IMG/VR virus record: IMGVR_UViG_3300036987_000310
Span: 96,001 to 160,000 of that record
DNA: 64,000 nucleotides
Source: a virus
Lineage: Duplodnaviria; Caudoviricetes
Direction: 5' to 3' (one strand)
Shown: one piece after another, positions 1 to 64,000 of the stretch
Position numbering within the stretch: position 1 is the first letter of the stretch
Layout: each line of letters opens with the position of its first letter
Position numbers and translations under genes: made by a program
Notes under the pieces: model-generated
Told to the model about the DNA's origin: nothing
Seen by the model: the letters and a program-made list of their open reading frames with translations, nothing else
Database searches by the model: none

Positions 1-2
1 AT

Positions 3-1310
3 TTAGGAATGTGTGTGAATATGGTCTTGTGTAATCAAAGGTCTACTGCACGTAGGACAACTCGGAATTTTTTCCAGCTCTTTCAGAACACTATTCAGAT
101 CTTTAGTGGCTTGCGCAAACTCGGCATCAAGCCGATTTATTTCAATTGTCGCACTGTTTATCTCAACAAACGTTTTCTTAGCTGTACCGACTTTTTCCAA
201 ATCCTCCAACATGTTCAAACTGTCCGGGACTTGGGTATCAAGCTCCAAGGCGTTTACTGACCCTTGAAGTCTTTCAATATTTGACTGCATCTTTTCGGCC
301 AAAGCTGCCCTGTCAACTTCCGACTTGTCAGGAAGATTCGGCACTGTCAAAGATCCAACCGGCTCCAGTTTTTCGGCGGACTTTTTCAGATCGTCTATTC
401 CGTCATACTTTCTAATTCTTGCCCAATCGCCATAATGTTTTGTTGGTGCTTCTGGCACACCAATGTTTTTTCCTCGAAGAGCGATTACTGCTTTTGCGGC
501 GACTTCAAGCTGAATCCACAGCCTATTCATGTTGACCGTGCGCTTTATGTCGTCGCCAAACGCCTCAAACGGAACTTGTATTTCATCAAACCCATCCAAC
601 AGCATGACTGCGGAATGCGCGCTGCTTATCCCCAGATGAAACTTTTTGCACTTCTCCACTCTGGTTTCATACTGGACAATTGATTCTGCTTGGTTTTCCA
701 GTTCTTCCACAATCTCAGCCAAGTTATCCAGCTTGTCCACTTTGCTCAGGTTTTGTTTAAACCTGACAGCTTCGATTGCTGCTGTTTTACTTTCTTCGAC
801 AAGTTTTTTCTTGCTTTTAAGCCCGAGGGTTATCGCGTTTTGCAACACGTCTAGACCCGATATTTCAGATATGAACTGTGTGACAGTGGGACCCCCTTCG
901 TCCAAAAGGAACACGGGGGCCCACTGGGACGCATACCACGGGTACAGGTCTCTGTCTCCTACTCTGACGCTTCCAAATCCCATTGCAGCCACCGGTTCTG
1001 GCTGCCTCTGTCCTACGTTTTCTAGCTTTTCAGACTTGCCGTCAATAGTGTATCTGTTGAGGCCTCGTTCAGCTTTTTCCCACAGCAGGCCCCATTGTTC
1101 GGACGACAAGCGAACGGAACACGATTTGGCTCCCGTTCGAATAAGATTCGTGACGGGCTTGTTGAGAAGAGCTCCTGAGATGGAGCGCATGATTGCACTT
1201 TTTCCGATGTTGGTTTTGCCGGTCACGCATGTAAACCCGGCGACTTCCAATTCAAGCTCTTCGATTGATTGGTAGTTTTTTATCGAAATGCGCACTGGTT
1301 TAAGACTCAT
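3..1310 (-). CDS. SbcC/Rad50 (T4 gp46-like) ATPase, N-terminal half only
   Basis: N-terminal ISIKNYQSI, Walker A GKTNIGKS, Q-loop region ASQWAPVFLL, long coiled coil, zinc hook CPTC just before the stop. Confidence 0.8.
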   Translation of the reverse strand: MSLKPVRISIKNYQSIEELELEVAGFTCVTGKTNIGKSAIMRSISGALLNKPVTNLIRTGAKSCSVRLSSEQWGLLWEKAERGLNRYTIDGKSEKLENVGQRQPEPVAAMGFGSVRVGDRDLYPWYASQWAPVFLLDEGGPTVTQFISEISGLDVLQNAITLGLKSKKKLVEESKTAAIEAVRFKQNLSKVDKLDNLAEIVEELENQAESIVQYETRVEKCKKFHLGISSAHSAVMLLDGFDEIQVPFEAFGDDIKRTVNMNRLWIQLEVAAKAVIALRGKNIGVPEAPTKHYGDWARIRKYDGIDDLKKSAEKLEPVGSLTVPNLPDKSEVDRAALAEKMQSNIERLQGSVNALELDTQVPDSLNMLEDLEKVGTAKKTFVEINSATIEINRLDAEFAQATKDLNSVLKELEKIPSCPTCSRPLITQDHIHTHS

Positions 1311-1318
1311 GGCGCACC

Positions 1319-2788
1319 TCAGTCAATCATGTCATCTGTTATTTCTGGCACAGATGCAGCTTCCCCGTCTTCCCCGTCTTCCTCAATAATTTCCCCATCC
1401 TCGTCCACGGACACCCCGTTCACCGTAATGACCTCAGGTCCCTCGTCCGACTCGTAGTCATCGTCGTCCGCTTCGCGCTTTGTCACCGCGTCTTCGGCTA
1501 GTTTGGCGAGCTGTTCATCGTCTAGCACTCTGAACCCCTGAAGAATGTTTTCAGTGCATTGGTGAACCAATTCGTCAACGAGTTGGTTTGCTGCTAGTTC
1601 CATTCTGAAGCGTTCAATGCCCACTGCTTCAACTGTTCGACCGCTTCCTGTGGCGTACTTGAAAACATCTTGTCTTTGCTTGTTTTTGCCAACCGAAATA
1701 ACCTTGTATGCTTGAGCCACGTTCAACATCGTTCGAAGTTCGTCTATGCCGACGCCATATCGAATCGTTATGAGACCAGAGTGCCCCTGCGTGGCGTCAA
1801 TCTTGTTTTTGATCATCTTAATTTCGACGTCTGTCGAAATCTGTATGTCTTCGCGCTTTCTCGTGAGAGGGTTCCACAGCTTTGCTTTGGCCGACATCTT
1901 TGGCTTCAACATCATTCTGAGCGTCGCCCAAAATTTGAGCGCGTTTCCGCCAGTGGTGGTCTTTAGAGATTCTTCGCTCCTGGCCATCTTGGAAGCACCG
2001 ATTTTGTCGCGCGTTTGATTCAGGAACATGACATGCGTTCCCGTTCTAGCTATCACGCTCTGGAGCTTTGGCATCCACTGAGACATGAGCCGCGGGATTT
2101 CTGCCACGCCAAGCTTCTGATCTTCATCGGACGTGTCCCGTTTAATTTCTCGAGACGACACCAATCCAGCGACGGAGTCTATGACGATGAAGTCTACCCC
2201 CTGTAACGCCGCTGTCATAGTCAGAGCTTCGGTTTCCTCGAATGTGTGTGGTTGCACACGAATGGCGCGTCCATCGCCCCCGACCTCTGGAGGTCGAAAG
2301 TCTACGCCGAGCTTCATGGCATAATGGTCTCGAACCGCACATTCCAAGTCCACGTATAAGCCGCACCCGTTTCCGTTGTCTCTCATCAAGGCGTGAGCCA
2401 TGCCTGTCATGGCGATAGTGGACTTTCCGGAGCTTTCTCTGCCGAAAACCTCCGATATCGTCCCTCTCGGCCACCCCGGGCATACAAAAGTGCCGTCAGG
2501 AAGACGAGACCCTCCAATGAGGAGGTTCATGATGGTACTGCCTGTCGGAGTATAGTCCTGTTGAAATTTCGGGGTGACAAAAACCCCTTTGATCTTGGTT
2601 CTTTTTTCAATCGAGTCCTGAAATTTTCTGAGTTTCGGATGCAACTTGACCATAGATTTCGACATTGTTCCTCCAGAGTCTAGAAACTCAGAATACACCC
2701 GTTCAGTCATACGTCCGAGAAATTTTCCTGGGGCAGCCTTCTGTTGGACAGGAATGGCCGTTCCAGTTTCCAAATAGTCGTTTTGCAA
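1319..2788 (-). CDS. recA: RecA/UvsX recombinase with acidic C-terminal tail
   Basis: Walker A GRESSGKST, Walker B FIVIDSVAGL, FLNQTRDKIG, TTGGNALKFWAT, KMIKNKI motifs. Confidence 0.95.
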   Translation of the reverse strand: MQNDYLETGTAIPVQQKAAPGKFLGRMTERVYSEFLDSGGTMSKSMVKLHPKLRKFQDSIEKRTKIKGVFVTPKFQQDYTPTGSTIMNLLIGGSRLPDGTFVCPGWPRGTISEVFGRESSGKSTIAMTGMAHALMRDNGNGCGLYVDLECAVRDHYAMKLGVDFRPPEVGGDGRAIRVQPHTFEETEALTMTAALQGVDFIVIDSVAGLVSSREIKRDTSDEDQKLGVAEIPRLMSQWMPKLQSVIARTGTHVMFLNQTRDKIGASKMARSEESLKTTTGGNALKFWATLRMMLKPKMSAKAKLWNPLTRKREDIQISTDVEIKMIKNKIDATQGHSGLITIRYGVGIDELRTMLNVAQAYKVISVGKNKQRQDVFKYATGSGRTVEAVGIERFRMELAANQLVDELVHQCTENILQGFRVLDDEQLAKLAEDAVTKREADDDDYESDEGPEVITVNGVSVDEDGEIIEEDGEDGEAASVPEITDDMID

Positions 2789-2833
2789 CGACTTCCTTTA
2801 CTGCTGGAACTGACGTCATGCTAACAGAGGTTT

Positions 2834-3535
2834 TCACAGAGATTCCAAATAAGTGAGCAAATTCGGGTCGATGCTCGACTTCATTGGCAGGTCAACTGAA
2901 CCAGTCGGAATTTTCGAGAATTGAAACCACCTTGAATTTTCGCGAAAAGCGTGTGCCACTTGTTTGACACTAATGGAACCGTCGTTCTTCTTGCGTTTAC
3001 GTTGTCGTGTTAAGAATACCCTAGCCTCGTGTGCCATGAGTTTGTCCGGGGATAACTCCCCCCGCATGCATTGGATGAAGCGCGCTGCCGCACGAGCAAT
3101 GCAATATGCGTCCGCTTCGTTGTTGTCCAAAATTTTTGACTGCATGGTGTCCAATTGAACAAATCGTTGCATGTCGGATTTGTCTGCGTTTCCTTTGCCG
3201 GTCACAGCCAATTTTAGAGTCATAGGGTCAAAAAGCACGCAATCGCAGCGACGTTCAAAGATTGGCTCTAACGAAAACATCATGAGCGCGTAATGGGCTG
3301 ATGCATTCACCGATTCAAACGCTGGCGATTCTATGCCTACAGCTTGCACCTCATAGCGTCTCAACAAGTCTGCCACGAGAGACCTGAACTGCATGAAGCG
3401 AGCGACCGGAACAGTCAAAGGGAGGGTGCCAACGTGTCCTGACGCAATCAGATGTTGGCGTGGAGTTTTTGCATGGCTGTCATAGACGCACCAACCATAA
3501 GCTCTTAAACTCGGATCTAAACCCAGAGTTAACAT
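2834..3535 (-). CDS. ruvC: RuvC-like Holliday junction resolvase
   Basis: LGLDPS (catalytic D), VGIESP (E), GKGNADK and DNNEADAY motifs. Confidence 0.85.
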   Translation of the reverse strand: MLTLGLDPSLRAYGWCVYDSHAKTPRQHLIASGHVGTLPLTVPVARFMQFRSLVADLLRRYEVQAVGIESPAFESVNASAHYALMMFSLEPIFERRCDCVLFDPMTLKLAVTGKGNADKSDMQRFVQLDTMQSKILDNNEADAYCIARAAARFIQCMRGELSPDKLMAHEARVFLTRQRKRKKNDGSISVKQVAHAFRENSRWFQFSKIPTGSVDLPMKSSIDPNLLTYLESL

Positions 3536-3582
3536 CTTGGCTGAGCATAGTCCATGATAATGTTAAATCGTGGAGCTGACTG

Positions 3583-3616
3583 GCTTGGAAGAGTTCACGG
3601 ATGAACTCTTCCAAGC
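3583..3616. terminator. 15-bp perfect hairpin just downstream of the putative SSB gene
   Basis: gcttggaagagttca-cgga-tgaactcttccaagc. Confidence 0.6.
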
Positions 3617-3632
3617 GGCAGTACTGGTCAGG

Positions 3633-4523
3633 TCACGAGATCAAATCGTCATATGACGTAATCAGTTTTGGCGTTTCTGCCTGTGCACCGGAGGAAATCT
3701 GAGCAGAGCCGGAGCCAGAGCCGGAGGCCCCCAGTTTTTCCATGAGCTTGTCTAGCTTCATTTCGAAGCCCAGATTGTTTGAGACGTGCTTGTATGCGCG
3801 AAGTCCTTGATCGAGAATCCAAGCTCGAACTTCCGGGTCGCAGTCCTCTCGAGCCCAGAAAGCTGTCGAAGCTGCTTCGATTTGCTGCTTCTGGAACTTC
3901 GGATCGCCATCAAGAGTGACGCGGAGGTCGATGACCTCGCGCTTGTCATTCTTTGCATCTGTGTAAGCCGCTTCAAGCTTCTTGAACTTTTTGGCTGGCA
4001 AAACCCAGATGTAGAAGTTGGTGTATTTGCGCATTTTGAGCAAGTCTCCGTCCACTTGCCCTTTGTCGTCGATCGGATAGGTCATGATAACCGTGCCAAC
4101 CTTTTGGTCAGCATCTCCGAACCTGTTGCAACATTCTTCAGGCTTAACCATGGTTGAGCCTTCATATTTGCTGAGACAACGAATCGTGCCAACGCCTTCT
4201 CCGTAGTGGGTGAAAGCGACTGAAAACCGCGGCTTCTTGATGTCGAGACGATCGACTTCGGTCAGTTGTTCGACGGGCTTGCTCAGCTGTTCGGCGATTT
4301 TCTGGTCGATTTTCACGAGCAGCTGTGCTTTTTCCTCATCGGAAAGAGGTGCGCCCTTTTCGCGGGCTTTTCTCGTCAAGATGTCATCGTGGATTTTCTT
4401 GAACGCAATCACGCTGACACGATGCTTTTCTCCGGGACGGTTTTGCTTGAAGGTTTCTACCCCGACGGTTTTGATGATCTTTGCATCATCGAAGCCAAAT
4501 TCCATCACATTTGAATCGCCCAT
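3633..4523 (-). CDS. Putative single-stranded DNA-binding protein (gp32-like role)
   Basis: Position next to recA/ruvC, ~300 aa, Gly/Ser linker and acidic C-terminal tip SYDDLIS; family not confirmed. Confidence 0.55.
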   Translation of the reverse strand: MGDSNVMEFGFDDAKIIKTVGVETFKQNRPGEKHRVSVIAFKKIHDDILTRKAREKGAPLSDEEKAQLLVKIDQKIAEQLSKPVEQLTEVDRLDIKKPRFSVAFTHYGEGVGTIRCLSKYEGSTMVKPEECCNRFGDADQKVGTVIMTYPIDDKGQVDGDLLKMRKYTNFYIWVLPAKKFKKLEAAYTDAKNDKREVIDLRVTLDGDPKFQKQQIEAASTAFWAREDCDPEVRAWILDQGLRAYKHVSNNLGFEMKLDKLMEKLGASGSGSGSAQISSGAQAETPKLITSYDDLIS

Positions 4524-4532
4524 CTTTGCCTC

Positions 4533-4580
4533 TTGAACGGTTGAACGGTTGAACGGTTGAACGGTTGAACGGTTGAACGG
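4533..4580. repeat. Tandem repeat (TTGAACGG)x6 in the leader of the putative SSB gene
   Basis: Six exact 8-bp copies read directly, abutting the GAGG ribosome-binding site. Confidence 0.95.
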
Positions 4581-4633
4581 TTGGCTATCTGCCGTTGTTG
4601 TTTATATTACACTCAAACAAATCACTTAAAAAG

Positions 4634-5482
4634 TCACAAATCGCTGAACACCACATCCACAATAGATGCTTTTACGCCGTCGTCGTCCCATTCGACAAGG
4701 GCTCTCGGAGAACTTTCCTTGTCATTTTCTTCGGCCATTTTGTTTTCCTCAGCAGGCTCCAAGTCTAGAGATGACTCTGAACCTAGATCGACAGGGTTGT
4801 TGTTCAGTGGCCCTAAGCTACTGAAAAAATCGGCCATTTGTTGTGCGTGCATTTCGTCGACAGGCTCGGGAAGGTCTTCCGGCCGTTTGCTCGGGTCAAG
4901 CAGGTCTTTCGGGTCGATTTTTCCTTGCACGACGGGAGGGGGCATTCCATCGGACACGGTCCGGTCTTGGTTGGCCTGCGGTTTCGCATACCCATCCCCT
5001 CCACCGAGTCGTGTGTCGGCATCATCTTTCACGAGCTGACGTTGGGACTTAATGTCGGCGTTTGTGCGGACCAAGTCCTGGTGTTTCATTTTGATAATTT
5101 TCAGCGTCTCGACGACGTCTAGCATGCCGACCTTCAACGATGCAAGGTTGTCGTGCTCCTCTTTCAACATGCTGGACACCACAGCTTTGCGGTCCTCTAT
5201 CGATGGCTGCTTTTTCACGATCGGGTCATCGGCCAGCTTCTGCGCTGTTTTCAACTCCAGGTCGAGCTCCATTTGCCGAACTTCGACCGACAAGTTTTTG
5301 GCTTGTTTGCCGACCGTTTGCAAGTAGTATATGACTCGGTTCAAATACTTTCGACACAGAGCTATGCGCCCATTCAGGTATTTTGACCCAAGAGATGGGA
5401 GGGTTGGGTCCTCAGCCAACTCCACCTCGAATTCAGATATTTCGTCAAGAATTGACGATAATTGTTCTGACGTATATCTCAT
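4634..5482 (-). CDS. Hypothetical coiled-coil protein
   Basis: 282-aa ORF, co-oriented in the operon. Confidence 0.7.
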   Translation of the reverse strand: MRYTSEQLSSILDEISEFEVELAEDPTLPSLGSKYLNGRIALCRKYLNRVIYYLQTVGKQAKNLSVEVRQMELDLELKTAQKLADDPIVKKQPSIEDRKAVVSSMLKEEHDNLASLKVGMLDVVETLKIIKMKHQDLVRTNADIKSQRQLVKDDADTRLGGGDGYAKPQANQDRTVSDGMPPPVVQGKIDPKDLLDPSKRPEDLPEPVDEMHAQQMADFFSSLGPLNNNPVDLGSESSLDLEPAEENKMAEENDKESSPRALVEWDDDGVKASIVDVVFSDL

Positions 5483-5497
5483 TGGCGGAGATTACAG

Positions 5498-5878
5498 TTA
5501 GTTTGGGCGCGGCTCTTCCCCTGGCTGTCTTTTGCGTGCTTCCGCACTAGCCGCTTGAGCGATTATTCTGAAATCTTCCCACAACGGCCCGTATTTTTGA
5601 GCTGTTTTCTCGCCCTCAGACTCAAATGTTAAAAACTCGACTACCTGGTCCACTCCTCGCCAGTCCCCTTGAATCACTGCTTCGATTGCTGACTCCCCGA
5701 GTACGGAAGAGAAGCGATCTACGGATCGAACCTTCTCAAGCTCAACTGACAGAGCTACGACAGTTCTGAGACGATGCTTTCTTTCCCATTTGTCGACAAT
5801 GCACCACGCTCTGGAAATTGTCTCCAGCCGGTGTTCCCCGAATTTTTCCAGAATTTTGTCTAGAAGTTTACTGGCCAT
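5498..5878 (-). CDS. Hypothetical protein
   Basis: Tightly packed co-oriented ORF. Confidence 0.6.
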   Translation of the reverse strand: MASKLLDKILEKFGEHRLETISRAWCIVDKWERKHRLRTVVALSVELEKVRSVDRFSSVLGESAIEAVIQGDWRGVDQVVEFLTFESEGEKTAQKYGPLWEDFRIIAQAASAEARKRQPGEEPRPN

Positions 5879-6083
5879 CTTTCATGGCTGCTTTCGACTC
5901 TTCAGACAGTTTAAATCCGCCAACTGTTTTGTTTGTGGCATCGACATCCGCCCCGGTCCTCTTGTCGTATCTTCCGAACTCGGTCACAACCAGCGTTTTG
6001 GTGACGCGAACAACTTTTTCTTTTCTGTTTTTATGGTTTTTGAACAATCCGTGCCCGATGGTTTCAACCCATTCAAGAGCCAT
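5868..6083 (-). CDS. Hypothetical protein
   Basis: Overlaps both neighbours as in an operon. Confidence 0.55.
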   Translation of the reverse strand: MALEWVETIGHGLFKNHKNRKEKVVRVTKTLVVTEFGRYDKRTGADVDATNKTVGGFKLSEESKAAMKDGQ

Positions 6084-6642
6084 TTCTTTCCCCTTTGATC
6101 ATGAGGCTTAGCACGGCGTCCACAAGCCTGATTCGTTCTTGCATGGAAGGCGTGTTTATCTGAAAATATTTGAGTCCCCACATTTCGAGCATGAATTTTA
6201 TTACAGCGTCTATACGGATCAGATCGTCCCATTCAACTTTTTCGCGAACTCCGTCATTACATATTAACTGTTTGGATGGGCGGATAAAAAATATCGCGAC
6301 GTTGTCTTCTCGAAGTCTATCCACATACTCTTCGAGGGCATGGTCTCTGATGACTCCTCGCAACACTGTCGTGTGCATGGCGGCATACGCCAAATTGTCG
6401 AAGCTTCTATCGGAAACAAAATGCTCTTTTTTTGACTCTTCTGTTATCTGTCTTTCCAACACGCTTCTTTGGTATGCGTTGACAGCCTGAATGTCGGACC
6501 TCAACGCTTCCAAAGTGATTTCTTTTTCAGCCAGAAGCAACCGAGCCACTTCTGTCAAAAGAGAAAGCCCATGTTGTTGCGCCGTATATCGCGCCATGGT
6601 TGTTTTGCCAGTGCTGTGCGATCCGACGAAATATACTCTCAT
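6073..6642 (-). CDS. P-loop kinase/ATPase (AAA_28, NadR/thymidylate-kinase-like)
   Basis: GSHSTGKTT Walker A, FVSDRSFDNLAY. Confidence 0.8.
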   Translation of the reverse strand: MRVYFVGSHSTGKTTMARYTAQQHGLSLLTEVARLLLAEKEITLEALRSDIQAVNAYQRSVLERQITEESKKEHFVSDRSFDNLAYAAMHTTVLRGVIRDHALEEYVDRLREDNVAIFFIRPSKQLICNDGVREKVEWDDLIRIDAVIKFMLEMWGLKYFQINTPSMQERIRLVDAVLSLMIKGERNGS

Positions 6643-6651
6643 CTTGCATAT

Positions 6652-7143
6652 TTAGGAAGACGTTATCGATTCTAAAAACCTTACGAACAAAGGATTTCTT
6701 AGAGCGTGCTGTCCTCGAGCGTCCCGCACGAGCCGTATGGCGTCGTTTCTTGACATTTTCTCCGGCCCAAAACACAGGGCCAATGCGCACACGAGGCCTG
6801 ACCTGTTTCTTCCAGCCAGGCAGGTGACGAGAACCTCATTGCCTTCTGAAATTCTTTTTATGACGTTTCTGGCTGCCCGCGTTGCAGTCCTAGCACACTC
6901 TTTGGCCATGAATTCGAAATTGTCGTCCATCGGGGCGTGCAAGACTTCTTGGCCCCCAAACAGCCCCGCTTCTGGCTGATATTCTCTTGCGCACAAGACA
7001 ATGGTGTCAAAATCTGCTAGCGCTTGTGAACTTGTTCCGCGTTCGTGGGCGGACAAAATCGGTGGGGCGTTTCCTATCCAAAGGCCGCCGTGAACATTGT
7101 GGGCAAATGACGGGCTCCCCTCTATGGTCAGGATTCGGCTCAT
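6652..7143 (-). CDS. Dual-specificity protein phosphatase
   Basis: CX5R loop VTCLAGRNRSG and general-acid region PMDD. Confidence 0.85.
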   Translation of the reverse strand: MSRILTIEGSPSFAHNVHGGLWIGNAPPILSAHERGTSSQALADFDTIVLCAREYQPEAGLFGGQEVLHAPMDDNFEFMAKECARTATRAARNVIKRISEGNEVLVTCLAGRNRSGLVCALALCFGPEKMSRNDAIRLVRDARGQHALRNPLFVRFLESITSS

Positions 7144-7940
7144 TGTTCGTGCACGCCATCTAAGGTTGCGGACTCTGGGTGTCTGAAAACAGTTAGCGGC
7201 CCTTCATAACTGACAAGTCCGCACAACTCCGGGTCTAAAGCCACATCGCAAAAGGACATCATTTTGCCATCCACGACAAGCTCCGTGTTCATGAGCCTCA
7301 CAACTTGCGAATAATCGACATGCTTCGTGTTGTGGGCGGTGCCAAGAGTTTGCCATATGGCGCCTCCCCCGGGGCATGCAAACGGACCGTTCTTTCGCAC
7401 TTTTGCCTTTGTGTGCCACCCATAGTTGGTAGCCACGTCTTTTTTTCCCGCCAATTTGTTCGACAAAACCCAATCTTTTCCAACGTCTGCCACCAGCCCA
7501 ATCGATCCGTCAGCTATTTCTTGAATTGATGCGTTTGTTGATCGAACGATCGCTTCCGTAACTGCTGCGCTATGCTTCGCCATTCGCGACGTATACGCCA
7601 TTTTTGAATCCGGAGTTTGTGTATTTGGCTCTAGTTTGACTTTGGCGCTAGCATATATCAAGTCTGCAATCTTTGGGGTTAGCATGGACATCAAAAGCAT
7701 GTCCGCAATTCTTTGTTCACCATCCATGGTTGCATTGATTCTCAAAAAATCATTTGGCTCCCCCACCATCAGTGCATCCGACATCACGCTTACTATCGCA
7801 ACGTGCTCTTTCCACTTGGACTCTATGTTCACTATTCTTGGCTGGAGATAGTGTCCTGTCCCGATGATGTTGATAATCTTCTGCTCCCTGTCTGAAGTGT
7901 TTTCTTCCGGAAGTTCTTTAACTATTTCGGAAGCTTTCAT
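7140..7940 (-). CDS. Hypothetical protein next to endolysin (HVDYSQ motif); ends GVHEQ
   Basis: 266-aa ORF with ATGA overlap. Confidence 0.65.
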   Translation of the reverse strand: MKASEIVKELPEENTSDREQKIINIIGTGHYLQPRIVNIESKWKEHVAIVSVMSDALMVGEPNDFLRINATMDGEQRIADMLLMSMLTPKIADLIYASAKVKLEPNTQTPDSKMAYTSRMAKHSAAVTEAIVRSTNASIQEIADGSIGLVADVGKDWVLSNKLAGKKDVATNYGWHTKAKVRKNGPFACPGGGAIWQTLGTAHNTKHVDYSQVVRLMNTELVVDGKMMSFCDVALDPELCGLVSYEGPLTVFRHPESATLDGVHEQ

Positions 7941-7986
7941 TGATGAAGCCTTTCATCAACTTCTGTGAAACTCTTTGAATGGCCGT

Positions 7987-8742
7987 TCATTGTTCCCCCA
8001 GTTCAAAATGCATTCCGTCAGGTCTTTTCGGAAAATTTCCTCCCCAAAAGAACCCGAGCTCACTTGCTGCCGGAACTAAATCCCTTACTGACCCATGTGC
8101 CCCGGAAGCAGGTGGGGGAACACCCAACGGGTTCCATTGAGCATTGATGTCAAAAGCTGTGGCAAATGCGTGGGAGCTTAAGTATGTTTTGCTCCCACGC
8201 ACAAACCTCGGAGCCCACGCCCCACTCCAGGACAAAACAAAATGTAGAAGATCGTTGTCTTCCCACTTTTTCCACAACTGCACTAGTTTGTCTGCACCTT
8301 TTTCGTGAAATAAAACTGTGCAGTCTTTTGGCGCCCCGATCACACCAGCCAACTGAGGGATTTCCACCTTCTTGAGCTTTTTGGCCCACGAGTTGGTGAT
8401 TTTTATTGTTTCAGGGTTATCTGACGATGAAGCAGCAACATAAGTCAGCGGTCCAAAAAGGCGCTGCTTGTCCATGTACGTTAGCGCTTTGACAAATCCG
8501 CCAGACTGCAGGACGTTGGCTTTCCCGTACCCCAGTTTCGCCGCTTCTTGCAAAGTCTTCGGCCCGACAACTCCGTCGTTATCCAAGCCATGTTTTTTCT
8601 GGAATTCGATTGTTGCGTCGCGGGTTTTAGGGCCGAACGATCCATCAACTACCCCGGGGGCCAACCCTTGCCCGACCAGAAACAGCTGCCATTGTCTCAC
8701 ATCTTGTCCAAACTTGCTAATCTCGAGCATTCGTCCCTCCAA
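7987..8742 (-). CDS. Endolysin: peptidoglycan-binding domain plus M15-family peptidase
   Basis: DGSFGPKTRDATIEFQKKHGLDNDGVVGPKT (PG_binding_1); SSHAFATAFDIN and DGMHFE zinc-peptidase motifs. Confidence 0.9.
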   Translation of the reverse strand: MEGRMLEISKFGQDVRQWQLFLVGQGLAPGVVDGSFGPKTRDATIEFQKKHGLDNDGVVGPKTLQEAAKLGYGKANVLQSGGFVKALTYMDKQRLFGPLTYVAASSSDNPETIKITNSWAKKLKKVEIPQLAGVIGAPKDCTVLFHEKGADKLVQLWKKWEDNDLLHFVLSWSGAWAPRFVRGSKTYLSSHAFATAFDINAQWNPLGVPPPASGAHGSVRDLVPAASELGFFWGGNFPKRPDGMHFELGEQ

Positions 8743-8774
8743 CGGAGGGACGTTACCGCAAGTTTAATCCTCTG

Positions 8775-9014
8775 TCACACCGGGGTCCCTTGACATGCGT
8801 GGGCCACCATCCCGACCAAGGCCCCCACGGCCACAATTAGGGCCACGAGATAGAAGCCAAAATCGTCTTCCTCGCTTTCAAGACGCCCTTTAGGAGGCCC
8901 GGCACTCTGGTGCACGGGCCTTGGGTCCTCTAGATCATGTGGCTTGTTCTTGAGGTCAAACTTCGCTGGCATCATTCCCATGGTCCTTTCACGCGGCCAC
9001 GAGGACATGGACAC
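8775..9014 (-). CDS. Small protein with C-terminal hydrophobic segment
   Basis: FYLVALIVAVGALVGMVA; upstream of endolysin. Confidence 0.5.
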   Translation of the reverse strand: MSMSSWPRERTMGMMPAKFDLKNKPHDLEDPRPVHQSAGPPKGRLESEEDDFGFYLVALIVAVGALVGMVAHACQGTPV

Positions 9015-9080
9015 GTTTTGCAGATAGTGATTACCATGGACATGAAAACTTTCAACTTGTCGACTGGCAATGGGCTTGGT

Positions 9081-9896
9081 TCAACCCTTGGTTCGACGCC
9101 AAATTGTCAACATGTCGTTGGTGCTAGGCCATTGAGGAATGGACACTGTCGCTTCAAGAGCAAAGTCCCTGCACAAGATTTTCCGGAACCTTTCATCGGC
9201 AGTCGTGTCGGAAAACTCGCCAACATACGCCAGGCGCTCTCCTCTCCAATGTTTCAAACATTGGGAGGCCATGTCTCCCCTTGGGGGCCAGCATAGCAAG
9301 AGAGTCTTGTCAGCGTGATCCTTTAGAATTTCCGGGGTTCCGTGCGCAACCTTCATGTGCTGCTTCGATCCGACGTGCCATGGGTTGCAGGCAGACACTA
9401 GCGACTTTAGAGACCCGGGCGGGGCTCGATCGTACGCGTGCACGCTCGCTCCCATTTTTCGCAAAAGAAAGGCCCAGTATCCGGTGCCTGCCCCCATTTC
9501 AACAATTGGCGACAACGCGGCTATATGTCTGAGAGCTTCTTCGGTCGGAACGGCCCACGAATATCGAGACACGAGATTATCTCGAAGCTCAACCACATCA
9601 GAAGCTTCAAGCCCTCGAGACCGGGCCTCCAAGAATGTTTTCAGAAGAGGATTGGAATCTTGAACCAACGTTTCTTTCCTCTTTTTTGAAAGTTTTTTGA
9701 TTTTGGCCTCGAGCTTCAGGGCGGCAGAAACGTCTGCAACTCTGGTATGCCACGCCACAGTCAAAAACCCGCGGCCACGGGTGAACTTAGCGCCTTTCCC
9801 GCTTCGGTGCTGCTCAAGGCGCCTCATTAGGTTGTCAGTCGCCCCTGTGTACAAGGACCCGTCTCCGCATCGAATCATGTAGACGACCCAAGGCAT
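9081..9896 (-). CDS. GIY-YIG nuclease fused to a class I SAM-methyltransferase-like domain
   Basis: N-terminal VVYMIRCGDGSLYTGAT..RRLEQH..ALKLE; C-terminal IVEMGAGTGYWA..VHAYD, LLLCWPP. Confidence 0.75.
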   Translation of the reverse strand: MPWVVYMIRCGDGSLYTGATDNLMRRLEQHRSGKGAKFTRGRGFLTVAWHTRVADVSAALKLEAKIKKLSKKRKETLVQDSNPLLKTFLEARSRGLEASDVVELRDNLVSRYSWAVPTEEALRHIAALSPIVEMGAGTGYWAFLLRKMGASVHAYDRAPPGSLKSLVSACNPWHVGSKQHMKVAHGTPEILKDHADKTLLLCWPPRGDMASQCLKHWRGERLAYVGEFSDTTADERFRKILCRDFALEATVSIPQWPSTNDMLTIWRRTKG

Positions 9897-9934
9897 TTTA
9901 CCCTCCCTGACGGATACTGCGCGAGTGGTCAGAT

Positions 9935-10774
9935 TTACGCTGCGTCCGCGTTGTCTACGAGAATTTCAGGCACGGATTTTCTTCTGTCTGGATCTGCCAT
10001 GCTGCACGGGTTTACAACAGTTTCCATGTTAAACCCGAAAAACAGGCCCGGAATGTTCACATTGGCAGAGTTGGACAAAGCTTGGACAACCCCGCGATCG
10101 TCCAATTTCCGAAAGAGCGTGGCTAAACGAACATGATCATCATATGAAAAACCGTTTGGCGTGTATTGGGTGAACTTTGAAGTCTTTGACGTGGGCATGT
10201 AGGGAGGGTCGAAGTATGCCGCGTCTCCAGGCCCAGCGTCGGTGCACATGTCCTCGAAATCTGTTTCCGCAAGCTCTGCCATGTTTAGCGCTGCGGAACA
10301 AGCTCGAAGATTTTCTTCGACGAAGATTTTTGGGTTCACATATTTGCCAAACGGAGTGTTGAACCCACCGTTTCTGTTGACTCTATACAAGCCGTTAAAG
10401 CATGTGTGGTTTAGGTAGATAATCCTCGCAGCTCTTTCAGTTTGGCTCATGCAGCTCGGGTCCATGCTGCGAATGTTGAGGTATGACTGTCTGTCATACA
10501 CGAATTGAGGTTGTTTCAATAAGTCAATCAAACCGTCAATGTCGTCTCGCACGGCTTGATATGCATCCATCAAATCCGGGCATTTGTCTCCAATGACAGC
10601 CCGGTCAAATCGCTTTTGACGAGCAAGCTCAAAAAAGACGATGCCGCCGCCCAAGAAAGGCTCGTAGTATGTTCCGATTTTCTTAGGTAGCTTATCGAGA
10701 ATTTTGGAGAGCATGCGGCTCTTGCCGCCCGCCCACTTCATGAATGGTCTCGGGATGGTTGACATCGTGTTCAA
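9935..10774 (-). CDS. dam: Dam-family DNA adenine methyltransferase
   Basis: FMKWAGGKS, YYEPFLGGG, FNGLYRVN, YFDPPY. Confidence 0.92.
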   Translation of the reverse strand: MNTMSTIPRPFMKWAGGKSRMLSKILDKLPKKIGTYYEPFLGGGIVFFELARQKRFDRAVIGDKCPDLMDAYQAVRDDIDGLIDLLKQPQFVYDRQSYLNIRSMDPSCMSQTERAARIIYLNHTCFNGLYRVNRNGGFNTPFGKYVNPKIFVEENLRACSAALNMAELAETDFEDMCTDAGPGDAAYFDPPYMPTSKTSKFTQYTPNGFSYDDHVRLATLFRKLDDRGVVQALSNSANVNIPGLFFGFNMETVVNPCSMADPDRRKSVPEILVDNADAA

Positions 10775-10786
10775 CCTTACGCCCGA

Positions 10787-11128
10787 TCAAGAGTTCATCA
10801 CAAACACCATCGACACGGCGTGTTCCCAAGCCACAGCCGAGTCACAATCTTTTGCCAAAACCGCATGGATGTCAAACTCTTTTGTGGCTCCGAAAAGTTT
10901 GCAAAGCTGTTCATACTCGATGGTGTTGTTTTCGAGATGAAGTCTTTCTTTGGAGACTTCATTGATGAACGTCATTATTTCAACGAGTCTTCTTTGAAAG
11001 GCGTTAAAGCCGTCTGGCACAAACATGCGGTGTTTGCACCCCGAGCACTCGTGCCATGTTCCTTTTTGAGACTTTCCATCCATGAGACGAAAGCCAGGCT
11101 CTTCTGGGATCCAATTGTGAGGTCTCAT
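10787..11128 (-). CDS. Hypothetical protein, C-terminus VFVMNS
   Basis: ORF track; CxxC; tag-like C-terminus. Confidence 0.6.
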   Translation of the reverse strand: MRPHNWIPEEPGFRLMDGKSQKGTWHECSGCKHRMFVPDGFNAFQRRLVEIMTFINEVSKERLHLENNTIEYEQLCKLFGATKEFDIHAVLAKDCDSAVAWEHAVSMVFVMNS

Positions 11129-11428
11129 TTATGCCGAGAAAATCTCGAGACATTCAGCCTCGGAGCGAGAGATTTCACAGTCTCTGATAGGTTTGAACTG
11201 CCAAGTTCCGCCTTTCACCGACTCCCAGCACGCAGAGCAAATAGCGATCGGGGTGCCGTCAGGAAATGCCGCCCAGCGGGACGGAGGACTGTGCTTGCCG
11301 TCGTCCCATTCGCAACAGTCGAGAGAGCGGTCCGGACGAATCGATCTGTAGATGCGCAGCCCGAACTGAAACTTGTCGGCGACCTTCGGCATGGGACAGT
11401 GTACAGTCGGGGCGGCGTAGGGCGCCAT
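11129..11428 (-). CDS. Hypothetical Cys-rich protein
   Basis: Abuts the downstream gene. Confidence 0.5.
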   Translation of the reverse strand: MAPYAAPTVHCPMPKVADKFQFGLRIYRSIRPDRSLDCCEWDDGKHSPPSRWAAFPDGTPIAICSACWESVKGGTWQFKPIRDCEISRSEAECLEIFSA

Positions 11429-11656
11429 GCGTCGGGCAGAATGGATCTGCCCGATCTACAAAAAAAACGCGGGGTGGAGTTTCAAAGGACAACAAATGCT
11501 GCATGCTGACTTTTCAACGCTCAATGTTCACGGCTTAGCTCTGATGGAAAGGACAAATGCTGAAAGCTGCCCAAGGGTTCATCGCCGGAGCCAAAGTCGT
11601 TGTAATGAAAGCATTTAGCTTTCATTGTTCCTTCTACTCCTCCAATCCCGCTCCCG

Positions 11657-12199
11657 TCACATTGAAGCGTCGGGCAAGCCCTCGACTTCAACGATCAGAG
11701 TCTTATGGTTTACAGTCTCGACCGCATTGTTTAGCTTGACATACTTCTCTCGCAAAGACTCAAGAAGTTCAACCTGTTCCGCGGTGGACATGTCAGAAGT
11801 CCATGGGCGCGACGTTTTTTCCACATAACGTCTTCCGTTATCGTCATAGCTGACGTCTTGCAGCGTGTCGACCCCCTCTTTTGAGGTTCGAACAGGCAGC
11901 TCTTCCAAGCGCTTGATCGTCCCCTTTAGCTCAGATAAAGTTCTCACCGCCATGGCGAGAGACACCGTTCGGCTTCCCCATTCAAAGCTAGTCGACGCGT
12001 TTGCTATCGCTATGGCAGTTTGCAGCTCCACCAGTCGCTTGATAAGCTCATTGAGCTTTTCGCGTGATTTGTCAAATTTGAAAGCAGGAGGATCGTCGTC
12101 ACGGTAAAACACACCTTGGAGACGACCTGACCATTCCTTGACTTTGCCCTTGATTTGAGCCACTTCCCGAATCGCCTCGGCAATTGATATTCGTGTCAT
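11657..12199 (-). CDS. Hypothetical coiled-coil phage protein
   Basis: 180-aa helical ORF. Confidence 0.65.
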   Translation of the reverse strand: MTRISIAEAIREVAQIKGKVKEWSGRLQGVFYRDDDPPAFKFDKSREKLNELIKRLVELQTAIAIANASTSFEWGSRTVSLAMAVRTLSELKGTIKRLEELPVRTSKEGVDTLQDVSYDDNGRRYVEKTSRPWTSDMSTAEQVELLESLREKYVKLNNAVETVNHKTLIVEVEGLPDASM

Positions 12200-12407
12200 G
12201 GGCGCAGTTTACACTTGATCTAGTCACATCGTTTGAATTCGTTGAGAATGGCGCGATAAAATGGGCTGAGGACGCGCAACACTGCACCCTTCGTGATGAC
12301 AAACCTTGCCTGGGTTGTCATGTCAGCTGGGGCGATCTTCCGCTACTCCTCGTTTCGCAGTCGTCCCTCAAGCAGGGCAGTCAACTGCGCTATGACCCGT
12401 TCGGCTC

Positions 12408-12656
12408 TCAGATGTCCTCCCTTGGTAGGACAGCCAAGGTGACGTAGACGTCCGGGTGTTCGGTCGTGTCCTCGGGAGCATCAGACACCCGGACATGCCT
12501 GTTGTCGATCACCCAACAGCCCTTGATGCTCGGCAGAACAACACGGTCCCCAGGGTGCAAGGCGAGAGCCACTTGTGCATTCATCTCCGTTCTGCCGATA
12601 GTATCTCCATCCAGAAGAGCCCTTCGCAATTCAACACTCGCACGCATTGGCTTCAT
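12408..12656 (-). CDS. Hypothetical protein
   Basis: ATGA overlap with the deaminase gene. Confidence 0.5.
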   Translation of the reverse strand: MKPMRASVELRRALLDGDTIGRTEMNAQVALALHPGDRVVLPSIKGCWVIDNRHVRVSDAPEDTTEHPDVYVTLAVLPREDI

Positions 12657-13138
12657 GTCGACCCATTGTTTCGCATGTTGGTTTCGACCACTTCCTTGAC
12701 ACTGAAGATCTCAGGGCGGGGCTCAACCCGTCTAAAGTCTATGTCGCATTTGGAAATCAAATCCGGATCGAGAGGGATGCGGTATTGCTCATCAAACACA
12801 ATGGAGCGCACGCCAGAATTTATGAGCATCTTGAAACAGTTATAGCAAGGCGACAACGTCACATATGCCGTCGCCCCGTCAATGCAGGTTCCATGCTTCG
12901 CTGCTTGAGCCACAGCGTTAACTTCTGCGTGAATAGTTCTTATACACCCTCCGTCAGGGCCGATTTCACACCCGACGTCAGTGCAATGTGGCTGTCCGCG
13001 TATGGACCCGCCATAACCGGTCGACAAGATTGCTCTGTCGCGAACTATCACACATCCAACTTGTTTTCTGTTGCAGGTTGACCGCTCAGCGACTTCACGA
13101 GCTATCGACAGGAAATACTCGTCCCAGCTTTTTCGCAT
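12653..13138 (-). CDS. dCMP deaminase (ComEB-like)
   Basis: RSTCNRKQVGCVIV, IHAEVNA and SPCYNC zinc motifs. Confidence 0.93.
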   Translation of the reverse strand: MRKSWDEYFLSIAREVAERSTCNRKQVGCVIVRDRAILSTGYGGSIRGQPHCTDVGCEIGPDGGCIRTIHAEVNAVAQAAKHGTCIDGATAYVTLSPCYNCFKMLINSGVRSIVFDEQYRIPLDPDLISKCDIDFRRVEPRPEIFSVKEVVETNMRNNGST

Positions 13139-13172
13139 GAGACGAATTACACTCCTGCAGTGTCAGCATTTG

Positions 13173-13299
13173 TGGCGGGTGAAGGAATCGAACCTTCCTG
13201 GCGTGTGGGCACAAACGGCGTCTCCCTTTCGGGAGAGAGTGGAAAATGCCGGATTGTCTTCCTTTTGGTAGAAGCGGGATCCCAGATCCCTAACCCGCC
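13173..13299 (-). ncRNA. Giant tRNA-like RNA A (loop ACCAAAA, CAA-like) with ~60-nt variable-loop insert
   Basis: Acceptor GGCGGGT/ACCCGCC; D arm GGGA-TCTGGGA-TCCC; stem CTTCT/GGAAG; T arm GAAGG-TTCGATT-CCTTC. Confidence 0.7.
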
Positions 13300-13332
13300 T
13301 AATTGAAAACGCTCGAGTGTCGATGCCGGTTT

Positions 13333-13407
13333 TGGTGCACGAGGCAGGACTTGAACCTGCAACTTCCTGTTTCGTAGACAGACGCTCTACCTTTGAGCAA
13401 CTTGCGC
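13333..13407 (-). tRNA. tRNA-Arg(ACG)
   Basis: Cloverleaf, loop CT-ACG-AA, encoded CCA, two acceptor wobble/mismatch positions. Confidence 0.85.
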
Positions 13408-13434
13408 TTGTTGGAACCGATGATTGAGCGTTTT

Positions 13435-13572
13435 CGGAGCGGGACCCGGGAGTCGAACCCGGAAACTTGTGAGCAAGATTTGCGGCTTCCTTGCGAAAGC
13501 GAGGGGGCTTGCTGGTTGAGCATTGGCTCCACTGTGGAAAAGTGGTGAGGAACCGATCCTCTGTAGTCCCGC
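13435..13572 (-). ncRNA. Giant tRNA-Gly(TCC)-like RNA B with ~65-nt variable-loop insert
   Basis: GCGGGAC/GTCCCGC with U73; D arm GAGG/CCTC; CCACT-TTTCCAC-AGTGG; T arm CCGGG-TTCGACT-CCCGG. Confidence 0.8.
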
Positions 13573-13607
13573 GAAAGTTTGGACGTTCGAGTGGCGACGC
13601 TGATTTT

Positions 13608-13683
13608 TGGCTTGCAAAGCGGGACTTGAACCCACTACACCCAGCTTTTAAGGCTGATGCTCTACCCAATGAGCTATTTGCTT
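13608..13683 (-). tRNA. Atypical tRNA with TAA anticodon, short variable loop and frayed acceptor (A1-A72, A2-A71)
   Basis: TCAGC-CTTAAAA-GCTGG; T arm GTGGG-TTCAAGT-CCCGC; GCCA end. Confidence 0.6.
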
Positions 13684-13707
13684 GTTAGAGCCGCTGTTTG
13701 AACGTCC

Positions 13708-13844
13708 TGGTGCAGGGCGAAGGAGTCGAACCTTCTTAGCTTGTGAGCACTTCGAATGCTCCTGGTGAGGGAGCGAGTGGAAACGCTGGAGACTTTTGTC
13801 GTCGTGTCCAAATCACGATGGGTGACCGTCACCCTGTGCCCTGC
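13708..13844 (-). ncRNA. Giant tRNA-Gln(TTG)-like RNA C with ~65-nt variable-loop insert
   Basis: GCAGGGC/GCCCTGC-ACCA; D arm GGGTG/CACCC; TCGTG-ATTTGGA-CACGA; T arm GAAGG-TTCGACT-CCTTC. Confidence 0.8.
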
Positions 13845-13850
13845 ATATTA

Positions 13851-14014
13851 ACCGCGTCCGAGTGGCAAATCTGTTTTACGCTTTTGACGATTTTCCTGTC
13901 GTTGCCTTTACCAGTTTGGCTACTCCCCCTAGTTTTTCCGTGGTGGGGGAGGCGGGAATCGAACCCGCATTGTGCTTTCGCACTTGCTTGTTAGATCAAC
14001 CGTATGGACGCGAT
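13851..14014 (-). ncRNA. Circularly permuted tRNA-like RNA D (YrlA/Y-RNA-like topology)
   Basis: Order on minus strand: V arm, T arm, CTCCCCC-ACCA, linker, GGGGGAG, D arm; termini ATCGCGTCC/GGACGCGGT pair. Confidence 0.7.
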
Positions 14015-14143
14015 TGGCGCCGGACCTTGGATTCGAACCAAGTTGCTTGTGAGCAGGACTTGAAGCTCCCTTGCGGGGGCGAGTTGGCCAGCTGGGCTTA
14101 GATCAGCTTAAGAGGCTGGTGGGGACCATCCCCAGTGTCCGGC
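14015..14143 (-). ncRNA. Giant tRNA-Lys(CTT)-like RNA E with ~60-nt variable-loop insert
   Basis: GCCGGAC/GTCCGGC-GCCA; D arm GGGG/CCCC; CAGC-CTCTTAA-GCTG; T arm CTTGG-TTCGAAT-CCAAG. Confidence 0.8.
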
Positions 14144-14144
14144 A

Positions 14145-14221
14145 TGGTAACGGGGGCAGGATTTGAACCTGCGACCTTGAGGTTATGGGCCTCACGAGCT
14201 ACCAGACTGCTCTACCCCGCA
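14145..14221 (-). tRNA. Initiator tRNA-fMet(CAT)
   Basis: 1:72 mismatch, GCGGGG..AGTCTGGTAGCTCG body, CAT anticodon, ACCA. Confidence 0.9.
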
Positions 14222-14254
14222 TCGATGACGACATGAACTTTCAAAGAACGAGAA

Positions 14255-14390
14255 TGGGGGAGGGCGAAGGAGTCGAACCTTCTATGCTTGTTAGAATCGC
14301 TTGATGCTTTCGCACGGAAAGCGAGGGGCGAATCTGGAACGCAGTTGCGTCGGATTTACCGTCCGATTGGGCGCCGTGCCCAAGCCCTCC
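14255..14390 (-). ncRNA. Giant tRNA-Tyr(GTA)-like RNA F with ~65-nt variable-loop insert
   Basis: GGAGGGC/GCCCTCC-CCCA; D arm GGGC/GCCC; TCGGA-CGGTAAA-TCCGA; T arm GAAGG-TTCGACT-CCTTC. Confidence 0.8.
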
Positions 14391-14408
14391 AAAACAAAAC
14401 GCTCGAGG

Positions 14409-14469
14409 TGAGATGCTTGGATTGACCCGCGCGCTTGGCGGGTCGAGCCTTCCAGCTTGTCAGCATCTC
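14409..14469 (-). ncRNA. Small structured element G carrying the cluster motif (GCTGACAAG)
   Basis: Outer stem GAGATGCT/AGCATCTC, inner stem GACCCGC/GCGGGTC. Confidence 0.45.
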
Positions 14470-14484
14470 TGGATGAACGCTCAC

Positions 14485-14736
14485 TCATATTTTACATTTG
14501 AGACCACTGTCTGTCAATATCTGGCAAACATCTTCAACAAATCGACTACACGGCGTCAAAGCCACGGGCCCTGACACGATTTCAACGCTGCCGTCCGAGT
14601 GAACGGTCACATCCTCTAGATAACCTGGCAGTTTTTCCCACTTTTCACATCGAAGAGCGTCTCTCAAGCTGTCAGAACACTCCCAATCGCGTATTTGACT
14701 GTTGAGTGCCAAAATGACGAAAAGCACAACTTTCAT
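14485..14736 (-). CDS. Hypothetical protein
   Basis: ATGA-coupled in the E1 operon. Confidence 0.55.
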   Translation of the reverse strand: MKVVLFVILALNSQIRDWECSDSLRDALRCEKWEKLPGYLEDVTVHSDGSVEIVSGPVALTPCSRFVEDVCQILTDSGLKCKI

Positions 14737-14984
14737 GAGTCTTGAACGTCCGAAATGTCAAGCAAAATTTTGGCGTTGTCCCTGAAATACTCTATGTCAG
14801 CCATCCTGGCTTCCAGCTCCCTCAACTGCCCCTCAATGGTGTCCACTTTTGCTCTCAGGACTTCAACCTCAGTGGTGTCAAATTTCGCCTCCATGGTTTC
14901 AAGAACTGGCGCAACAGATCTTTTAAACAATTTTATGGAACTGCGCGCTTGTTTGGAAGATGTTCGCTTCAACCGTTTCATCAC
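14733..14984 (-). CDS. Hypothetical coiled-coil protein, ends DVQDS
   Basis: ATGA-coupled in the E1 operon. Confidence 0.55.
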   Translation of the reverse strand: MMKRLKRTSSKQARSSIKLFKRSVAPVLETMEAKFDTTEVEVLRAKVDTIEGQLRELEARMADIEYFRDNAKILLDISDVQDS

Positions 14985-15553
14985 ACCCTCATGGCACCAG
15001 TGGGCGTGATTTGGAACCCGTGTTTTTCCCCGGAGTTTAGGAATTTTTGGGCTGCCGTGGCTATGTACGAAGCCACGGTTGCTATGAACGGAAGAAAGTC
15101 ACCATTCTCGCATGTTGCCCCTCCGGCTCCGTCTTCATCATCGATGACGAAATTTTCGCTCCAAATGACTCGCCCAAATTGTCCCCCGGCCGCCAACGTT
15201 CCGTGCAAACATGGAACGTTGGACTTGGAGAAGTTTTGAACGATTCTTCTGGCCTCTCCGTTGTCCAAACAGTCGATGATCAAGTCAGCGCCAGCCAACA
15301 GCTGGTCGTCGTTTTCCGACGACAGCTTGTGCGGAATGGACCCGATTTTGATTGCAAACAGAAACTGCATGAGCTGTTGAAGCGCAACAGTCTTGTTCTT
15401 CCCCACGGCATTTTGCGCATGGAACTGGGATGCTACGTTCTTGCGCTCGATTCTGTCGAAATCGATGACGTTGATTGTCGCTTCGCAGTTTCGGAGAAAA
15501 AGGGCCACGTGAGACCCGAGCGCTCCTACTCCGACGATTGTCACCTTCTTCAT
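14981..15553 (-). CDS. ThiF/E1-like adenylyltransferase
   Basis: VTIVGVGALGS, DFDRIERKNVASQ, KNK, LIIDCLDNGEARR, and candidate catalytic Cys in GATCE. Confidence 0.88.
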   Translation of the reverse strand: MKKVTIVGVGALGSHVALFLRNCEATINVIDFDRIERKNVASQFHAQNAVGKNKTVALQQLMQFLFAIKIGSIPHKLSSENDDQLLAGADLIIDCLDNGEARRIVQNFSKSNVPCLHGTLAAGGQFGRVIWSENFVIDDEDGAGGATCENGDFLPFIATVASYIATAAQKFLNSGEKHGFQITPTGAMRV

Positions 15554-15561
15554 GTCATCCG

Positions 15562-15906
15562 TTACTTTTCGAGTTTGTCCATTTCCGCAGCATTCAAGAA
15601 GTCTTCGACGTCAGAAACCCCGTATTTGTCCTGCAAGACCGAGAGAATCCCAGCGTGCCGCATCTTTGCCTGTTCGAGCCGATCGTTTGCCGTGTCTTTT
15701 GTGATGAGCCCTGATGCCAAAGCATTGAATATGATAGACTTTTCGACCGTTTCATGCGCCTCAAGCTGTTGAAGAACAGCCTGTTCCGGCGTCAGGCTTG
15801 TGTCGGACTCGAACTTCATGCTCAAGAACTCGGATTGTTTTTCTCCGTTTCTGTTGACTTCCATGATTTTTGAAATTGAGAAGCTTTTAACAACTAGGGC
15901 CATCAC
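15562..15906 (-). CDS. Hypothetical protein
   Basis: GGAG RBS, operon context. Confidence 0.6.
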   Translation of the reverse strand: MMALVVKSFSISKIMEVNRNGEKQSEFLSMKFESDTSLTPEQAVLQQLEAHETVEKSIIFNALASGLITKDTANDRLEQAKMRHAGILSVLQDKYGVSDVEDFLNAAEMDKLEK

Positions 15907-16030
15907 TCCTCCTGAATTCCATGCCGCCCGTTTCTTCCCGTCTCAGAAAAACGTTCTCTAGAATTACATCTAGAATGTAGCGTGGTAGATCGTCAGTTAG
16001 TGGAGTTTGCAACTATCAAGCTTTGACCAG

Positions 16031-16246
16031 TTATTCTCCATGAACGGACTCCACGATTCTTGCAGTGGCTTCAGCAGCTTGGCCGTCGCTCCACCAGCCG
16101 TGACCATCAAAGTGCATGCCGCAATGATCGCGCTTCATCACGCACTTTCCACAGCCTTCCCACGGACCACAAACCTCACACCGTTCTTTTATTGGCAAAC
16201 ATGGAGTCGGGTCTGACGGGCGGTTTATCAAGTCCATCGTGGACAT
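16031..16246 (-). CDS. Cys-rich hypothetical protein, ends ESVHGE
   Basis: CxxC pairs; tag-like C-terminus. Confidence 0.55.
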   Translation of the reverse strand: MSTMDLINRPSDPTPCLPIKERCEVCGPWEGCGKCVMKRDHCGMHFDGHGWWSDGQAAEATARIVESVHGE

Positions 16247-16255
16247 GCGACATGA

Positions 16256-16531
16256 TCACAAAATGCCGAATGGTGTCTTGGGGCGGCACTGTATGAGAGC
16301 CCAAGGACGCGTTTCATTGGGCTCAAACCTGTCCACTACGAAGTCTGTGAAATCCGCGCCCGGATCGGCAGAGATTCCCGGGACAGTTCCTGTTCGAACA
16401 GCTTCAGTAACCCATCGTTTGATGTCGACGTCCGCCGCATCCCGATTCACCGTGTCAGACAAGTCTCCATTCTGACCATTCCAAGTAACATTTACGCGTG
16501 CTTCTCCGATTTGAACGATTTCGTCTGCCAT
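16256..16531 (-). CDS. Putative ubiquitin-like (beta-grasp) protein with C-terminal PKTPFG-IL
   Basis: 91 aa, beta-grasp-like pattern, Gly before a 2-residue tail, sits between JAB and E1 genes. Confidence 0.65.
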   Translation of the reverse strand: MADEIVQIGEARVNVTWNGQNGDLSDTVNRDAADVDIKRWVTEAVRTGTVPGISADPGADFTDFVVDRFEPNETRPWALIQCRPKTPFGIL

Positions 16532-16545
16532 TTGCGTCTCCTAAT

Positions 16546-16881
16546 TCAGGTTCTTTTGTTCTTGAACATCACCACTACTTCTTGAGCAAATCTTTCAGAG
16601 CTGAAGTCCGACAGCACTTCGCTCAATGCACGAAGAAATGCGACAATGTTGCGTTTTTCTTCCAAATCTCGTCTGGCGCGCTCTACTTTTTCAGCCCTGG
16701 TGTCGTTCAGGGTTCGGTAGTCGAAGAAAACTTCTTTGGCGAAGTGTTCGTGCCTAAGAATCTCATTTTCGGTATCCTTGACGGAGTTTTGAAAATGATC
16801 TAGCGCTGCGTTGACTATCCACTGAAAATGATGGTCTTGAAGTTTTGCCGCGATGCTTTTCAGATTTCCGAACTTATCCAT
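16546..16881 (-). CDS. Hypothetical protein
   Basis: Between JAB and Ubl. Confidence 0.6.
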   Translation of the reverse strand: MDKFGNLKSIAAKLQDHHFQWIVNAALDHFQNSVKDTENEILRHEHFAKEVFFDYRTLNDTRAEKVERARRDLEEKRNIVAFLRALSEVLSDFSSERFAQEVVVMFKNKRT

Positions 16882-16889
16882 GCAACAGT

Positions 16890-17282
16890 TTACACGCGGG
16901 GCGGCCGAATTTCCGACAGCTCTCGAAGCTTATTGACCCAGTCAAACCCGAGGTTTGTCTTTTCTGCCGCCCCTTTATAGTCAAGCTTTTCCGGACCAGT
17001 CCACACTATGGTTGCCGCCATGTCGCTGGTGAAAATCCACCACACCAGTCTCTTCCCTAAAGCCGCTTCGATCGCGGCGAACGTGGTCAAATCAGTGTGA
17101 GACGGTTGTGGGACTCCAGAGCCCGGGTGGGTGTGTGCGAATCCAGCGACGGCGTCGCGGTTTCCCCAGATGACGTCCCACAAGCTTCTGCTGTCTGGCA
17201 AAGCGCCAACGTTCCTGTCGTTCGGAGCATGCCAGTACATGACTTTCCCGTCGTTGTTTACGACAGCCCCCGCTTCTTTCAT
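16890..17282 (-). CDS. JAB/MPN+ metallopeptidase
   Basis: GFAHTHPGSGVPQPSHTD = HxH-x7-S-x2-D JAMM motif. Confidence 0.85.
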   Translation of the reverse strand: MKEAGAVVNNDGKVMYWHAPNDRNVGALPDSRSLWDVIWGNRDAVAGFAHTHPGSGVPQPSHTDLTTFAAIEAALGKRLVWWIFTSDMAATIVWTGPEKLDYKGAAEKTNLGFDWVNKLRELSEIRPPRV

Positions 17283-17701
17283 GACATCTCCATTCGCACT
17301 TGCATCAACAACTTCCCAAGCATGTTTTTTCCTTTGCCTGTCTTGGAGTCAACCCCCCAAAATTTGTCCCCCCATGAGTTTCCTTCAACAAGCTCGACGT
17401 CGCCTGTGTCAAGAAGCTGCTGACGAAGACCAGGGTCTGAGAATTTTTCTCGCAAAAGATCCAACATGACTCTGATTTTTACGTTCTCCCAATCTTTCCT
17501 GAGAGTCGCTCCTCGTCCGAGTTTTTTAGCTTCGCCTGCCGTTTTAGCCATCCTGATCTTTGACCGTTCGACAGGGCTGAGCGTTTTTGCTGCTTGGTAT
17601 GCATGCTCCACAGTTCGAAATGAGACGCCATCGTAAAAAACTCGACTGTCGTAAAAATTTGACAAAAACGCATGCTCGTTGAAAAACTTGTCGATTTTCA
17701 T
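17279..17701 (-). CDS. NADAR (YbiA/DUF1768) family protein
   Basis: FLSNFY, TVEHAYQAAK, KF..L..LL.TG..ELVE, DKFWG, GKNMLGKLLM. Confidence 0.92.
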   Translation of the reverse strand: MKIDKFFNEHAFLSNFYDSRVFYDGVSFRTVEHAYQAAKTLSPVERSKIRMAKTAGEAKKLGRGATLRKDWENVKIRVMLDLLREKFSDPGLRQQLLDTGDVELVEGNSWGDKFWGVDSKTGKGKNMLGKLLMQVRMEMS

Positions 17702-17889
17702 TGGCTCATGACTTCCATGACTGGATGACGACTAATGCACACCCAACAAACGCGTTGCCCATCAATATTTCCGCTCTGGACTCTTCCAGAGTGCATATGA
17801 CTTTTCGGAAGCCACCACATGCGAATCTTCTTACACCTAGGGCATCTTTTGTGCCTCGGACGCTTTCTGTTCTTCGCTCGCTTCTTCAT
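17698..17889 (-). CDS. Zn-finger-like hypothetical protein, ends MEVMSQ
   Basis: CPRC..CWVC. Confidence 0.55.
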   Translation of the reverse strand: MKKRAKNRKRPRHKRCPRCKKIRMWWLPKSHMHSGRVQSGNIDGQRVCWVCISRHPVMEVMSQ

Positions 17890-17895
17890 CTGCGC

Positions 17896-18168
17896 TTACT
17901 TATCTTCTGGTTCATTCATGGGCACATATGGCTCGTATCCTTCTCGCCTGTTGTGCTCCTGCATGGCTTCCACCCAAGAGCCTGCCTCAAATTCATATAG
18001 CAGTTCTGACTCCGGACTCATGAAGCCCTGTTCAATCATCTTTTTAGCGTTTTCCTCGGTCGTGAGCTGGACGCCGCCTTCCTCCCCGTCCAAAGCATAG
18101 ATAAAGTTGTGGCAGACGAACTTGACTAGCCCTTTGGCGTTGTGCGGCCAGTATGGGACGTCGGACAT
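17896..18168 (-). CDS. Hypothetical protein
   Basis: Co-oriented ORF. Confidence 0.55.
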   Translation of the reverse strand: MSDVPYWPHNAKGLVKFVCHNFIYALDGEEGGVQLTTEENAKKMIEQGFMSPESELLYEFEAGSWVEAMQEHNRREGYEPYVPMNEPEDK

Positions 18169-18234
18169 TGCTTTAGCTTTCTTTACATGTCGACATGTTC
18201 ATTTCGCCGACGCTACAAACATCGTTAAGTTGGT

Positions 18235-18540
18235 TCATGACGACTGCACCTCGTCGACTACAATTAGATTCATGGCGTCTTTAACCGACACCTCGACAAG
18301 AGCTTTCCAGATTGTTGCATTAATCACCACGCGTGTTTTATGCTCTTCGCACCGAAACACGGTTAGCGTGCCTCCGGGGCGAAGAAAAGCACGCGTTGCT
18401 GGTTTTCCGCACTTAACGCCAGCGCGCGATCCGCTTTTTTTGTGCGGAAAATGGCCACAAACCGGCAATTTCACCGCCCTATGACTTTTACGACCTGTCA
18501 CTCGACTTCCTCGAATGCTCCTAAAGCGTTCCTTTTCCAT
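18235..18540 (-). CDS. Hypothetical protein (true start probably downstream), ends DEVQSS
   Basis: CG..C..C.EH zinc motif. Confidence 0.45.
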   Translation of the reverse strand: MEKERFRSIRGSRVTGRKSHRAVKLPVCGHFPHKKSGSRAGVKCGKPATRAFLRPGGTLTVFRCEEHKTRVVINATIWKALVEVSVKDAMNLIVVDEVQSS

Positions 18541-18725
18541 TCGCGGCCTAAATCTTTAGATACGATTCTCACTATATCTTTGTGGTCGTGTTCTATATCC
18601 GAAAGCCAAACATCAACCTGGTATTCGGAATCGACGCGAACGCTTCCGGCGTGGGTGGGGCCGCCCGGCCCGTGCTTTTCGCCTGGCCCGGCCGGGGTGT
18701 CGTCATGGAGCTCAAGTTCGATCAT
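18498..18725 (-). CDS. Hypothetical protein
   Basis: Co-oriented ORF. Confidence 0.5.
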   Translation of the reverse strand: MIELELHDDTPAGPGEKHGPGGPTHAGSVRVDSEYQVDVWLSDIEHDHKDIVRIVSKDLGREWKRNALGAFEEVE

Positions 18726-18918
18726 TGGATTTCGCTTTCAACCAACTTTCAGCTTCGTCGCCGATTCCTTGTTTTCTCGCCCATTCTTTTAAACTTTGAT
18801 CGGTTCCAGACTTCTTCCAACGTCGAACCATGCTGCGCCGCGCCTTTTTCCCGATGCCCTTATACCCTTCATTCATTGCGCCCTCACACGGGTGGTTGCC
18901 AGCAAAAGTGCTGGCCGA

Positions 18919-19167
18919 TCATGACCTCGAAGAGTGTGGACCGTGAACTGCGGAGTTCACGACTTCACCTCCGCTGCTGAATGGCGTCGAGTTATACCTG
19001 ACAACGCCGTTTGCATCTGAGAATTTGTGAACGGTGAACGAGCTCGTGTTTTCCAGAGCTTCTTTCACCTTGTCCACTGTGGACCCGATTTCGCCGGATA
19101 TCTCTTCAAGAGTCCCAGCGCCGTGGAAACAAAAATGTTTGCGCAGTTTAATTTCCAAGTCTTTCAT
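18919..19167 (-). CDS. Hypothetical protein (possible winged HTH)
   Basis: TLEEISGEIGSTVDKVKEAL. Confidence 0.45.
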   Translation of the reverse strand: MKDLEIKLRKHFCFHGAGTLEEISGEIGSTVDKVKEALENTSSFTVHKFSDANGVVRYNSTPFSSGGEVVNSAVHGPHSSRS

Positions 19168-19168
19168 T

Positions 19169-19471
19169 TCAACAGTCCTTTGGAAGCCTGTTTAAAATCT
19201 CATCCAGAGAGCGGTTTAGCTCTTGGACCCTGTCTTCCAAGGTCTCGTTCAAAAGATGTTGCTCAATCGCCCCAGCCACAGCTGGCTTTTCACATATTTT
19301 TTCAAATCTTTCAAAGTCTGCAATAATGTTTTTGAAAAGATTTGAAACTGCAGTGTTTCGGGCTTTCCCTTGCAACTTTTTCAGACCTTCAAATTCGGAT
19401 CGATACTGACTAGAATTTTTCCAAGTTATGCTTTCGTTGACGTCTTTAATCCACATGGCGATACACCACAA
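19169..19471 (-). CDS. Hypothetical protein
   Basis: Co-oriented ORF. Confidence 0.5.
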   Translation of the reverse strand: MWCIAMWIKDVNESITWKNSSQYRSEFEGLKKLQGKARNTAVSNLFKNIIADFERFEKICEKPAVAGAIEQHLLNETLEDRVQELNRSLDEILNRLPKDC

Positions 19472-20387
19472 GCTTTCCGAGCTTCTCAGCTTCTCGAATC
19501 ACAGCCGGCAAAGACTCTAGCGTGAAGTACGTGTCCCCTCGCTCGTTAGTGTCATGATCTGTTAAGCAAATGCCGGCATCGACTATTTGCAAAGTCATGG
19601 CATCGCAGGTGCACTCAAATCGACGCCGATCCAAGCGAAACTTCACTACCATTTCAGCTCGGTGAATCGCCCGCCTATGATCAAGGTATATAGCACCACC
19701 AACGGCCAGAGCGGCTCTTGCCGCCTCTCCGAAATCGTGCTGGGCCATTTGGCGCCTTCCAACCCCATCCCCGAGTTTTTCGATGAGCTGCAATCGGCGT
19801 TCTTCCAAACGTCGACGCTCTTCTTCTTCCAAACGCCTACGCTCTGCCTCAACCCGCCTACGCTCTGCCTCAACCCGCTGCCACGTTTCCATTCGAAACG
19901 CTGCGTCTAAAGCAGGAGCCACGCCCGGAACGTCATCGACTGACAACTTCTCGTCCAGGTATGCTTGGAGCACGTCGTCCTCGGGTCCGAGGGGCATCTC
20001 CTGACACTTGTACACCAGAGGCCCGCCCTCATGGGTTCGACCTGACGAAATGCGAACGAAGCGGTCAAGGCCTGGCTCTATGAGCCAGACGCGCTCCGAG
20101 TGACTAGTTATTTTGGCCGGGTCGGAATCGACTCTCGCGTCATCTGCCACAAGCCGGTCTCCAACCAGATACCCGCAAACAAGATATTTCAGAAGATCCG
20201 GAACCGGATCTGTTTGCGCAAACAGCTTAGCTTTCCTTCCAGAAATCGAAAAAATGTTCCACCCGTGCTCTTCCGGAAGCTTCCCGTCCAGGGACCAAGC
20301 TCGAGGCCCTGATCGCAGAGACCTACCTCCAATCCAAGGGAGTGTTATGGTTTCATCTCCTGACTGAAGAAGGTCGCGCCAGCCCAT
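19446..20387 (-). CDS. Conserved protein; candidate E2-like conjugating enzyme
   Basis: 313 aa; C-terminal DAGICL resembles the G.ICL catalytic segment of E2 enzymes; same strand as E1/Ubl/JAB; fold not confirmed. Confidence 0.4.
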   Translation of the reverse strand: MGWRDLLQSGDETITLPWIGGRSLRSGPRAWSLDGKLPEEHGWNIFSISGRKAKLFAQTDPVPDLLKYLVCGYLVGDRLVADDARVDSDPAKITSHSERVWLIEPGLDRFVRISSGRTHEGGPLVYKCQEMPLGPEDDVLQAYLDEKLSVDDVPGVAPALDAAFRMETWQRVEAERRRVEAERRRLEEEERRRLEERRLQLIEKLGDGVGRRQMAQHDFGEAARAALAVGGAIYLDHRRAIHRAEMVVKFRLDRRRFECTCDAMTLQIVDAGICLTDHDTNERGDTYFTLESLPAVIREAEKLGKLVVYRHVD

Positions 20388-20422
20388 GTTGTTGGTTACA
20401 TCAACAACATAGCGATTTACGG

Positions 20423-20902
20423 CTATGAGTTCATTATGTCCGGGACAAGCTTTTCTCGTTCAATTAACCCCTCGCATCTGTTTGCTGGATCGGGAAACAG
20501 CGGAGTACACCCGAGCCCTGTGTACTCATGGAAGCAAACCATGACTTTCGGCAATGCGGAGTACGTAACTTTCAAACCGTTTCCACCGTTTGCTTTTAAG
20601 TTTGGATGAGTGCACTGAGTCCCTTCGCGATTCATGCAGTTTCCGCACAAAAGCATGAATTTCCCGGGGCCGCCGCGCCCCCACGGGATTTCTCTGTACA
20701 ATCTCTCATGATCGTTTATGACTTTCTCACATGCCTTGCTTCTGCAGGTCACGAGAATCTTTTCGGGGTCGATGCTGTCATCTTCTCTGCATTCCCACCA
20801 CATAGTGAACTCGCAAATGTCATCTTTTTCAAATCCGCACAGCTGACATCGTTTAAAAACGCTTAGCGGAAGCGCGCCATCGGACAGACTTTCCATCACC
20901 AC
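20423..20902 (-). CDS. Cys-rich hypothetical protein, ends PDIMNS
   Basis: Multiple CxxC. Confidence 0.6.
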   Translation of the reverse strand: MVMESLSDGALPLSVFKRCQLCGFEKDDICEFTMWWECREDDSIDPEKILVTCRSKACEKVINDHERLYREIPWGRGGPGKFMLLCGNCMNREGTQCTHPNLKANGGNGLKVTYSALPKVMVCFHEYTGLGCTPLFPDPANRCEGLIEREKLVPDIMNS

Positions 20903-20948
20903 TCCTTTTCACATATCCGTCGAGCAATGACATTGGCGAACCTTCGGG

Positions 20949-21401
20949 TCATTTGTGGCAACAAAAACCTTTATCGTCGCCATAGTGCCCACAATGCCGC
21001 AAAGTTGTGCACACTACCCACACCTGACGAACAACCTGATACTTCTTGTTCGTCACATCGATCAAACACGGAACTTCGTCAGCCGTTAAGTTACCGCGGC
21101 AGTCCACATTCGCTCCGTAGATATGCCCTTCGTTGCCGCTGGCCATCCACAGCACTCGGTGCGCGTAATCGTAAGCATTGTCGACGCTCCAATACATGCA
21201 CACGGGATCGCCAGGAGCCCATCGGGTCATTCTATCGAGGCGCTCACCTTGACTGTTTAGACCGACTCCGCACGACATCGGGTCGACAATCGTGGACACG
21301 GCGTCCATCAGTTGGTCTTGGTTTTCTCCAAACCCGAACAAAATCAAGACGGATGCCCAAAACATCACGCTCGCCCCCGATTTTCTTCTGATTCTAACCA
21401 T
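20949..21401 (-). CDS. Hypothetical protein with N-terminal signal/TM segment
   Basis: VMFWASVLILFGFG. Confidence 0.5.
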   Translation of the reverse strand: MVRIRRKSGASVMFWASVLILFGFGENQDQLMDAVSTIVDPMSCGVGLNSQGERLDRMTRWAPGDPVCMYWSVDNAYDYAHRVLWMASGNEGHIYGANVDCRGNLTADEVPCLIDVTNKKYQVVRQVWVVCTTLRHCGHYGDDKGFCCHK

Positions 21402-22330
21402 TCTTCAGAGCTTGCCTGTCGGGAATCGTCGTCCACAGCTTTCAAAACTTCCATCGGGTCTATCTCGTCCAGCATCTTCACCCGAACTTTTTTCCTCGTC
21501 TCGTTCAAAACTTTGGTGGACGGGCAAAAGCAATCGTCGAGCTTTTTCTTAGCCGAGACAATTGCTTGAACGCTTTCCGACATTTCTGTCGTCGATTTGG
21601 CAGTCGGAACCACAGCCATTCTCACCCGCCTTGCGTCGTCTGTTAGCTTGAGATAGTCGGAGCTCACTTTTTCCATACTCCGGTTTTCTTCGGTGAGAAA
21701 ATCTCTCGTGTTTACATAAACTATCGAGAACCATGCGGCGATGATGACAATGGATGCCAAAACTCCCCAAAAGAACATGGAGCCATGGCTCCATCCGATG
21801 GACAAAAGATACAAAGCTGTTGGCAATAAGCCCAACCACGAGATTGTCATGATGCCGCCTCTGGCATACTTGTTTATCGAGCGTCGATCTTTGAGCTTGT
21901 CGCTAAGCTCTGACGCGGTTTCCGCCAGAGCTCCAGTTTCGGACTCCAACTCTCTCAGATATGCGACGTATGCCAGTTTGCGCTCTCTGTTGGGCTTTTC
22001 AGCGTTCAATTTTTCCAATGCTTCCGCCTGGCATTTTTTGCCGAGCTCTTCTTCCACCTCTTTCCTTATTTGCGGTTTTAGTTCTTTTCTTACCTCTGGG
22101 ATAACTTCTTCCTTAACAGAAGCTTTCAACCCTTCGGAAACGATTGCAAGAAACCTCTTGTCTTCCCTTAGGTTTTTTTCGATCACAGCCCTCAAACGGT
22201 TTTGTTCTACGAGGCTGCTTCTGAGCTGAACATAGTCGCTGCGAGTCAGCTTATACTTTTTAGCTTCTTCAAGTTCACGAACAGTGAGCTGCTGGATTTC
22301 GTTATTGATTTGCGATCCGTTCAGTGCCAT
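21365..22330 (-). CDS. Coiled-coil membrane protein (two TM segments)
   Basis: IMTISWLGLLPTALYLL and MFFWGVLASIVIIAAWFSIVYV. Confidence 0.7.
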   Translation of the reverse strand: MALNGSQINNEIQQLTVRELEEAKKYKLTRSDYVQLRSSLVEQNRLRAVIEKNLREDKRFLAIVSEGLKASVKEEVIPEVRKELKPQIRKEVEEELGKKCQAEALEKLNAEKPNRERKLAYVAYLRELESETGALAETASELSDKLKDRRSINKYARGGIMTISWLGLLPTALYLLSIGWSHGSMFFWGVLASIVIIAAWFSIVYVNTRDFLTEENRSMEKVSSDYLKLTDDARRVRMAVVPTAKSTTEMSESVQAIVSAKKKLDDCFCPSTKVLNETRKKVRVKMLDEIDPMEVLKAVDDDSRQASSEEWLESEENRGRA

Positions 22331-22334
22331 GGCT

Positions 22335-22676
22335 TCACAACCTGTGACCGAATGTTTTTTCCGTCATTAAATTTGTTACCAGCGCAGCATTGCAGTCTTC
22401 GGGCGTTCCAGAGTTTTCAAGGTCCCCGCGTTCCGGGGTTTTGCATACGTGGTTGCCGGTGCGACTGCAGATGGTCCACGTTTCGCTACCGCATACTGAG
22501 CACTGCCACAACTTCGTGTCGTTATGCAAAACTTTGACGAAACGCCAATCGTGTTTTGTTTTGATTTCTTCGTAAGAAATGGGAACGACGACCTCTTGAG
22601 CCTCTCCGTCCTGTTCAAAGTTCAGGAGAGCATCATATCTGTTCAAGAGGTCGTCGTGTTTGGTCATGCGGCCCAA
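22335..22676 (-). CDS. Hypothetical Zn-finger protein
   Basis: CSVC..C..HVC. Confidence 0.5.
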   Translation of the reverse strand: MGRMTKHDDLLNRYDALLNFEQDGEAQEVVVPISYEEIKTKHDWRFVKVLHNDTKLWQCSVCGSETWTICSRTGNHVCKTPERGDLENSGTPEDCNAALVTNLMTEKTFGHRL

Positions 22677-24550
22677 GTGGGTTTGCAGAGAAGATCTTGC
22701 TTCAATATGGTATCAACGAGCGTGACGCGCGGAACCGCGACAGCCCGAGCCGTCGCGCCGACTGGAGTTGCTGCGACGAGCGCACGAATCGTACGAGGAA
22801 TCGCGTACGGATCTGCGAATGTTGCTTCGTCAATCATGAAGCATGGAATCCCGAGTCGGGCCGCGGTGTCGCGAACTGCGGACCCATACCCTCCTAAGTT
22901 GACGACTCCGTACATCATGCCTCCTCCAACCTTCACAAAGCCGAAAGCCATGGGGCGAAGTTCGGACGTGTTGACGTCATTCTCAAACGACGACGCTTGT
23001 TCATCTCCAACAAAGATGAACAAGCTGTCTTCGTCGTCGCCAGGCTTGTGGGCCTTCAAGGCGCGGATCCCGGCTCCATAGTCGGTTCCGCCTCCAGCGC
23101 GAATGCCCTTGAAGGCGTTCTCCACTCCAGCTGCAGAGGGGTGGCGGATCTGAAGCTCGCGCCCCTGCGTGTTGAAAATGGACACGTGCACTTTGTCCGG
23201 CGGGAACCCCTGAAGGAATTTTGCGACGTGAGATTTGGCAGCCTCAATCGCATTTTCCATCGACCCAGAGACGTCCACCATGAAGTACACGCGCATGCCC
23301 TTCATAGTTTCTTCGACCGCCTTTTGCAGAGCCCCGTCGGCTGCTTCTTGCAGCTTTTCCTGAGTCTCCTTAGACTTGACGCGGTTGGCGATGTTGGCCG
23401 CCCGCATGTCTTCAGCGTTTTTGACAGCTTTGTTCCACCTGTCTTTGACGTCTTGGACCTCTAGCAGCCCAAGCTCCTCGAGAGTCGGCGTGTAGATGAT
23501 CAAGTCCTTGTCGGACAGAGACTTGGCTTCAATTGCTGCGGCCATGACGGCGCGCGTGACCCCGACCTCTTTCGGAAGAAGTCCGACGACCCGCTTGAAA
23601 TTCGGCTTTTCACGAACGATCTTTTCGCAGATCTGTTCTTCCGTCATTCCTTCCCAAGTTTCGGCTGCAGCCATTTCCTGACCGATTGCGAGCTGGCGCC
23701 TGCCGTCTTTTGCCTGCGCCTGCTTCCAGCGCAGAATCTCAAAGAATTTCGTCGTTTCAGGCTTATATCCGACGCAACGCGAAAGCTCCATGACAGTGGA
23801 TCGGAAGCCTGCTTTCACGAGGCCTTCGAGAAGCTTCGTGTTCTGCTCTCGATGTCTCAGCCACTTCTCCACGGCCTTGTCCCATCGGCCGTAAAATGGC
23901 CGACGAGCTGACCTCCCAAATCCAAGCTCGCGATTGACAGCCGCCACCCCTGGAAGGGAAAGCAGATCGTGGACGCGCAAGAGAAGCTTCGGATTGAAGT
24001 CCTTTCCGTCCTTGCGAGAAAGAAGAAGCATGGCCTCGCCAACGTCACGATAGTCTTCATCGTAAAATGCGACTTTTCCGCCGTCGACAACCGAGTCCCC
24101 CTTGCGGGACTGGCACAGCATGAACGCAGCCAGAACAACTTTCAAGTCGCGATGCTCCTGACCGAAAGCATACGACGCCCACCGAGCTGCGAATTCGTTG
24201 TCGAGCTTCCAGACTTCGGCGACTTGCGTGTACATCCAAACTGCCACTTCCGGAAACAGGCCGGCCGGCCTATACTCCCCAACGATGTTCGCGCCTTCTT
24301 TCACTTTCCCATCATCTTGAAGAACGCCTAGACGAGTGCGCACAGACTTCTTTCCCTGCTTGGAAAGCTTGTACACAATTTTTTGCTTCGGATCGCCTTC
24401 TTCTTTGTGGGTGACAGGTTCCCATCTGACGCCGACGTTGAAACGGTTATCGGCGACTACGATGCCAGGGCGGTTGTGGACCGCGTGGTCCGTGTAGCCG
24501 AGAAGCGTTTGAATAATTCTCTCTGCCGGTCCTAGATTTTCTTTGTCCAT
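22664..24550 (-). CDS. TROVE/Ro60-like helical domain plus vWA (MIDAS) domain protein
   Basis: C-terminal YFMVDVSGSM, GGGTD, IFVGDE MIDAS; helical N-region with GFRSTVMELSRCVGYKP resembling the Ro60 GW.H.DLLRL.H.KP segment. Confidence 0.65.
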   Translation of the reverse strand: MDKENLGPAERIIQTLLGYTDHAVHNRPGIVVADNRFNVGVRWEPVTHKEEGDPKQKIVYKLSKQGKKSVRTRLGVLQDDGKVKEGANIVGEYRPAGLFPEVAVWMYTQVAEVWKLDNEFAARWASYAFGQEHRDLKVVLAAFMLCQSRKGDSVVDGGKVAFYDEDYRDVGEAMLLLSRKDGKDFNPKLLLRVHDLLSLPGVAAVNRELGFGRSARRPFYGRWDKAVEKWLRHREQNTKLLEGLVKAGFRSTVMELSRCVGYKPETTKFFEILRWKQAQAKDGRRQLAIGQEMAAAETWEGMTEEQICEKIVREKPNFKRVVGLLPKEVGVTRAVMAAAIEAKSLSDKDLIIYTPTLEELGLLEVQDVKDRWNKAVKNAEDMRAANIANRVKSKETQEKLQEAADGALQKAVEETMKGMRVYFMVDVSGSMENAIEAAKSHVAKFLQGFPPDKVHVSIFNTQGRELQIRHPSAAGVENAFKGIRAGGGTDYGAGIRALKAHKPGDDEDSLFIFVGDEQASSFENDVNTSELRPMAFGFVKVGGGMMYGVVNLGGYGSAVRDTAARLGIPCFMIDEATFADPYAIPRTIRALVAATPVGATARAVAVPRVTLVDTILKQDLLCKPTWAA

Positions 24551-24649
24551 AGTCTTCGTCTCCCAAGCCCGCGCTGGGCGGGCGAGTCATGCCGGGTTTA
24601 CACTCGGCAGGTTTGAATTTCCGCTAAACGTTTTTTGTCAAAGATTTGC

Positions 24650-24973
24650 ATGGCCCCAGATCAACTCGCCGCTGCCCTGCGCGCTGTTGCCGCAAAGATT
24701 GACAACTCCAAAGAGCCTTCAAAGGAGCTCGTGGCGGATGCCATAAAGCATTTGATCGCAGGGGTGGAAAAAGTGGACATCGCCCCGCCTTTTGTCACGC
24801 CCGCAGAAGATGCCGGGGTTGTCACGAATCCCGAAACGAGGGTTAACAATCCCGTAAACCCACCATCTCCAATTAAGCGGCAAGAGCCTTGCGACCATTA
24901 TCGCTTGGTCAGGGAAGGTGGTCGGTGTCCTAACTGTGGAGAATACTTCAAACCGAATTTCGGCAATTTCTGA
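24650..24973 (+). CDS. Hypothetical protein with shared N-terminal P.QL...L..IA.KID.S..PS.ELVA motif
   Basis: Paralogous N-terminus with 30844 and 56811 ORFs. Confidence 0.65.
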   Translation: MAPDQLAAALRAVAAKIDNSKEPSKELVADAIKHLIAGVEKVDIAPPFVTPAEDAGVVTNPETRVNNPVNPPSPIKRQEPCDHYRLVREGGRCPNCGEYFKPNFGNF

Positions 24974-25077
24974 TCATGAGTTTGGCTGGCGAATGGAGAC
25001 GCCAGATTCGAACTGGAGCCGGATTTGCTACCTGTGCCTCGCCGTGTCGAGGACTCGTCTTCATTCGCCAGCCAAAC

Positions 25078-25584
25078 TCACATCTCCATCATTTCTTCAA
25101 ACTTGAGAATGTTGTCAAGCTCCGCTTCGAAAAAGCAGAATTTGAACGCTATCGCATGAAGCCCGGAGGAACTGGGGAAGTTGCATCTTTCCACAAGCCT
25201 CTTTCTCAAGTGGTCGGGGACATCTTTCCCAACATTGATGAATGACATCATCCCGACTATTTGAAATGACAGCCATGCTTTATCTCCCACAGCTGGGGAC
25301 CCGTCGCTGTTTGTTTTTTCGGGGGGATCGTGGGGCCACCTGAATGAGTGCCCGCACCGGGAACATGCCCACGTGTCTCCTTCAAGCTCCCAATTGTGAT
25401 CTGATTCTTTCAACACATCCACGGTGATTATACCTGAAACCAAACATATGGCACGGACCCAGGAAGCGCGAACCACGCGTCCCGCGGAAGGCAGTATCCG
25501 GCAAGGCCCAAGCCGATTGCCAAGCACATGAAGGCTTCCACCGACCTGTGCTCGCCCCATTGGCTTCCATTTCTGTCGTAGCAC
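25078..25584 (-). CDS. Hypothetical protein (start uncertain), ends EEMMEM
   Basis: CSRC motif; upstream part overlaps the next gene. Confidence 0.45.
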   Translation of the reverse strand: MLRQKWKPMGRAQVGGSLHVLGNRLGPCRILPSAGRVVRASWVRAICLVSGIITVDVLKESDHNWELEGDTWACSRCGHSFRWPHDPPEKTNSDGSPAVGDKAWLSFQIVGMMSFINVGKDVPDHLRKRLVERCNFPSSSGLHAIAFKFCFFEAELDNILKFEEMMEM

Positions 25585-25832
25585 AGTTCCAGGAACGAGG
25601 CCCCATCGCCTTTGCCCCTCATGAACTTGTCTGAAACAATTTCCATCATCAACGCGACGACCGGTTTTCTCAGGGCCTCAAGACGCCCGGGATGCAACGC
25701 GAATGTTCTCACGACGCCTTGCACGATAACGGCGTCTTTCGGAGGCTTCCCGTCAACAACTTCGCTTTCCCGGAACAGGACCCCGTGCTCGTCGTTCACA
25801 TACATGTCTTCCACTCTTTCAGAAAGCTCCAT
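25428..25832 (-). CDS. Hypothetical protein (3' end uncertain relative to neighbour)
   Basis: Conserved-looking WGEHRSVEAFMCLAIGLG segment. Confidence 0.55.
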   Translation of the reverse strand: MELSERVEDMYVNDEHGVLFRESEVVDGKPPKDAVIVQGVVRTFALHPGRLEALRKPVVALMMEIVSDKFMRGKGDGASFLELCYDRNGSQWGEHRSVEAFMCLAIGLGLAGYCLPRDAWFALPGSVPYVWFQV

Positions 25833-26291
25833 TCAGTCCTCCATCGTCACAACGACCAGTCGCATGTTGACCAACGCTGTGATTTGATCTATCGTCATTC
25901 CTGAATCGAATGCTTCGTCAATGGATTTTGTCAACGTTGACAAAATTTGTTGCTGAGTTTTCGGAGCAAATGCGAAAACTGGGTTGTTATCGATTCCCAT
26001 AATCCACGAGTGTTGTGACAACACATCTTCTCGTATCCTTGCATCCGTCAAAGGCTCAATTTTCCACCAAGCTCCGTGGAGCTTTACGGATTCGCCATGG
26101 GGGCGCATCCCAGTGTGATGCGACGTCATGGGCGCCGCAATCCATAGGACCGTCGGCCCTTCGTTCATCACCGTCGCATTCCAGTCACGGAACTCCACTG
26201 GATCGAGGTCAGCAACTTCGTAGTTTTCTTCCCACCATTTTGGAATGGATTGGGATGGCAAACTGTGCAAGAAGCGTTGGGAGCTGCTCAT
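25833..26291 (-). CDS. Hypothetical protein, ends VVTMED
   Basis: ATGA-coupled ORF. Confidence 0.6.
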   Translation of the reverse strand: MSSSQRFLHSLPSQSIPKWWEENYEVADLDPVEFRDWNATVMNEGPTVLWIAAPMTSHHTGMRPHGESVKLHGAWWKIEPLTDARIREDVLSQHSWIMGIDNNPVFAFAPKTQQQILSTLTKSIDEAFDSGMTIDQITALVNMRLVVVTMED

Positions 26292-27199
26292 TGCACGACC
26301 TCTTTTAGTTTTGAATACAGAACCTTTGGGTCAGTGCGGGATAGACCAGACATTTGCCCATCGTTCAGTTCAATCACGATCCATTTGCCAGACTGTGTTC
26401 TGGCAACATCCACAACGTAAAACCTGGCAGAGTCCCCAATCCTAGTGATGACTTCTTGAAGAAACGAGGCCGGAACCGAGCTCGGGTCAGGACAACCGCC
26501 CGGGATGTCGTCTTCATAATTTGACCAGTAAAACCCGCCACACAAAACTTGTTTGTCGCAAACGAAAAACCTATATTCTTCAGCCACAGGCATTCCTTGA
26601 AGCCCATCCATCAATTTAACAAGCGGAACATACTCGCGTGCATAAATGTGTTGATCGCATATAAGGCCGTCGTCCATGAGGCGGCATGCAACTTCAACAG
26701 CGTCCCGCTTGCTTTGCGCAAACATGTGGGTTTTCCATTGGAACTTTTTCGAATTCGTGGCACCTTTGACAACAAACGGACCCGCGTTGTCAGGAATGTC
26801 CTGAAGCCGCCTCCAAGTGCGGGGCGTCAAATCGCCCAAATCGTCCACCCAGTTCCCCAAGTCAGCAATATATGAATGTTGTCGAAAGCTGTTGATGAGC
26901 TTGGATCCGAAGTCATCCAGCTCTTGCTCCAGCTCGCGGTAAAATGGCAAAACGCTGTACCTTCCAATCACCAACGATTCTCGGGGAATGCGAGACCGCA
27001 GTTCCACAAGTTTGAAGTGGGGCGCAACTGCGGCCGTTTCTTCAGGGCACATGCCCCGAGCAAGCACTATCGATTGCATAACAACAATTACAGCAAAGAC
27101 AGCTACCACCGATATGCGTCGCTGGTCGGCGAGGGCAACTCTAATCAGCCCCTTCAAATCATTCCAGGCTCGTGCCACCGGTCGTTTTCGTTGTCCCAA
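26288..27199 (-). CDS. ATP-grasp domain protein (DUF4343-like); start probably internal
   Basis: PFVVKG..SKK..W, EYRFFV, YVVDVA..WIVIELND...SGL. Confidence 0.75.
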   Translation of the reverse strand: MGQRKRPVARAWNDLKGLIRVALADQRRISVVAVFAVIVVMQSIVLARGMCPEETAAVAPHFKLVELRSRIPRESLVIGRYSVLPFYRELEQELDDFGSKLINSFRQHSYIADLGNWVDDLGDLTPRTWRRLQDIPDNAGPFVVKGATNSKKFQWKTHMFAQSKRDAVEVACRLMDDGLICDQHIYAREYVPLVKLMDGLQGMPVAEEYRFFVCDKQVLCGGFYWSNYEDDIPGGCPDPSSVPASFLQEVITRIGDSARFYVVDVARTQSGKWIVIELNDGQMSGLSRTDPKVLYSKLKEVVQ

Positions 27200-27405
27200 T
27201 GCCGGACGTCATATAAATTGATGTCGAACATCAGGTATGCTACCTGCCACGACAGATCGATGCCCGCATGGTCGCCCTTGGTGGAAGCGCGAAACCGGAG
27301 GTATAGGTCCGGTGCGTGCTCCGGCCACCAGCTGAGTTGTGCTGACAAGGATTTGTGCCTCGTCAACTCCAAGTCGAGACACAGGTCGCGATTCTTGCGC
27401 AGCAT
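27154..27405 (-). CDS. Hypothetical protein
   Basis: Directly follows rtcB. Confidence 0.5.
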   Translation of the reverse strand: MLRKNRDLCLDLELTRHKSLSAQLSWWPEHAPDLYLRFRASTKGDHAGIDLSWQVAYLMFDINLYDVRHWDNENDRWHEPGMI

Positions 27406-27406
27406 C

Positions 27407-28843
27407 TCAGTCGGATCCCTTTATGCTGGCCAAGGGGTAGAGCCGCCGCTCGACGCGCGCCACTCCGGCCTTTTGCAACACCGCGAGCACTGCGTCGAGG
27501 CTCTTGTACACGTGGGCGCATTCGTCCAACGGCACGTGCTTGGTGTTGCCGACAATGCCTTCCACTGCCACGGAGCCAAACTGGCGCTTGACTTGGCGCA
27601 TCTCGTCGTCTATGCGCAGTTGCTTGTGCTCGAACTTGCGCTTGGCCGCGCCCCGAGCCAAAATGCGCCCCGATCCGTGGTTGACCGAGCATGCCCAGGC
27701 ATGCGCGCCGTCCAGAGGCGTCAGCACCGCTGCGCCTTCGAACATGCTGCCGGGAACGATGATTGGGTGCCCCACAGCCGCCCATCTCAGCTGGTTCGCG
27801 ATGTCCGGATGGCCCGCCGGCATGGCGCGCGTCGCGCCCTTCCGGTGCACTAGACCGCGCTTTGTCGTCCCGTCTGGCAGCACCAGCGTCTCCTCCTGGA
27901 TTAGATTGTGCGAGATTTCGTAGTAGACTTCGGCATCAACTCCAAACTGCTCCTGGAACGCGCGGCGCACGGAGGCGGCCATGGCATGGCGGTTGGCAAT
28001 CGCGTAATTGGCTGCCGAGTTGTGATGCGCCCAGTATTGCTTGCCCGTTGGCTCTTCAATGGATAGCCACGCTTCGCCGCGGCGTTTTGACGACCAGCCT
28101 CGGACCCTGGCTGCTTCGTAGAAGAAGTGCTCTGCGGTCTGGTATCCGTAGCCGCGCGAGCCTGAGTGGATCATGACCCACAGCGAGCCGTCGGCCTCGT
28201 CGCCTTGCAGTTCGATGAAGTGGTTTCCGCCGCCGAGCGATCCGAGCTGAGCCGCGGCCTTGCTCCAGGCACGCTCGATCAGCTTGAAGTTGGTGCCGTC
28301 CGCCACGGGGAGCTTCACTCGCTCGCACGAGTTCGGCAGCACGTCCAAGGGCTCTCCGCCGTTCTGCATGATTTCGAGCAGGGTTTCCTCGCTGAATTCG
28401 GGCATGAGCTTCGGCCTGTTCATTCCGATCCCGACGGCGACGCGCTTCTCGACTTCCGAAATCCAGCGCTCGCGCGGGTACCGATTCTTGAAGTGCCCGG
28501 CAGTCAGACCATCCACCCGCATCAGCAGCATACCGCAGCTGATGTCGTACCCGCTTGCTGCCATCACGAGCGTGCCGTCGGTGACGAGCACGCATCCAAC
28601 AGGAACCGAGTATCCTGAGTGCGAGTCGGGCATGAGGTATGCGCCGGTCACGCCTTCGTACGAGGCGGCGTACATCAGCTGATTCCACACCTCCTCTTCG
28701 GAGGCCGCATACAGCTCGTCCGACAAGAACGCGTGGCCGTCCACCTTCATTGTCTTGGTTTTCGCCAAAACGTAATGACCGTCGTCGAGACGTTGTGCTG
28801 CATATTTGAGCGACATGTTATTTTCTTTCAAGAGCTCGTTCAA
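27407..28843 (-). CDS. rtcB: RtcB RNA ligase
   Basis: MPDSH, DISCG, GSLGGGNHFIE, HSGSRG, SHN, HRKGATRA, HGSGR; visibly GC-rich. Confidence 0.95.
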   Translation of the reverse strand: MNELLKENNMSLKYAAQRLDDGHYVLAKTKTMKVDGHAFLSDELYAASEEEVWNQLMYAASYEGVTGAYLMPDSHSGYSVPVGCVLVTDGTLVMAASGYDISCGMLLMRVDGLTAGHFKNRYPRERWISEVEKRVAVGIGMNRPKLMPEFSEETLLEIMQNGGEPLDVLPNSCERVKLPVADGTNFKLIERAWSKAAAQLGSLGGGNHFIELQGDEADGSLWVMIHSGSRGYGYQTAEHFFYEAARVRGWSSKRRGEAWLSIEEPTGKQYWAHHNSAANYAIANRHAMAASVRRAFQEQFGVDAEVYYEISHNLIQEETLVLPDGTTKRGLVHRKGATRAMPAGHPDIANQLRWAAVGHPIIVPGSMFEGAAVLTPLDGAHAWACSVNHGSGRILARGAAKRKFEHKQLRIDDEMRQVKRQFGSVAVEGIVGNTKHVPLDECAHVYKSLDAVLAVLQKAGVARVERRLYPLASIKGSD

Positions 28844-28918
28844 GTAGCTGTCGGATCAGAGTTGGTCAATTACACCTCGTAAAAGTATGAAACTCACACG
28901 AACGATGTAAACTTCGGC

Positions 28919-29329
28919 ATGAGACTCCTGCTTGTAGACAAAGATGGAAAGCTTCAAGCCGAGCTGGACGCACCTTCTGTGCCTTCCGCGGTGATTCACC
29001 GTTGTCGGGCGTGGATGAGGGACGAGACCCGTCCAGACAACGTATATCAGGAAGTAACCACCTGGCCACTTCCTCCTGAGGAAAGATATGGCCCTTATCC
29101 CCAGCAAACCAGATGGTTTGAACTTCGGGAGAAGTTCGGGGAAAAGGGTGCGTACAAAGAGCTCGCCCGAAGGATGCGGCAAGTGGCCGACCATTTAGAC
29201 AAACTCTCCGAGAAGGGAGGATGGCCGGACGTCTTCGGATGCGAATACCCGGCCGCTGAGCCTATGTGCTCAGACGGCCATTTCATCGACGGGATCGGAG
29301 TGACGCTGTCGTTTCCGTGGCCGGGGTGA
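28919..29329 (+). CDS. Hypothetical protein
   Basis: 136-aa ORF convergent with the tRNA-Ser pair. Confidence 0.55.
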   Translation: MRLLLVDKDGKLQAELDAPSVPSAVIHRCRAWMRDETRPDNVYQEVTTWPLPPEERYGPYPQQTRWFELREKFGEKGAYKELARRMRQVADHLDKLSEKGGWPDVFGCEYPAAEPMCSDGHFIDGIGVTLSFPWPG

Positions 29330-29416
29330 TGGCGGAAGTCAGCCGAGTCGAACGGCATGGTGTGACCCACGCACCGGTTAGCAGCCGGGCCTCGCGCCGC
29401 CGCGAGATTGACTTCC
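29330..29416 (-). tRNA. tRNA-Ser(GCT)
   Basis: Cloverleaf, long V arm, G73, GCCA. Confidence 0.85.
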
Positions 29417-29417
29417 A

Positions 29418-29502
29418 TGGCGGAGAATAGTCGAATCGAACGACCAGCCTTGCGGCTGCTCCGGTGTTCGGGACCGGTTGCCCACCTTGAGCAGTATCCT
29501 CC
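29418..29502 (-). tRNA. tRNA-Ser(CGA)
   Basis: CCGGT-CCCGAAC-ACCGG, long V arm, GCCA. Confidence 0.85.
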
Positions 29503-29759
29503 TAACGAGATTTATGGGCTTCACAAACCCAGCGAACTCTTCCGCGATTGTTTACGCCCCAATTCCTGCCGGTGGCAGTTTCACGACAAGAACGGGCAGA
29601 GCACAAAAGAATTTGCACGTTAGAGAAACCGCGGTCCCTGCCCGTGAAGCCGTTCAGCCTCGCTAACCCTATGCTTTTGCACAATCGACACTGCTTATAC
29701 CTGGTTGGATCTACTCCCCCAGGCAAATCGGTGAACGGTTCCCATTCATGATTACACAT
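29502..29759 (-). CDS. Cys-rich hypothetical protein
   Basis: CNHEW..CRLC..CEAH. Confidence 0.55.
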   Translation of the reverse strand: MCNHEWEPFTDLPGGVDPTRYKQCRLCKSIGLARLNGFTGRDRGFSNVQILLCSARSCRETATGRNWGVNNRGRVRWVCEAHKSR

Positions 29760-29964
29760 CCTTCAGCTGTTCCTTTTCGGAAACCCGAGCGCGTTTTTCT
29801 TGCCACGTTTGGAAGTTAAAGCAGCCTTTTGCTGCTTGATGCTTCCAACACTTGCACAAGAGACACCCGGCCCGATTACCCTTCGGTCGCCTGCGCTTAT
29901 GGTTTGCCATTGTGACCTCCTTGCCGCCACCAGCGGCGCGGCTATGGTCACAATTTCGTTCGCT

Positions 29965-30375
29965 CTACACATCGTGTATTTCTTGAATTATGCAAGATTT
30001 TGTTTCACAAAAATCTTCGATGTGCTCCCCACATCGAAGACAGAATGAATGGATTGCGCCGACGCGATCTTCTATGCGCATAATGCCAATGCGCTCCGGG
30101 ACTGGGTTTTTCTTGGTGTTGACGTACACCGGCAGGCCGAAAAGCGTTCCCATCATTCCTATGCGCAAGAGCTCCCCGTGTGTTTCGATATCCAGGTGTT
30201 TTCTGCCAAACTTTCTGATGTGCGCATAGTCTGCGATGTGCATTCTAATTATCGCCGGGAAGACTTTTTTGTCTTCGAGCTTTTCCAGAACGTCGCAAAC
30301 AAACTCCAACGACAAAACATACTCAGACATGTAGCAGAGGGATGAGGACTCGAACCCCAGCGGTTTCCCGCCCAT
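29965..30375 (-). CDS. Hypothetical protein (start probably MSEYVL), ends QEIHDV
   Basis: CLRC..C..C; tag-like C-terminus. Confidence 0.6.
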   Translation of the reverse strand: MGGKPLGFESSSLCYMSEYVLSLEFVCDVLEKLEDKKVFPAIIRMHIADYAHIRKFGRKHLDIETHGELLRIGMMGTLFGLPVYVNTKKNPVPERIGIMRIEDRVGAIHSFCLRCGEHIEDFCETKSCIIQEIHDV

Positions 30376-30417
30376 CTGTTTTCAAGACAGCGCCGGTCCC
30401 TGACCGGTTACCCCTCT
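30332..30417 (-). tRNA. tRNA-Ser(TGA)
   Basis: Loop CT-TGA-AA, long V arm, G73. Confidence 0.85.
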
Positions 30418-30566
30418 AAGTCAAGACTCCATCAAGTCCTTCACCATTTGGATTCGCATCCGGATGCGTGATAATTTCTTGTTTGCACCGCATGCAAATC
30501 CAATCGGTCCACTGCCCGCCATATTTGGACATGGACGCGACAAGAATTCATGGACCATGTTTGCAA

Positions 30567-30779
30567 TCAGGCGTCCATGACTTCTTCGACAGAGGCCGGA
30601 ACCTGGAGCGGACTCCCGTGCTTGTTGAACCACCTGGACCTCTTTTTCATACAACTCCCACACAGTACTACGCGACGGCCATCCGGAACCAGCGGACCCC
30701 AATGAACTAGCGTAGCGTGTTCTTCGCCACAGTTGTCTTCACACTTCCCGAAGTCTCTTCCGCCAATTGTGTCTGCCAT
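30567..30779 (-). CDS. Hypothetical protein, ends EEVMDA
   Basis: CxxxC..CxxC. Confidence 0.55.
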   Translation of the reverse strand: MADTIGGRDFGKCEDNCGEEHATLVHWGPLVPDGRRVVLCGSCMKKRSRWFNKHGSPLQVPASVEEVMDA

Positions 30780-30843
30780 AGCCCCTTTTTACGCTCGAAA
30801 TTTTTGAATTTTCGTCATAAGACTTGAATGAAGGTGTTCAGAT

Positions 30844-31269
30844 ATGGATCCAAAAGAGTTGTCGTCCCATCTCAACGGAATTGCTGACAAGATCGATGCT
30901 TCAAAGCAGCCGAGCCGAGAGCTGGTTGCGGCAGCTCTTCGCGACACCATCGCGGCCGTGGAGCGAAACAAAGACCTGGCTAAGAAGAAGGACAAAAGCA
31001 AAGGCAAGATCAACAAAAAGGATGTTGACGCGTCGACGGCTTCTTCCATGCACATGGGGCTACTTGAAAAGTACAAGGACTTCCATGACACCGGGGCGAA
31101 CCTTATGGGGTTTCGAAACGTGGTCGTCGACGGAATTCCGGAAGACTCCCCTAACGACGTCATGGCCGCTCGGAAAGAATGTGCTGCGGCGTTTGATGCC
31201 CTCGACCAAGCCTTGAAGAACGCGCGGGCATGTTACAGCAGACTTATGGCGTCGTTGGCAGGCATATAG
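30844..31269 (+). CDS. Hypothetical protein with shared N-terminal IA.KID.S..PSRELVA motif
   Basis: Paralogous N-terminus. Confidence 0.7.
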   Translation: MDPKELSSHLNGIADKIDASKQPSRELVAAALRDTIAAVERNKDLAKKKDKSKGKINKKDVDASTASSMHMGLLEKYKDFHDTGANLMGFRNVVVDGIPEDSPNDVMAARKECAAAFDALDQALKNARACYSRLMASLAGI

Positions 31270-31281
31270 CCCTCTTATGGA

Positions 31282-32508
31282 TTGGGTTCCTTCATGGAAC
31301 CCAAGTTCACCATTTACTGCCATACCCATATCGAATCAGGCCGGCGCTACATTGGGCTCACTAAGCACACGATGTTGCACCGCTGGAACCAGCACTGCGC
31401 CCAAGCCAAATATTCAAAAGGTGGGCGGTGGCATTTCCCTAATGCCATTCGCAAGTATGGGAAAGACGCTTTCTCTCATGAAGTGTTGGAAACTTGTTTA
31501 ACGCTTGAGGAGGCGAACGCCGCAGAGCAGAAGTGGATCGAGCACTTCAAGACGCGGGATCCTCAGTTCGGTTTCAATCTGGCAGAAGGAGGGTCTCACA
31601 CCCCACATCCCGCAAAGAATCCGTGGGACGATCCTGAATATCGCGCCAAAGTGGCGCCCATTCTGAAAAAATTCATCGCTGCCGGCCACACGCCCGAAGC
31701 TTTTGCTAAAATGACCGCCACCCATCGCACGCCCGAGTTCCGGGCCAAGCGATCTGAAATTTCCAAACAATTTCAGGCAGACCCCGGATATCGAGCCAAG
31801 ATGTCGCTAATTGAACAACGTTCTCATGCTAGACCGGAAGTCAAGGCAAAAATCTCACTGGCGTCGCGCAGCATTGTGAAACAGCCTGTTGACGATGCGA
31901 CTCGAACCAAACTGAGCCGCGCCGGTAAGGGCCGGCAGCTAAGCGATTCCACGAAAGCGAAGATCAGCGCTACAATGACAGGCAAGAAATATGCGATCGA
32001 TTCTTTGAAGCGCATAATCGACAAAGAAAGAGCGGTGGCCTGGCGCGCGTATGAAACAGCAGATGACAAAATAACCGGCAAGAATTGCAAAATTCATGGG
32101 TTTGTTAACATCGAGAACTGTCACGTTGGAAAGCTGCCAGGAGGTGGACCGAGGGTGCTGTGCAGATTGTGTTCGAGAGCTCGTGACAAAGCACGCAAGG
32201 CAAAGAAGTTCACGGACCGTGTTGCGCATATGCCCAAGGCCAAACCGCCGCGCGTTGCCACCGCGCGCAATGAGCTTGTTATTCAAGACGGCCGCGTCGT
32301 TGGGCTTCAGTGCCGTGCGCACGGCCTCGTATCCGGAGACGAGTGTTTAATCACCGTGTGGCCGAATGGAAACTCTCGTGCTGTATGTAGGGTGTGCGCA
32401 CGAGAGGCAGACAAGCGTCGAAAAAATCGAGACCGGCAACGACGCGGTTTGCCTGTCTTCGTAGCGGAGGGAGGCCGAATCGAACGGCCATCCTTTTGGA
32501 CGCCCTAG
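31282..32508 (+). CDS. GIY-YIG homing endonuclease (Seg-like) with NUMOD3-like repeats and C-terminal Cys/His motifs
   Basis: TIYCH..RRYIGLT..RW..H..NAIRKYG..E..WI..GFNL; TKAKISATMTGK. Confidence 0.85.
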   Translation: MGSFMEPKFTIYCHTHIESGRRYIGLTKHTMLHRWNQHCAQAKYSKGGRWHFPNAIRKYGKDAFSHEVLETCLTLEEANAAEQKWIEHFKTRDPQFGFNLAEGGSHTPHPAKNPWDDPEYRAKVAPILKKFIAAGHTPEAFAKMTATHRTPEFRAKRSEISKQFQADPGYRAKMSLIEQRSHARPEVKAKISLASRSIVKQPVDDATRTKLSRAGKGRQLSDSTKAKISATMTGKKYAIDSLKRIIDKERAVAWRAYETADDKITGKNCKIHGFVNIENCHVGKLPGGGPRVLCRLCSRARDKARKAKKFTDRVAHMPKAKPPRVATARNELVIQDGRVVGLQCRAHGLVSGDECLITVWPNGNSRAVCRVCAREADKRRKNRDRQRRGLPVFVAEGGRIERPSFWTP

Positions 32509-32546
32509 TGTTCCAAACTAGTTGCCCACCTTGAGCAGCACCCTCC
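32462..32546 (-). tRNA. tRNA-Ser(GGA)
   Basis: CTAGT-TTGGAAC-ACTAG, long V arm, G73. Confidence 0.85.
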
Positions 32547-32568
32547 AGTTTTTGTCACCCGTTTCAGT

Positions 32569-32835
32569 GTGAACACAATCAGGAAAAAGTCGGACTCGTA
32601 TATAGAGGCACAGAGCGGCTTTCCTTCTGAAGAAAGAGGGACCCTAGTCACATGCCCTGTGTGTGGTGGAACTGGACAGAAAGAACATAACTCCCCGAAC
32701 GGAGAGTATAAAATTCTGTTATGCAGATGGTGCAGCGGACACGGAAGCGTGACCAAAGAAGTGTATGTGGCTTTCATTCGGTGGCTGAGGATTCTCAGCC
32801 ACAATCGGGCGTCAGGGAACTGCGAAAGGAAATAG
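32569..32835 (+). CDS. Small DnaJ-type zinc-finger protein
   Basis: CPVCGGTG and CRWCSGHG. Confidence 0.6.
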   Translation: MNTIRKKSDSYIEAQSGFPSEERGTLVTCPVCGGTGQKEHNSPNGEYKILLCRWCSGHGSVTKEVYVAFIRWLRILSHNRASGNCERK

Positions 32836-33190
32836 CCTCCTGCAGCCATTTTCTGAGCGTGCCTTTGTGTTCTTGGTGTCTTATTTTGACAACTTTCATT
32901 TGGCCTTCGGTCATTTCCTCTATGTATGATGCGTGATGCCGAACCGCGATCGGAAGCTTTTCGTGATCGTTGGTCATCACCATGAGATTGTCACATTCGT
33001 ATGCAAAGACAGACTTCGGGCACAAGATGTGTAGCGCCTCGATGAGAATTTCAACTTCTTCATCACGAGCTTCGCGCAGTTTTTGAACAACTAGCGTTGC
33101 GATTTTGTGCCTGCCGCCAAACTCGCTCCCCCAATCTTCCATCACGTCCATGATCTTTAGCTTGTTCAAAAATTCGCGATTGACTATCAT
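32795..33190 (-). CDS. Hypothetical protein
   Basis: ATGA-coupled. Confidence 0.55.
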   Translation of the reverse strand: MIVNREFLNKLKIMDVMEDWGSEFGGRHKIATLVVQKLREARDEEVEILIEALHILCPKSVFAYECDNLMVMTNDHEKLPIAVRHHASYIEEMTEGQMKVVKIRHQEHKGTLRKWLQEAISFRSSLTPDCG

Positions 33191-33432
33191 GACTCATGCA
33201 CTTTCGACACTTCATACTCTTCGAGAGTTATCTCATTCCATGGGCGCAAAGCCTCAATCGTCATCGACATGTAATGGCTTTCGCAAATCGCCATCGTGTG
33301 TCCAGTTCCGCCGCCAATGTCCAACAGATAGCGATTTGCTTTATTGAAGCAAATCGGGTTGTTTAAACTCCGGCGGCGGAACTGATTCATGTACTCGCAC
33401 AAAATCATTCGGCCCCTATGTAAAAAGCCCAC
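33187..33432 (-). CDS. Hypothetical protein, ends SKVHES
   Basis: Tag-like C-terminus. Confidence 0.5.
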   Translation of the reverse strand: MGFLHRGRMILCEYMNQFRRRSLNNPICFNKANRYLLDIGGGTGHTMAICESHYMSMTIEALRPWNEITLEEYEVSKVHES

Positions 33433-34034
33433 AGTTCCGGCACGTCATTTGTTAACATAACCGGTGACGACAGTGGGAGAGACTTTGGCCGAAACGGTTT
33501 CCGCTTGAGTTTCATGCCAGCTTCAAACGGAGTTCTCCCGGCTTTCCGGGAGTTGCACGGGTAACAGCTTGTAACGATGTTTTCCCATTCTGTCTTGCCT
33601 CCGCACCTCTTGGGAACCACGTGGTCATAGTTCAATTCGCGCATCGACAGCTTTCTGCCGCAGTATTGGCACGTAAACTTGTCTCGCGTCAACACATTGA
33701 TGCGACTAAATTTTACGCCACGCTTGTTCACACAAACATTCTTGACTAGTCTGGCGACCGCCGGCATTTTGATGGATGTTGACGGGGACCTGATGACTTC
33801 ATCATACTCTTCGAGCACTTCTATTTTCTGATTGAAGAGTAGAACGATGGTTGTCTGCCAAGGAACGATTCTATGAGGTTGCATCCAAGGAGTTAGCAAG
33901 AGAGTTTGGGTCGACATCGTCATCTCCGTTTCTTCTTTTTCATGGCTGTCTCCCATGTTCAGCTGTTTGTTGTTGGAACTTTGCATGGACATCCGGAAAA
34001 TCGCGTCAAGAGTTGCAGAAGGGTGGCAAGACAA
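33405..34034 (-). CDS. HNH endonuclease (McrA-like); likely start at MSTQTLLL
   Basis: RDKFTCQYCG, DHVVPK..GG..WENIVTSCYPCNSRK. Confidence 0.88.
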   Translation of the reverse strand: MSCHPSATLDAIFRMSMQSSNNKQLNMGDSHEKEETEMTMSTQTLLLTPWMQPHRIVPWQTTIVLLFNQKIEVLEEYDEVIRSPSTSIKMPAVARLVKNVCVNKRGVKFSRINVLTRDKFTCQYCGRKLSMRELNYDHVVPKRCGGKTEWENIVTSCYPCNSRKAGRTPFEAGMKLKRKPFRPKSLPLSSPVMLTNDVPELWAFYIGAE

Positions 34035-34266
34035 GCTTCACGGGGGTCTTGCCGACGACAACATCCCTGAAAACTTCAACCCTATACAACTTGTCAACGG
34101 ACTTGTCGTAGAGCTTGAACACGTCAACAAAGAAGCTCACGAAATGCTGAAAAATGCTCCAGACGACATTCATAAAGCATTAGAAATCGCCATGGACCAT
34201 CTTACTGAAGACGCGGAGTACTACACCAAGCTCGCGAAAATGGAGGGGGAAGAGTTTGTAGGCTAG
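33985..34266 (+). CDS. Conserved phage protein (DUF5661-like) with N-terminal IRKIASRVA motif
   Basis: VELEH..EIAMDHLTED..YYTKLAKME. Confidence 0.7.
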   Translation: MDIRKIASRVAEGWQDKLHGGLADDNIPENFNPIQLVNGLVVELEHVNKEAHEMLKNAPDDIHKALEIAMDHLTEDAEYYTKLAKMEGEEFVG

Positions 34267-34538
34267 GACTCGTCTTTGACGCTTCCGTACCACCCGGCTT
34301 CCATTACTCGTCTTGCCGTTTCTGCCACTGCTTTTTGATCGTCCGCCCGGCCTTTGGCTAAAGACGTCAAAATTTTGCGCAGCAACGCGTCCCCTCTTTT
34401 GCGGGCTTTCTTTTCATCGGACGCAGACAGAGTTTCAAACTCGGCAGCGATGTCTTTTGCCTTCAAAAAAGGTATTTTGTTTGCGACAACAACAGTGTCC
34501 CCATTCGCAATAGCCCTAGCAAACTTGTCGATCTCCAA
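34263..34538 (-). CDS. Hypothetical protein
   Basis: Helical ORF. Confidence 0.5.
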   Translation of the reverse strand: MEIDKFARAIANGDTVVVANKIPFLKAKDIAAEFETLSASDEKKARKRGDALLRKILTSLAKGRADDQKAVAETARRVMEAGWYGSVKDES

Positions 34539-34588
34539 GTCAGTTTCTCCTATTTCCTGTCAAGTTAGTTCACGCAAATACTTTACAG

Positions 34589-34662
34589 TGCTGACGGCGA
34601 GATTCGAACTCGCACTAAACGCGGTTTGAGCACGTCGCCTCTGCCAGTTGGGCTACGTCAGC
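34589..34662 (-). tRNA. tRNA-Leu(CAA) with short variable loop
   Basis: ACGTG-CTCAAAC-CGCGT, 5-nt V loop, A73. Confidence 0.85.
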
Positions 34663-34899
34663 ATGACTGTCATCAGGGCTTTCCTGTCTTGCATGGACCC
34701 ACAATTCAATGGACCACACCATCCTTCAGGGCGGTCAAGTTCACATTCATATGGCTTTGTGCGACCAACTTCGTCGATCATGGCAATGACCCCGCACACC
34801 TTGCAAGACGTGTAACCTCTAAGTTTTGCGGTCCATGTATGGCCGCCCATGTCGTAAATGTGCGTGTTTTTGTCGTAGCACATCACGAGTTTGTCCATG

Positions 34900-35229
34900 C
34901 TATGACTCGTTGACATCTTCCACAACACCGAGCTTGCATTGTGGTTTGTGCTCCCCAATACATTCGCATTCCTCGCATTTTCGGAGGGCGTAGAAAGCAG
35001 AAGCCCCAGCAGGCATTTCTTGTACAGGAAACAATCCTATGGCCATGGACGCCATACTGACTCGATAAGTCGCCGCGTCAGCCAACGCTTGTCTTGCTTG
35101 ACCTATCATCCGGGTGACGGCTTGAATATCATCAGCTGTCCATGACGTCTGCGACTCTGCATGTGTCAACATCATGATCTCTTTGTTTTTTGCATTCCAC
35201 GCACCAAACACTGAATTCAAACTTCCCAT
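34900..35229 (-). CDS. Hypothetical protein, ends EDVNES
   Basis: CEEC..H..C; tag-like C-terminus. Confidence 0.5.
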   Translation of the reverse strand: MGSLNSVFGAWNAKNKEIMMLTHAESQTSWTADDIQAVTRMIGQARQALADAATYRVSMASMAIGLFPVQEMPAGASAFYALRKCEECECIGEHKPQCKLGVVEDVNES

Positions 35230-35503
35230 AGATGTCTCTCCATGGGTTGGAGCGTTTGGTGCGTGGAACTATGGCACTGTCGGGACATGCGGCATTCGTG
35301 AACGGTTTTGGGAAGTACGCTCTGACCTCCATCAAGTTTTTTCTCTTAACAACTGTGACAAGGTCAGCTAACAGGTCCCACTTTTCCACTTCTCTCAGAG
35401 TCTCAGCTATTGGGGATTTGATCCATTCCCATTCACTGCTAAAAATGTCGTCTTCGACAAAGTCAAAGTTGGCGGCAAGACGAGTCCCCCACAGTTTCTT
35501 CAT
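35132..35503 (-). CDS. Hypothetical protein, ends ADVMDS
   Basis: CVEC..H..C; tag-like C-terminus. Confidence 0.6.
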   Translation of the reverse strand: MKKLWGTRLAANFDFVEDDIFSSEWEWIKSPIAETLREVEKWDLLADLVTVVKRKNLMEVRAYFPKPFTNAACPDSAIVPRTKRSNPWRDIYGKFEFSVWCVECKKQRDHDVDTCRVADVMDS

Positions 35504-35579
35504 GGTGGCCCGCCCGGGATTCGAACCCGGAACACACGGATTTTAAATCCGCTACGTCTGCCAATTGCGCCAGCGGGCC
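35503..35579 (-). tRNA. tRNA-Leu(TAA) with short variable loop
   Basis: GCGGA-TTTAAAA-TCCGT, 5-nt V loop, ACCA. Confidence 0.88.
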
Positions 35580-35640
35580 GTGGTGCGATATGTAAAAATC
35601 AAACTCATCTAGTTCGACAGGTTAGTCTAGTGTCCTCCCG

Positions 35641-36171
35641 CTATGCGTCATGGATTTCGTATGGAACCCAATACTCGTCGTGTGCTTGCATGTCCTGTGG
35701 TCTGTCAATCCCCCAGAATGAAGCCACCTCACCATACATTTGGGGATTACATAGGTCTAACCGTCTCCAAGAAATCAAGACGTTCAATTCGTCGCTATTG
35801 TCAAGTTCGTCGATGACTTTCCCCATAAATCTTGCGAAGTCCCCTTCGCACAGAACTTTTCTCTCAAAAACTCGCACTTCGACAGACCCGGCTGTGACTC
35901 TGATTGGGTCAACCTGGGCTTCAGCTATCGGATCAAGTTCTTTATACCAGATAAAGTCAAGCTTTTCCCGGATGTCTTCTGCCGCGTCACACCCCAACTC
36001 GTAGTCAGAGAACTTTTCCAGTTCAGCAGCAAGAGCATTAAACCTGTCGACTATGACTTTGCGTTCAAACCTGTCCAATTTCAAACCCCATCCGGGCCTC
36101 GTCAAAACATCGAATCTGTGAACTGAATTCAAACTAGGAATGTAACACCCGCGAATTCTAGGCTTGCACAC
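35641..36171 (-). CDS. Hypothetical protein, ends YEIHDA
   Basis: Tag-like C-terminus. Confidence 0.55.
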   Translation of the reverse strand: MCKPRIRGCYIPSLNSVHRFDVLTRPGWGLKLDRFERKVIVDRFNALAAELEKFSDYELGCDAAEDIREKLDFIWYKELDPIAEAQVDPIRVTAGSVEVRVFERKVLCEGDFARFMGKVIDELDNSDELNVLISWRRLDLCNPQMYGEVASFWGIDRPQDMQAHDEYWVPYEIHDA

Positions 36172-36174
36172 GTT

Positions 36175-36438
36175 TTACAGCCGGTTGTCTTCTCGCATTT
36201 GGTCGATGGTTCTCATGCCGAGGGACCACATGGACCCTTGAATGAACCCGATCCACCTTTGCGCCTTGTCTTTTTGCCCATTTTCCAAGAACCCCGGAAC
36301 TTGTTGACACATCCATGACAGGTGGCCGCAAAGCGCTGCCAAAGTTAGCGGCGTCATGTTTGTTTCGCTCTTCTTCGCAGGGGTTCCAATTGCAGTCTCA
36401 TATGATTTCAAAACTTCGAGAACTCGTTCGTCCGTCAT
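36175..36438 (-). CDS. Hypothetical protein
   Basis: GGAGG RBS; KAQRWIGFIQG. Confidence 0.65.
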   Translation of the reverse strand: MTDERVLEVLKSYETAIGTPAKKSETNMTPLTLAALCGHLSWMCQQVPGFLENGQKDKAQRWIGFIQGSMWSLGMRTIDQMREDNRL

Positions 36439-36482
36439 GTCAACCCTCCGGATTCATGAACTCTTGATTTTGAACTATACAC

Positions 36483-37055
36483 ATGAGCAAGCTCACTGCT
36501 GGGGAAAACGAGGTCGTTGAGTTTCGATTTTTGTCCACAGCTTCAGCCATGCATGAAAAAATGGCTCAGACGTATGAAGAACATGGAATGCGAAAACTTG
36601 CAGACGAGGAGTGGGCTAAGTTTTCGATATTGCAAAGAGCAATCAAAGATTGGGGAGAAACTTGGGAATTTCCAGCAAAAAGTGTGGTGGAAATCGTAGC
36701 TACACGAATTGCTCGCTTCAAGGAAAAGAAGGAAAATGTTGTAAAACACATGGCTCAAGCTCTGCATGAACACGTTGGCATGAGCAGGAAAACGTCCTTG
36801 GAGTTGGCCAAGGCGTTATTTGGTAATCGCGACATCTCGTCTCTAGCATTGCAATATGGGTGGGATTTTGACGGCACAGACTTGAAAATTGGGTGTCTCA
36901 AGATGAAAAAGCTCGGCGTATATCCAGAAGACAGTCCGGTGTTGGAGCGGTTGGAAAAATTTGCCGAATCGCGCGGTGTCGACGAAGAGGCTTACGAAGC
37001 AGCGATAGAGCTCATGGACAATCAAGAAAACGCTAAATGGGAACAGCGCGCTTGA
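36483..37055 (+). CDS. Hypothetical protein
   Basis: 190-aa ORF. Confidence 0.65.
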   Translation: MSKLTAGENEVVEFRFLSTASAMHEKMAQTYEEHGMRKLADEEWAKFSILQRAIKDWGETWEFPAKSVVEIVATRIARFKEKKENVVKHMAQALHEHVGMSRKTSLELAKALFGNRDISSLALQYGWDFDGTDLKIGCLKMKKLGVYPEDSPVLERLEKFAESRGVDEEAYEAAIELMDNQENAKWEQRA

Positions 37056-37269
37056 AACAGCAGCCTGAAACTTTATGCCCTGGCGTTTTCTTCACATGAA
37101 AGCTTCACGAGAATCTGTTCAGTTTTGAGTGGACATCGAAGCGGCAACAGATGACTGCGCGCACGCTCTCCGCTTATCGAACATTCGTTCGGAATGCCGC
37201 TTTCATTCCGAACGAATGGGCACGATGGACATGAATCTATTGCGATGATTCTGATGTTCTTCTCGGTGT

Positions 37270-37512
37270 TCATGACTCCATGACTCCCATCAGAATGCCA
37301 GTCTCGCATCCATTTTCCGGATGCTTCATGTGATTTCGGCTTCCCGGTTCCAAAATGATTAGAGCTTCGCACTCTGGACACGTTATGTAATCTCTCGGGG
37401 CCCTTCTCGGCTGAGACATCGCTTTTGCCAGCTCAGCCCTTCCTTGCGGAGTCGATAAGTATTTGGAGATGATCGGGTCTAACTGCGGCGTCAGTTCCAT
37501 CGAATCCTCCAT
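37270..37512 (-). CDS. Hypothetical protein, ends MGVMES
   Basis: CPEC..H..C; tag-like C-terminus. Confidence 0.6.
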   Translation of the reverse strand: MEDSMELTPQLDPIISKYLSTPQGRAELAKAMSQPRRAPRDYITCPECEALIILEPGSRNHMKHPENGCETGILMGVMES

Positions 37513-37538
37513 ACTTAGTTTGCATTGCTTTTTCGTCG

Positions 37539-37612
37539 TGGGCCGAGTCGGGTTCGAACCGACAACATCTCCGTTATGAGCGGAGGGCTCTTACCGATTG
37601 AGCTACCGGCCC
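37539..37612 (-). tRNA. tRNA(CAT), elongator Met or Ile2
   Basis: CTCCG-CTCATAA-CGGAG. Confidence 0.88.
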
Positions 37613-37626
37613 GCGTAAGTTTACAG

Positions 37627-37707
37627 TGCTCGAGGCGGGAGTCGAACCCGCATTGTCTTTCGACACTGGGCCTAAACCAGTTGGCTATGCCATTCGCCTA
37701 CCCGAGC
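37627..37707 (-). tRNA. tRNA-Leu(TAG)
   Basis: ACTGG-TTTAGGC-CCAGT, V arm GTC-GAAA-GAC. Confidence 0.88.
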
Positions 37708-37726
37708 TAATTTTTCCAACAAGCCT

Positions 37727-38146
37727 CTAGTCGGCTTTCCACCCGCCGCCAATGGAAAAACCGTCCATGGCTCCCGTAATTGTGTTTCGCTTTTTCCGCA
37801 ATGCGTCAATTTGTGCGTCAATTTTTGACACTTCATGGTTTGCTTTGTCCATGATTTCTTGACACAGTTTTGCAAAGGCTTCCTGAGTGTTTTTAAGAAC
37901 CCAGTCTTCGCTACGCCATGGCTCCGACCTGGTAACGATGCCGTCAATGCTCAGAGCGGTTTCCCACACCACTTTTTCTGAATTGCCACTGATCAGACAT
38001 CCGTGCTGATCCTTTTTGAGAATTGGAACAGCTATATAGCTTACGTGAAGGTGGGAAGCTGACGCGCCTTCGCCTTTGAGAGCTTGACACAGCTTTTCCA
38101 ATCTCAGAGCCTGGCTGTGCGTGATCCTGTCTTTTTTCGAGTCCAT
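37727..38146 (-). CDS. Hypothetical protein
   Basis: 139-aa ORF. Confidence 0.6.
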   Translation of the reverse strand: MDSKKDRITHSQALRLEKLCQALKGEGASASHLHVSYIAVPILKKDQHGCLISGNSEKVVWETALSIDGIVTRSEPWRSEDWVLKNTQEAFAKLCQEIMDKANHEVSKIDAQIDALRKKRNTITGAMDGFSIGGGWKAD

Positions 38147-38175
38147 GCCTGTTTATACTCTATGACTTTTTGAAT

Positions 38176-38571
38176 TTACGAAAGATATTTTAGAGCAACG
38201 CCATTCAGGAGTATGTGCATGGTGTTATCGGCCACGATCATGAGCCATACCGCCAACCATGCTGGTCGATCTTGATGGTAGCCCGTTCCCGTGCACTCTG
38301 CCCATGGGTGGCGATACCTTTTTGGACTTGGAATATTTTTAACCCAACACACATACCTGGCGAGTCGCCACCGGTCAATGACGAAGTGTGTGAAACCAAT
38401 GAAAGCCAAAGCAGTTGGGGACCCAGTGAGAAATAGAAACGGAAGCGTGTAGGTTACGGCATGAACCAGCGCTGCCACGCTCTTTTTAGTTTTTTCTCCG
38501 GCCATCCAGTCGCTTTGAACAACATAGTCTCCGATTAGATGAAGAAGAATTTGATCTGCCGAGATTAGCAT
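38176..38571 (-). CDS. DUF3307-like membrane protein
   Basis: LHLIGDYVVQSDWMA..K..ALVHAVTY..THFVIDRW..DNTMH. Confidence 0.8.
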   Translation of the reverse strand: MLISADQILLHLIGDYVVQSDWMAGEKTKKSVAALVHAVTYTLPFLFLTGSPTALAFIGFTHFVIDRWRLARYVCWVKNIPSPKRYRHPWAECTGTGYHQDRPAWLAVWLMIVADNTMHILLNGVALKYLS

Positions 38572-39191
38572 TAACGAGACCTGATGTGAACGTTTCGCGG
38601 GATGGTGCTAAGAGTCGGGAGAAGCGCTTCATTCGCACGCTTCTCGGCATCGGAAAGCCCGCGGGACACTTTCTTGTAGACTGGATGGTGGAGCCAGTCT
38701 GCGTACTTTGTGTTGCCGCGAGCCTTGTTGCACTTTTTACAAGCAGACACCATGTTTTGGTCCGTGCTCGGGCCTCCGTCCTCCCACAAAACAAGATGAT
38801 CGACTGTCAGGGGGACCCCGTCTTTTCCACAGTATCTGCATTTGTACCCATCTCGCCTGAACACTTGCCACGACACTTGTTGGTCAATTTGGCGCTGACA
38901 TTTGCGCACTATGGCTTTGACAATTTTTCCATTCGCGTCTTCAGCCACAATTTCAGTTTCCATCAAGTCCGCTTGACGGATGAATTGTTGCCACTGGTCC
39001 AGGTCCATGTTAAGCGTTTGAGCATAGGAAACAGACCCGTCCGACTGGATAACCTGAACTTCATCGTCGAGGATGTTGCAATGCGATCTCGGAAACATGC
39101 ACAGGTACATTTCTTTGTTTCCGCTGAAAACGGCCCCGACGAGACCGATTGAATGGCCAACTTCCAGAAGGTTCAGTTCTTCAAATTTCAT
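38571..39191 (-). CDS. HNH endonuclease with N-terminal extension
   Basis: RRDGYKCRYCG..TVDHLV..GG..NMVSACKKCNKARG. Confidence 0.85.
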   Translation of the reverse strand: MKFEELNLLEVGHSIGLVGAVFSGNKEMYLCMFPRSHCNILDDEVQVIQSDGSVSYAQTLNMDLDQWQQFIRQADLMETEIVAEDANGKIVKAIVRKCQRQIDQQVSWQVFRRDGYKCRYCGKDGVPLTVDHLVLWEDGGPSTDQNMVSACKKCNKARGNTKYADWLHHPVYKKVSRGLSDAEKRANEALLPTLSTIPRNVHIRSR

Positions 39192-39223
39192 GCAGTTTGT
39201 TTACATCGACAGTAAACAAGTTG

Positions 39224-39296
39224 TACGGGGCCGGAGAATCGAACTCCGCTGCAACTCCTTGTAAGAGAGTGGTCATCGCCAGACGACTCGCCCCGC
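39224..39296 (-). tRNA. tRNA-Val(TAC)
   Basis: ACTCT-CTTACAA-GGAGT. Confidence 0.85.
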
Positions 39297-39468
39297 ATGT
39301 GCGTCTCGAACTCGAGACGCTTCTTTTGGAATTCGTTCCAGTCTCCGGTCGCCATGGCGCGGCGAAACTCGATGTTCAAGGCTGCAATGACGGCTTTGCC
39401 CTCTTCGCAACACCAAACCCCGCTTCGACATTTGCACGCCTCCATAAATGCCCCCCTATCACACAACA

Positions 39469-39542
39469 TGGTTGGAGCGGAGGGAATCGGACCCCCATTC
39501 GCAGGGCCAAAGCCTGCTGTCCTGCCTTTGAACGACGCTCCA
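39469..39542 (-). tRNA. tRNA-Gln(TTG)
   Basis: U1-A72, GCAGG-CTTTGGC-CCTGC, ACCA. Confidence 0.88.
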
Positions 39543-39736
39543 AGGTGCTAGCTTGCCCGTACCGGCCTGCCGTTTCCACGAACAGAAGTTTCCAGAGGGG
39601 CTTTGCATCTAATCGCTCTATGGCGGCTAGCGCGCCGTTTTTATTATACCGCTAAAAGCATGTTCAGAGTTCATTCCTCTGTTCATGTTGACACGGTATG
39701 AACTGTGCATAAAATAATTTGGCACTGGTTGCGAAG

Positions 39737-39896
39737 TCAATCACCTTGATTGAATTTTCATTCGCGACGGAATCAAAGAGGGGCCATTTTGTGAGGACTT
39801 TGACGTGGTCGTAATCAGGACCATGTCAAGTAACAATTCAATCACCTTGATTGAACAATCAAGGTGATTGAACAATCAAGGTGATTGAATTGTTAC
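39737..39896. repeat. Four copies of a 17-bp iteron-like unit (TTCAATCACCTTGATTG) in an ORF-free region; 24-bp inverted repeat 39830-39896
   Basis: Copies at ~39737 and ~39838 (forward), 39856 and 39873 (reverse). Confidence 0.9.
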
Positions 39897-39992
39897 CGTC
39901 TTTCCGTTCGAGACAGTGTTAAAAAGGAGGCTGTCCTGAGACCTAGGTAGCTAGTCAATCCGTCCGTAGCAGAACCATCATGAGGAAATGGG

Positions 39993-40361
39993 ATGAACTC
40001 ATACGCATACGCAAACTTGGACACCCGAAACGACCAAAACCATATTTGGGTACCAAATATTCCGGTGGAAGAACTTCGAATTTATGTTCGAATTTTATGC
40101 CAAGTCCATGTAGTCAAGAACTCAGTAAGTCCTGATCATGCGTGGTTCAATCACCATATGTCGCGGTTGCAGCGGGCTGTTGTTGTGTTGAAAAGAAAAT
40201 ATCCTAAACACATGGCAAACAAGCAAGCGGCTTGGAACTTGGCCCGCGTCGAAGCCGTTCTGTGGCTTGAAAACACCAATGCAGACGCGACTGTGCGATC
40301 GTCTGTGTTGGAAAGTCTGAAATGTGGGCTGCCACAAATAGACAACGCACAGCTCATCTAG
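39993..40361 (+). CDS. Hypothetical protein
   Basis: GAGG RBS, 122 aa. Confidence 0.5.
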   Translation: MNSYAYANLDTRNDQNHIWVPNIPVEELRIYVRILCQVHVVKNSVSPDHAWFNHHMSRLQRAVVVLKRKYPKHMANKQAAWNLARVEAVLWLENTNADATVRSSVLESLKCGLPQIDNAQLI

Positions 40362-40640
40362 TGCTTGGGAACCGTTTGAAACCATCGCACTAGAAACTGC
40401 ATGGAGGAAACATGCATACGCATACGCAAACTCGCACAAATGTTAAAGCAACAGCTCAGTTCATAACTTTTAACGACGAACTGATGATGAGATATGCCAC
40501 CAGTTTGGTTAGGCTCATAGTGTTTAACAAACACTGTGGTCCAGAGCATTCTTGCACTATTGAAGAAACACGAATTTTTCGCAAATACGATGATGAAATC
40601 GTGCGACATACCAAAGCTTTGTCTTTTCGTTGTGCGTCCA

Positions 40641-40694
40641 TGCCGCTTGCCCATGCTTTCGTCAACCGCTTGACGAAAGCATGGGCAAGCGGCA
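40641..40694. repeat. Perfect 25-bp inverted repeat with 4-nt spacer
   Basis: tgccgcttgcccatgctttcgtcaa-ccgc-ttgacgaaagcatgggcaagcggca. Confidence 0.95.
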
Positions 40695-40787
40695 CAATTT
40701 TTAAACGACAGCCCTAGTTTTCAACTAGAGGTAAAAAAACTTTTCGTGGACGCTGTGAAAGTAATATCGCTTCAGCTTTTCCGATAG

Positions 40788-40859
40788 CGGTCGCGACGGA
40801 GGGAGTTGAACCCTCGTCCTAGCCCATATGAAAGGCTGGCCTCGCCTCAAGTCGTCGCG
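40788..40859 (-). tRNA. tRNA(CAT) with reduced D arm
   Basis: CGCGACG/CGTCGCG; AGCCT-TTCATAT-GGGCT; T arm GAGGG-TTCAACT-CCCTC. Confidence 0.6.
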
Positions 40860-40936
40860 TGGTTGCGGGCGCGGGGAGTTGAACCCCGCTGTCTCCAGCG
40901 TATGAAACTGGCGTGGAACCGTTTCACTCGCCCGCA
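40860..40936 (-). tRNA. tRNA(CAT)
   Basis: TGCGGGC/GCCCGCA-ACCA; CCAGT-TTCATAC-GCTGG. Confidence 0.75.
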
Positions 40937-40937
40937 G

Positions 40938-41010
40938 TGGATCCCAGGAGATTCGAACTCCTCGCCTCCGCGGTGCAAGCGCGGCGCTCTCCCAAATGAG
41001 CTAGGAACCC
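40938..41010 (-). tRNA. tRNA-Ala(TGC)
   Basis: G3-U70, CCGCG-CTTGCAC-CGCGG. Confidence 0.92.
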
Positions 41011-41015
41011 ATTTG

Positions 41016-41088
41016 CGCTTCCGGCAGGACTTGAACCTGCAATCTCGCGGTTCGGAGCCGCGTGTCTTGTCCGTTGGACTACGGAAGC
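41016..41088 (-). tRNA. tRNA-Arg(CCG)
   Basis: CGCGG-CTCCGAA-CCGCG. Confidence 0.9.
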
Positions 41089-41517
41089 GTATTATCAAAA
41101 ATGATTGAAATCCTGGAGGAATTTGAAGAAGGACGTTTAGGAGGAGAGCCTGAAGCTTTGGGCGCGGGCGATCTTATTCTCAACATCGTCAAGGACGTGC
41201 AATCGCTAGACGCCAGTTTAGTATGGATCGGAAAAGATTATGCGACTTGGAGCTTGAACGAAGTCAAGATACGGGTTGACACAAAGCGGAGCCATTCATA
41301 TGCTCCATTGTTTGAAGAAGAGTTTCTTCAATGGCTGTCCTCGGCAAATCAGACACTGGACGGCTTCGGAAGAAAGCGGACGATGGAAGCTTTCCAAATG
41401 TCGCTTCCCGGCAAGTTGAGCATAAGCCATTCGGCAATGATCGTTGTTGGATGGGAAGAAGATGAGAGTCACCAGGATGCAATGCTACTGTCTATAGGGG
41501 AAGTTATGAATCAATAA
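41062..41517 (+). CDS. Hypothetical protein (likely start MIEILEE), ends GEVMNQ
   Basis: Tag-like C-terminus. Confidence 0.6.
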   Translation: MSCPLDYGSVLSKMIEILEEFEEGRLGGEPEALGAGDLILNIVKDVQSLDASLVWIGKDYATWSLNEVKIRVDTKRSHSYAPLFEEEFLQWLSSANQTLDGFGRKRTMEAFQMSLPGKLSISHSAMIVVGWEEDESHQDAMLLSIGEVMNQ

Positions 41518-41524
41518 CGAGCCT

Positions 41525-41908
41525 TTAGCAGTCGTGGATGTGCATGAGAAGCAAAGCCCCAGGAGTCATGGCGTCTCTCGGCATCGTCACCATGTACGAC
41601 CTCGTCACCATGTACGACCCTGTGCCTTTCCATTCGATTGAAATTTCATATGAAGCATGAACTTTCACGCAACTAAACAGAGGCACCGGAGTTTTGTCTT
41701 TGCATATTCGCTTGTTTCGCTTTTCAAAATGCCGCTTCACCCATCCGGAAATCTTTTTTACTGGCTTGCGGCCCAAGTTTGCCATGCAGACGGCGTTCAC
41801 GACAGGACGCGCCCACTGGGGTGGCGGACCGTCACCCCATGTCCAAGACACTGGGGTTGACACCAGTGTCAATGAATTCAAATATGTAGCAAACGGTCCA
41901 ATTGCCAA
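41525..41908 (-). CDS. Hypothetical protein, ends MHIHDC
   Basis: Tag-like C-terminus. Confidence 0.5.
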   Translation of the reverse strand: MAIGPFATYLNSLTLVSTPVSWTWGDGPPPQWARPVVNAVCMANLGRKPVKKISGWVKRHFEKRNKRICKDKTPVPLFSCVKVHASYEISIEWKGTGSYMVTRSYMVTMPRDAMTPGALLLMHIHDC

Positions 41909-41926
41909 ATTACCACCATGTTGCTT

Positions 41927-42346
41927 CTAGGACTCCATACCGAGCGCCGTCGCCAGTCGTGCAGCATCGTCGATGGCGAGCGCATCGGTGGCGCCCTCTC
42001 CCTTAACTGCCTGGTGGCCACGGGTGAACAACCAAAAAGTCATTCGCTCGCCATTGATTCGATAATCGTTGTGGACGGCGACCGACCATCCGGCTCTTCG
42101 CATGTCGGCCAGTTTCCTAATACCACGAATTGCAAGAATTTGCTGCTCAGCCGCGTTCCGTCGAGCCAGAACAGCCGTCCACTTCGCTTCTGCGTTGCGA
42201 GTCTCATCCGACGTGTGGTCGTCGTTTTGCGAGCGTTCAAAGTCATTCTTCATCGACAAACACCACTGGTTGTAGGCAGACTCGTTCTCCTTTTCGATTT
42301 GCGAGAAAGCGTCTTCACACGCGTCAAAAACTTCCTCGGCGTTCAT
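41927..42346 (-). CDS. Hypothetical protein, ends ALGMES
   Basis: Contains GWSVAVHNDYRING..TFWLFT segment. Confidence 0.6.
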   Translation of the reverse strand: MNAEEVFDACEDAFSQIEKENESAYNQWCLSMKNDFERSQNDDHTSDETRNAEAKWTAVLARRNAAEQQILAIRGIRKLADMRRAGWSVAVHNDYRINGERMTFWLFTRGHQAVKGEGATDALAIDDAARLATALGMES

Positions 42347-42467
42347 GGTGTTTTTTCCTCGCCATTGGAATCACGGTCTGACTTTCCCCACATAGCGTCG
42401 CAAGCCTCCAGAGCAACAAGAACCACGGGCACCAATGGTCCCGGGACTGTTTACACCACCATCGATT

Positions 42468-42543
42468 TGGCACCCCCGGCGCGATTCGAACGCGCAACCC
42501 GCGGCTTAGAAGGCCGCTGCTCTGTCCTTTGAGCTACAGGGGC
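42468..42543 (-). tRNA. tRNA-Arg(TCT)
   Basis: GCGGC-CTTCTAA-GCCGC, GCCA. Confidence 0.92.
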
Positions 42544-42589
42544 GTAGGAAGACTCGGGGCCTGCTTGCACAGACTCACCGAGCCTTCAG

Positions 42590-42662
42590 AGGCGGGAGCG
42601 GGAGTTGAACCCGCCAACAATGGTTTTGCAAACCATGCCCTTGGCCGCTTGGGTATCCCACC
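42590..42662 (-). tRNA. tRNA-Cys(GCA)
   Basis: ATGGT-TTGCAAA-ACCAT, U73. Confidence 0.9.
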
Positions 42663-42663
42663 G

Positions 42664-42963
42664 TCAAAGTTGGTGAATCATTAAGGCCATGACCTCCATC
42701 GTATCGCGCCCATCTTCTGGACTTAATTCAAACTCCAAATCGCACTCCCACTTGTCCCAATGGAGAACCCCAGCCAAATCAAGCTCCCCGTTGCATGCAA
42801 GATCATACAATTTTTTGTTTTCATACAAAACCTTTGCCAGATCCAAGCCCCACCCTTCTTTTCGGAATCTTTTTTCTCTTTTTCCGTTAGAACCAGTCCA
42901 TGTCACCAAAGCTTCTGTTGGTCCGAAAAGAAGAACCTGGTTTACACGTATTCGAGCGCTCAA
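42664..42963 (-). CDS. Hypothetical protein, ends LMIHQL
   Basis: ATGA-coupled. Confidence 0.55.
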   Translation of the reverse strand: MSARIRVNQVLLFGPTEALVTWTGSNGKREKRFRKEGWGLDLAKVLYENKKLYDLACNGELDLAGVLHWDKWECDLEFELSPEDGRDTMEVMALMIHQL

Positions 42964-43781
42964 GAGTTTTGAACCTTTTTGACTGATTCATACCGCTCCC
43001 GCGCCGCCTTCTCTGCCTCCATTTCTTTTTGGTGCGATCTGCGAGTGTGATACTTTTTGTCTGAAAGGGCACCGATCGACTGCATGCATAAAAACACGAC
43101 AGTCCACAAAGCGAAGTCGCCCCCAATTGAAGCAGACCACTGCCGCTTGTTTTGGGAATGGTATCCGCAAACAAGGTTTTCTGGAAATCCCTCGAAATAC
43201 ACGGAGCGCAGTTCGTCTCCTGTATAGTCCGGCTCCGGCGGAGGAATTGTCTTGAACAGAGGTCCGAAGTCGGCTTTGATCGGCTCTTCGCTAAGAACAG
43301 TCAGCTTCCAACCAAAGAAGTTGTTCCGCACTGTGAACGAAATGCTGAAATCCTGCCTGGTGATTTGCACCACCGGAAGCGTTATAGATTTTGACGTATG
43401 AGTCGAAATCACGCGCGCTATTTGCTCGTCTTTTCGTTCGTAAAAGTTCATGCCGCTCTCGACAAGAGGCGTCAACTCGTCACGAATGAATTCGATTTGG
43501 GTGCCGAAGGCTCCCTTCCACAGCATCTCGTCGCCACAGATTTGTTCATTGACCCAATCTTGCAAAGGTGTTCCATTCAAAATTTTCTTTTGCATGATGG
43601 TCCATACTTTCACGGGCGAGTTATTTACAATAAGGTACTTGAGCGGGTGACGGGAATTGAACCCGCCGTGGCTTTCGCCCCCAGCATGGCAAGCTGGTGT
43701 CCCTCCATGAGACATCACCCGCAATTCTATCGTCGGTTCACGCTGTTGCCAGCCCAGACGTTCCCTTGAACATTCCCGCAT
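42960..43781 (-). CDS. Hypothetical protein (true start probably MQKKILNG, downstream of tRNA-Gly)
   Basis: 5' part of the ORF overlaps a tRNA. Confidence 0.6.
   Translation of the reverse strand: MRECSRERLGWQQREPTIELRVMSHGGTPACHAGGESHGGFNSRHPLKYLIVNNSPVKVWTIMQKKILNGTPLQDWVNEQICGDEMLWKGAFGTQIEFIRDELTPLVESGMNFYERKDEQIARVISTHTSKSITLPVVQITRQDFSISFTVRNNFFGWKLTVLSEEPIKADFGPLFKTIPPPEPDYTGDELRSVYFEGFPENLVCGYHSQNKRQWSASIGGDFALWTVVFLCMQSIGALSDKKYHTRRSHQKEMEAEKAARERYESVKKVQNS
43642..43722 (-). tRNA. tRNA-Gly(GCC) with long variable arm
   Basis: GCGGGTG/CACCCGC, U73, CCAGC-TTGCCAT-GCTGG, V arm GGC-GAAA-GCC. Confidence 0.85.
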
Positions 43782-44032
43782 TTCACGCTATTGCCTCCTT
43801 CAACATCTCCATGAACTTCTCCACATTCGATAGAGCAGTCTGATTCAACTGAAGCCAGCGGGCCTTCCCACAGAATTTTGACATCGCCTTGCAAACCAGT
43901 TTGGACTGTGACACCATCCACTTGCACGACCCCGTTTTTGATCGTGACGTTATTGCCCTGGACAACTGTTGTTTTGCCATTGACAGTAATTCTGGTAGAT
44001 TGTGAAGGCGGCGTGCGGAAAGGGTTTCTCAT
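43727..44032 (-). CDS. Small beta-solenoid-like phage protein
   Basis: ITVNGKT..GNNVTIKNGVVQVDG..VHGDVEGG..VQGNV. Confidence 0.65.
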   Translation of the reverse strand: MRNPFRTPPSQSTRITVNGKTTVVQGNNVTIKNGVVQVDGVTVQTGLQGDVKILWEGPLASVESDCSIECGEVHGDVEGGNSVKCGNVQGNVWAGNSVNRR

Positions 44033-44151
44033 ATCTTTAGGTACTCGAACGAGGGGTAGATTTTCGTTTTAGAGCGCATTTCAAATAATACAGTGGACCC
44101 CAGGCTTCGAACCCATGAGCTACGACCCCGAGTTTTTAATTGTTTTGACTG

Positions 44152-44442
44152 TTGACGATGGACCACCAAAAATGCGACAGCACATGCAACTTCCATGAAA
44201 CAATCGTAAACAGGATGAAGGCCATGGAAGACACGGCAAAGATTTCATTGGACTTGAAAGAGGCAGTAAAAAACCTGTCAGACAATGTGGCGGCGTTGCA
44301 CCAAGCTGTGGTGAAAATGGCGGCAGAAAGAAACAACTCCATGCCGATCAGCGTGAGGGTGTTTATTGCCGTGCCATCGTTGCTAATCACCGTGGCAACG
44401 CTAGTGTGGCTGCACGAGCACGCTGGCGCGCTTCTAAATTAG
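44152..44442 (+). CDS. Coiled-coil protein with C-terminal TM segment (holin-like architecture)
   Basis: VFIAVPSLLITVATLVWL. Confidence 0.55.
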   Translation: MTMDHQKCDSTCNFHETIVNRMKAMEDTAKISLDLKEAVKNLSDNVAALHQAVVKMAAERNNSMPISVRVFIAVPSLLITVATLVWLHEHAGALLN

Positions 44443-44516
44443 CGTCCTCGGCAGGATTTGAACCTGCAACCTTGTCCTTAGGAGGGACCTGCACGATCCG
44501 ATTGTGCTACGAGGAC
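44443..44516 (-). tRNA. tRNA-Arg(CCT)
   Basis: Loop CT-CCT-AA. Confidence 0.88.
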
Positions 44517-44532
44517 GTTCTGTTGCTAAACT

Positions 44533-44808
44533 GTGGACCCTGTAATTTTTTGCATGGGAAAGCCAACGCATGAACTCGTCGTGAAGGATGTCGAAACCGG
44601 AGACTATGGAAAAATTGGCGTCGGATGGATGGACGACAAAGATGGATATGTGTCCATTAAGCTAAACCCATGCGTTGTCGTGTCGTATGAATCGTTGAGA
44701 GACAAAGTTCTCACGCTTTTTCCGATTAAAACCGACAAAGAATGGGCATCGTTTCACGCCAAAAAGAACAGGCAAAAAGCAAAAACCGAGTCAGAGTCAG
44801 AGTCATGA
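44533..44808 (+). CDS. Hypothetical protein
   Basis: KIGVGW..DGYVSIKLNP. Confidence 0.55.
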   Translation: MDPVIFCMGKPTHELVVKDVETGDYGKIGVGWMDDKDGYVSIKLNPCVVVSYESLRDKVLTLFPIKTDKEWASFHAKKNRQKAKTESESES

Positions 44809-45063
44809 AGCCATGACTTGCTCTGGAGCAGACTCCTCGCAAGTCGGCATGTCGCCTTTCTCCGTGCGCCTAGACAGAACAACCCTGTCCCCCTCAGTCC
44901 AGATTTTCAACCCGCAGTCTTTGCAGTTGTGGGTCCAGTCGTGGTCGCCACGCACGGGCCACCATCTGTGAACAGGAAGTTTTTTGTCCTCGTTGCGCAC
45001 ATACTCCAACAATCGGATGTGAGATGGCGGATAAACAAAGTTTGGATCCTTTTGATCAAACAT
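44803..45063 (-). CDS. Hypothetical protein, ends EQVMAS
   Basis: CKDCG..C; tag-like C-terminus. Confidence 0.55.
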   Translation of the reverse strand: MFDQKDPNFVYPPSHIRLLEYVRNEDKKLPVHRWWPVRGDHDWTHNCKDCGLKIWTEGDRVVLSRRTEKGDMPTCEESAPEQVMAS

Positions 45064-45077
45064 GCAATAAAATACAA

Positions 45078-45153
45078 TGGGGCGACCGACCGGTTACGAT
45101 CCGGCACTTGAAGGGCCACAACCTTCCGTGCAGTCCACTACACCACGGCCGCC
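45078..45153 (-). tRNA. tRNA-His(GTG), G-1:C73, atypical T loop ATCGTAA
   Basis: GAAGG-TTGTGGC-CCTTC. Confidence 0.85.
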
Positions 45154-45291
45154 ACGTTTCATTATATGCTTTTTTACTGCTTTATCTGATACCCCAAGCG
45201 CCTTCCCGACAGAAACATATCCGCGTTCGGATACCATTCGTTTCAGTTCTTCCAGTGAAGGCCATTCTGCTTTTGTATGTAGGTTCGATAA

Positions 45292-45369
45292 TGGTCGGGA
45301 TGGCCGGATTTGAACCGGCGTCCTCTTGACCCCCAGTCAAGCGCTCTTGCCAGGCTGAGCCACATCCCG
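45292..45369 (-). tRNA. tRNA-Pro(GGG)
   Basis: CTTGA-CTGGGGG-TCAAG, ACCA. Confidence 0.92.
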
Positions 45370-45417
45370 CAATGCCGGTTTTGTCAGGATCCGGCAACCT
45401 GTCGCTGCAACGCAGAG

Positions 45418-46584
<1,167 letters not shown>

Positions 46585-46660
46585 TGCACTTGTGGGTTGC
46601 CAGCCCTCTTTCTCTTCTCTTCTCCTTAACCCCGTCGGACTATCCGACTCCAGGGGCTTG

Positions 46661-47083
46661 TTATGAATCCATGACTGCAGCCATCATTTTGTGACCGTCT
46701 TTTTCTAGCCACGGAAGATAGCTGTAAGCTTCCGGCGAGTCGTTTCCAAACCAGACCCAAACGTCGTCTTCAAGTCTTCCAAGCCAAAAAACAATGTCAT
46801 GCCATGGCTTGAATGATGGTTCTGCATGGTTTCGAAGCCACACGAGCAATTTGCCTGTTATTTTTGCTGGAATAGCAAGATAACAGGATTGGCTGCCCCA
46901 TTCGACGTCAACGTGGACGATCAAGTGGTCCGATGTTTGGGACCAAAAGTTCTTTCGCATACATAAGCGCACGAAGCTCCCAACAGCCAACGTTCTCCCA
47001 ACCCCGACGATTTCGCTATGGTGCGGATACTCGCCATGATAGTTCCATGAGTACTCGGGTTCGTGCGAGTCTGCGCTTTTCAA
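46661..47083 (-). CDS. Hypothetical protein, ends AAVMDS
   Basis: Tag-like C-terminus. Confidence 0.55.
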
Positions 47084-47086
47084 AGT

Positions 47087-47269
47087 TCATGACTCCATCA
47101 CGTCTGTCGCAATGTTAAACGCGCAGCTGTCATGCGTATGGCCGATTGAAACAAGGCGCCTGCACGCATGACACCATGTCATATTCCATTCTTTTGCTGG
47201 GACTGTCACAATGGATACCATTTCAAAAAGTGGCATCTTTTCAGTCATTCCACTTTTACGCATCGTCAC
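47087..47269 (-). CDS. Hypothetical protein, ends TDVMES
   Basis: CHAC..H..C; tag-like C-terminus. Confidence 0.55.
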   Translation of the reverse strand: MTMRKSGMTEKMPLFEMVSIVTVPAKEWNMTWCHACRRLVSIGHTHDSCAFNIATDVMES

Positions 47270-47472
47270 CCCTCAGAAACTGACTCCGGCTTAGTCACGG
47301 CAGCGGTTAACAACGCCAAAAGACTTTTTCCATCCTTGTCTGTGAGATCTGTTTCTATGTCTAGACGATTGCCTTTAGGCGTGTACACGACAACGCGGAC
47401 AGAAAATTTGCCAGGCCATCTTTTATTGATTGGCTGCTTCATGCAACTCTCAACTGTCTGTTTAAAACCGGG

Positions 47473-47545
47473 TCGGGGTAGCCGGATTTGAACCGGCGAC
47501 GTCGTGCACCCAAAGCACGCGCTCTTCCAACTGAGCCATACCCCG
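47473..47545 (-). tRNA. tRNA-Pro(TGG)
   Basis: CGTGC-TTTGGGT-GCACG. Confidence 0.92.
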
Positions 47546-47546
47546 T

Positions 47547-47885
47547 TTAAGCTTGCCCTATCTCTTTGTTTCCAAAGATCCGGTCCCACCCGGATCTGTA
47601 AGCTTCGGTTGTCACTTTTGACGGACCGGAACAAGAACACTCACTTGAATAGTCCGACTCTCCATATAAAAACTCAACTTTGAACCTGTCGCCTTCGACA
47701 TGGGTGAGTTGAACAAGTTCCCCTCCCCCATTTATCGGGCACCCGTCTTTGACGACTCTCATGACGCCACCAACGACTTTATGATCTTTGGTGTGCCTGA
47801 TGAACGGCCGCACGCCATGGGACATCTCAGGACCAGCAATGAGCTCGTCTGAGCAATCGCACTTGTGACTCTTTTCGTCGCTCAT
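47547..47885 (-). CDS. Hypothetical protein
   Basis: GPSKVTTEAYRSGWDRIFG. Confidence 0.6.
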   Translation of the reverse strand: MSDEKSHKCDCSDELIAGPEMSHGVRPFIRHTKDHKVVGGVMRVVKDGCPINGGGELVQLTHVEGDRFKVEFLYGESDYSSECSCSGPSKVTTEAYRSGWDRIFGNKEIGQA

Positions 47886-47888
47886 GTG

Positions 47889-48299
47889 TTACCTGTCAAT
47901 TCTGATGAATCTGACGAGCTTTCCGTCAGCGTCGTCGTAGCTTGCTGCAATGAATCCCCACCCAGGCTTGTTGGACTCATCCGACTGTGTGCCCACGAGT
48001 CCGTTCAAAATCCCGAGAAGTCCAACCATCGTGTTTCCATCCCCACCTTTCACAACTTGAACAGTCGGGTGCTCAGCCATTTGATCGTTACATCGAACGC
48101 GAGTTTCAATCAAACGTTCCATCGCTTCTTTGTCGACAGACACTAGCTCGTTCAGGTATGCAATGACTTTGTCGACACCGTCTTCTGCGACATGTTCCAT
48201 TCGTCTATTCCTTAGCTTTTGGAGAAGATCGTCGCGATTGTTTCTGTCCATTCTTCCGCAGACCATTACAATGTCAAAACTACATTGTCCACCCAACAA
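47889..48299 (-). CDS. Hypothetical protein
   Basis: HPTVQV..VGLLGILNG. Confidence 0.6.
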   Translation of the reverse strand: MLGGQCSFDIVMVCGRMDRNNRDDLLQKLRNRRMEHVAEDGVDKVIAYLNELVSVDKEAMERLIETRVRCNDQMAEHPTVQVVKGGDGNTMVGLLGILNGLVGTQSDESNKPGWGFIAASYDDADGKLVRFIRIDR

Positions 48300-48639
48300 A
48301 TTTCCAGACAGGCTTTTTTGAAGCCGTCGAGATTTTCATCATGTCTGCCGTCCCAACCCCTCCCGGAAACGCAAGGACAATGTCCGGCTTTCCTTCTTTC
48401 AGCATTTGCCTATTACGTCTTTTTCCGGCTCCAAGACCGTAAAGATCCCAGTTTGCGGGAAACGGAACATGCTTTACCCCGTGTCTGACGGCCCACTGCA
48501 TCGCCATGGTGTCTGCCCCATTGGCTGCCCCGTGTACTACTGCGGAAACCCCTAAACTCTCGTGCAGATAGTTCAAAACAAGCTCTACAGCGACTTCGTC
48601 GCTCCAGTCTCGGCCTCCACACACTAGGACGCGAATCAT
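48280..48639 (-). CDS. SLOG/YspA-like (DUF2493) protein
   Basis: VLVCGGRD..VVHGAANGAD..AGKRRN.QML..VLAFPGG.GT. Confidence 0.85.
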   Translation of the reverse strand: MIRVLVCGGRDWSDEVAVELVLNYLHESLGVSAVVHGAANGADTMAMQWAVRHGVKHVPFPANWDLYGLGAGKRRNRQMLKEGKPDIVLAFPGGVGTADMMKISTASKKPVWKFVGWTM

Positions 48640-48642
48640 TTG

Positions 48643-48715
48643 AGCCGACAGCGAGAGTCGAACTCGCCTGGTCCGCTTTACGAGGGCGGTGCTCTCCCAC
48701 GAGTGCTATGTCGGC
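48643..48715 (-). tRNA. tRNA-Thr(CGT)
   Basis: Loop CT-CGT-AA, GCC/GGC acceptor. Confidence 0.85.
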
Positions 48716-48716
48716 T

Positions 48717-48792
48717 TGGAGCCGCCTGCGGGAGTCGAACCCGCTGTCTCCAGAGTACAAAACTGGCGCCCCGCCACTGGGGCCTAGGCGGC
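48717..48792 (-). tRNA. tRNA-Thr(TGT)
   Basis: Loop TT-TGT-AC, TCCA end. Confidence 0.85.
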
Positions 48793-48794
48793 GA

Positions 48795-49232
48795 TTATCG
48801 CTTGAGCGCACACACTGCCAAGTTGACGCTTGTCGCCATGATGACTGTTATGTTGCGGGATTCAAGCTCAAAATTCACTATGTCAAGTTCGGGAACTCTG
48901 TCCGGACTGCATACCCAGGCGGATTCCCCACCTCTATTCGAAAGAGCTTCCATGCAGTCCGCAAACTTTGTGGCTCCCCATGAGTCGACGAATCCAACTT
49001 TAGAGAGATCCAACAAAAGAATCGGGCCCCACAAGCTTCCAGACAGATTCTGCAACTCGTCGTCTGCCCCCAATTTCAAATGGAACGAAACGTCTCGCGT
49101 CCAGTCCCCTCGAATCGTGGCAATTGTCACGCCATCTTCTTCTCTGACTTCAACTGTCGGTTTTGGCATGTCAAGACTCCCATACTTCTTGAACCACGAT
49201 CTCCCGAATTGCGTCCAGAAGCATCTGACCAT
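48795..49232 (-). CDS. STAS-domain anti-sigma-factor antagonist (likely start MPKPTVEV)
   Basis: LLLDLSKVGFVDSWG with conserved phosphorylatable Ser. Confidence 0.8.
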   Translation of the reverse strand: MVRCFWTQFGRSWFKKYGSLDMPKPTVEVREEDGVTIATIRGDWTRDVSFHLKLGADDELQNLSGSLWGPILLLDLSKVGFVDSWGATKFADCMEALSNRGGESAWVCSPDRVPELDIVNFELESRNITVIMATSVNLAVCALKR

Positions 49233-49572
49233 CCAAGTTCTTTTCTGAAGCTTCCAAAAACACCTGTCCGTCTAACAATCCGGCGCGCCAAATTGAAGAA
49301 TGCTTGACGCAGTACATGTGCCCCTTGAACGGGCGCCCTCTGTCCATTTCAAATCGGAATTCAAACTGACTGCCGTGCGAGTGTCCACAATTCCTGCACA
49401 TGCCTCCTTCCACACGCTCGACATATCTTGTGGAAAAGTTGTCGACTAGCTTTTCCAGGTATGGATCGCCTGAAGACATTAATCGAATTTCTGACACTAC
49501 TTTGTTCAGGTATTTTAGCGCTTCCGGCTTAAATACGAACCACTCCTCTACCGGGACTCCAAGATTTTTCAT
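49171..49572 (-). CDS. Hypothetical protein, ends QEVWES
   Basis: CRNC..YC; tag-like C-terminus. Confidence 0.6.
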   Translation of the reverse strand: MKNLGVPVEEWFVFKPEALKYLNKVVSEIRLMSSGDPYLEKLVDNFSTRYVERVEGGMCRNCGHSHGSQFEFRFEMDRGRPFKGHMYCVKHSSIWRAGLLDGQVFLEASEKNLDGQMLLDAIREIVVQEVWES

Positions 49573-49661
49573 CGGCTCCTCCTGATCGGGTGGAGCCTCC
49601 TGGCGGTGATCTTGACCTCATATTTGCACTTTACAAGTTCACAAGCCTTGAGAACACCATG

Positions 49662-49913
49662 TCAAACGGGAAGGCGACTGGCTTGCGACTCGAACGCACA
49701 AAGCATGTCTTTGATAAGACCACTTGCAAGCGACACGTCTTTCATGAGCTCTTGCAAACTTTTAACAGCCATTTGCATTTCCAGGTCCTCCATGGTTTTT
49801 CCTTGACCCACTAAAGACTGGACGTTGGCCAGAATTGCATCAGCTCTGGCCACATTCTTGAGCATCTTTTTTGTCAGCTTCTTCTTTTTTTGCTTTGCAG
49901 GGAGCTTGGCCAT
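49662..49913 (-). CDS. Hypothetical basic protein
   Basis: 83-aa ORF. Confidence 0.5.
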   Translation of the reverse strand: MAKLPAKQKKKKLTKKMLKNVARADAILANVQSLVGQGKTMEDLEMQMAVKSLQELMKDVSLASGLIKDMLCAFESQASRLPV

Positions 49914-49999
49914 ATTTTCATGGTACCGGTTTTGTCGACCGATTTTCGCCCATGGTTTTAATCAGAAGTTTTAATACTCACTTGAACCCAGCCAAGTAT

Positions 50000-50164
50000 A
50001 TGATGAACTTAAGCAAAATAGCAGCCAGAATAGCGCAACAAACCGCGCTAAGCAATGAATATGAAAGCCGAATTTGGAAACGTTGCCTTGCATGTGCTTC
50101 AAGAATATTATGGAGACAAAGCGGGGTGGTGAGGCTTGGCAAATTAAGCCATAGTTTAACTTGA
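50000..50164 (+). CDS. Small protein with N-terminal LSKIAARIA motif
   Basis: Internal ATG of ORF 49871-50164. Confidence 0.4.
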   Translation: MMNLSKIAARIAQQTALSNEYESRIWKRCLACASRILWRQSGVVRLGKLSHSLT

Positions 50165-50177
50165 TGTAATTTGCCAT

Positions 50178-50555
50178 ATGATGCCTCGGAAGAAGTCCAG
50201 AGGGATTGTGGTTGACGGAGTGGCGTTCAGGTGGGCAATCAACCACTCTGACATCGTCGTTCAAGCAGAATCGGGTGGTTCTATGCTTTTGGTAAACGGA
50301 GTCTGCCACAGAAGCTACGATTATGATCGCGACAAATACGTTCAAGAGCCCGTCACCCCGCGCTCAATTGCATCAGTGATCCGGCATTCCATGAAGTCTG
50401 GATGGGTATTCAATGCAAGGGGTCCAGTATTCAAAATCAATGTTGGGGATCTGTTGAAATATCGGTGCCCAACATGCAAAGATCTAGTTATCCGAAATGA
50501 TCACCCAGACTATGAATGTGGATTGAACGCCATTCGAACCATCATGGACACGTGA
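50178..50555 (+). CDS. Hypothetical protein, ends RTIMDT
   Basis: CPTC..H..C; tag-like C-terminus. Confidence 0.6.
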   Translation: MMPRKKSRGIVVDGVAFRWAINHSDIVVQAESGGSMLLVNGVCHRSYDYDRDKYVQEPVTPRSIASVIRHSMKSGWVFNARGPVFKINVGDLLKYRCPTCKDLVIRNDHPDYECGLNAIRTIMDT

Positions 50556-51034
50556 TGGTTCGAATAAAGTCAGAGATGTTGAACCCCGGGGACCTCCCCA
50601 TATATGATTTCCCGAATTGGAAGCACGAAATATTTTATTTGGAGGAGAAGGACGAGCACGTCCATCTCATGAAATTTGCTGGAAACGGAATTCGAGTGAC
50701 GATTCCGGAAATTGAACTGTGCTGCACTGCCAACAGTCAAGACGACGCAAGCGAGAAGGTTAGGCTGAAGGCGCTAAAGCTAATGGCTGAAGTGTGTGTT
50801 TTCATTGGTGCAGAAAACACATTCGTTGTCATGCCAGTCAGAAACCACATGGTTCTCCTACAAGAGGAGAAGTTCATGGCTGTCATGACTGTTGGTATGC
50901 TGTTTACTCGCGATCCAACGCCTGAAGACGTTGACGAGTTCCTCCCATGGATTCCGGAACGAATCCATGACTCCCGAGATTTTCTTGAAAACACTGAAAA
51001 AACTCTGGAAGTTATGGAAGTCATGACAGCATGA
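50516..51034 (+). CDS. Hypothetical protein, ends MEVMTA
   Basis: Tag-like C-terminus. Confidence 0.6.
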   Translation: MWIERHSNHHGHVMVRIKSEMLNPGDLPIYDFPNWKHEIFYLEEKDEHVHLMKFAGNGIRVTIPEIELCCTANSQDDASEKVRLKALKLMAEVCVFIGAENTFVVMPVRNHMVLLQEEKFMAVMTVGMLFTRDPTPEDVDEFLPWIPERIHDSRDFLENTEKTLEVMEVMTA

Positions 51035-51046
51035 AATATGACCTAG

Positions 51047-51118
51047 TGGGTCGTCCGCGAGTCGAACGCGGGGCAAGATCCTTATCAGAGATCTCAGGGC
51101 ACCGGCCCGTCACGACCC
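51047..51118 (-). tRNA. tRNA-Ile(GAT)
   Basis: Loop CT-GAT-AA, compact D arm. Confidence 0.8.
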
Positions 51119-51163
51119 GATGTTGAACAAACTGAAGTACTAGAAGACACTGGATAAAAACAG

Positions 51164-51248
51164 TGCGCAGGAGAGGAATTGAACCTCCACGTTCACTAAG
51201 GAACAACAGGCCCTCAACCTGTCGCGGCTGCCATTACGCCACCTGCGC
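51164..51248 (-). tRNA. tRNA-Leu(GAG)
   Basis: ACAGG-TTGAGGG-CCTGT, long V arm. Confidence 0.9.
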
Positions 51249-51265
51249 AGTTTGTAACGTGACAA

Positions 51266-51835
51266 ATGCAAAGAATTTTTCTTCTTGACGTGGACGGGAT
51301 TCTCACAGACTTCCATGCAGCTATTGCAGACGTTGCCACTCAAGCCGGGTTTCCGATAAGTTCTCAGCAAATGGGAGAATGGGAGATGTCGGCTTCGTTG
51401 AGAAAGCTGAACGTCCCCGAAGAGGTTATTGAACGCTGCATGTCTGCGATGTCGTCTGTCGGCTTCAACTGCAAGCTTGAACCAACAAAAGAAGCTGTTG
51501 AAAATTTGCCGAAGTTGACGAGAGTCGCCACTGTTCTATTCGTCACGTCGCCGAACGTGGGATGTAAAACCTGGGTTGAAGAGAGAATCTGGTGGATGAA
51601 GAAACACTTTGGGGTTTCTCAAGACGACATCATTTTTGTTCAAGACAAAAGCAACGTCCCGGGAGACGCTTTTGCAGACGACAATCCGCACAATGTTCTT
51701 CAGTGGTCAGCAAAAAATTTCGGGGCCGCGATTCTGTGGGACGCCCCGTACAACAGGTCCGTTGAAGTCAAACGGCGAGCCAAATCATGGAAAGACCTCA
51801 TCGATACAGCGAAATTTTTGAGCGAGATGCTGTGA
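51266..51835 (+). CDS. 5'(3')-deoxyribonucleotidase (HAD family)
   Basis: LLDVDGILTDF, FVTSP, FADD, WDAPYN. Confidence 0.85.
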   Translation: MQRIFLLDVDGILTDFHAAIADVATQAGFPISSQQMGEWEMSASLRKLNVPEEVIERCMSAMSSVGFNCKLEPTKEAVENLPKLTRVATVLFVTSPNVGCKTWVEERIWWMKKHFGVSQDDIIFVQDKSNVPGDAFADDNPHNVLQWSAKNFGAAILWDAPYNRSVEVKRRAKSWKDLIDTAKFLSEML

Positions 51836-52066
51836 TCAAACGTCCATGATGTCGAACACTGAGTATTCTTCTTCCGACATGAAGCCAGCACCGGAATCGC
51901 CGTAGACTCGGAACCCACTTTCTAATTCAACGTATTTTATTTTACGTCCTTGCCGCACAATCCCAAAGCTTCCGTGGGCCGACGTGTGTTGATGTTTTTT
52001 CCATACGTAGACGCGAGACCCCGCCGAGAACCTGTCGAGAAGAAATTTTCCGGGGTCAAAGTCCAC
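51836..52066 (-). CDS. Hypothetical protein, ends FDIMDV
   Basis: N-terminus DFDPGKFLLDRFSAGSRV is paralogous to the next gene. Confidence 0.6.
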   Translation of the reverse strand: MDFDPGKFLLDRFSAGSRVYVWKKHQHTSAHGSFGIVRQGRKIKYVELESGFRVYGDSGAGFMSEEEYSVFDIMDV

Positions 52067-52067
52067 G

Positions 52068-52496
52068 TCATTCTTCCATGACGTCTCTAACGCCAGCCAG
52101 CATGCGCAAGTCGTTCATGGACCCTCTCGAGTTCAAAATGGTAGCGATGCTTTCTCTTCCCTCAGAGTTGCGGAAAAGGGGCCTCAGCTCGCCGCGATAC
52201 GACCCGAATTGCATCAAGCGGATCATCCAGCGCCGTCCACAACAAGCGCACACAAACCCAAACTGCATTTTTTCTCCGACAACCTCAGACCTGATGTCGG
52301 GCGATGAACAGTTTTCCATATGACGGACAATGTTGATCAACATGTCGTCGACATCATTGTCCCATGTTTTTTCATTCACAATGCGTTCCGTGGTTTTCAT
52401 TCGTTGTGGACCTTTAAGCAACACACGCGCTCCCACCGGAAACCTATCAGGAAGGAACTTTTCCGGTTCAAAGTCCGCAGACAAGCTTTTCACCAA
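52068..52496 (-). CDS. Hypothetical protein, ends RDVMEE
   Basis: DFEPEKFLPDRFPVGARV; CACC. Confidence 0.65.
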   Translation of the reverse strand: MVKSLSADFEPEKFLPDRFPVGARVLLKGPQRMKTTERIVNEKTWDNDVDDMLINIVRHMENCSSPDIRSEVVGEKMQFGFVCACCGRRWMIRLMQFGSYRGELRPLFRNSEGRESIATILNSRGSMNDLRMLAGVRDVMEE

Positions 52497-53415
52497 GATC
52501 TTTCAGAAACTCGGCGCCATATTTCCCGCCTGGCTCCAGACACGGTTCCATGAAATCTGGCAATTTGTCAAAGCTTCGAGCGGAAGCAATTCCCCAAGCA
52601 ATGGCGGCGACGCTGTCGGTGTCTCCGCCCCATTCAACCAATTGCTTCATCATTTCGACAAGAGATTTTCCAGAAGTGACCAGGTCAAACACGGCGTGAA
52701 CAGTCTTCATTCCAACTCCTGGCCCCATGACCGGACCCTGCCACCGCGGAAGCATGGTGGCAATTTTTTCTAGCTTTCCAGGAAGCATCATGGAGAGAAA
52801 TGTCACTATGGCTCCCGGCTGCATTGGGCCTGACGAGTACATGGAAAAGTGGGACATCAGTGCGACCAACTGCGACGACAAAACGCCGTCTGGCGTGTCG
52901 TGCGTTATGCGCGCTTGCCTTTCCGCAACTCGAACAACTCTTTCCGGAGATTTTAGAGCCCCGATTGGAACAGAACGCATCGCCGCCCCGTTTTTGTCTG
53001 ATTCGGGTCGAATTTTTTCAAGAAGCTCTTTTCCAGAGTCCACAGAGTTTAAAAGAGACTGGAAGCCTCGGGCGTAGCCGTCTCTGCGATCTCGTTTGTA
53101 GCATCGCACAAACGATTCGGCAAAAGCTTCCTTCGAGAGGTCTCCAGCAATCAGCGTTTCCGCGACTGCAATGGACATTTGCGTGTCGTCTGTGTACTGT
53201 CCGGGACGCAGGTTGTGCACTGGATGTTTCAAGTATTTTTCGAGCTTCAAAGCCTCGTCGCGAACAAACTGATCCCGGGGGAGTTTGATATATTCGGTCG
53301 CCATCGCGTAAGCGTCGGCGCAAGCAATAGACAAAAGCATGTTTGGATTCGGGTTCCGCATGCTGAAAATTACAGCGTCATTCTTCAATGACGTTTCATT
53401 CACAGTGCGTTCCAT
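52468..53415 (-). CDS. ADP-ribosylglycohydrolase (DraG/ARH family); likely start MRNPNPN
   Basis: GQYTDDTQM, NGAAMRSVP, TH, GGDTDSVAAIA. Confidence 0.92.
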   Translation of the reverse strand: MERTVNETSLKNDAVIFSMRNPNPNMLLSIACADAYAMATEYIKLPRDQFVRDEALKLEKYLKHPVHNLRPGQYTDDTQMSIAVAETLIAGDLSKEAFAESFVRCYKRDRRDGYARGFQSLLNSVDSGKELLEKIRPESDKNGAAMRSVPIGALKSPERVVRVAERQARITHDTPDGVLSSQLVALMSHFSMYSSGPMQPGAIVTFLSMMLPGKLEKIATMLPRWQGPVMGPGVGMKTVHAVFDLVTSGKSLVEMMKQLVEWGGDTDSVAAIAWGIASARSFDKLPDFMEPCLEPGGKYGAEFLKDLGEKLVCGL

Positions 53416-53420
53416 GGTTT

Positions 53421-53690
53421 CTATTCGTTGTGGACCTTTCGGATCAAAAGCCAGGACAAATACTCCGACTTGTTGATAGGTTCAAACTTGCTAAGCAACA
53501 CGCCGGGGCCGCCGACGCCATCGACAGCGTTTATGAGCCACGCCGAGTGCTGCTCGCACGTGGCGTAGCAACGCCCCCACTTGTCTTTCCAAAAGTAGGT
53601 CGGCGTCGCAGCGCAACTGCTGTGTAAACACTCGATAGTCACGACTCTAGAACTTCTTCCACGAGAAGCTTTCTTAAACAGTCGAGACAA
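53421..53690 (-). CDS. Hypothetical protein, ends RKVHNE
   Basis: C...C..C.QH; tag-like C-terminus. Confidence 0.55.
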   Translation of the reverse strand: MSRLFKKASRGRSSRVVTIECLHSSCAATPTYFWKDKWGRCYATCEQHSAWLINAVDGVGGPGVLLSKFEPINKSEYLSWLLIRKVHNE

Positions 53691-53863
53691 GTGACCTTTG
53701 ACCTGGCAAAAGTGTATAGCATTTCAGGCTGCGTTCTAGACGCCGGAATCATGTGCACGTCGGGCGGGAGGGTTCTTATGGCCCATGGGTGCCCGCATGT
53801 TTGCGTGCAATATATGCGCACTTCAGGCTGTTGAGACCAGTCGCTCCAATGGATCAGGATCAT
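53639..53863 (-). CDS. Hypothetical protein, ends EEVLES
   Basis: C...C..CLDC; tag-like C-terminus. Confidence 0.55.
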   Translation of the reverse strand: MILIHWSDWSQQPEVRIYCTQTCGHPWAIRTLPPDVHMIPASRTQPEMLYTFARSKVTCLDCLRKLLVEEVLES

Positions 53864-53877
53864 AGCGCGCTCGTCAA

Positions 53878-54327
53878 TTAGTACATGTTGCTTCTGTTGA
53901 TTATTCCGAGAAATTCCAAATCTGTGTGGGAAAGCCTGTATGTGGTGTCCTTGACAAGGTGTTCGGTCATGAACCGGTACATTTTGGCTTTTTCTCGATA
54001 CTCTTTGGCTCGACTGATCAAGTTTGTAGATTGATCCCCGCTAAACTTGGGGGAATCGTCGCCGGCCATTTCGGAAATCTTGGCGCTAAGAGCGCGCTGT
54101 TCTTCGCCTTGTTTCCCAAATACGTCTGCTTTCCGTTCGCATTGCTCAACGCGCTTTTCAAGGATCTTGCGAATTTCTTCAGACGTGACGTCGTAATGCA
54201 GTCCTTCAATCATGTTCATCTCCTTGTTGAAACAATACACCCAGCTCCAGGGGATGGAGTCCCCAATGTTTCGCGAGCGGTTGATGGCCGCTTGCCTTAG
54301 GCGACCCTGAAATGGCGGGCCAGGCAA
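53878..54327 (-). CDS. Hypothetical protein (likely start MIEGLHY, downstream of tRNA-Trp)
   Basis: Helical ORF. Confidence 0.55.
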   Translation of the reverse strand: MPGPPFQGRLRQAAINRSRNIGDSIPWSWVYCFNKEMNMIEGLHYDVTSEEIRKILEKRVEQCERKADVFGKQGEEQRALSAKISEMAGDDSPKFSGDQSTNLISRAKEYREKAKMYRFMTEHLVKDTTYRLSHTDLEFLGIINRSNMY

Positions 54328-54386
54328 GAATCGAACTTGCTACCAGCGGTTTTGGAGACCACCGAGCTACCTTAGCGTTCTGACCC
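54313..54386 (-). tRNA. tRNA-Trp(CCA)
   Basis: Loop CT-CCA-AA, GCCA. Confidence 0.88.
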
Positions 54387-54392
54387 ATGAAG

Positions 54393-54465
54393 TGGGAAGA
54401 GACGGAATTGAACCGTCGACACGCGAATTTTCAGTCCGCTGCTCTTCCAGCTGAGCTACCTTCCC
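54393..54465 (-). tRNA. tRNA-Phe(GAA)
   Basis: GCGGA-CTGAAAA-TTCGC. Confidence 0.92.
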
Positions 54466-54469
54466 TTGA

Positions 54470-54543
54470 TGGCGGTCCTGACGGGAATCGAACCCGCCTC
54501 ACTGCATAGACAGTGCAGCAGCCTCCCAGATGCTTACAGGACC
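54470..54543 (-). tRNA. tRNA-Asp(GTC)
   Basis: CTGCA-CTGTCTA-TGCAG, GCCA. Confidence 0.9.
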
Positions 54544-54547
54544 GTAG

Positions 54548-54620
54548 AGGCGACGGTGAGACTCGAACTCACATGGTAGCGGTTAACAGCCGCTTGCCTT
54601 ACCGAGTAGGCTACGTCGCC
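54548..54620 (-). tRNA. tRNA-Asn(GTT)
   Basis: AGCGG-CTGTTAA-CCGCT. Confidence 0.88.
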
Positions 54621-54668
54621 AATTAAACACTTCATATCCTACGAACCTCACAAGATTCGTAGGCGTAG

Positions 54669-54740
54669 CATCCCCAGTAGGATTCGAACCTACACATCTG
54701 GTTCCGTAGACCAGCGCCCTGTCCATTAGGCTATGGGGAT
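54669..54740 (-). tRNA. tRNA-Arg(ACG), second copy
   Basis: CTGGT-CTACGGA-ACCAG. Confidence 0.88.
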
Positions 54741-54800
54741 ATTTTACGGCGTTTGAGTGATGGCTAAGTGTGCTTATACGCTTTGAAGAGTGAACGTTGT

Positions 54801-54876
54801 TGGCATCCCCACGGAGATTCGAACTCCGATTCCTAGGCTGAGAACCTAGTTGCCTGAACCATTAGCAGATGGGGAC
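54801..54876 (-). tRNA. tRNA-Glu(CTC)
   Basis: CTAGG-TTCTCAG-CCTAG, GCCA. Confidence 0.9.
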
Positions 54877-54941
54877 ATGCGACGCTTTTCGCGCCGATCT
54901 GCTCGGGCACCTCCGATTCTAAGTCGGACACCTTTGCTGGG

Positions 54942-55014
54942 CGCTCCCAGCGGGAATCGAACCCGCATTTCCAGATTGAAAATCTGGCCGCCTAACCGTT
55001 AGCTAGATGGGAGC
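54942..55014 (-). tRNA. tRNA-Glu(TTC)
   Basis: CCAGA-TTTTCAA-TCTGG. Confidence 0.9.
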
Positions 55015-55019
55015 AGTTG

Positions 55020-55102
55020 AGCGGACGACCGGAATCGAACCGGCCTGTGCTTGCGCACGCCAGGGTGGAAACCTGGTGCCCCGCCGTTGAGGCTTCGCCC
55101 GC
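55020..55102 (-). tRNA. tRNA-Gly(TCC) with long variable arm
   Basis: GCGGGCG/CGTCCGC, U73, CCAGG-TTTCCAC-CCTGG, V arm GTGC-GCAA-GCAC. Confidence 0.85.
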
Positions 55103-55129
55103 ATAAAGTTTTTTTTTAGAAGCATTGAC

Positions 55130-55624
55130 ATGAATTTGTTTCGAATAGCCAGAAGAGTTGCAGCGATTTCCGGTCCAAACCAGTGTAAAAATTGTAGAGG
55201 CACTGGGTTCGTAAACATGGGAGACTGCCCCGAGTGCGGAGGCACCGGAATGGGGCCCCAATCGAGGCCGACAAGTCAAACGCCCATTGACGACATTGCG
55301 AGCAAGGTCATGGAAGCGTTCAGGACTGGGCAGGTCTGGGAATTTGCCGGAGAATCGCATCGAGTGCTGGAACTTCCGGGCAGAGTTACAGTTATCACCC
55401 ATTCTGATTATCCGAACGATCCCAGCAAAGCCTGGGTGGAAATCGTCGTTGATCTGGACGAAGACGAGTACGAGAAAAGATTCCACGAAAAGCCAGATAC
55501 CGGCGGATACTTTGGCTGGACAGTTGACATACGCCACTTGGACTTGACAAACAAAGCCGCAGTTCGGGACTGGGTGACGGAGATGGACAACGAAGGAGTG
55601 TTTGAAGGGTACGATGTCAACTAG
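55130..55624 (+). CDS. Hypothetical protein with N-terminal LFRIARRVA motif and DnaJ-type Zn finger
   Basis: CKNCRGTG..CPECGGTG. Confidence 0.7.
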   Translation: MNLFRIARRVAAISGPNQCKNCRGTGFVNMGDCPECGGTGMGPQSRPTSQTPIDDIASKVMEAFRTGQVWEFAGESHRVLELPGRVTVITHSDYPNDPSKAWVEIVVDLDEDEYEKRFHEKPDTGGYFGWTVDIRHLDLTNKAAVRDWVTEMDNEGVFEGYDVN

Positions 55625-56403
55625 CTCTCGTGAATGTGTTCCACGAGAGTTTCCTTCACGATTTCCAACACGTCGCCATAAGACAGCTCAAGACCCATAG
55701 CCAGCATGGACATTTGAGTTGCAAGGCTTTTCACGCGCTTCTTTGCATCTTGCCTAAAAAGTTCTCTAACTTTTTCCCCAATTTCCCCGCGCTTCCCCTC
55801 TTCGACAGCCTTTTCGACTTCGATCTTCATTTTGTTTGTCAAAGAGAGTGTTGCGGAGTCTTTCGCCTCTGCAAAAGCGTGGTTTGTTTTCAAATGCTCA
55901 GGCAACGCGGCAAGCACAAATTTAGAAGCAACATCCTTCAGTGACGGCAAACAGTTTTTCACTCTCAAAAGCGAAGACTCAGAGCCAACGCTAACGTTGA
56001 CAAAAACTATTTCAGAAAAAAGTTCATGAAACGAACAAACCTGAAGACGTAGGGTGTCAGAAAGCTTCAGCTGAACTTCAACACTAGCATCTTCAAACCT
56101 TTGAACAAACTTGTCGATTTCCAGCTCGAACTGCTTTAGGAATTCTGCATAATCTTCAAGCGGCTTTTGAAGCTGCTTGCGAATGCAGGCAAGAATTTTG
56201 GGCTCATTTGACTCCGGAAATCGACCATGCTTTGCCAACCCGAGAAGACGTTCCACAGCGAGGCGTTCGAGCGTTAGAACTATGAAGTCATGACGATGCG
56301 AGAACTGCGGGTAGTAAAATTCGTAGACTTCGCCATCCAGCCGAATTGAAAAGCACGGCTTGCTTTTTTTGTTGATGTCATTAAAGAATATTTCAAACTC
56401 CAT
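55621..56403 (-). CDS. Hypothetical protein, ends EHIHES
   Basis: 260 aa; tag-like C-terminus. Confidence 0.7.
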   Translation of the reverse strand: MEFEIFFNDINKKSKPCFSIRLDGEVYEFYYPQFSHRHDFIVLTLERLAVERLLGLAKHGRFPESNEPKILACIRKQLQKPLEDYAEFLKQFELEIDKFVQRFEDASVEVQLKLSDTLRLQVCSFHELFSEIVFVNVSVGSESSLLRVKNCLPSLKDVASKFVLAALPEHLKTNHAFAEAKDSATLSLTNKMKIEVEKAVEEGKRGEIGEKVRELFRQDAKKRVKSLATQMSMLAMGLELSYGDVLEIVKETLVEHIHES

Positions 56404-56439
56404 GTCGGAGTTTACTCGCGGAATTTAAGCATTTCCATC

Positions 56440-56811
56440 TCATCCAGGATCAGACGAACCGGTTTTTCTCAGCGGCTTGTCATGAATGCTCTTAGTCTTG
56501 ACGTACGGAGCGTTGGGGTTCATTTGCTCCTTCATCTTTTGCCGCTTGACCGTGTTTCTGACTTCTTGAAGCTTGTCTATTGCCGCCGCGATTTCTTCGT
56601 CGCTGGCGCTTCCGCTAGAAATTAGTTTTCCAAGCTTCTGCACCGTCTCTTCTAGGCCTTTGACGTCCTCAGGATTCAAAGAAACAGATGTGCGAAGACC
56701 AGCGATGACTCGGCGCAAATCGGCTGCCACTAACTCGCGAGACGGCTGGCGGGAATTGTCGATTTTGGCTGCTATTTGACGCAGAAGGCTTGACAGTTGA
56801 TCAGGGTTCAT
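56440..56811 (-). CDS. Hypothetical protein with shared N-terminal IAAKIDNS.QPSRELVA motif
   Basis: Paralogous N-terminus. Confidence 0.7.
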   Translation of the reverse strand: MNPDQLSSLLRQIAAKIDNSRQPSRELVAADLRRVIAGLRTSVSLNPEDVKGLEETVQKLGKLISSGSASDEEIAAAIDKLQEVRNTVKRQKMKEQMNPNAPYVKTKSIHDKPLRKTGSSDPG

Positions 56812-56826
56812 GCCCCAGGTCAGCTA

Positions 56827-57261
56827 TTAAAGATCCGGCAACGCTGGACGATTCCCGAGCTTTCGCAAAAACTCGATTTCGAGCTTTGCAGAAGACGCGG
56901 AGTCAGACCCATGCAAAGCGTTGTTTGGGGTTCCGCGGCCGAACTTTGCCCTGAGCGTTCCAGGTTTTGCATTGGCTGGATTTGTCGCCCCGATGAGCTC
57001 TCTCCATCTGGCGACAACATCTTTTCCTTCGAGCGTCATGACAACCATGGACCCGCTTGTCGTGAACTGAACAAGAGAGTCAAAGTATGGTCTGCCTTTA
57101 TGCTCCGAATAAAATTCCCCGGCCTGTTCTTCAGTCAATCTGATTGAAAACAAGTCAACAACCAGCATGTCGTTTTTGACAATCTCCGAGAGAATGTCTC
57201 CAACGTGCTGACTCCTGACTGCATCCGGCTTGATGATTGCGCATGTTTTTTCCATGCGCAA
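56827..57261 (-). CDS. ndk: Nucleoside diphosphate kinase
   Basis: EKTCAIIKPDAV, FYSEHKGRPYF, GATNP..A.PGTLR, NALHGSDS. Confidence 0.96.
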   Translation of the reverse strand: MRMEKTCAIIKPDAVRSQHVGDILSEIVKNDMLVVDLFSIRLTEEQAGEFYSEHKGRPYFDSLVQFTTSGSMVVMTLEGKDVVARWRELIGATNPANAKPGTLRAKFGRGTPNNALHGSDSASSAKLEIEFLRKLGNRPALPDL

Positions 57262-57269
57262 CGATACAA

Positions 57270-57773
57270 TCAGGACGATATTATCTGCCCGGGGGCTTCG
57301 AACAAGCTTTCCACAACTTCTCGCGTTCTGTGCTCATTGCACAAATGAAAAACGCGAAGCTCAATTTCGGCTGTTCCAGCGGTGAATTCATCGCACCCCG
57401 GGTGCTGACACACCCTCATCGTCTTCCTTCCTTCGCCATCTTCGAAGACCAGCCTATTGTCGAGCAAATACTGGCGATAGCACTCAGAGGCTTCTTCCGC
57501 AGAAGCGTGGCCGTCGTCGTGGTATTTGTCGTCGTGAGGCCCCCCAATAGGTCTTCCTGAACAGTATCCGACTGGCCAAATCTGTTTGTTGTTTTTGCAG
57601 GTGAAGTCCCATCGAAGAGACTTTTCTCGTTGTCGTGGCTGGTAGTAGTTCATGACTCTGTCTACCTGCGACACAAGAGTCGAAAAAAAAACGGGGGCGC
57701 CTTCAGGTCGCCCATCCGGCGCCCCCGCACACATCACTAACACTGCAGGAGAGGATCGCGACATCCTGCGCAC
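57270..57773 (-). CDS. Hypothetical Cys/His-rich protein (start uncertain)
   Basis: C..C..H..C..CQH..C..C..H. Confidence 0.55.
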   Translation of the reverse strand: MRRMSRSSPAVLVMCAGAPDGRPEGAPVFFSTLVSQVDRVMNYYQPRQREKSLRWDFTCKNNKQIWPVGYCSGRPIGGPHDDKYHDDGHASAEEASECYRQYLLDNRLVFEDGEGRKTMRVCQHPGCDEFTAGTAEIELRVFHLCNEHRTREVVESLFEAPGQIISS

Positions 57774-57914
57774 GCTCGCTGCAGCCCCCAGTAATGTCGG
57801 AGTCGATCACGATAGCGCATGCGTTTCCTCGGCCTGAAGCTGAGGCGAATTCGCGTCCAAGTCCTGTCGAATTTTGAAAGATCAGGGGCTTCCGAACACA
57901 TGGAAACCCATCGG

Positions 57915-57985
57915 CTCCGGGGGATGGAATCGAACCAGCATTTCCGCGTTCAGAGCGCGGCGGCCTTCCATTGGCCGACCCCGAA
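57915..57985 (-). tRNA. tRNA-Gln(CTG)
   Basis: U1-A72, CCGCG-CTCTGAA-CGCGG. Confidence 0.85.
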
Positions 57986-58067
57986 ATCACATCGCTTCTA
58001 ATCTGCCGTCTTGTCCCTCGAAGGGGACCTTCGTCTTCGTCTTCCAATTCACGTCCTTCCTTCAGAG

Positions 58068-58138
58068 TGGGCCCGCCGGGAATCGAACCCGGCCCGACGC
58101 TTTAAGAGAGCGTTGCTCCGCCTTGGAGCTACGAGCCC
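58068..58138 (-). tRNA. tRNA-Lys(CTT)
   Basis: ACGCT-CTCTTAA-AGCGT. Confidence 0.88.
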
Positions 58139-58191
58139 TTCACACCCATTTACCGCCATTCTTGTTCTTGTTCGTTTCCATTATTTCCTCG

Positions 58192-58264
58192 TGGGACCGG
58201 CGGGGCTCGAACCCGCGATCGTCGGATTAAAAGTCCGCTGCTCTACCAACTGAGCTACGATCCC
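58192..58264 (-). tRNA. tRNA-Lys(TTT)
   Basis: Loop CT-TTT-AA, canonical D arm. Confidence 0.92.
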
Positions 58265-58302
58265 CGTTTTGGACCCATCTATTCTTCGACGTCAAGAAAC
58301 AG

Positions 58303-58386
58303 TGGAGGCGTGTGGAGTCGAACCACCTAGACCAAAGTCCCTGCGTTTACAGCGCAAGCCGTTTCCCGGAACGTTCATCCGCCTCC
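58303..58386 (-). tRNA. tRNA-Tyr(GTA)
   Basis: TTGCG-CTGTAAA-CGCAG, long V arm, A73. Confidence 0.88.
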
Positions 58387-59163
58387 GAAAAGCTTGGGTG
58401 CGCGCACGCGCTGCGGTATACTGTGTTCGCTTCATTTCTGACTCCAAAAAGCATCAAGGCCGCTCGATTTTCATCGGCGGCCTTGAGTTCCCCTTGCGGG
58501 GTGGTGGATCAAAGGCCGCCTAGCTGTCCACCTCCAGATTTTCGAGCTTGCACTCGGGGCGACTAGAGGTGGACATCGCATGATCATAGACAAATCCGAA
58601 ACCGCCCTGCACACACCATAGCAAAGCTGCTTTTGGCAACCTTGCTATAATTTGGGCTGAGCGCTGCGTTTTCATCGAAGATCTGACGTCCTAGTGAGTG
58701 AAATCGAGTTTCCCCACTTCCTTCGACAGTTTAGCACAGCCGAAGGTTCCACGCAAGTTCTGCTTGACTATAAAAAGTCTATGCTGTCTTTTACACTTAG
58801 ACGTCTCGACATGTCGAGCAGTCTCGGGGTCAGTTGACCCGCCAAACATGTTACACTTCGGAAGGCAGTCATGAACAAGGCCCCAAGCACACAAGAGCCT
58901 TTCTGAATTCCGTCCTATTCAATGGGCCATCGCCCGCAACCCCCGAAAAGGGGGGCCACAACGCGTTTCCAATCGTCTTCTGACACCACGATGTCCATCG
59001 CTTCACCTTCAGCATTTGCCACCCTCAAGCTTCTGACGACCGGTCCGGGAATCAAGTCCAAGACAGTGCCGTCGTTATGCTTGACTGGCTCGACGATGCG
59101 TTTCTCGTCGAATCCGACGATTTCCAGTCCCATATGTCCCATAATGTGTGCCCTATTTGGAAA

Positions 59164-59667
59164 TCACTGAGTGTTGCAAACGCTTTCGATTTCGACACAT
59201 GTTAAAATGTCGTTCACAATGCACTTGGTGTTCCAATAAGAGCCCTGATCATGAGCGTATGCGCAGTACCACTCGCAGGACACGCATTCGTTCACGCCCG
59301 CATCGGCTCCGACACAAGACACAAGTTGTGGACAGTCTTGGCCCTGACAAGACAAAATGTCTGGAGGAGCTGGAACCGGGGTTCCTTCCTCGCATCCGAT
59401 TGTCCCATCAGAGTTTTTTAGCCCGTTGGCCATGCGCTCACACGCCTTAGCGCACAGCTCTTTGCCTTCTGCTGGAATCACAACAGGCTCGGGCTCTTCA
59501 GGGCCGACTCCGCACGAGGCGCAAGATCCGACGGTGGCCGCAGCAAGAATCAATGCAAAGATTTTCATCACATAGCCTCCGCAGTCCAGAATGACCTGGT
59601 TCCTGACCACATGACGTAATCGACGCTTAGCCAGCCGTACCCAGATTCCCCCCAAGCCGGGCTCCAT
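59164..59667 (-). CDS. Cys-rich putative lipoprotein (likely start MKIFALIL)
   Basis: Signal peptide with lipobox-like VGSC/ASC and many Cys residues. Confidence 0.65.
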   Translation of the reverse strand: MEPGLGGIWVRLAKRRLRHVVRNQVILDCGGYVMKIFALILAAATVGSCASCGVGPEEPEPVVIPAEGKELCAKACERMANGLKNSDGTIGCEEGTPVPAPPDILSCQGQDCPQLVSCVGADAGVNECVSCEWYCAYAHDQGSYWNTKCIVNDILTCVEIESVCNTQ

Positions 59668-60374
59668 GAGTTTCGGATCTTGAATGCATTTTTGGATGGG
59701 TCATACCCGACAATTACCATGGCGTGTCTGCCAACTGTGTTGTTTGGCGGGTTAAGCACGCCACCTTTGTAGTTAAAAAACTCGTCTCCCAAGCCTGTTC
59801 CGAAAGTGACGCCAGGAACCTGATTGAGTGCCTTGATGAGGTTGTCAACAAGGTTCTTGTCTCGCATGATTTTGTGGAATGCTTTAGATCTGCGCTGAAA
59901 AGCTTCCCTTTGCGAGGAGATGGATGGTCGAACGCATGCATTTTCAAGCAGATAGGGCCATATTTTCTCGGACGGAACGCCGAGCCTGGCAATGACTTCC
60001 ATGATGAGTCGGTTGTAGCATCCCGAGTTTACGTCATGGTTTCTAGGGGGGTCGAGATAAAGTCTGCCGTAGTACCACAGAAACAGGCGCGACAGATCTG
60101 GGACAGCTTGTTTCGCTTGTTCGAGCGTCATGCCCCTCTTCATGAGCTGCTGAATCAACACGGCTTCCCAGAAGTCTGCAGCGGCGTTAGCTGTGCAGCT
60201 TGGCAGGGACAGCTGATCCGAGATTGGCTTATAGTACTTTGAATTGTCGATCGTCGTTGTCTTGGCGGCAACATTTAGCGCGCTATCGGCAAACGAATGG
60301 TCATCCATGCTAAACGGATCAGGGTCCCAGCCGAAAGACGGTCTCTTGACGGTGAACTGAAAGATTTTCAACAT
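59568..60374 (-). CDS. Papain-like (C1) cysteine protease
   Basis: DQ..LPSCTANA (Q, C), GRHAMVIVGYD (H), IRNSW..WGESGY (N). Confidence 0.92.
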   Translation of the reverse strand: MLKIFQFTVKRPSFGWDPDPFSMDDHSFADSALNVAAKTTTIDNSKYYKPISDQLSLPSCTANAAADFWEAVLIQQLMKRGMTLEQAKQAVPDLSRLFLWYYGRLYLDPPRNHDVNSGCYNRLIMEVIARLGVPSEKIWPYLLENACVRPSISSQREAFQRRSKAFHKIMRDKNLVDNLIKALNQVPGVTFGTGLGDEFFNYKGGVLNPPNNTVGRHAMVIVGYDPSKNAFKIRNSWSPAWGESGYGWLSVDYVMWSGTRSFWTAEAM

Positions 60375-60415
60375 GTCCTCACCTCCGGTTTAATGACGTT
60401 ACCGATAAGACATTG

Positions 60416-63400
60416 ATGACTGGTTTTACGGGCATGGGATTCACTTCATATTGCGTAGAGACTGACGGTTTGACCCAGTACGCCAAAATGGGCGACGTGC
60501 TGGACTTGGAATTTGGGGACGCCTCCCTCATCTTCTCTATCCTAGTGTGGTTCAAGACCACAGACACAGGCGGCTACTTGGTCTCGAAGATGGATGGCAC
60601 CCCCACTGGGTATGGCATCTATGTTGGGGCGTCAGGGCAGCTTCATGCTCGCCTGTTTTCTGATGCGACGTACCAGGAGGAGATTGAGACAACTTCAACT
60701 GGGTGGAACGATGGCGAGTGGCACCAGGCGGTATGGGCGTATTCCGAGCCTGGTTCTGGGGCGGGAAGCTCCCTATACATTGACGGAGAACTTCAGACTG
60801 TCACAGTGGTGAGCGACAACGTGCTAGGGCAGCCGACAGCAAACGCGGCTGAGCTGAACTTCGCAGGGCGGAACAATGGCAGCGATCTTCTTGCCTGTCG
60901 CTTCACAGACATCGCCGTCTACAGCAAGGCTTTGAATGCCGTAGACGTGAGCCGCTTGTACAACAGCGGCAACTGCTTAGACCTGAAGATTTTGGACACC
61001 GGATCAAGTTTGGTCGGGTACTGGCGAGTTGACTACTCTTCGTCGAGGATCTTGCCCCTGGTGGGTGATTACGCCAGGAATCAGTACAACGGCACTCCGG
61101 TGAACATGTCCACAAGTGACATCTCTCTGGATACACCTGGGGGAGCGAGCACGGAGTCCTTGTCCTTCAACGGGACGACGCAGTACGTGGGGATGGGGAA
61201 CGTGCTCGGGTACGACCGAACTTCGGTCTTCAGTATGTCTTGCTGGTTCAAGAGCACGCAAGCGGGACGAGGCTCTATCCTAGGGAAGCACACGTACACC
61301 GGGTATGCAATTCGGTTGGAGACCGGGAAAATCTATGTGCTGTTTGCGAACAACTGGACCTCGACCAGTTGGATGGCCGTGCAGACTCCGTTGACCTACA
61401 ACGATGGGGTTTGGCACCACGTTCTGGTGACCTACACCGGATCCAGCAACGTGGCTGGAATCACCGTGTACATCGATGGTGCTGTCATCGCGATGACTAC
61501 GGTGCGGGATACCCTGACGAGCGCAATAACGACTACAGAGCCGTTCCAGCTTGGCTATGGGGGGTATGCAACAAACGGAAGCCGTGTCTATTACGAAGGT
61601 CTATTGGACGAGGTTGCTCTTTGGAGCGGCATTGCTCTGACTGCTCCTGAGGTGGCCGCAGTGTACAACGCAGGCTCACCCCCTGACCTTCGAACGTTGT
61701 CGACTGCCTTTGCTCTTTCGGCCTACTGGCCGATTGGTGGAGAGATGCGTCTGGAAGATTCGGCGTTGTACCCGAACGTCGTGGCCGCAGCAGGGATTGG
61801 TGTGGGATCCGAAAACATTCCATGTGAGATAGACCCGCTACAGTACATGCTTGGGACTTCTTTGACTTGGGACATGCTGGCTAGATATCCGGGGCCAGGT
61901 GGGGTGGCCCCCTGGTCTATGCAGTATCTGGCCAGCATTGGAGGGCACATAATGGGGTATGTCCCAGCCCCGACTACCTTCGTTCCGTTCTCAGCGGGGG
62001 CTTGGTTCAAGCTTGAGAGTGCCAGTCCTTTGGGGCAACTATTGGGCAGGTGCACAGGTTCCGGGACGTCTCTTAATGGCTGGGCTATACAGCAGCGTTA
62101 CGGTGCTATTGCGTTTTCCGTTCGGTCTTACACAGACTTGCCTCGACTCCAAATCTACACAAATGCTACTTATGTGGACGGCTTGTGGCACCATGTGATT
62201 TGCACATGGAATGGCAGCGGCACACAAGCGGGCATGACCATTTACATTGATGGAGTGGCTGTAGCAGTTACATCCGGCATGAACTACGCAGGGTCTGGGG
62301 GTATTGATTCCCGACCTTATTCCACTGGGTGCTCAGGCGCTTCGGTGTCGTCCTCTTACAATATGATTGGAAAGCTGACTGAATGCGCAGAATGGAACAT
62401 TTGTTTCTCTGCTTTGCAAGTAACAGAGGCATACAACGCTGGGGTGCCAATCCGCTATACCGACCTGTCAACCGCTGGAAATTTGTTGAAGTACCATAGG
62501 CTAGGGAACACCGCGGAGACGCCTCCCGCTGCAACTCTAAACACTCTTTTAGACATCGTGAGTACGGATGCCCCAGGAGGAGTTCTAACGAGATCCATCC
62601 GATGTGACGTGGCTGCTTTCACCTTGTCTTTGGGAAACAGCTTCAACTGGCAGCGAAACCAGTCGTTCTCCTTATCCGGTTGGTTCAAGACATCTGCCTC
62701 GTTGATAGAGCAAACCATCATCGCCAAAGAAGACGCCACCCGGCGTGGGTATCTGGCGTTCATAACGGCTACTGGTGAGATCGAGTGGTCTATTGCCAAC
62801 ACAGCTACGAACCGCGTCTCTGTACGCACCACAGCAACATTCAATGACGGCAACTGGCATCACCTGGTGGTTACTTATGGTGGGGCGTCTCTGGCGACGT
62901 CTTTGGCCATCTACGTGGACGGGGCTGTTCAAGCCACCACCACCATCCTCGACGCCTTGACAGCAGACACTTATGATGACGCGGCCTTGTACTTTGGGTC
63001 CACAGCTAGAACTTCCGCCACGCTTCGGGGGTTGCTTGCTGGCCCCGCCATGTACATTGGCCAGTTGGATGCTGTTGAAGTCGCAGAGGTCTACAACGGC
63101 GGTGTGCCTGCAGACCCTGAGACACTAACTACGGCAGCGGAGCTTCTTGGGTACTGGCCTATCGGGGAGGGGTATCACCCTGGTACGTTGGTAGGAATGG
63201 CGCAGGCGAATTTGGTGGCCGACTACCCATTTTTCTCAGACCTGACCACAGAGAAGACTTGGGTTACGGAGGCAAACTACGTTCTGGCTGCCGGAGACAC
63301 TACGGCAAACACCACGGCAAAGCTTCTTCTGGACTGGAAGAACAAGCTGTGCGCTCATGGGTACACTGTCGTCGGAAGTAGCGACGGGACCAACTACGAG

Positions 63401-64000
63401 TATGAAGGGGAGACGGCTGGCGGTTCTTACGGAGGAGACAGCACTGGGCCATACGACGTGTGGGAAGACTACACGGATGTTTTGTACAAAGTAGACAGCT
63501 CCCAGGGGCCAAGCGGCTGGGTACTTATGCGGAGCCCACTCTCTACGGCTGGACAGTTTTGGATCATTCTCTGGAGGTATGCTTCCAGCACGACGGTGTT
63601 CCGGGGGTACGTGGGCAACACCAAGCCTCCGATGAGGACGCCTGCGAACGAGATCTGCCCCTTCTGGTCTGCCGGAATGCCTTGGCACTACATCTCCGTA
63701 AACGAGGGCGTGTACCATGCCAGCGGAACTTCGGGATGCAGAAGTTACCTGTCGATCTGCGAGAACGATGGAAGCTTTGTTTTTCTTCGGCAGACCATAG
63801 CCACAGGGCAGTATTACCAAGGCATGACTGCCTTCATGGTTCTGGACGAAAACCGAGCCCCTAGTATTGGACAGAAATCGGTGGTTTACCACTATATCTG
63901 GGGAACCACGCGAGACAACACCCGTTGGGCCAGGTTCAACATGTATCTTTCGGGGGCAACGAATCTTCGTTGGAACATGCCATTAATTCCTTGCTACACC
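60416..64000 (+). CDS. Large LamG/concanavalin-A-like repeat protein, probably virion/tail; runs off the window
   Basis: Starts MTGFTGMGF; repeated WFK..NDG.WHH...T..G....YIDG..DEV.WS..L...EV..LYN.G..DL units; the frame matches at the start, at a mid-gene spot check and at the window end; absent from the ORF track, consistent with no stop. Confidence 0.85.
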   Translation, partial: MTGFTGMGFTSYCVETDGLTQYAKMGDVLDLEFGDASLIFSILVWFKTTDTGGYLVSKMDGTPTGYGIYVGASGQLHARLFSDATYQEEIETTSTGWNDGEWHQAVWAYSEPGSGAGSSLYIDGELQTVTVVSDNVLGQPTANAAELNFAGRNNGSDLLACRFTDIAVYSKALNAVDVSRLYNSGNCLDLKILDTGSSLVGYWRVDYSSSRILPLVGDYARNQYNGTPVNMSTSDISLDTPGGASTESLSFNGTTQYVGMGNVLGYDRTSVFSMSCWFKSTQAGRGSILGKHTYTGYAIRLETGKIYVLFANNWTSTSWMAVQTPLTYNDGVWHHVLVTYTGSSNVAGITVYIDGAVIAMTTVRDTLTSAITTTEPFQLGYGGYATNGSRVYYEGLLDEVALWSGIALTAPEVAAVYNAGSPPDLRTLSTAFALSAYWPIGGEMRLEDSALYPNVVAAAGIGVGSENIPCEIDPLQYMLGTSLTWDMLARYPGPGGVAPWSMQYLASIGGHIMGYVPAPTTFVPFSAGAWFKLESASPLGQLLGRCTGSGTSLNGWAIQQRYGAIAFSVRSYTDLPRLQIYTNATYVDGLWHHVICTWNGSGTQAGMTIYIDGVAVAVTSGMNYAGSGGIDSRPYSTGCSGASVSSSYNMIGKLTECAEWNICFSALQVTEAYNAGVPIRYTDLSTAGNLLKYHRLGNTAETPPAATLNTLLDIVSTDAPGGVLTRSIRCDVAAFTLSLGNSFNWQRNQSFSLSGWFKTSASLIEQTIIAKEDATRRGYLAFITATGEIEWSIANTATNRVSVRTTATFNDGNWHHLVVTYGGASLATSLAIYVDGAVQATTTILDALTADTYDDAALYFGSTARTSATLRGLLAGPAMYIGQLDAVEVAEVYNGGVPADPETLTTAAELLGYWPIGEGYHPGTLVGMAQANLVADYPFFSDLTTEKTWVTEANYVLAAGDTTANTTAKLLLDWKNKLCAHGYTVVGSSDGTNYEYEGETAGGSYGGDSTGPYDVWEDYTDVLYKVDSSQGPSGWVLMRSPLSTAGQFWIILWRYASSTTVFRGYVGNTKPPMRTPANEICPFWSAGMPWHYISVNEGVYHASGTSGCRSYLSICENDGSFVFLRQTIATGQYYQGMTAFMVLDENRAPSIGQKSVVYHYIWGTTRDNTRWARFNMYLSGATNLRWNMPLIPCYT

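What the first reader, a model, noticed from the sequence alone, without database searches (positions are those of the whole stretch)
13173..14390. Family of five giant tRNA-like RNAs with ~60-nt variable-loop inserts ending in a shared C(T/C)NACAA|G motif: candidate RtcB-ligated tRNA introns or tRNA-scaffolded RNAs
Elements A (13173-13299), B (13435-13572, Gly-TCC with Gly acceptor identity and U73), C (13708-13844, Gln-TTG), E (14015-14143, Lys-CTT) and F (14255-14390, Tyr-GTA) each have a 7-bp acceptor stem, a compact GG-containing D arm, an anticodon arm and a canonical TTCGA T arm, but are 127-138 nt long. The inserts contain small hairpins (several with GNRA loops), share a CTCGC/CTCTC-pyrimidine segment, and end TGCTCACAAG (B, C, E), TCTAACAAG (F) or TGCCCACACG (A). 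Cutting before that final G leaves exactly 4-5 nt before the T stem (GTTT, GCTAA, GCAA, GCATA, GCCAG), the length of a normal variable loop. The same motif sits at the 5' boundary of the neighbouring tRNA-Arg (CCAACAA|GCGC) and of the TAA tRNA (CTAACAA|GCAA), with nine copies in 1.3 kb. Normal-length tRNAs with the same anticodons exist elsewhere in the window. Established: RtcB joins 2',3'-cyclic phosphate/3'-P to 5'-OH ends and is the ligase of archaeal/metazoan tRNA splicing; the inserts are too short for group I/II introns and I see no clear bulge-helix-bulge. Inference: either protein-excised tRNA introns ligated by the phage RtcB, or unspliced tRNA-mimic scaffolds or decoys (e.g. for anticodon nucleases or the Ro60-like protein).
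Basis: partly seen in the sequence, partly recalled or inferred. Interest (0 to 1): 0.9.

Follow-up and report, generated by a model that had tools for sequence, protein, structure and literature searches.

The report
Phage tRNA look-alikes with docking arm
The five oversized "tRNAs" are real, conserved phage RNAs: tRNA-shaped bodies carrying a structured 45-nt arm that always travels with a Ro60-like ring protein gene, so they are most likely unspliced Y-RNA-type partners of that protein and not intron-bearing tRNAs.

Summary
On the minus strand of a 377-kb jumbo phage, five 127-138 nt RNAs have a 7-bp acceptor stem, a D arm with GG, an anticodon-type hairpin and a UUCGA T arm. Each also has an arm (P1, a loop with CUC, P2) in the variable region, followed by unpaired YACA(A/C)GC.

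I found at least 69 distinct members in about 50 phage contigs. Arm pairing covaries: 91.5% of cells are paired, against 64% after shuffling. In 64 of 69 members the acceptor stem is perfect.

The same arm occurs circularly permuted. It closes a permuted tRNA mimic (13850-14015) and encloses two whole tRNA-like units (13305-13435, 13581-13707).

An RNA-only search found 20 new contigs. Fifteen carry the same Ro60-like gene, and the other five are fragments. RtcB is present in only 1 of 5 near-complete genomes.

Only 19 of 69 members have a canonical 7-nt loop with U33. The distance from ACAMG to the T stem varies from 1 to 8 nt.

Best reading (0.6): unspliced Y-RNA-like tRNA mimics whose arm docks the phage Ro60-like protein. 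The intron reading is unlikely (0.05).

Earlier unchecked notes of this scan describe similar "handle" RNAs beside Ro60-like genes in other phages. I found no published description of this architecture.

The parts
13173..13299 (-). Giant tRNA-like RNA A (127 nt). Arm 13208-13250: P1 GGCAU/GUGCC, loop with CACUC, P2 capped by GAAA. Motif CACACG at 13202-13207. Loop ACCAAAA (C33). Discriminator A73.
   Evidence: R1 model 81.2 bits
13435..13572 (-). Giant tRNA-like RNA B (138 nt). Arm 13472-13513. Motif CACAAG at 13466-13471. Loop UUUCCAC, identical to that of the phage's normal tRNA-Gly(UCC). U73 and a G1-C2-G3 acceptor start.
   Evidence: R1 90.2 bits
13708..13844 (-). Giant tRNA-like RNA C (137 nt). 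Arm 13746-13787. Motif CACAAG at 13740-13745. Loop AUUUGGA. A73 followed by encoded CCA.
   Evidence: R1 83.1 bits
14015..14143 (-). Giant tRNA-like RNA E (129 nt). Arm 14052-14093. Motif CACAAG at 14046-14051. Loop CUCUUAA. G73 followed by encoded CCA.
   Evidence: R1 92 bits
14255..14390 (-). Giant tRNA-like RNA F (136 nt). Arm 14293-14335. Motif AACAAG at 14287-14292. Loop CGGUAAA (G33, GUA). C73 followed by CCA. It is the only Tyr-type gene in the genome.
   Evidence: R1 81.1 bits
13850..14015 (-). Element D, a circular permutation of the giant form. The 5' and 3' ends pair as P2 (10 bp). The order is P1 strand AUCU, AACAAG, V hairpin, T arm, loop-closed acceptor stem, D arm, anticodon-type hairpin, P1 partner AGAU, CCACUC.
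   Evidence: Rfam YrlA 25 bits and tmRNA_permuted 31 bits, both below their cut-offs; parse
13581..13707 (-). Open-form arm enclosing the class I tRNA-like Leu(UAA) unit (13608-13683). P2 is GGACGUUC/GAACGUCC. The AAG of CUAACAAG forms acceptor positions 1-3, and pairs 1-72 and 2-71 are A-A mismatches.
13305..13435 (-). Open-form arm enclosing tRNA-Arg(ACG) (13333-13407). P2 is GAAAACGCUC/GAGCGUUUUC. The motif CCAACAA is followed directly by G1 of the tRNA.
14392..14481 (-). Ninth copy. P1 is GAGAUGCU/AGCAUCUC, followed by GACAAG, around a plain 7-bp hairpin, then ACCUC. No local partner for its P2 strand was found.
   Evidence: Sequence; motif position
14145..14221 (-). Ordinary tRNA-Met inside the array, with no arm.
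14489..14517 (-). Sigma-70-like promoter TTGACA-17-TAAAAT (11 of 12 matches) just upstream of the first unit. The units abut one another, so a single transcript is likely.
   Evidence: one such site is expected by chance in the scanned region
22664..24550 (-). Gene for the 628-aa Ro60-like protein (helical ring region plus vWA domain), the proposed protein partner.
   Evidence: Pfam finds only vWA. The 12 best Foldseek matches of the AlphaFold model are Ro60/TROVE structures, E 1.5e-8 to 1e-5, aligned over more than 500 columns.
27407..28843 (-). RtcB RNA ligase gene. It is an accessory in this phage and is not conserved with the RNA family.

Best explanation
The five RNAs are unspliced non-coding tRNA mimics of the Y-RNA kind. 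Each folds into a tRNA-like L shape with the acceptor, D and T arms intact and the elbow nucleotides kept. From the variable region projects a roughly 45-nt arm (P1, an asymmetric loop with invariant CUC, then P2), flanked by unpaired CC on the 5' side and YACA(A/C)GC(A) on the 3' side.

This arm plus motif is a portable handle. The same operon uses it in three connectivities: inside a tRNA body, closing a permuted tRNA body, and clamping the two ends of a whole tRNA.

I infer that the handle is the docking site of the phage's divergent Ro60-like ring protein. The tRNA-shaped part would then present a tRNA surface, often with the anticodon loop and discriminator of a particular tRNA (Tyr, Gly, Asn, Gln, Met, Lys), to tRNA-recognising proteins. 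Those could be host anticodon nucleases, synthetases, processing enzymes or, where present, RtcB. In this way the RNAs would tether the protein to its targets, or bait those targets, as bacterial Y RNAs tether Ro60 to effectors.

Shown: the fold, its conservation and covariation, the permuted copies, and the co-occurrence with the Ro60-like gene. Inferred: binding to that protein and the downstream role.
For: (1) A covariance model of the arm plus T arm finds the five copies at 81-92 bits and nothing comparable elsewhere in the genome. It finds 69 distinct members in relatives.

(2) P1, P2 and the T stem covary. 91.5% of cells are paired against 64% after shuffling and at most 54% when partners are slid. 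15 of 17 pairs show changes on both sides.

(3) 64 of 69 members have a perfect 7-bp acceptor stem 45-60 nt upstream of the arm, with varied sequences.

(4) ACA and G of the motif are invariant in 69 of 69 members. CUC was found in all 69, but it was the anchor I aligned on.

(5) The same P1/CUC/P2/ACAMG module occurs in open form around tRNA-like units here and in relatives, including GenBank KX853510.

(6) The 628-aa protein has a Ro60 fold.

(7) A pattern search that used RNA features only gave 20 new contigs with model-confirmed members. Fifteen encode a full-length homologue of that protein (E at most 1e-167). The five without it are 27-68% complete fragments.

(8) Gene order differs between lineages but the linkage is kept. 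The RNAs lie 0.1-1.6 kb upstream of the gene in lineages with 35-61% identical proteins, and 8 kb downstream here.

(9) The anticodon hairpins are relaxed. Only 38 of 69 have a 7-nt loop, and only 19 of those have U33, against 680 of 724 in the same phages' normal tRNAs.

(10) Precedent: YrlA Y RNAs are tRNA mimics encoded beside Ro60 on the same strand (PMC4201824). Phage phiLo Ro60 binds phage-encoded Y-like RNAs (PMC12135203). Listeria phage CKA15 has abundant ncRNAs 2 kb upstream of an Rsr-like gene (PMC12282133).
Against: No binding or expression data exist. No public RNA run holds this sequence.

All carriers belong to one broad clade of jumbo phages, so the co-occurrence is partly inherited and is not made of independent events.

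The published Rsr-binding motif GNCGAAN0-1G is absent, and the Rfam YrlA model scores at most 25 bits against a cut-off of 69.

The anticodon triplet and the discriminator base are coupled: 21 of 38 members match the rule of the phages' own tRNAs, against 13.5 after shuffling, P about 0.002. F is also the only Tyr-type gene in the genome. Both facts would also fit chargeable tRNAs.
Confidence: 0.6

Rival explanations
1. They are working tRNAs that are aminoacylated and decode. The extra arm would be an expansion that docks a protein, for example to protect or repair the tRNA, without being removed.
For: The anticodon triplet and discriminator are coupled: GUA with A73 in 7 of 8 members, UCC with U73, GUU with G73; 21 of 38 overall against 13.5 after shuffling. 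B has the full E. coli-type Gly identity set (identity rules recalled from memory, not checked in a paper here) and the same loop as the phage's normal tRNA-Gly. C74 is nearly invariant and CCA is encoded in 24 of 69 members. F is the only Tyr-type gene in a genome that covers the 19 other amino acids. With the module deleted in silico, ARAGORN of 69 as tRNAs.
Against: Only 19 of 69 members have a 7-nt loop with U33. G33 is fixed in the Tyr- and Asn-type loops (CGGUAAA six times, CGGUUAA twice). Loops range from 3 to 9 nt. Three members with the same acceptor stem carry AAU, GUU and AUC at the anticodon position. Redundant normal tRNAs exist for four of the five anticodons here. The coupling could reflect shared descent of subfamilies.
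Confidence: 0.15
2. The arm is a cis-acting maturation or stability element of a polycistronic tRNA transcript, for example a double-strand or junction site for a host or phage RNase. It would have no dedicated protein partner of the Ro60 type.
For: The units abut directly, so each P2 strand starts at the previous unit's CCA-like tail. In the enclosing form ACAA sits exactly before G1 and the 3' side follows CCA, which are the natural tRNA end-processing sites. The stem, internal loop, stem shape recalls phage RNase III sites (this last point is from memory).
Against: In the enclosed units the motif often forms the first acceptor positions and leaves pairs 1-72 and 2-71 mismatched, which does not suit release of a mature tRNA. 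A processing site inside the variable region would cut the giants in two. The invariant single-stranded ACA.G and CUC and the tight link to one protein family are not explained.
Confidence: 0.1
3. The arms are intervening sequences. A protein endonuclease cuts at CC|AG and ACAA|G, and RtcB (phage or host) joins the exons, or the halves stay together as a nicked tRNA.
For: The motif lies 4-5 nt before the T stem in this phage. The same motif marks the exact 5' end of tRNA-Arg. RtcB is encoded 13 kb away. Module-deleted constructs look like tRNAs to ARAGORN in 44 of 69 cases.
Against: RtcB is absent from 4 of 5 genomes that are at least 92% complete and carry the RNAs. The segment left after the G is 1-8 nt, and the segment between the anticodon stem and P1 is 5-15 nt and often has its own mini-hairpin, so the joined product would not have a normal variable loop. 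I saw no bulge-helix-bulge. No endonuclease candidate was identified. Anticodon loops are mostly non-canonical. The permuted and enclosing forms cannot be explained as splicing.
Confidence: 0.05
4. The arm is a selfish palindromic insertion (like Rickettsia palindromic elements) that is tolerated in tRNA genes and flanks and has no function.
For: The same module appears in several contexts within 1.3 kb.
Against: The copies are highly diverged and keep pairing through compensatory changes. Invariant unpaired nucleotides are maintained across proteins only 35-72% identical. The tRNA bodies resemble one another more than they resemble the normal tRNAs with the same anticodon. No copy lies outside tRNA arrays in the genome.
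Confidence: 0.03

Closest known systems
YrlA-type bacterial and phage Y RNAs bound by Ro60/Rsr (Rfam RF02553; Chen et al. 2014, PMC4201824)
   Same: A small RNA made of a tRNA-like domain (T arm, D arm, acceptor-like stem) plus a separate stem module. It is encoded on the same strand near a Ro60-family gene, sometimes with RtcB. Element D has the loop-closed acceptor stem and paired 5'/3' ends of YrlA.
   Different: The five giants are not permuted. They keep open acceptor ends (often with encoded CCA) and an anticodon-type hairpin. The extra stem leaves from the variable region, not from the anticodon stem. The GNCGAAN0-1G motif is absent, and the conserved unpaired words CUC and YACA(A/C)GC take its place. 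The Rfam score is far below the cut-off. The protein partner matches Ro60 by fold only, and the Pfam TROVE model does not detect it.
Phage Ro60 with phage-encoded Y-like RNAs: Thermus phage phiLo Yrl1/Yrl2 (PMC12135203) and the abundant ncRNAs upstream of an Rsr-like gene in Listeria phage CKA15 (PMC12282133)
   Same: A phage encodes its own Ro60-fold protein and, close by on the same strand, several small structured RNAs that are proposed or shown to bind it. phiLo Ro60 is the best structural match of the protein here.
   Different: Those RNAs are described as stem, bulge, stem Y RNAs with a CGAA motif. They are not tRNA-shaped bodies with a variable-region arm, and no multi-topology array is reported.
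Stem-plus-ACAGCAA 'handle' RNAs beside Ro60-like or DUF2828 genes (earlier unchecked notes of this scan), and the Class I RNAs of dictyostelids (PMC7919456)
   Same: A short covarying closing stem is followed on its 5' strand by an unpaired conserved word, around a variable and often tRNA-like insert. The word here (Y-Y-U-ACA-A/C-GCA) resembles the 11-nt Class I motif, whose near-invariant positions are T3, C6, C9, A10 and A11.
   Different: All 69 members here have one extra nucleotide (ACA-N-GC, not ACA-GC). They also have an outer extension (loop with CUC, then P2) that the notes do not describe. The protein is not detected by DUF2828 or TROVE models. I did not test homology of the motifs. 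I recalled the Class I motif letters from memory and checked only its conserved positions in the paper.
Class II tRNAs (long variable arm) and intron-containing or permuted archaeal tRNAs
   Same: The extra helix emerges between the anticodon and T arms. Permuted and interrupted versions of one tRNA-like design sit side by side.
   Different: Class II arms are 10-25 nt, against about 60 nt between the anticodon and T stems here. Archaeal introns are defined by a bulge-helix-bulge and restore a canonical tRNA, and neither holds here.

Membership tests
tRNA (Rfam RF00005) | Cloverleaf with a 7-bp acceptor stem, a D arm with G18G19 and a T arm with a UUCRA loop | tested here: met
   Parse of all five. 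64 of 69 family members have a perfect acceptor stem. GG is present in the D loops.
tRNA (Rfam RF00005) | 7-nt anticodon loop with U33 and a purine at 37 | tested here: not met
   A has C33 and F has G33. In the family, 38 of 69 have a 7-nt loop and 19 of those have U33, against 94% U33 in the phages' normal tRNAs.
tRNA (Rfam RF00005) | Recognised by tRNA models; variable region of 4-25 nt | tested here: not met
   Not called by ARAGORN or by Rfam at gathering or E-value thresholds. ARAGORN of 69 intact members. About 60 nt lie between the anticodon and T stems.
YrlA Y RNA (RF02553) | Encoded near a Ro60 ortholog on the same strand | tested here: met
   Within 10 kb on the same strand in most loci. 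15 of 20 contigs found by RNA features carry the gene. In divergent lineages the RNA lies 0.1-1.6 kb upstream of it. The protein is Ro60-like by fold only.
YrlA Y RNA (RF02553) | Permuted tRNA-like domain: loop-closed acceptor stem, with the 5'/3' ends forming the Ro-binding stem in place of the anticodon arm | tested here: not met
   The giants have open acceptor ends and keep an anticodon-type hairpin. Only element D is permuted, and even D keeps that hairpin.
YrlA Y RNA (RF02553) | GNCGAAN0-1G motif near the 5' end; score above the Rfam gathering threshold | tested here: not met
   The motif is not present in any unit (reading). The best YrlA score is 25 bits for D, and 16-17 bits elsewhere, against a cut-off of 69.
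YrlA Y RNA (RF02553) | Physical binding to Ro60/Rsr | not testable with these tools
   Needs EMSA or co-immunoprecipitation. No RNA-protein modelling tool was available.
Protein-spliced tRNA intron (archaeal/eukaryal type, RtcB-ligated) | Bulge-helix-bulge at the exon-intron junctions | tested here: inconclusive
   By inspection the junction is CC / P1 / YACAMG, with no 3-nt bulges separated by a 4-bp helix. No dedicated BHB search was run.
Protein-spliced tRNA intron (archaeal/eukaryal type, RtcB-ligated) | Excision restores a canonical tRNA | tested here: not met
   The flanks left behind are 5-15 nt and 1-8 nt and are variable. Most loops are non-canonical.
Protein-spliced tRNA intron (archaeal/eukaryal type, RtcB-ligated) | Ligase (phage RtcB) travels with the interrupted genes | tested here: not met
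   RtcB (PF01139) is present in 1 of 5 carrier genomes that are at least 92% complete. A host RtcB cannot be excluded.
Group I / group II intron | Size and conserved core helices | tested here: not met
   The inserts are about 45-60 nt, and the region has no Rfam intron hit at E up to 10.
Known self-cleaving ribozymes (hammerhead, twister, pistol, hatchet, HDV-like) | Match to the Rfam models | tested here: not met
   No hit at E up to 10 in 13000-14600. Theta-type HDV-like ribozymes may not be in the library.

The most novel reading that the evidence does not exclude
The arm is removed. A still unidentified phage or host endonuclease would cut at the two conserved junctions (after CC and before the G of ACAMG). 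The two tRNA pieces would then either be religated (by RtcB where present, otherwise by a host ligase) or work as a nicked two-piece tRNA. That would make this the first protein-dependent tRNA splicing or split-tRNA system in a bacterial virus, with the Ro60-like ring as its platform.
Probability: 0.05. Interest if true: 0.95.

Novelty: new variant of a known kind. Interest (0 to 1): 0.72.

Why it matters
Bacterial Y RNAs are known as permuted tRNA mimics that tether Ro60 to other enzymes, but why they imitate tRNA is unresolved. This phage clade builds the partner RNA from whole, open-ended tRNA bodies. It keeps the anticodon loop and discriminator of particular tRNAs (Tyr, Gly, Asn, Gln, Met, Lys) and attaches one portable arm in three different connectivities.

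That gives a natural set of designs for testing what the tRNA part is for: bait for host anticodon nucleases, a recruiter of synthetases or repair enzymes, or a protected spare tRNA. It also allows mapping of what a divergent Ro60 recognises.

The family also shows that standard tRNA finders miss a class of phage RNA genes, with at least 69 members in about 50 contigs here. The conserved G33 next to G34-U35 in the Tyr- and Asn-type loops points to selection by tRNA-targeting defence or modification enzymes.

Tried and rejected
- Rfam scans of the window (gathering thresholds) and of the region (E up to 10) gave only sub-threshold YrlA and permuted-tmRNA hits on element D. There were no ribozyme or intron families.
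- blastn of the array against GenBank phages matched only the ordinary tRNA-Met.
- Pfam TROVE did not find the protein in the genome. phmmer against PDB sequences found nothing. Pfam at E up to 1 gave only vWA families. Only the fold search showed the Ro60 relationship.
- MAFFT alignment of the full-length elements misaligned the 5' parts. I therefore modelled only the arm, T arm and 3' strand, and parsed the 5' parts by script.
- The search for sequencing runs found only DNA runs (groundwater, coal, soil and similar metagenomes) and no RNA.
- I tested whether the giants are recent insertions into copies of the phage's normal tRNAs. Their bodies are no closer to the normal tRNA with the same anticodon (at most 0.68 identity) than to each other (C-F 0.75, B-E 0.70), so I rejected that idea.
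- The GenBank relative Virus Rctr197k has the Ro60-like gene and open-form or permuted units, but no strong giant within the 26 kb examined.
- My regex detector for open-form units gives many chance hits. I counted only those with a tRNA-like insert and P2 of at least 8-9 bp.
- I did not run complex prediction, because the proposed partner is an RNA.
Full report
**Context.** The window is bases 96001-160000 of a 376,674-bp virus record with direct terminal repeats, estimated complete. All genes and RNAs discussed lie on the minus strand. ARAGORN finds 37 tRNAs in the window and 39 in the genome. With a Trp gene seen only by Rfam, the tRNAs cover every amino acid except Tyr.

**Observation.** I split each into acceptor strand, D arm, anticodon-type hairpin, linker, P1, internal loop, P2 hairpin, internal loop, P1 partner, motif, linker, T arm, acceptor strand and tail. 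The concatenated segments reproduce each sequence exactly.
- tRNA finders and the Rfam tRNA model do not call any of them.
- The endings CUCACAAG (B, C, E), CUAACAAG (F) and CCCACACG (A) are correct, as is the 4-5 nt left before the T stem.
- Y-N-ACA(A/C)G occurs 8 times on the RNA strand of the 1.3-kb array, against 0.7 expected from the rest of the window, and never on the opposite strand.

**The insert is a structured arm.** Comparison of the five copies suggested a lower helix P1, an asymmetric loop whose 5' side ends in CUC, and an upper hairpin P2. P1 changes in a compensatory way between copies (AGCAAG/CUUGCU, AGCGUUUC/GAAGUGCU, AGAUUCGC/GCGAUUCU, GGCAU/GUGCC).

I built a covariance model of the arm plus T arm plus 3' strand (R1).
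- In the phage's own genome only the five copies score high (81-92 bits). The next hits are ordinary T arms at 25 bits or less.
- Relatives were fetched through the nearby 628-aa protein. In them and in their whole records, R1 finds many members at 30-79 bits.
- On a 24-row model alignment, 91.5% of cells are paired against 64% after shuffling (0 of 500 shuffles reach the observed value) and at most 54% when partners are slid by 1-3 columns. 15 of 17 pairs show changes on both sides.
- Two caveats apply. The alignment was fitted to the model, and two of its rows are ordinary tRNAs.

**The whole tRNA shape is conserved.** For 69 distinct members, a script looked upstream of the arm for the partner of the seven bases that follow the T stem. 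64 members have seven of seven pairs, with widely different sequences. Total lengths are 126-165 nt.
- RNAfold of the 5' parts gives a D hairpin with GG in its loop and a second hairpin at the anticodon position in nearly all members. About twenty also have a third mini-hairpin.
- With the arm deleted in silico, ARAGORN of 69 as tRNAs. Intact, it of 69.

**Conserved unpaired nucleotides**.
- ACA is invariant in 69 of 69 members. The next base is A in 48, C in 18 and U in 3. G is invariant in 69 of 69. It is followed by C in 58 and A in 42.
- Two C residues precede P1 (52 and 63 of 69).
- CUC precedes P2 in all members, but this was the anchor I aligned on.
- The distance from the G to the T stem is 1-8 nt (mode 4). 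The segment between the anticodon stem and P1 is 5-15 nt.

**One module in three connectivities.** In this window the same P1 / CUC / P2 / ACAMG module also occurs with P2 open.
- The flanks of tRNA-Arg (unit 13305-13435) pair as GAAAACGCUC/GAGCGUUUUC.
- The flanks of the class I Leu(UAA) unit (13581-13707) pair as GGACGUUC/GAACGUCC.
- The ends of element D (13850-14015) pair over 10 bp. In each case CACUC precedes the 3'-terminal strand, and AACAAG follows the inner helix.
- D is a circular permutation of the giant design. Its order is T arm, loop-closed acceptor stem, D arm, anticodon-type hairpin. Its resemblance to YrlA (25 bits) and to permuted tmRNA (31 bits) is below threshold.
- A ninth copy (about 14392-14481) clamps a plain hairpin.
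- The units abut one another, and a TTGACA-17-TAAAAT promoter-like site lies just upstream. A single processed transcript is therefore likely.
- Open-form units around tRNA-like inserts recur in relatives and in GenBank record KX853510. In several of them the motif supplies the first acceptor positions, and pairs 1-72 and 2-71 are mismatched. These are therefore tRNA-like domains attached to the module, not ordinary precursors.

**The protein.**
- The 628-aa ORF (22664-24550) has only vWA hits in Pfam and no hit against PDB sequences.
- An AlphaFold model built on ten homologues has mean pLDDT 74.
- Its twelve best Foldseek matches are all Ro60/TROVE proteins, aligned over more than 500 columns: Thermus phage phiLo, Xenopus, human and Deinococcus Rsr, with E 1.5e-8 to 1e-5. 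TM-scores are low (0.21-0.29), consistent with a poorly placed domain arrangement.
- I therefore call it Ro60-like by fold.

**Co-occurrence.**
- Starting from the protein, most of the 48 loci with adequate flanks hold giants or open-form units within 10 kb on the same strand.
- Starting from the RNA, an exact-pattern scan of the viral collection used only RNA features (CUCG, gap, YACAMGC, gap, T arm) and returned 114 stretches.
- Among stretches on contigs not already known, R1 confirmed members on more than 20 contigs. I tested 20 of these contigs for the protein.
- Fifteen of the 20 encode a full-length homologue (E at most 1e-167). The five without it are 27-68% complete fragments.
- Gene order differs between lineages while the linkage is kept. 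In lineages whose protein is 35-61% identical, the RNAs lie 0.1-1.6 kb upstream of the gene. In L076, for example, a permuted unit ends about 120 nt before the start codon. In this phage the array lies 8 kb downstream.
- All carriers are related jumbo phages, so these are not fully independent events.

**RtcB.** The phage encodes RtcB. Of five genomes that are at least 92% complete and carry both the RNAs and the Ro60-like gene, only one has an RtcB. The ligase is therefore an accessory and not the conserved partner.

**Are they decoders?**
- Only 38 of 69 members have a 7-nt loop at the anticodon position, and only 19 of those have U33. In normal tRNAs of the same loci, 680 of 724 have U33.
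- Three members with the same acceptor stem carry AAU, GUU and AUC.
- The loops are not random, however. GUAAA (Tyr-type) occurs eight times on different acceptor stems, and UCCAC, UUGGA and CAUAA also recur.
- The triplet is coupled to the discriminator base used by the phages' own tRNAs: 21 of 38 against 13.5 after shuffling, P about 0.002. GUA goes with A73 in 7 of 8.
- G33 is tied to G34-U35 loops (CGGUAAA six times, CGGUUAA twice).
- This pattern fits mimics of particular tRNAs, possibly hardened against or offered to enzymes that read U33-G34-U35. It keeps the chargeable-tRNA rival alive. Shared descent of subfamilies could also produce the coupling.

**Why not introns?** The residues left on both sides are variable and would not give a normal variable loop. 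I saw no bulge-helix-bulge. RtcB does not travel with the family. Most loops could not decode. The permuted and enclosing copies make no sense as splicing. No RNA data exist to rule out cleavage, so I keep 0.05 for that reading.

**Comparison with what is known.**
- The closest published system is Ro60 with YrlA-type Y RNAs, which are tRNA mimics encoded beside Ro60 on the same strand (PMC4201824).
- Phage examples are phiLo (PMC12135203) and probably Listeria phage CKA15 (PMC12282133). A review of jumbo phages notes TROVE proteins with a tRLA-like... tRNA-like partner as a repair platform (PMC7824862).
- The present RNAs differ in four respects: connectivity (non-permuted, open acceptor ends), attachment point (variable region), recognition words (CUC and YACAMGC, not GNCGAAN0-1G), and the sequence-undetectable protein.
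- My literature searches found no description of this architecture.
- Earlier unchecked notes of this scan describe stem-plus-ACAGCAA "handle" RNAs beside Ro60-like genes in many other phages, tRNA-like RNAs with a giant variable-region arm in another phage, and a likeness to dictyostelid Class I RNAs.
- I checked only that the Class I motif's conserved positions (T3, C6, C9, A10, A11; PMC7919456) are compatible with the word here once one extra base is allowed. I treat that as a lead only.

**Verdict.** The finding is a real, conserved and apparently undescribed architectural variant of Ro60-associated tRNA-mimic RNAs. The mechanism (the arm docks the Ro60-like ring while the tRNA body engages tRNA-recognising proteins) is inferred with confidence 0.6. 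The intron reading is unlikely.

Noticed in passing
window 43641-43722 and 55019-55102 (minus strand): The phage's normal tRNA-Gly(GCC) and tRNA-Gly(UCC) are 82 and 84 nt long. Each carries a class II-like variable hairpin (GGC-GAAA-GCC and GUGC-GCAA-GCAC), which is unusual for glycine tRNAs. The second resembles the V hairpin of element D.
   Followed up: partly
whole genome (G000); window 14255-14390: The genome has tRNAs for 19 amino acids (Trp at 54316-54386 is seen only by Rfam) but no normal tRNA-Tyr. The only GUA-bearing gene is giant F, which has G33 and C73.
   Followed up: partly
G000:C1:336141-336231 (outside the window): ARAGORN calls a 91-nt tRNA with anticodon UUA, a possible ochre suppressor, elsewhere in the phage genome.
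   Followed up: no
window 13608-13683; relatives L003:18754, L008:17400, L011:8238: tRNA-like units enclosed by the open-form arm often have mismatched acceptor pairs 1-72 and 2-71 and rare anticodons (UAA on a class I body, UAU, AAA, AAU). They are probably not ordinary decoding tRNAs.
   Followed up: partly
family-wide: G at position 33 occurs almost only next to G34-U35: CGGUAAA six times, CGGUUAA twice, and one AGCCAAA exception. These Tyr- and Asn-type loops are the ones read by queuosine insertion and by colicin E5-type nucleases.
   Followed up: partly
window 14981-20387: A ThiF/E1-like gene (14981-15553) lies directly beside the RNA array, and the same neighbourhood recurs in Virus Rctr197k (KX853510). 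Another first-reader note proposes a ubiquitin-like conjugation set here.
   Followed up: no
L010:284-682: A relative (IMG/VR 3300037722_000745) encodes a tmRNA (tag ANYNGFAQAA) inside its tRNA array.
   Followed up: no
window 26288-27199: An R2K-clade ATP-grasp protein is encoded immediately next to RtcB. It may be a further RNA- or peptide-ligase-type enzyme of the repair island.
   Followed up: no
window 9081-9896: One ORF combines a GIY-YIG nuclease domain with a weak methyltransferase match and lies next to a Dam-type methylase (9935-10774).
   Followed up: no

What the first reader, a model, noticed from the sequence alone, without database searches (positions are those of the whole stretch)
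14981..20387. Phage-encoded ubiquitin-like conjugation set: E1/ThiF, Ubl with cleavable tail, JAB protease and candidate E2
On one strand lie a ThiF/E1 (14981-15553), a 91-aa Ubl-like protein ending PKTPFG-IL (16256-16531), a JAMM-motif JAB peptidase (16890-17282) and a 313-aa protein with an E2-like G.ICL segment (19446-20387). No ThiS pathway, thiazole synthase, MoaE or cysteine synthase partners are visible, which argues against a simple sulfur relay. Established: in bacterial Bil/Bub systems JAB trims the Ubl to expose a C-terminal Gly, and E1/E2 conjugate it to targets, in Bil for anti-phage defence. Inference: this phage carries its own conjugation pathway, perhaps to tag host proteins, counter host Ubl defence, or modify its own proteins. 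It lies directly upstream of the tRNA-like RNA cluster.
Basis: partly seen in the sequence, partly recalled or inferred. Interest (0 to 1): 0.8.

Follow-up and report, generated by a model that had tools for sequence, protein, structure and literature searches.

The report
Phage ubiquitin-like tagging cassette
A 377-kb phage carries a real, widely conserved gene set for a small ubiquitin-like protein, its activating enzyme and its trimming protease, always joined to a metal-binding vWA protein and a new cysteine protein next to tRNA-like RNAs, a combination I found in no paper.

Summary
All four ORFs are at the stated coordinates on the minus strand. The E1 is a minimal MoeB/ThiF-type adenylase with an invariant crossover-loop Cys. 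The JAB has a complete, invariant JAMM motif. The 91-aa protein folds as a beta-grasp, and its relatives all end in RPKTPFG followed by 0 to 73 unconserved residues. In 12 bacterial loci that lack JAB, the Ubl stops exactly at that Gly, which supports JAB trimming.

The 313-aa "E2" is a constant cassette member with an invariant Cys in G-I-C-L. No E2 profile matches it, and its fold match to UEV/RWD domains is weak, so E2 is unproven. Its N-terminal half looks like tandem OB folds.

This order and strand hold in 66 of 66 phage loci and in Myxococcota chromosomes, beside tRNA or tRNA-like RNA genes. The phage genome has no ThiS, MoaE, PP-loop or rhodanese hit.

Most likely this is a Ubl activation and conjugation module serving a vWA (possibly Ro60-like) RNA-protein particle. 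It is not a free-standing Bil-like defence or counter-defence set. The scan has found this cassette before on other DNA (at least 9 genomes). I found no published description.

The parts
22664..24550 (-). 628-aa protein, the first gene of the cassette. It has a roughly 410-aa helical N-terminal region of no known family and a C-terminal vWA domain with an intact MIDAS site (D426-x-S428-x-S430, T489, D516). It is possibly Ro60-like.
   Evidence: Pfam VWA_2 1.8e-8. MIDAS residues are invariant in 45 relatives. Present in 65/66 phage loci directly upstream of the 313-aa gene. A PDB profile search hits only vWA domains. No TROVE HMM hit even at E<=10. By language-model features, 59 of the 100 nearest Atlas clusters are TROVE/vWA_Ro60, which is a lead only.
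19446..20387 (-). 313-aa protein (p313). Residues 12-130 form an all-beta tandem OB-like N-domain, 158-206 a charged long helix, and 219-303 an alpha-beta4-loop-alpha C-domain with an invariant C274 in G-I-C-L and an FTLESLP motif. It is a candidate E2-like carrier or an RNA-binding adaptor.
18712..18876 (-). 54-aa basic small ORF that recurs inside the cassette in some relatives (optional sixth gene).
   Evidence: tblastn hits in 5 phage loci and 2 bacterial loci. In the two bacterial loci it lies between p313 or JAB and the Ubl gene. No family hit.
16890..17282 (-). 130-aa minimal JAB/JAMM metallopeptidase. It is predicted to remove the residues after Gly89 of the Ubl, and perhaps to reverse conjugation.
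   Evidence: Prok-JAB 22 bits. E3, H50, H52, S61 and D64 are invariant. It is the only JAB in the genome. Its absence goes with tail-less Ubl genes.
16256..16531 (-). 91-aa ubiquitin-like protein precursor. It has a beta-grasp core and the invariant motif R83-P-K-T-P-F-G89, followed by the two-residue tail I90-L91.
14981..15553 (-). 190-aa minimal E1 (MoeB/ThiF-type adenylase) with an invariant crossover-loop Cys148. It has no Zn-binding CxxC pairs, no rhodanese domain and no ubiquitin-fold domain.
   Evidence: Pfam ThiF 1e-24. Family profile against E. coli MoeB 1.1e-15; C148 aligns with the MoeB loop Cys. Invariant residues. It is the only ThiF in the genome.
13173..14481 (-). Array of tRNAs and tRNA-like RNAs immediately downstream of the E1 gene, probably the RNA partners of the cassette.
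   Evidence: ARAGORN finds three tRNAs at 13333-14221. Earlier notes of this scan describe the tRNA-like members. In relatives the cassette is flanked by tRNA arrays. In bacterial loci partial tRNA-model hits abut the vWA gene where ARAGORN finds no tRNA.

Best explanation
The four genes belong to a conserved cassette: vWA protein, 313-aa Cys protein (p313), JAB, Ubl, minimal E1, with adjacent tRNA-like RNAs. It is shared by huge phages and Myxococcota chromosomes. In this window, unrelated small ORFs stretch it to 9.6 kb.

Proposed mechanism:
1. The JAB metallopeptidase cuts the 91-aa precursor after Gly89 and removes Ile-Leu. This is inferred from comparative data.
2. The minimal E1 adenylates the freed Gly carboxylate and probably holds the Ubl as a thioester on Cys148. 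This is inferred from conserved residues and the alignment to MoeB.
3. The Ubl is then attached to a target, either directly as in E2-independent systems (SAMP, TtuB, Urm1) or through the invariant Cys274 of p313. This step is open.
4. The target is a component or client of the particle formed by the vWA (possibly Ro60-like) protein, the OB-fold-bearing p313 and the tRNA-like RNAs. This is inferred from strict gene linkage only.
5. JAB may also remove the Ubl again.

The module would thus regulate or arm an RNA-handling particle. It is not a general host-tagging system.
For: - Gene linkage: p313-anchored loci contain JAB in 66/66, Ubl in 66/66, vWA in 65/66 and E1 in 63/66, always in the same order and strand. 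Ubl-anchored loci contain p313 and JAB in 46/46. In the most compact loci the five genes are contiguous, 4.1 kb from vWA start to E1 end.
- Bacterial versions: the cassette occurs in 29 contigs, mostly from Myxococcota MAGs. One sits among sigma-factor, kinase and EF-Tu genes on a 544-kb contig.
- Ubl: the model is a beta-grasp. RPKTPFG is invariant and followed by tails of 0 residues (18 proteins), 1-5 (75), 6-19 (8) or 20 or more (11).
- JAB and tail: all 12 JAB-less loci have a Ubl ending exactly at the Gly, whereas 54 of 65 JAB-bearing loci have a tail (Fisher p 3.7e-8, not corrected for relatedness).
- E1: GxGxxG, D31, N39, Q43, K54, D94/D97, R102 and C148 are invariant. C148 aligns with the MoeB loop Cys.
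- JAB: the full JAMM motif is invariant.
- No sulfur acceptors or relay enzymes in the complete phage genome.
- RNA context: tRNA arrays or partial tRNA-like hits flank the cassette in phages and bacteria. The p313 N-domain resembles OB/S1/CSD folds.
Against: - No conjugate, thioester or cleavage has been observed. Every step is inferred.
- On the p313 tree JAB was lost only 4-5 independent times, so the JAB-tail link does not reach significance once relatedness is considered.
- The E1 lacks the N-terminal segment and both CxxC pairs of MoeB. At the position aligned with the Arg of MoeB's NLQRQ motif it has Ser. As I recall, that Arg binds ATP phosphate.
- The Ubl ends in Phe-Gly, not Gly-Gly.
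- The N-terminal region of the vWA protein matches no TROVE profile, so the 'Ro60-like particle' rests on language-model features, domain order and RNA neighbours.
- p313 matches no E2 profile.
Confidence: 0.6

Rival explanations
1. Sulfur carrier. E1 adenylates the Ubl, which becomes a C-terminal thiocarboxylate. This donates sulfur for thiolation of tRNAs or of the neighbouring tRNA-like RNAs, as with TtuB/TtuC or Urm1/Uba4. JAB serves only to expose the Gly.
For: The E1 is closest to MoeB, Uba4, ThiF and TcdA among solved structures. The loop Cys aligned with C148 is, as I recall, the one used in the ThiF and Uba4 chemistry. The cassette sits in tRNA arrays beside tRNA-like RNAs. Known E2-less Ubl systems serve both as sulfur carriers and as protein tags (PMC7527816, PMC9574740).
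Against: The complete phage genome has no PP-loop thiolase (ATP_bind_3) and no rhodanese, ThiS-family or MoaE hit. None was seen among the annotated neighbours of the one bacterial cassette examined. The E1 has no rhodanese domain. The fixed partners are instead a vWA protein and p313, which have no precedent in sulfur relays. Host enzymes could still supply the missing steps.
Confidence: 0.15
2. p313 is a true E2 that takes the Ubl from E1 as a thioester on Cys274 and tags host or phage proteins, as in Bil/Bub, for defence or counter-defence. This would be independent of any RNA particle.
Confidence: 0.17
3. Non-covalent subunit. The beta-grasp protein is a structural or RNA-binding subunit of the vWA particle, for example a ligand of the MIDAS site as UBL domains are for the Mdn1 MIDAS. 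E1 and JAB would act on something else.
For: [quoted passage not shown] The LeuRS C-terminal domain (as I recall, a tRNA-binding domain) and the U1-snRNA-binding SF3A1 UBL recur among the matches. The vWA MIDAS is intact, and E43 of the Ubl is invariant.
Against: This does not explain the invariant C-terminal RPKTPFG, the disposable tails, the JAB-tail pattern or the strict linkage to an E1 with an invariant Cys. All the structural matches are weak.
Confidence: 0.05

Closest known systems
E2-independent prokaryotic Ubl systems: archaeal SAMP1-3/UbaA/HvJAMM1 and Thermus TtuB/TtuC with a JAMM peptidase (PMC4443979, PMC2948915); eukaryotic Urm1/Uba4 (PMC7527816, PMC9574740)
   Same: A small beta-grasp protein activated at a C-terminal Gly by a MoeB-like E1 with a conserved loop Cys. 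A JAMM peptidase is present, there is no recognisable E2 or E3, and there is a functional tie to tRNA.
   Different: The Ubl ends in Phe-Gly, usually with a tail, not Gly-Gly. The E1 is cut down to 190 aa, with no Zn site and no rhodanese domain. There is no NcsA/TtuA thiolase. The obligatory partners are a vWA protein and p313. NCBIfam UbaA scores 45.8 bits against a cut-off of 450.
Bacterial Ubl-conjugation operons: Bil (BilABCD), Bub, and type II CBASS Cap2/Cap3 (PMC10097602; bioRxiv 10.1101/2023.09.26.559546; PMC11601596)
   Same: An operon of Ubl, E1 and a JAB peptidase. The peptidase is thought to expose the C-terminal Gly. The E1 Rossmann core matches Cap2 and BubCD.
   Different: No protein matching any E2 model, no E1-E2 fusion, and no cGAS-like or effector genes. 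The constant partners are a vWA protein and tRNA-like RNAs. The cassette is found in phages as well as in cells.
Ro60 (Rsr)-Y RNA particles, including YrlA-type tRNA-like Y RNAs and the rsr-yrlBA-rtcBA operon (PMC4201824 as cited in earlier notes; jumbo-phage TROVE proteins in PMC7824862)
   Same: A protein with a large helical region followed by a vWA/MIDAS domain, encoded next to tRNA-like RNAs. By language-model features, TROVE clusters dominate its neighbours.
   Different: No TROVE or vWA_Ro60 HMM match, even at E<=10. A profile comparison with a canonical TROVE protein from a myxobacterial genome that also has the cassette aligns only the vWA part, at 0.4% probability. I found no report of Ubl machinery with Ro60.
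vWA-MoxR-FtsH ternary conflict systems with a Ubl-conjugation set (Kaur et al. 2020, PMC7159879)
   Same: A vWA protein encoded together with JAB, E1 and Ubl in bacteria with a multicellular habit.
   Different: Those systems have a MoxR AAA+ ATPase, FtsH, a RING-type E3, a Ubl-E2 fusion, EAD1 adaptors and caspase-like effectors. None of these was seen among the cassette genes.
MoeB/MoaD and ThiF/ThiS sulfur relays
   Same: The best sequence match of the E1 is MoeB, 1.1e-15 over residues 3-173. The partner is a beta-grasp protein ending in Gly.
   Different: The genome has no MoaE, ThiG, ThiS-family or rhodanese partner. JAB, vWA and p313 are foreign to those pathways.

Membership tests
ThiF/MoeB/E1 adenylase superfamily (14981-15553) | Match to the ThiF family profile above its curated threshold | tested here: met
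   Pfam PF00899, 87.4 bits against a cut-off of 28.1. Family profile against MoeB 1.1e-15.
ThiF/MoeB/E1 adenylase superfamily (14981-15553) | Nucleotide-binding GxGxxG and the Mg-binding Asp of the DxxDN motif | tested here: met
   G8, G10, G13, D94 and D97 are invariant in 46-56 relatives. N98 is kept in at least 90%.
ThiF/MoeB/E1 adenylase superfamily (14981-15553) | Full set of ATP-phosphate ligands as in MoeB (Asn, Arg and Gln of NLQRQ; N-terminal Arg) | tested here: inconclusive
   The alignment gives K-N-V-x-S-Q. Asn and Gln are kept and Arg is replaced by Ser. The MoeB N-terminal 30 residues have no counterpart. The roles of these residues are from memory.
ThiF/MoeB/E1 adenylase superfamily (14981-15553) | Cys in the crossover loop (thioester or acyl-disulfide site) | tested here: met
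   C148 is invariant and aligns with the Cys of MoeB 'ALTC'.
Canonical eukaryote-type or Bil/Bub E1 | A domain that recruits an E2 (ubiquitin-fold domain or fused E2) | tested here: not met
   The protein is 190 aa and ends with the adenylation core. PADLOC Cap2 models match only their E1 part.
Ubiquitin-like beta-grasp modifier (16256-16531) | Beta-grasp fold | tested here: inconclusive
Ubiquitin-like beta-grasp modifier (16256-16531) | Conserved C-terminal Gly that is terminal or followed by a removable extension | tested here: met
   G89 is invariant. Tails of 0-73 residues show no conservation, and 9 of the 11 long tails (20 or more residues) are Cys-rich add-ons.
Ubiquitin-like beta-grasp modifier (16256-16531) | Gly-Gly terminus | tested here: not met
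   The terminus is Phe-Gly in all relatives.
Ubiquitin-like beta-grasp modifier (16256-16531) | Covalent attachment to targets | not testable with these tools
   Needs biochemistry or proteomics.
JAB/JAMM (MPN+) metallopeptidase (16890-17282) | E ... HxH ... S..D metal and catalytic motif | tested here: met
   E3, H50, H52, S61 and D64 are invariant.
JAB/JAMM (MPN+) metallopeptidase (16890-17282) | Profile match above the curated threshold | tested here: not met
   Prok-JAB 22.0 bits against 25. PDB profile search gives Rpn11 only at E 0.8. NCBIfam desampylase E 0.044.
E2 / UBC superfold (19446-20387, residues 205-313) | Sequence-profile match to any E2 family | tested here: not met
   No E2 family found by Pfam on 57 members, PADLOC, NCBIfam or a PDB profile search. 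No UQ_con hit in the genome, although the controls for that search were silent too.
E2 / UBC superfold (19446-20387, residues 205-313) | UBC fold: helix, four-stranded sheet, Cys loop, helix | tested here: inconclusive
E2 / UBC superfold (19446-20387, residues 205-313) | Catalytic Cys with an upstream HPN-type motif | tested here: inconclusive
   C274 is invariant in G-I-C-L. There is no HPN; an Asp-Ala-Gly precedes the Cys.
Ro60 / TROVE protein (22664-24550) | TROVE domain | tested here: not met
   No PF05731 hit at E<=10. A PDB profile search finds only vWA domains. hhalign against a canonical TROVE protein aligns only the vWA part. The only support is language-model features.
Ro60 / TROVE protein (22664-24550) | C-terminal vWA domain with a MIDAS site | tested here: met
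   VWA_2 1.8e-8. DxSxS, T and D are invariant.
Ro60 / TROVE protein (22664-24550) | Adjacent Y-RNA or tRNA-like partner RNA | tested here: inconclusive
   tRNA arrays flank the cassette, and partial tRNA-model hits (positions 5-66) abut the vWA gene in bacterial loci where ARAGORN finds none. Binding was not tested.
Bil / Bub / type II CBASS | Recognisable E2 (or E1-E2 fusion) plus a sensor or effector such as a CD-NTase | tested here: not met
   No E2 model matches. The annotated neighbours of the one bacterial locus examined are housekeeping-type genes, with no sensor or effector gene.

The most novel reading that the evidence does not exclude
The E1 may activate the Ubl's C-terminal Gly exactly as an aminoacyl-tRNA synthetase activates an amino acid. 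The Ubl would then be joined not to a lysine but to the neighbouring tRNA-like RNA, at its 3' end or a ribose hydroxyl. That would make a covalent protein-RNA conjugate held by the vWA protein and the OB-fold protein p313. It would be a ubiquitin-like 'charging' of a tRNA mimic.
Probability: 0.06. Interest if true: 0.95.

Novelty: new variant of a known kind. Interest (0 to 1): 0.72.

Why it matters
Prokaryotic ubiquitin-like systems are known from sulfur relays, archaeal sampylation and, recently, anti-phage defence (Bil, Bub, CBASS). This cassette is a separate Ubl family with a cut-down E1 and a minimal JAB. It is tied gene-for-gene to a vWA (possibly Ro60-like) protein, an OB-fold Cys protein and tRNA-like RNAs, in both huge phages and Myxococcota. 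If the link is functional, it would connect protein tagging with RNA surveillance or tRNA handling, a connection I found in no paper. It would also give a compact four- or five-gene system that can be reconstituted in vitro. The pattern of tail-less Ubl wherever JAB is absent gives a clean, testable prediction about Ubl maturation.

Tried and rejected
- Complex prediction of E1 + Ubl(1-89) + p313 residues 205-313, with p313 as partner, returned 'no answer' (score 0.00). It is not evidence either way.
- Sequencing-run search listed no RNA holder. DNA holders are groundwater, coal and soil metagenomes. Nothing can be said on expression.
- The p313 C-domain profile against 1.84 billion representatives found 432 clusters at E<=0.001. 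Nearly all of the 150 best listed have the same roughly 310-aa architecture, and no link to a named E2 family emerged. One 2168-aa Ig-repeat surface protein (P0381) matched 13 times, but weakly per repeat, and looks compositional.
- Foldseek of p313 against PDB and AFDB clusters gave no named fold. The Atlas search by sequence features gave nothing, and the Atlas's own model of p313 is poor.
- phmmer of the single E1 sequence against PDB at E<=1e-8 found nothing. The family profile was needed.
- Tail-assembly reading (lambda K-type JAB with a tail Ubl): the JAB touches a 'tail protein' PHROG at E 0.0011. I rejected it because no tail gene was seen among the neighbours of the one annotated bacterial locus.
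- RiPP or microcin C-type reading (MccB-like E1): rejected because the substrate is a folded, conserved 91-aa protein, and MccB matches only the Rossmann N-terminal part.
- NADAR (17279-17701) as a cassette member: rejected, since it is present in only 1 of 66 related loci.
- Literature searches on Ro60/TROVE/Y RNA with JAB/ThiF/ubiquitin-like found no description. Nidhogg Asgard viruses are reported to encode both Ro60 and ThiF proteins, but the paper does not link the two.

Full report
**Observation.** The window is part of a complete 376,674-bp phage genome with terminal repeats and holds 37 tRNA genes.
- 14981-15553 is a ThiF-family protein (Pfam 87.4 bits, E 1e-24).
- 16890-17282 scores just under the Prok-JAB threshold (22 bits against 25). 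It carries E3, H50, H52, S61 and D64, the whole JAMM motif, and all five are invariant in its relatives.
- 16256-16531 and 19446-20387 hit no family in Pfam or PADLOC. PHROGs and NCBIfam gave p313 only low-complexity matches on its charged helix.

**The real unit.** I ran tblastn with every ORF of the region against relatives. Only five genes are conserved, always in one order and on one strand: the 628-aa vWA protein (22664-24550), the 313-aa protein (p313), JAB, the 91-aa protein and E1.
- This holds in 11 of 12 loci found through E1.
- Among 66 loci found through p313, JAB is present in 66, Ubl in 66, vWA in 65 and E1 in 63.
- Among 46 loci found through the 91-aa protein, p313 and JAB are present in all 46.
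- In the most compact loci the five genes are contiguous, 4.1 kb from vWA start to E1 end. In this window unrelated small ORFs, among them a NADAR gene, stretch the span to 9.6 kb.
- The cassette also occurs in 29 contigs of bacterial MAGs, mostly Myxococcota with GC 0.56-0.74. On a 544-kb Polyangiaceae contig it lies among sigma-factor, kinase and EF-Tu genes.
- Some of these 'bacterial' contigs are probably phages, because they branch among phage sequences and carry many tRNAs.
- Of 50,697 GenBank phage records only one, the metagenomic Virus Rctr197k, has the cassette. There it is annotated as hypothetical.

**The Ubl.**
- The 91-aa protein has 113 relatives at E<=0.01, 53-85% identical to it.
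- All but one carry the motif RPKTPFG near the C-terminus. G89, R83 and F88 are invariant.
- After the Gly come 0 residues (18 proteins), 1-5 (75), 6-19 (8) or 20 or more (11). The first residue after the Gly is not conserved. Nine of the eleven long tails are Cys-rich, several with CxxC...CxxC spacing.
- With the alignment, AlphaFold2 gives a confident model (pLDDT 87) with beta-beta-alpha-beta-beta order and a free C-terminal tail.
- I read it as a divergent beta-grasp modifier. The fold call alone is weak, and the C-terminal pattern is the strong evidence.

**JAB trimming.**
- Twelve bacterial loci lack JAB, and p313 is followed directly by the Ubl gene. In all twelve the Ubl ends exactly at the Gly.
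- Among 65 non-identical JAB-bearing loci, 54 have a tail. Fisher p is 3.7e-8.
- On a p313 tree JAB absence needs only 4-5 changes. In independent pairs the tail always goes the same way or does not differ, but the sign test cannot reach significance.
- The direction is clear and the statistics are limited by relatedness.

**The E1.**
- The family profile matches E. coli MoeB best (1.1e-15), then Uba4, TcdA, ThiF, Uba5, SUMO E1, Cap2 and BubCD.
- Invariant residues include GxGxxG, D31, N39, Q43, K54, D94, D97, R102 and C148.
- In the alignment C148 falls on the Cys of MoeB 'ALTC'. From memory this is the loop Cys used by ThiF and Uba4.
- The two CxxC pairs and the N-terminal 30 residues of MoeB are absent. 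The Arg of NLQRQ is replaced by Ser.
- It is therefore a minimal, probably active, adenylase with a likely thioester or acyl-carrier Cys. It has no rhodanese domain and no E2-recruiting domain.
- It is the only ThiF in the genome.

**The candidate E2.**
- p313 has more than 1180 relatives in the word-indexed search. Its C-domain alone finds 432 clusters at 50% identity, and nearly all of the 150 listed have the same architecture.
- The AF2 model (pLDDT 84) has an all-beta N-domain (12-130), a long charged helix (158-206) and a C-domain (219-303) of helix, four strands, a loop and a helix. C274 is invariant in G-I-C-L, followed by the invariant FTLESLP.
- No E2 profile matches any of 57 members.
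An RNA-binding adaptor is at least as likely.

**The vWA protein and the RNA context.**
- The 628-aa protein has a vWA domain with an invariant MIDAS site.
- Its N-terminal 410 residues match no TROVE profile. They do not align with a canonical TROVE protein from a myxobacterial genome that also has the cassette.
- Language-model features place TROVE/vWA_Ro60 clusters among its neighbours, 59 of 100. Earlier reports of this scan call it Ro60-like. I treat that as a lead.
- In phages the cassette is embedded in tRNA arrays. In bacterial loci, partial tRNA-model matches (positions 5-66, or 137-145-nt 'tRNAs') lie just upstream of the vWA gene where ARAGORN finds none.
- In this window the tRNA and tRNA-like array starts about 500 bp downstream of E1.

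**Sulfur relay.** The complete genome has no hit for ThiS, MoaE, PP-loop ATPases or rhodanese, and ThiG gives only a sub-threshold fragment. This argues against a self-contained sulfur pathway, but host enzymes cannot be excluded.

**Mechanism and comparison.** My best reading (0.6) has these steps:
1. JAB exposes Gly89.
2. The minimal E1 adenylates it and carries it on C148.
3. The Ubl is transferred, directly or through C274 of p313, to a component or client of the particle made of the vWA protein, p313 and the tRNA-like RNAs.

It works most like the E2-independent SAMP/UbaA/HvJAMM1, TtuB/TtuC and Urm1/Uba4 systems. It shares the operon logic of Bil/Bub/Cap2-Cap3 but fails their E2 and effector criteria. 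A vWA-plus-Ubl precedent exists in the vWA-MoxR-FtsH systems (PMC7159879), but those have quite different components. Full-text searches found no description of this cassette.

**Earlier work of this scan.** The same cassette was reported from at least nine other genomes, with similar conclusions. One of those reports is marked 'part of it fell', without saying which part, so I kept the Ro60 and E2 claims at the level my own tests allow.

Noticed in passing
window 17279-17701 (-): A NADAR-domain gene (Pfam 1.6e-28) overlaps the JAB start codon by 4 nt, which suggests translational coupling here. It is present in only 1 of 66 related cassettes, so it is a local insertion.
   Followed up: partly
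window 14485-22676 (-): About 17 small ORFs without relatives in the related loci are interspersed among the five cassette genes. They stretch the cassette to 9.6 kb, against 4.1 kb in compact relatives. One of them (20423-20902) is Cys-rich. What inserts them is unknown.
   Followed up: partly
proteins P0008, P0059, P0073, P0110, P0113 (relatives of 16256-16531): Some Ubl relatives carry 32-55-residue Cys-rich, zinc-ribbon-like extensions after the conserved Gly. This recalls eukaryotic ubiquitin made as fusions with zinc-ribbon ribosomal proteins. Some may be gene-calling read-through.
   Followed up: partly
L109 6771-7940: In a Polyangiaceae chromosome an EF-Tu gene lies directly upstream of the cassette on the same strand, and three tRNA-Ser genes plus a partial tRNA-like hit lie directly downstream of its E1 (L087 11912-12579).
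   Followed up: no
L098 7253-7858; L102 7777-7983; L100 7552-7688; L108 7947-8085: Rfam's tRNA model gives partial (positions 5-66) or over-long (137-145 nt) matches just upstream of the vWA gene in myxobacterial loci where ARAGORN calls no tRNA. These are candidate tRNA-like partner RNAs.
   Followed up: partly
L112 (KX853510.1 Virus Rctr197k) 7001-9863: In the only GenBank phage record with the cassette, the p313 gene is not annotated (a plus-strand ORF is called over it). The vWA gene is entered as a misc_feature, so it may be disrupted or mis-called.
   Followed up: no
L159 826-2430 (-), L160 883-2451 (-): Two myxobacterial MAGs that carry the cassette also encode a separate, canonical TROVE-domain protein elsewhere. 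The cassette's vWA protein is therefore not simply their Ro60 orthologue.
   Followed up: partly
protein P0381: A 2168-aa bacterial surface protein with 13 or more Ig-like repeats, each with two Cys, matches the p313 C-domain profile in every repeat. This is probably a compositional or beta-hairpin resemblance around the C...G-x-C-V-I-D motif.
   Followed up: partly
window 12653-13138 (-): A dCMP deaminase-like gene lies just beyond the RNA array. Relatives of it sit near the E1 gene in 2 of the first 12 loci (L011, L012).
   Followed up: no
L032 17517-17877: A related huge phage carries a tmRNA gene (tag ANDNSIADRLVA) about 5 kb downstream of its cassette.
   Followed up: no
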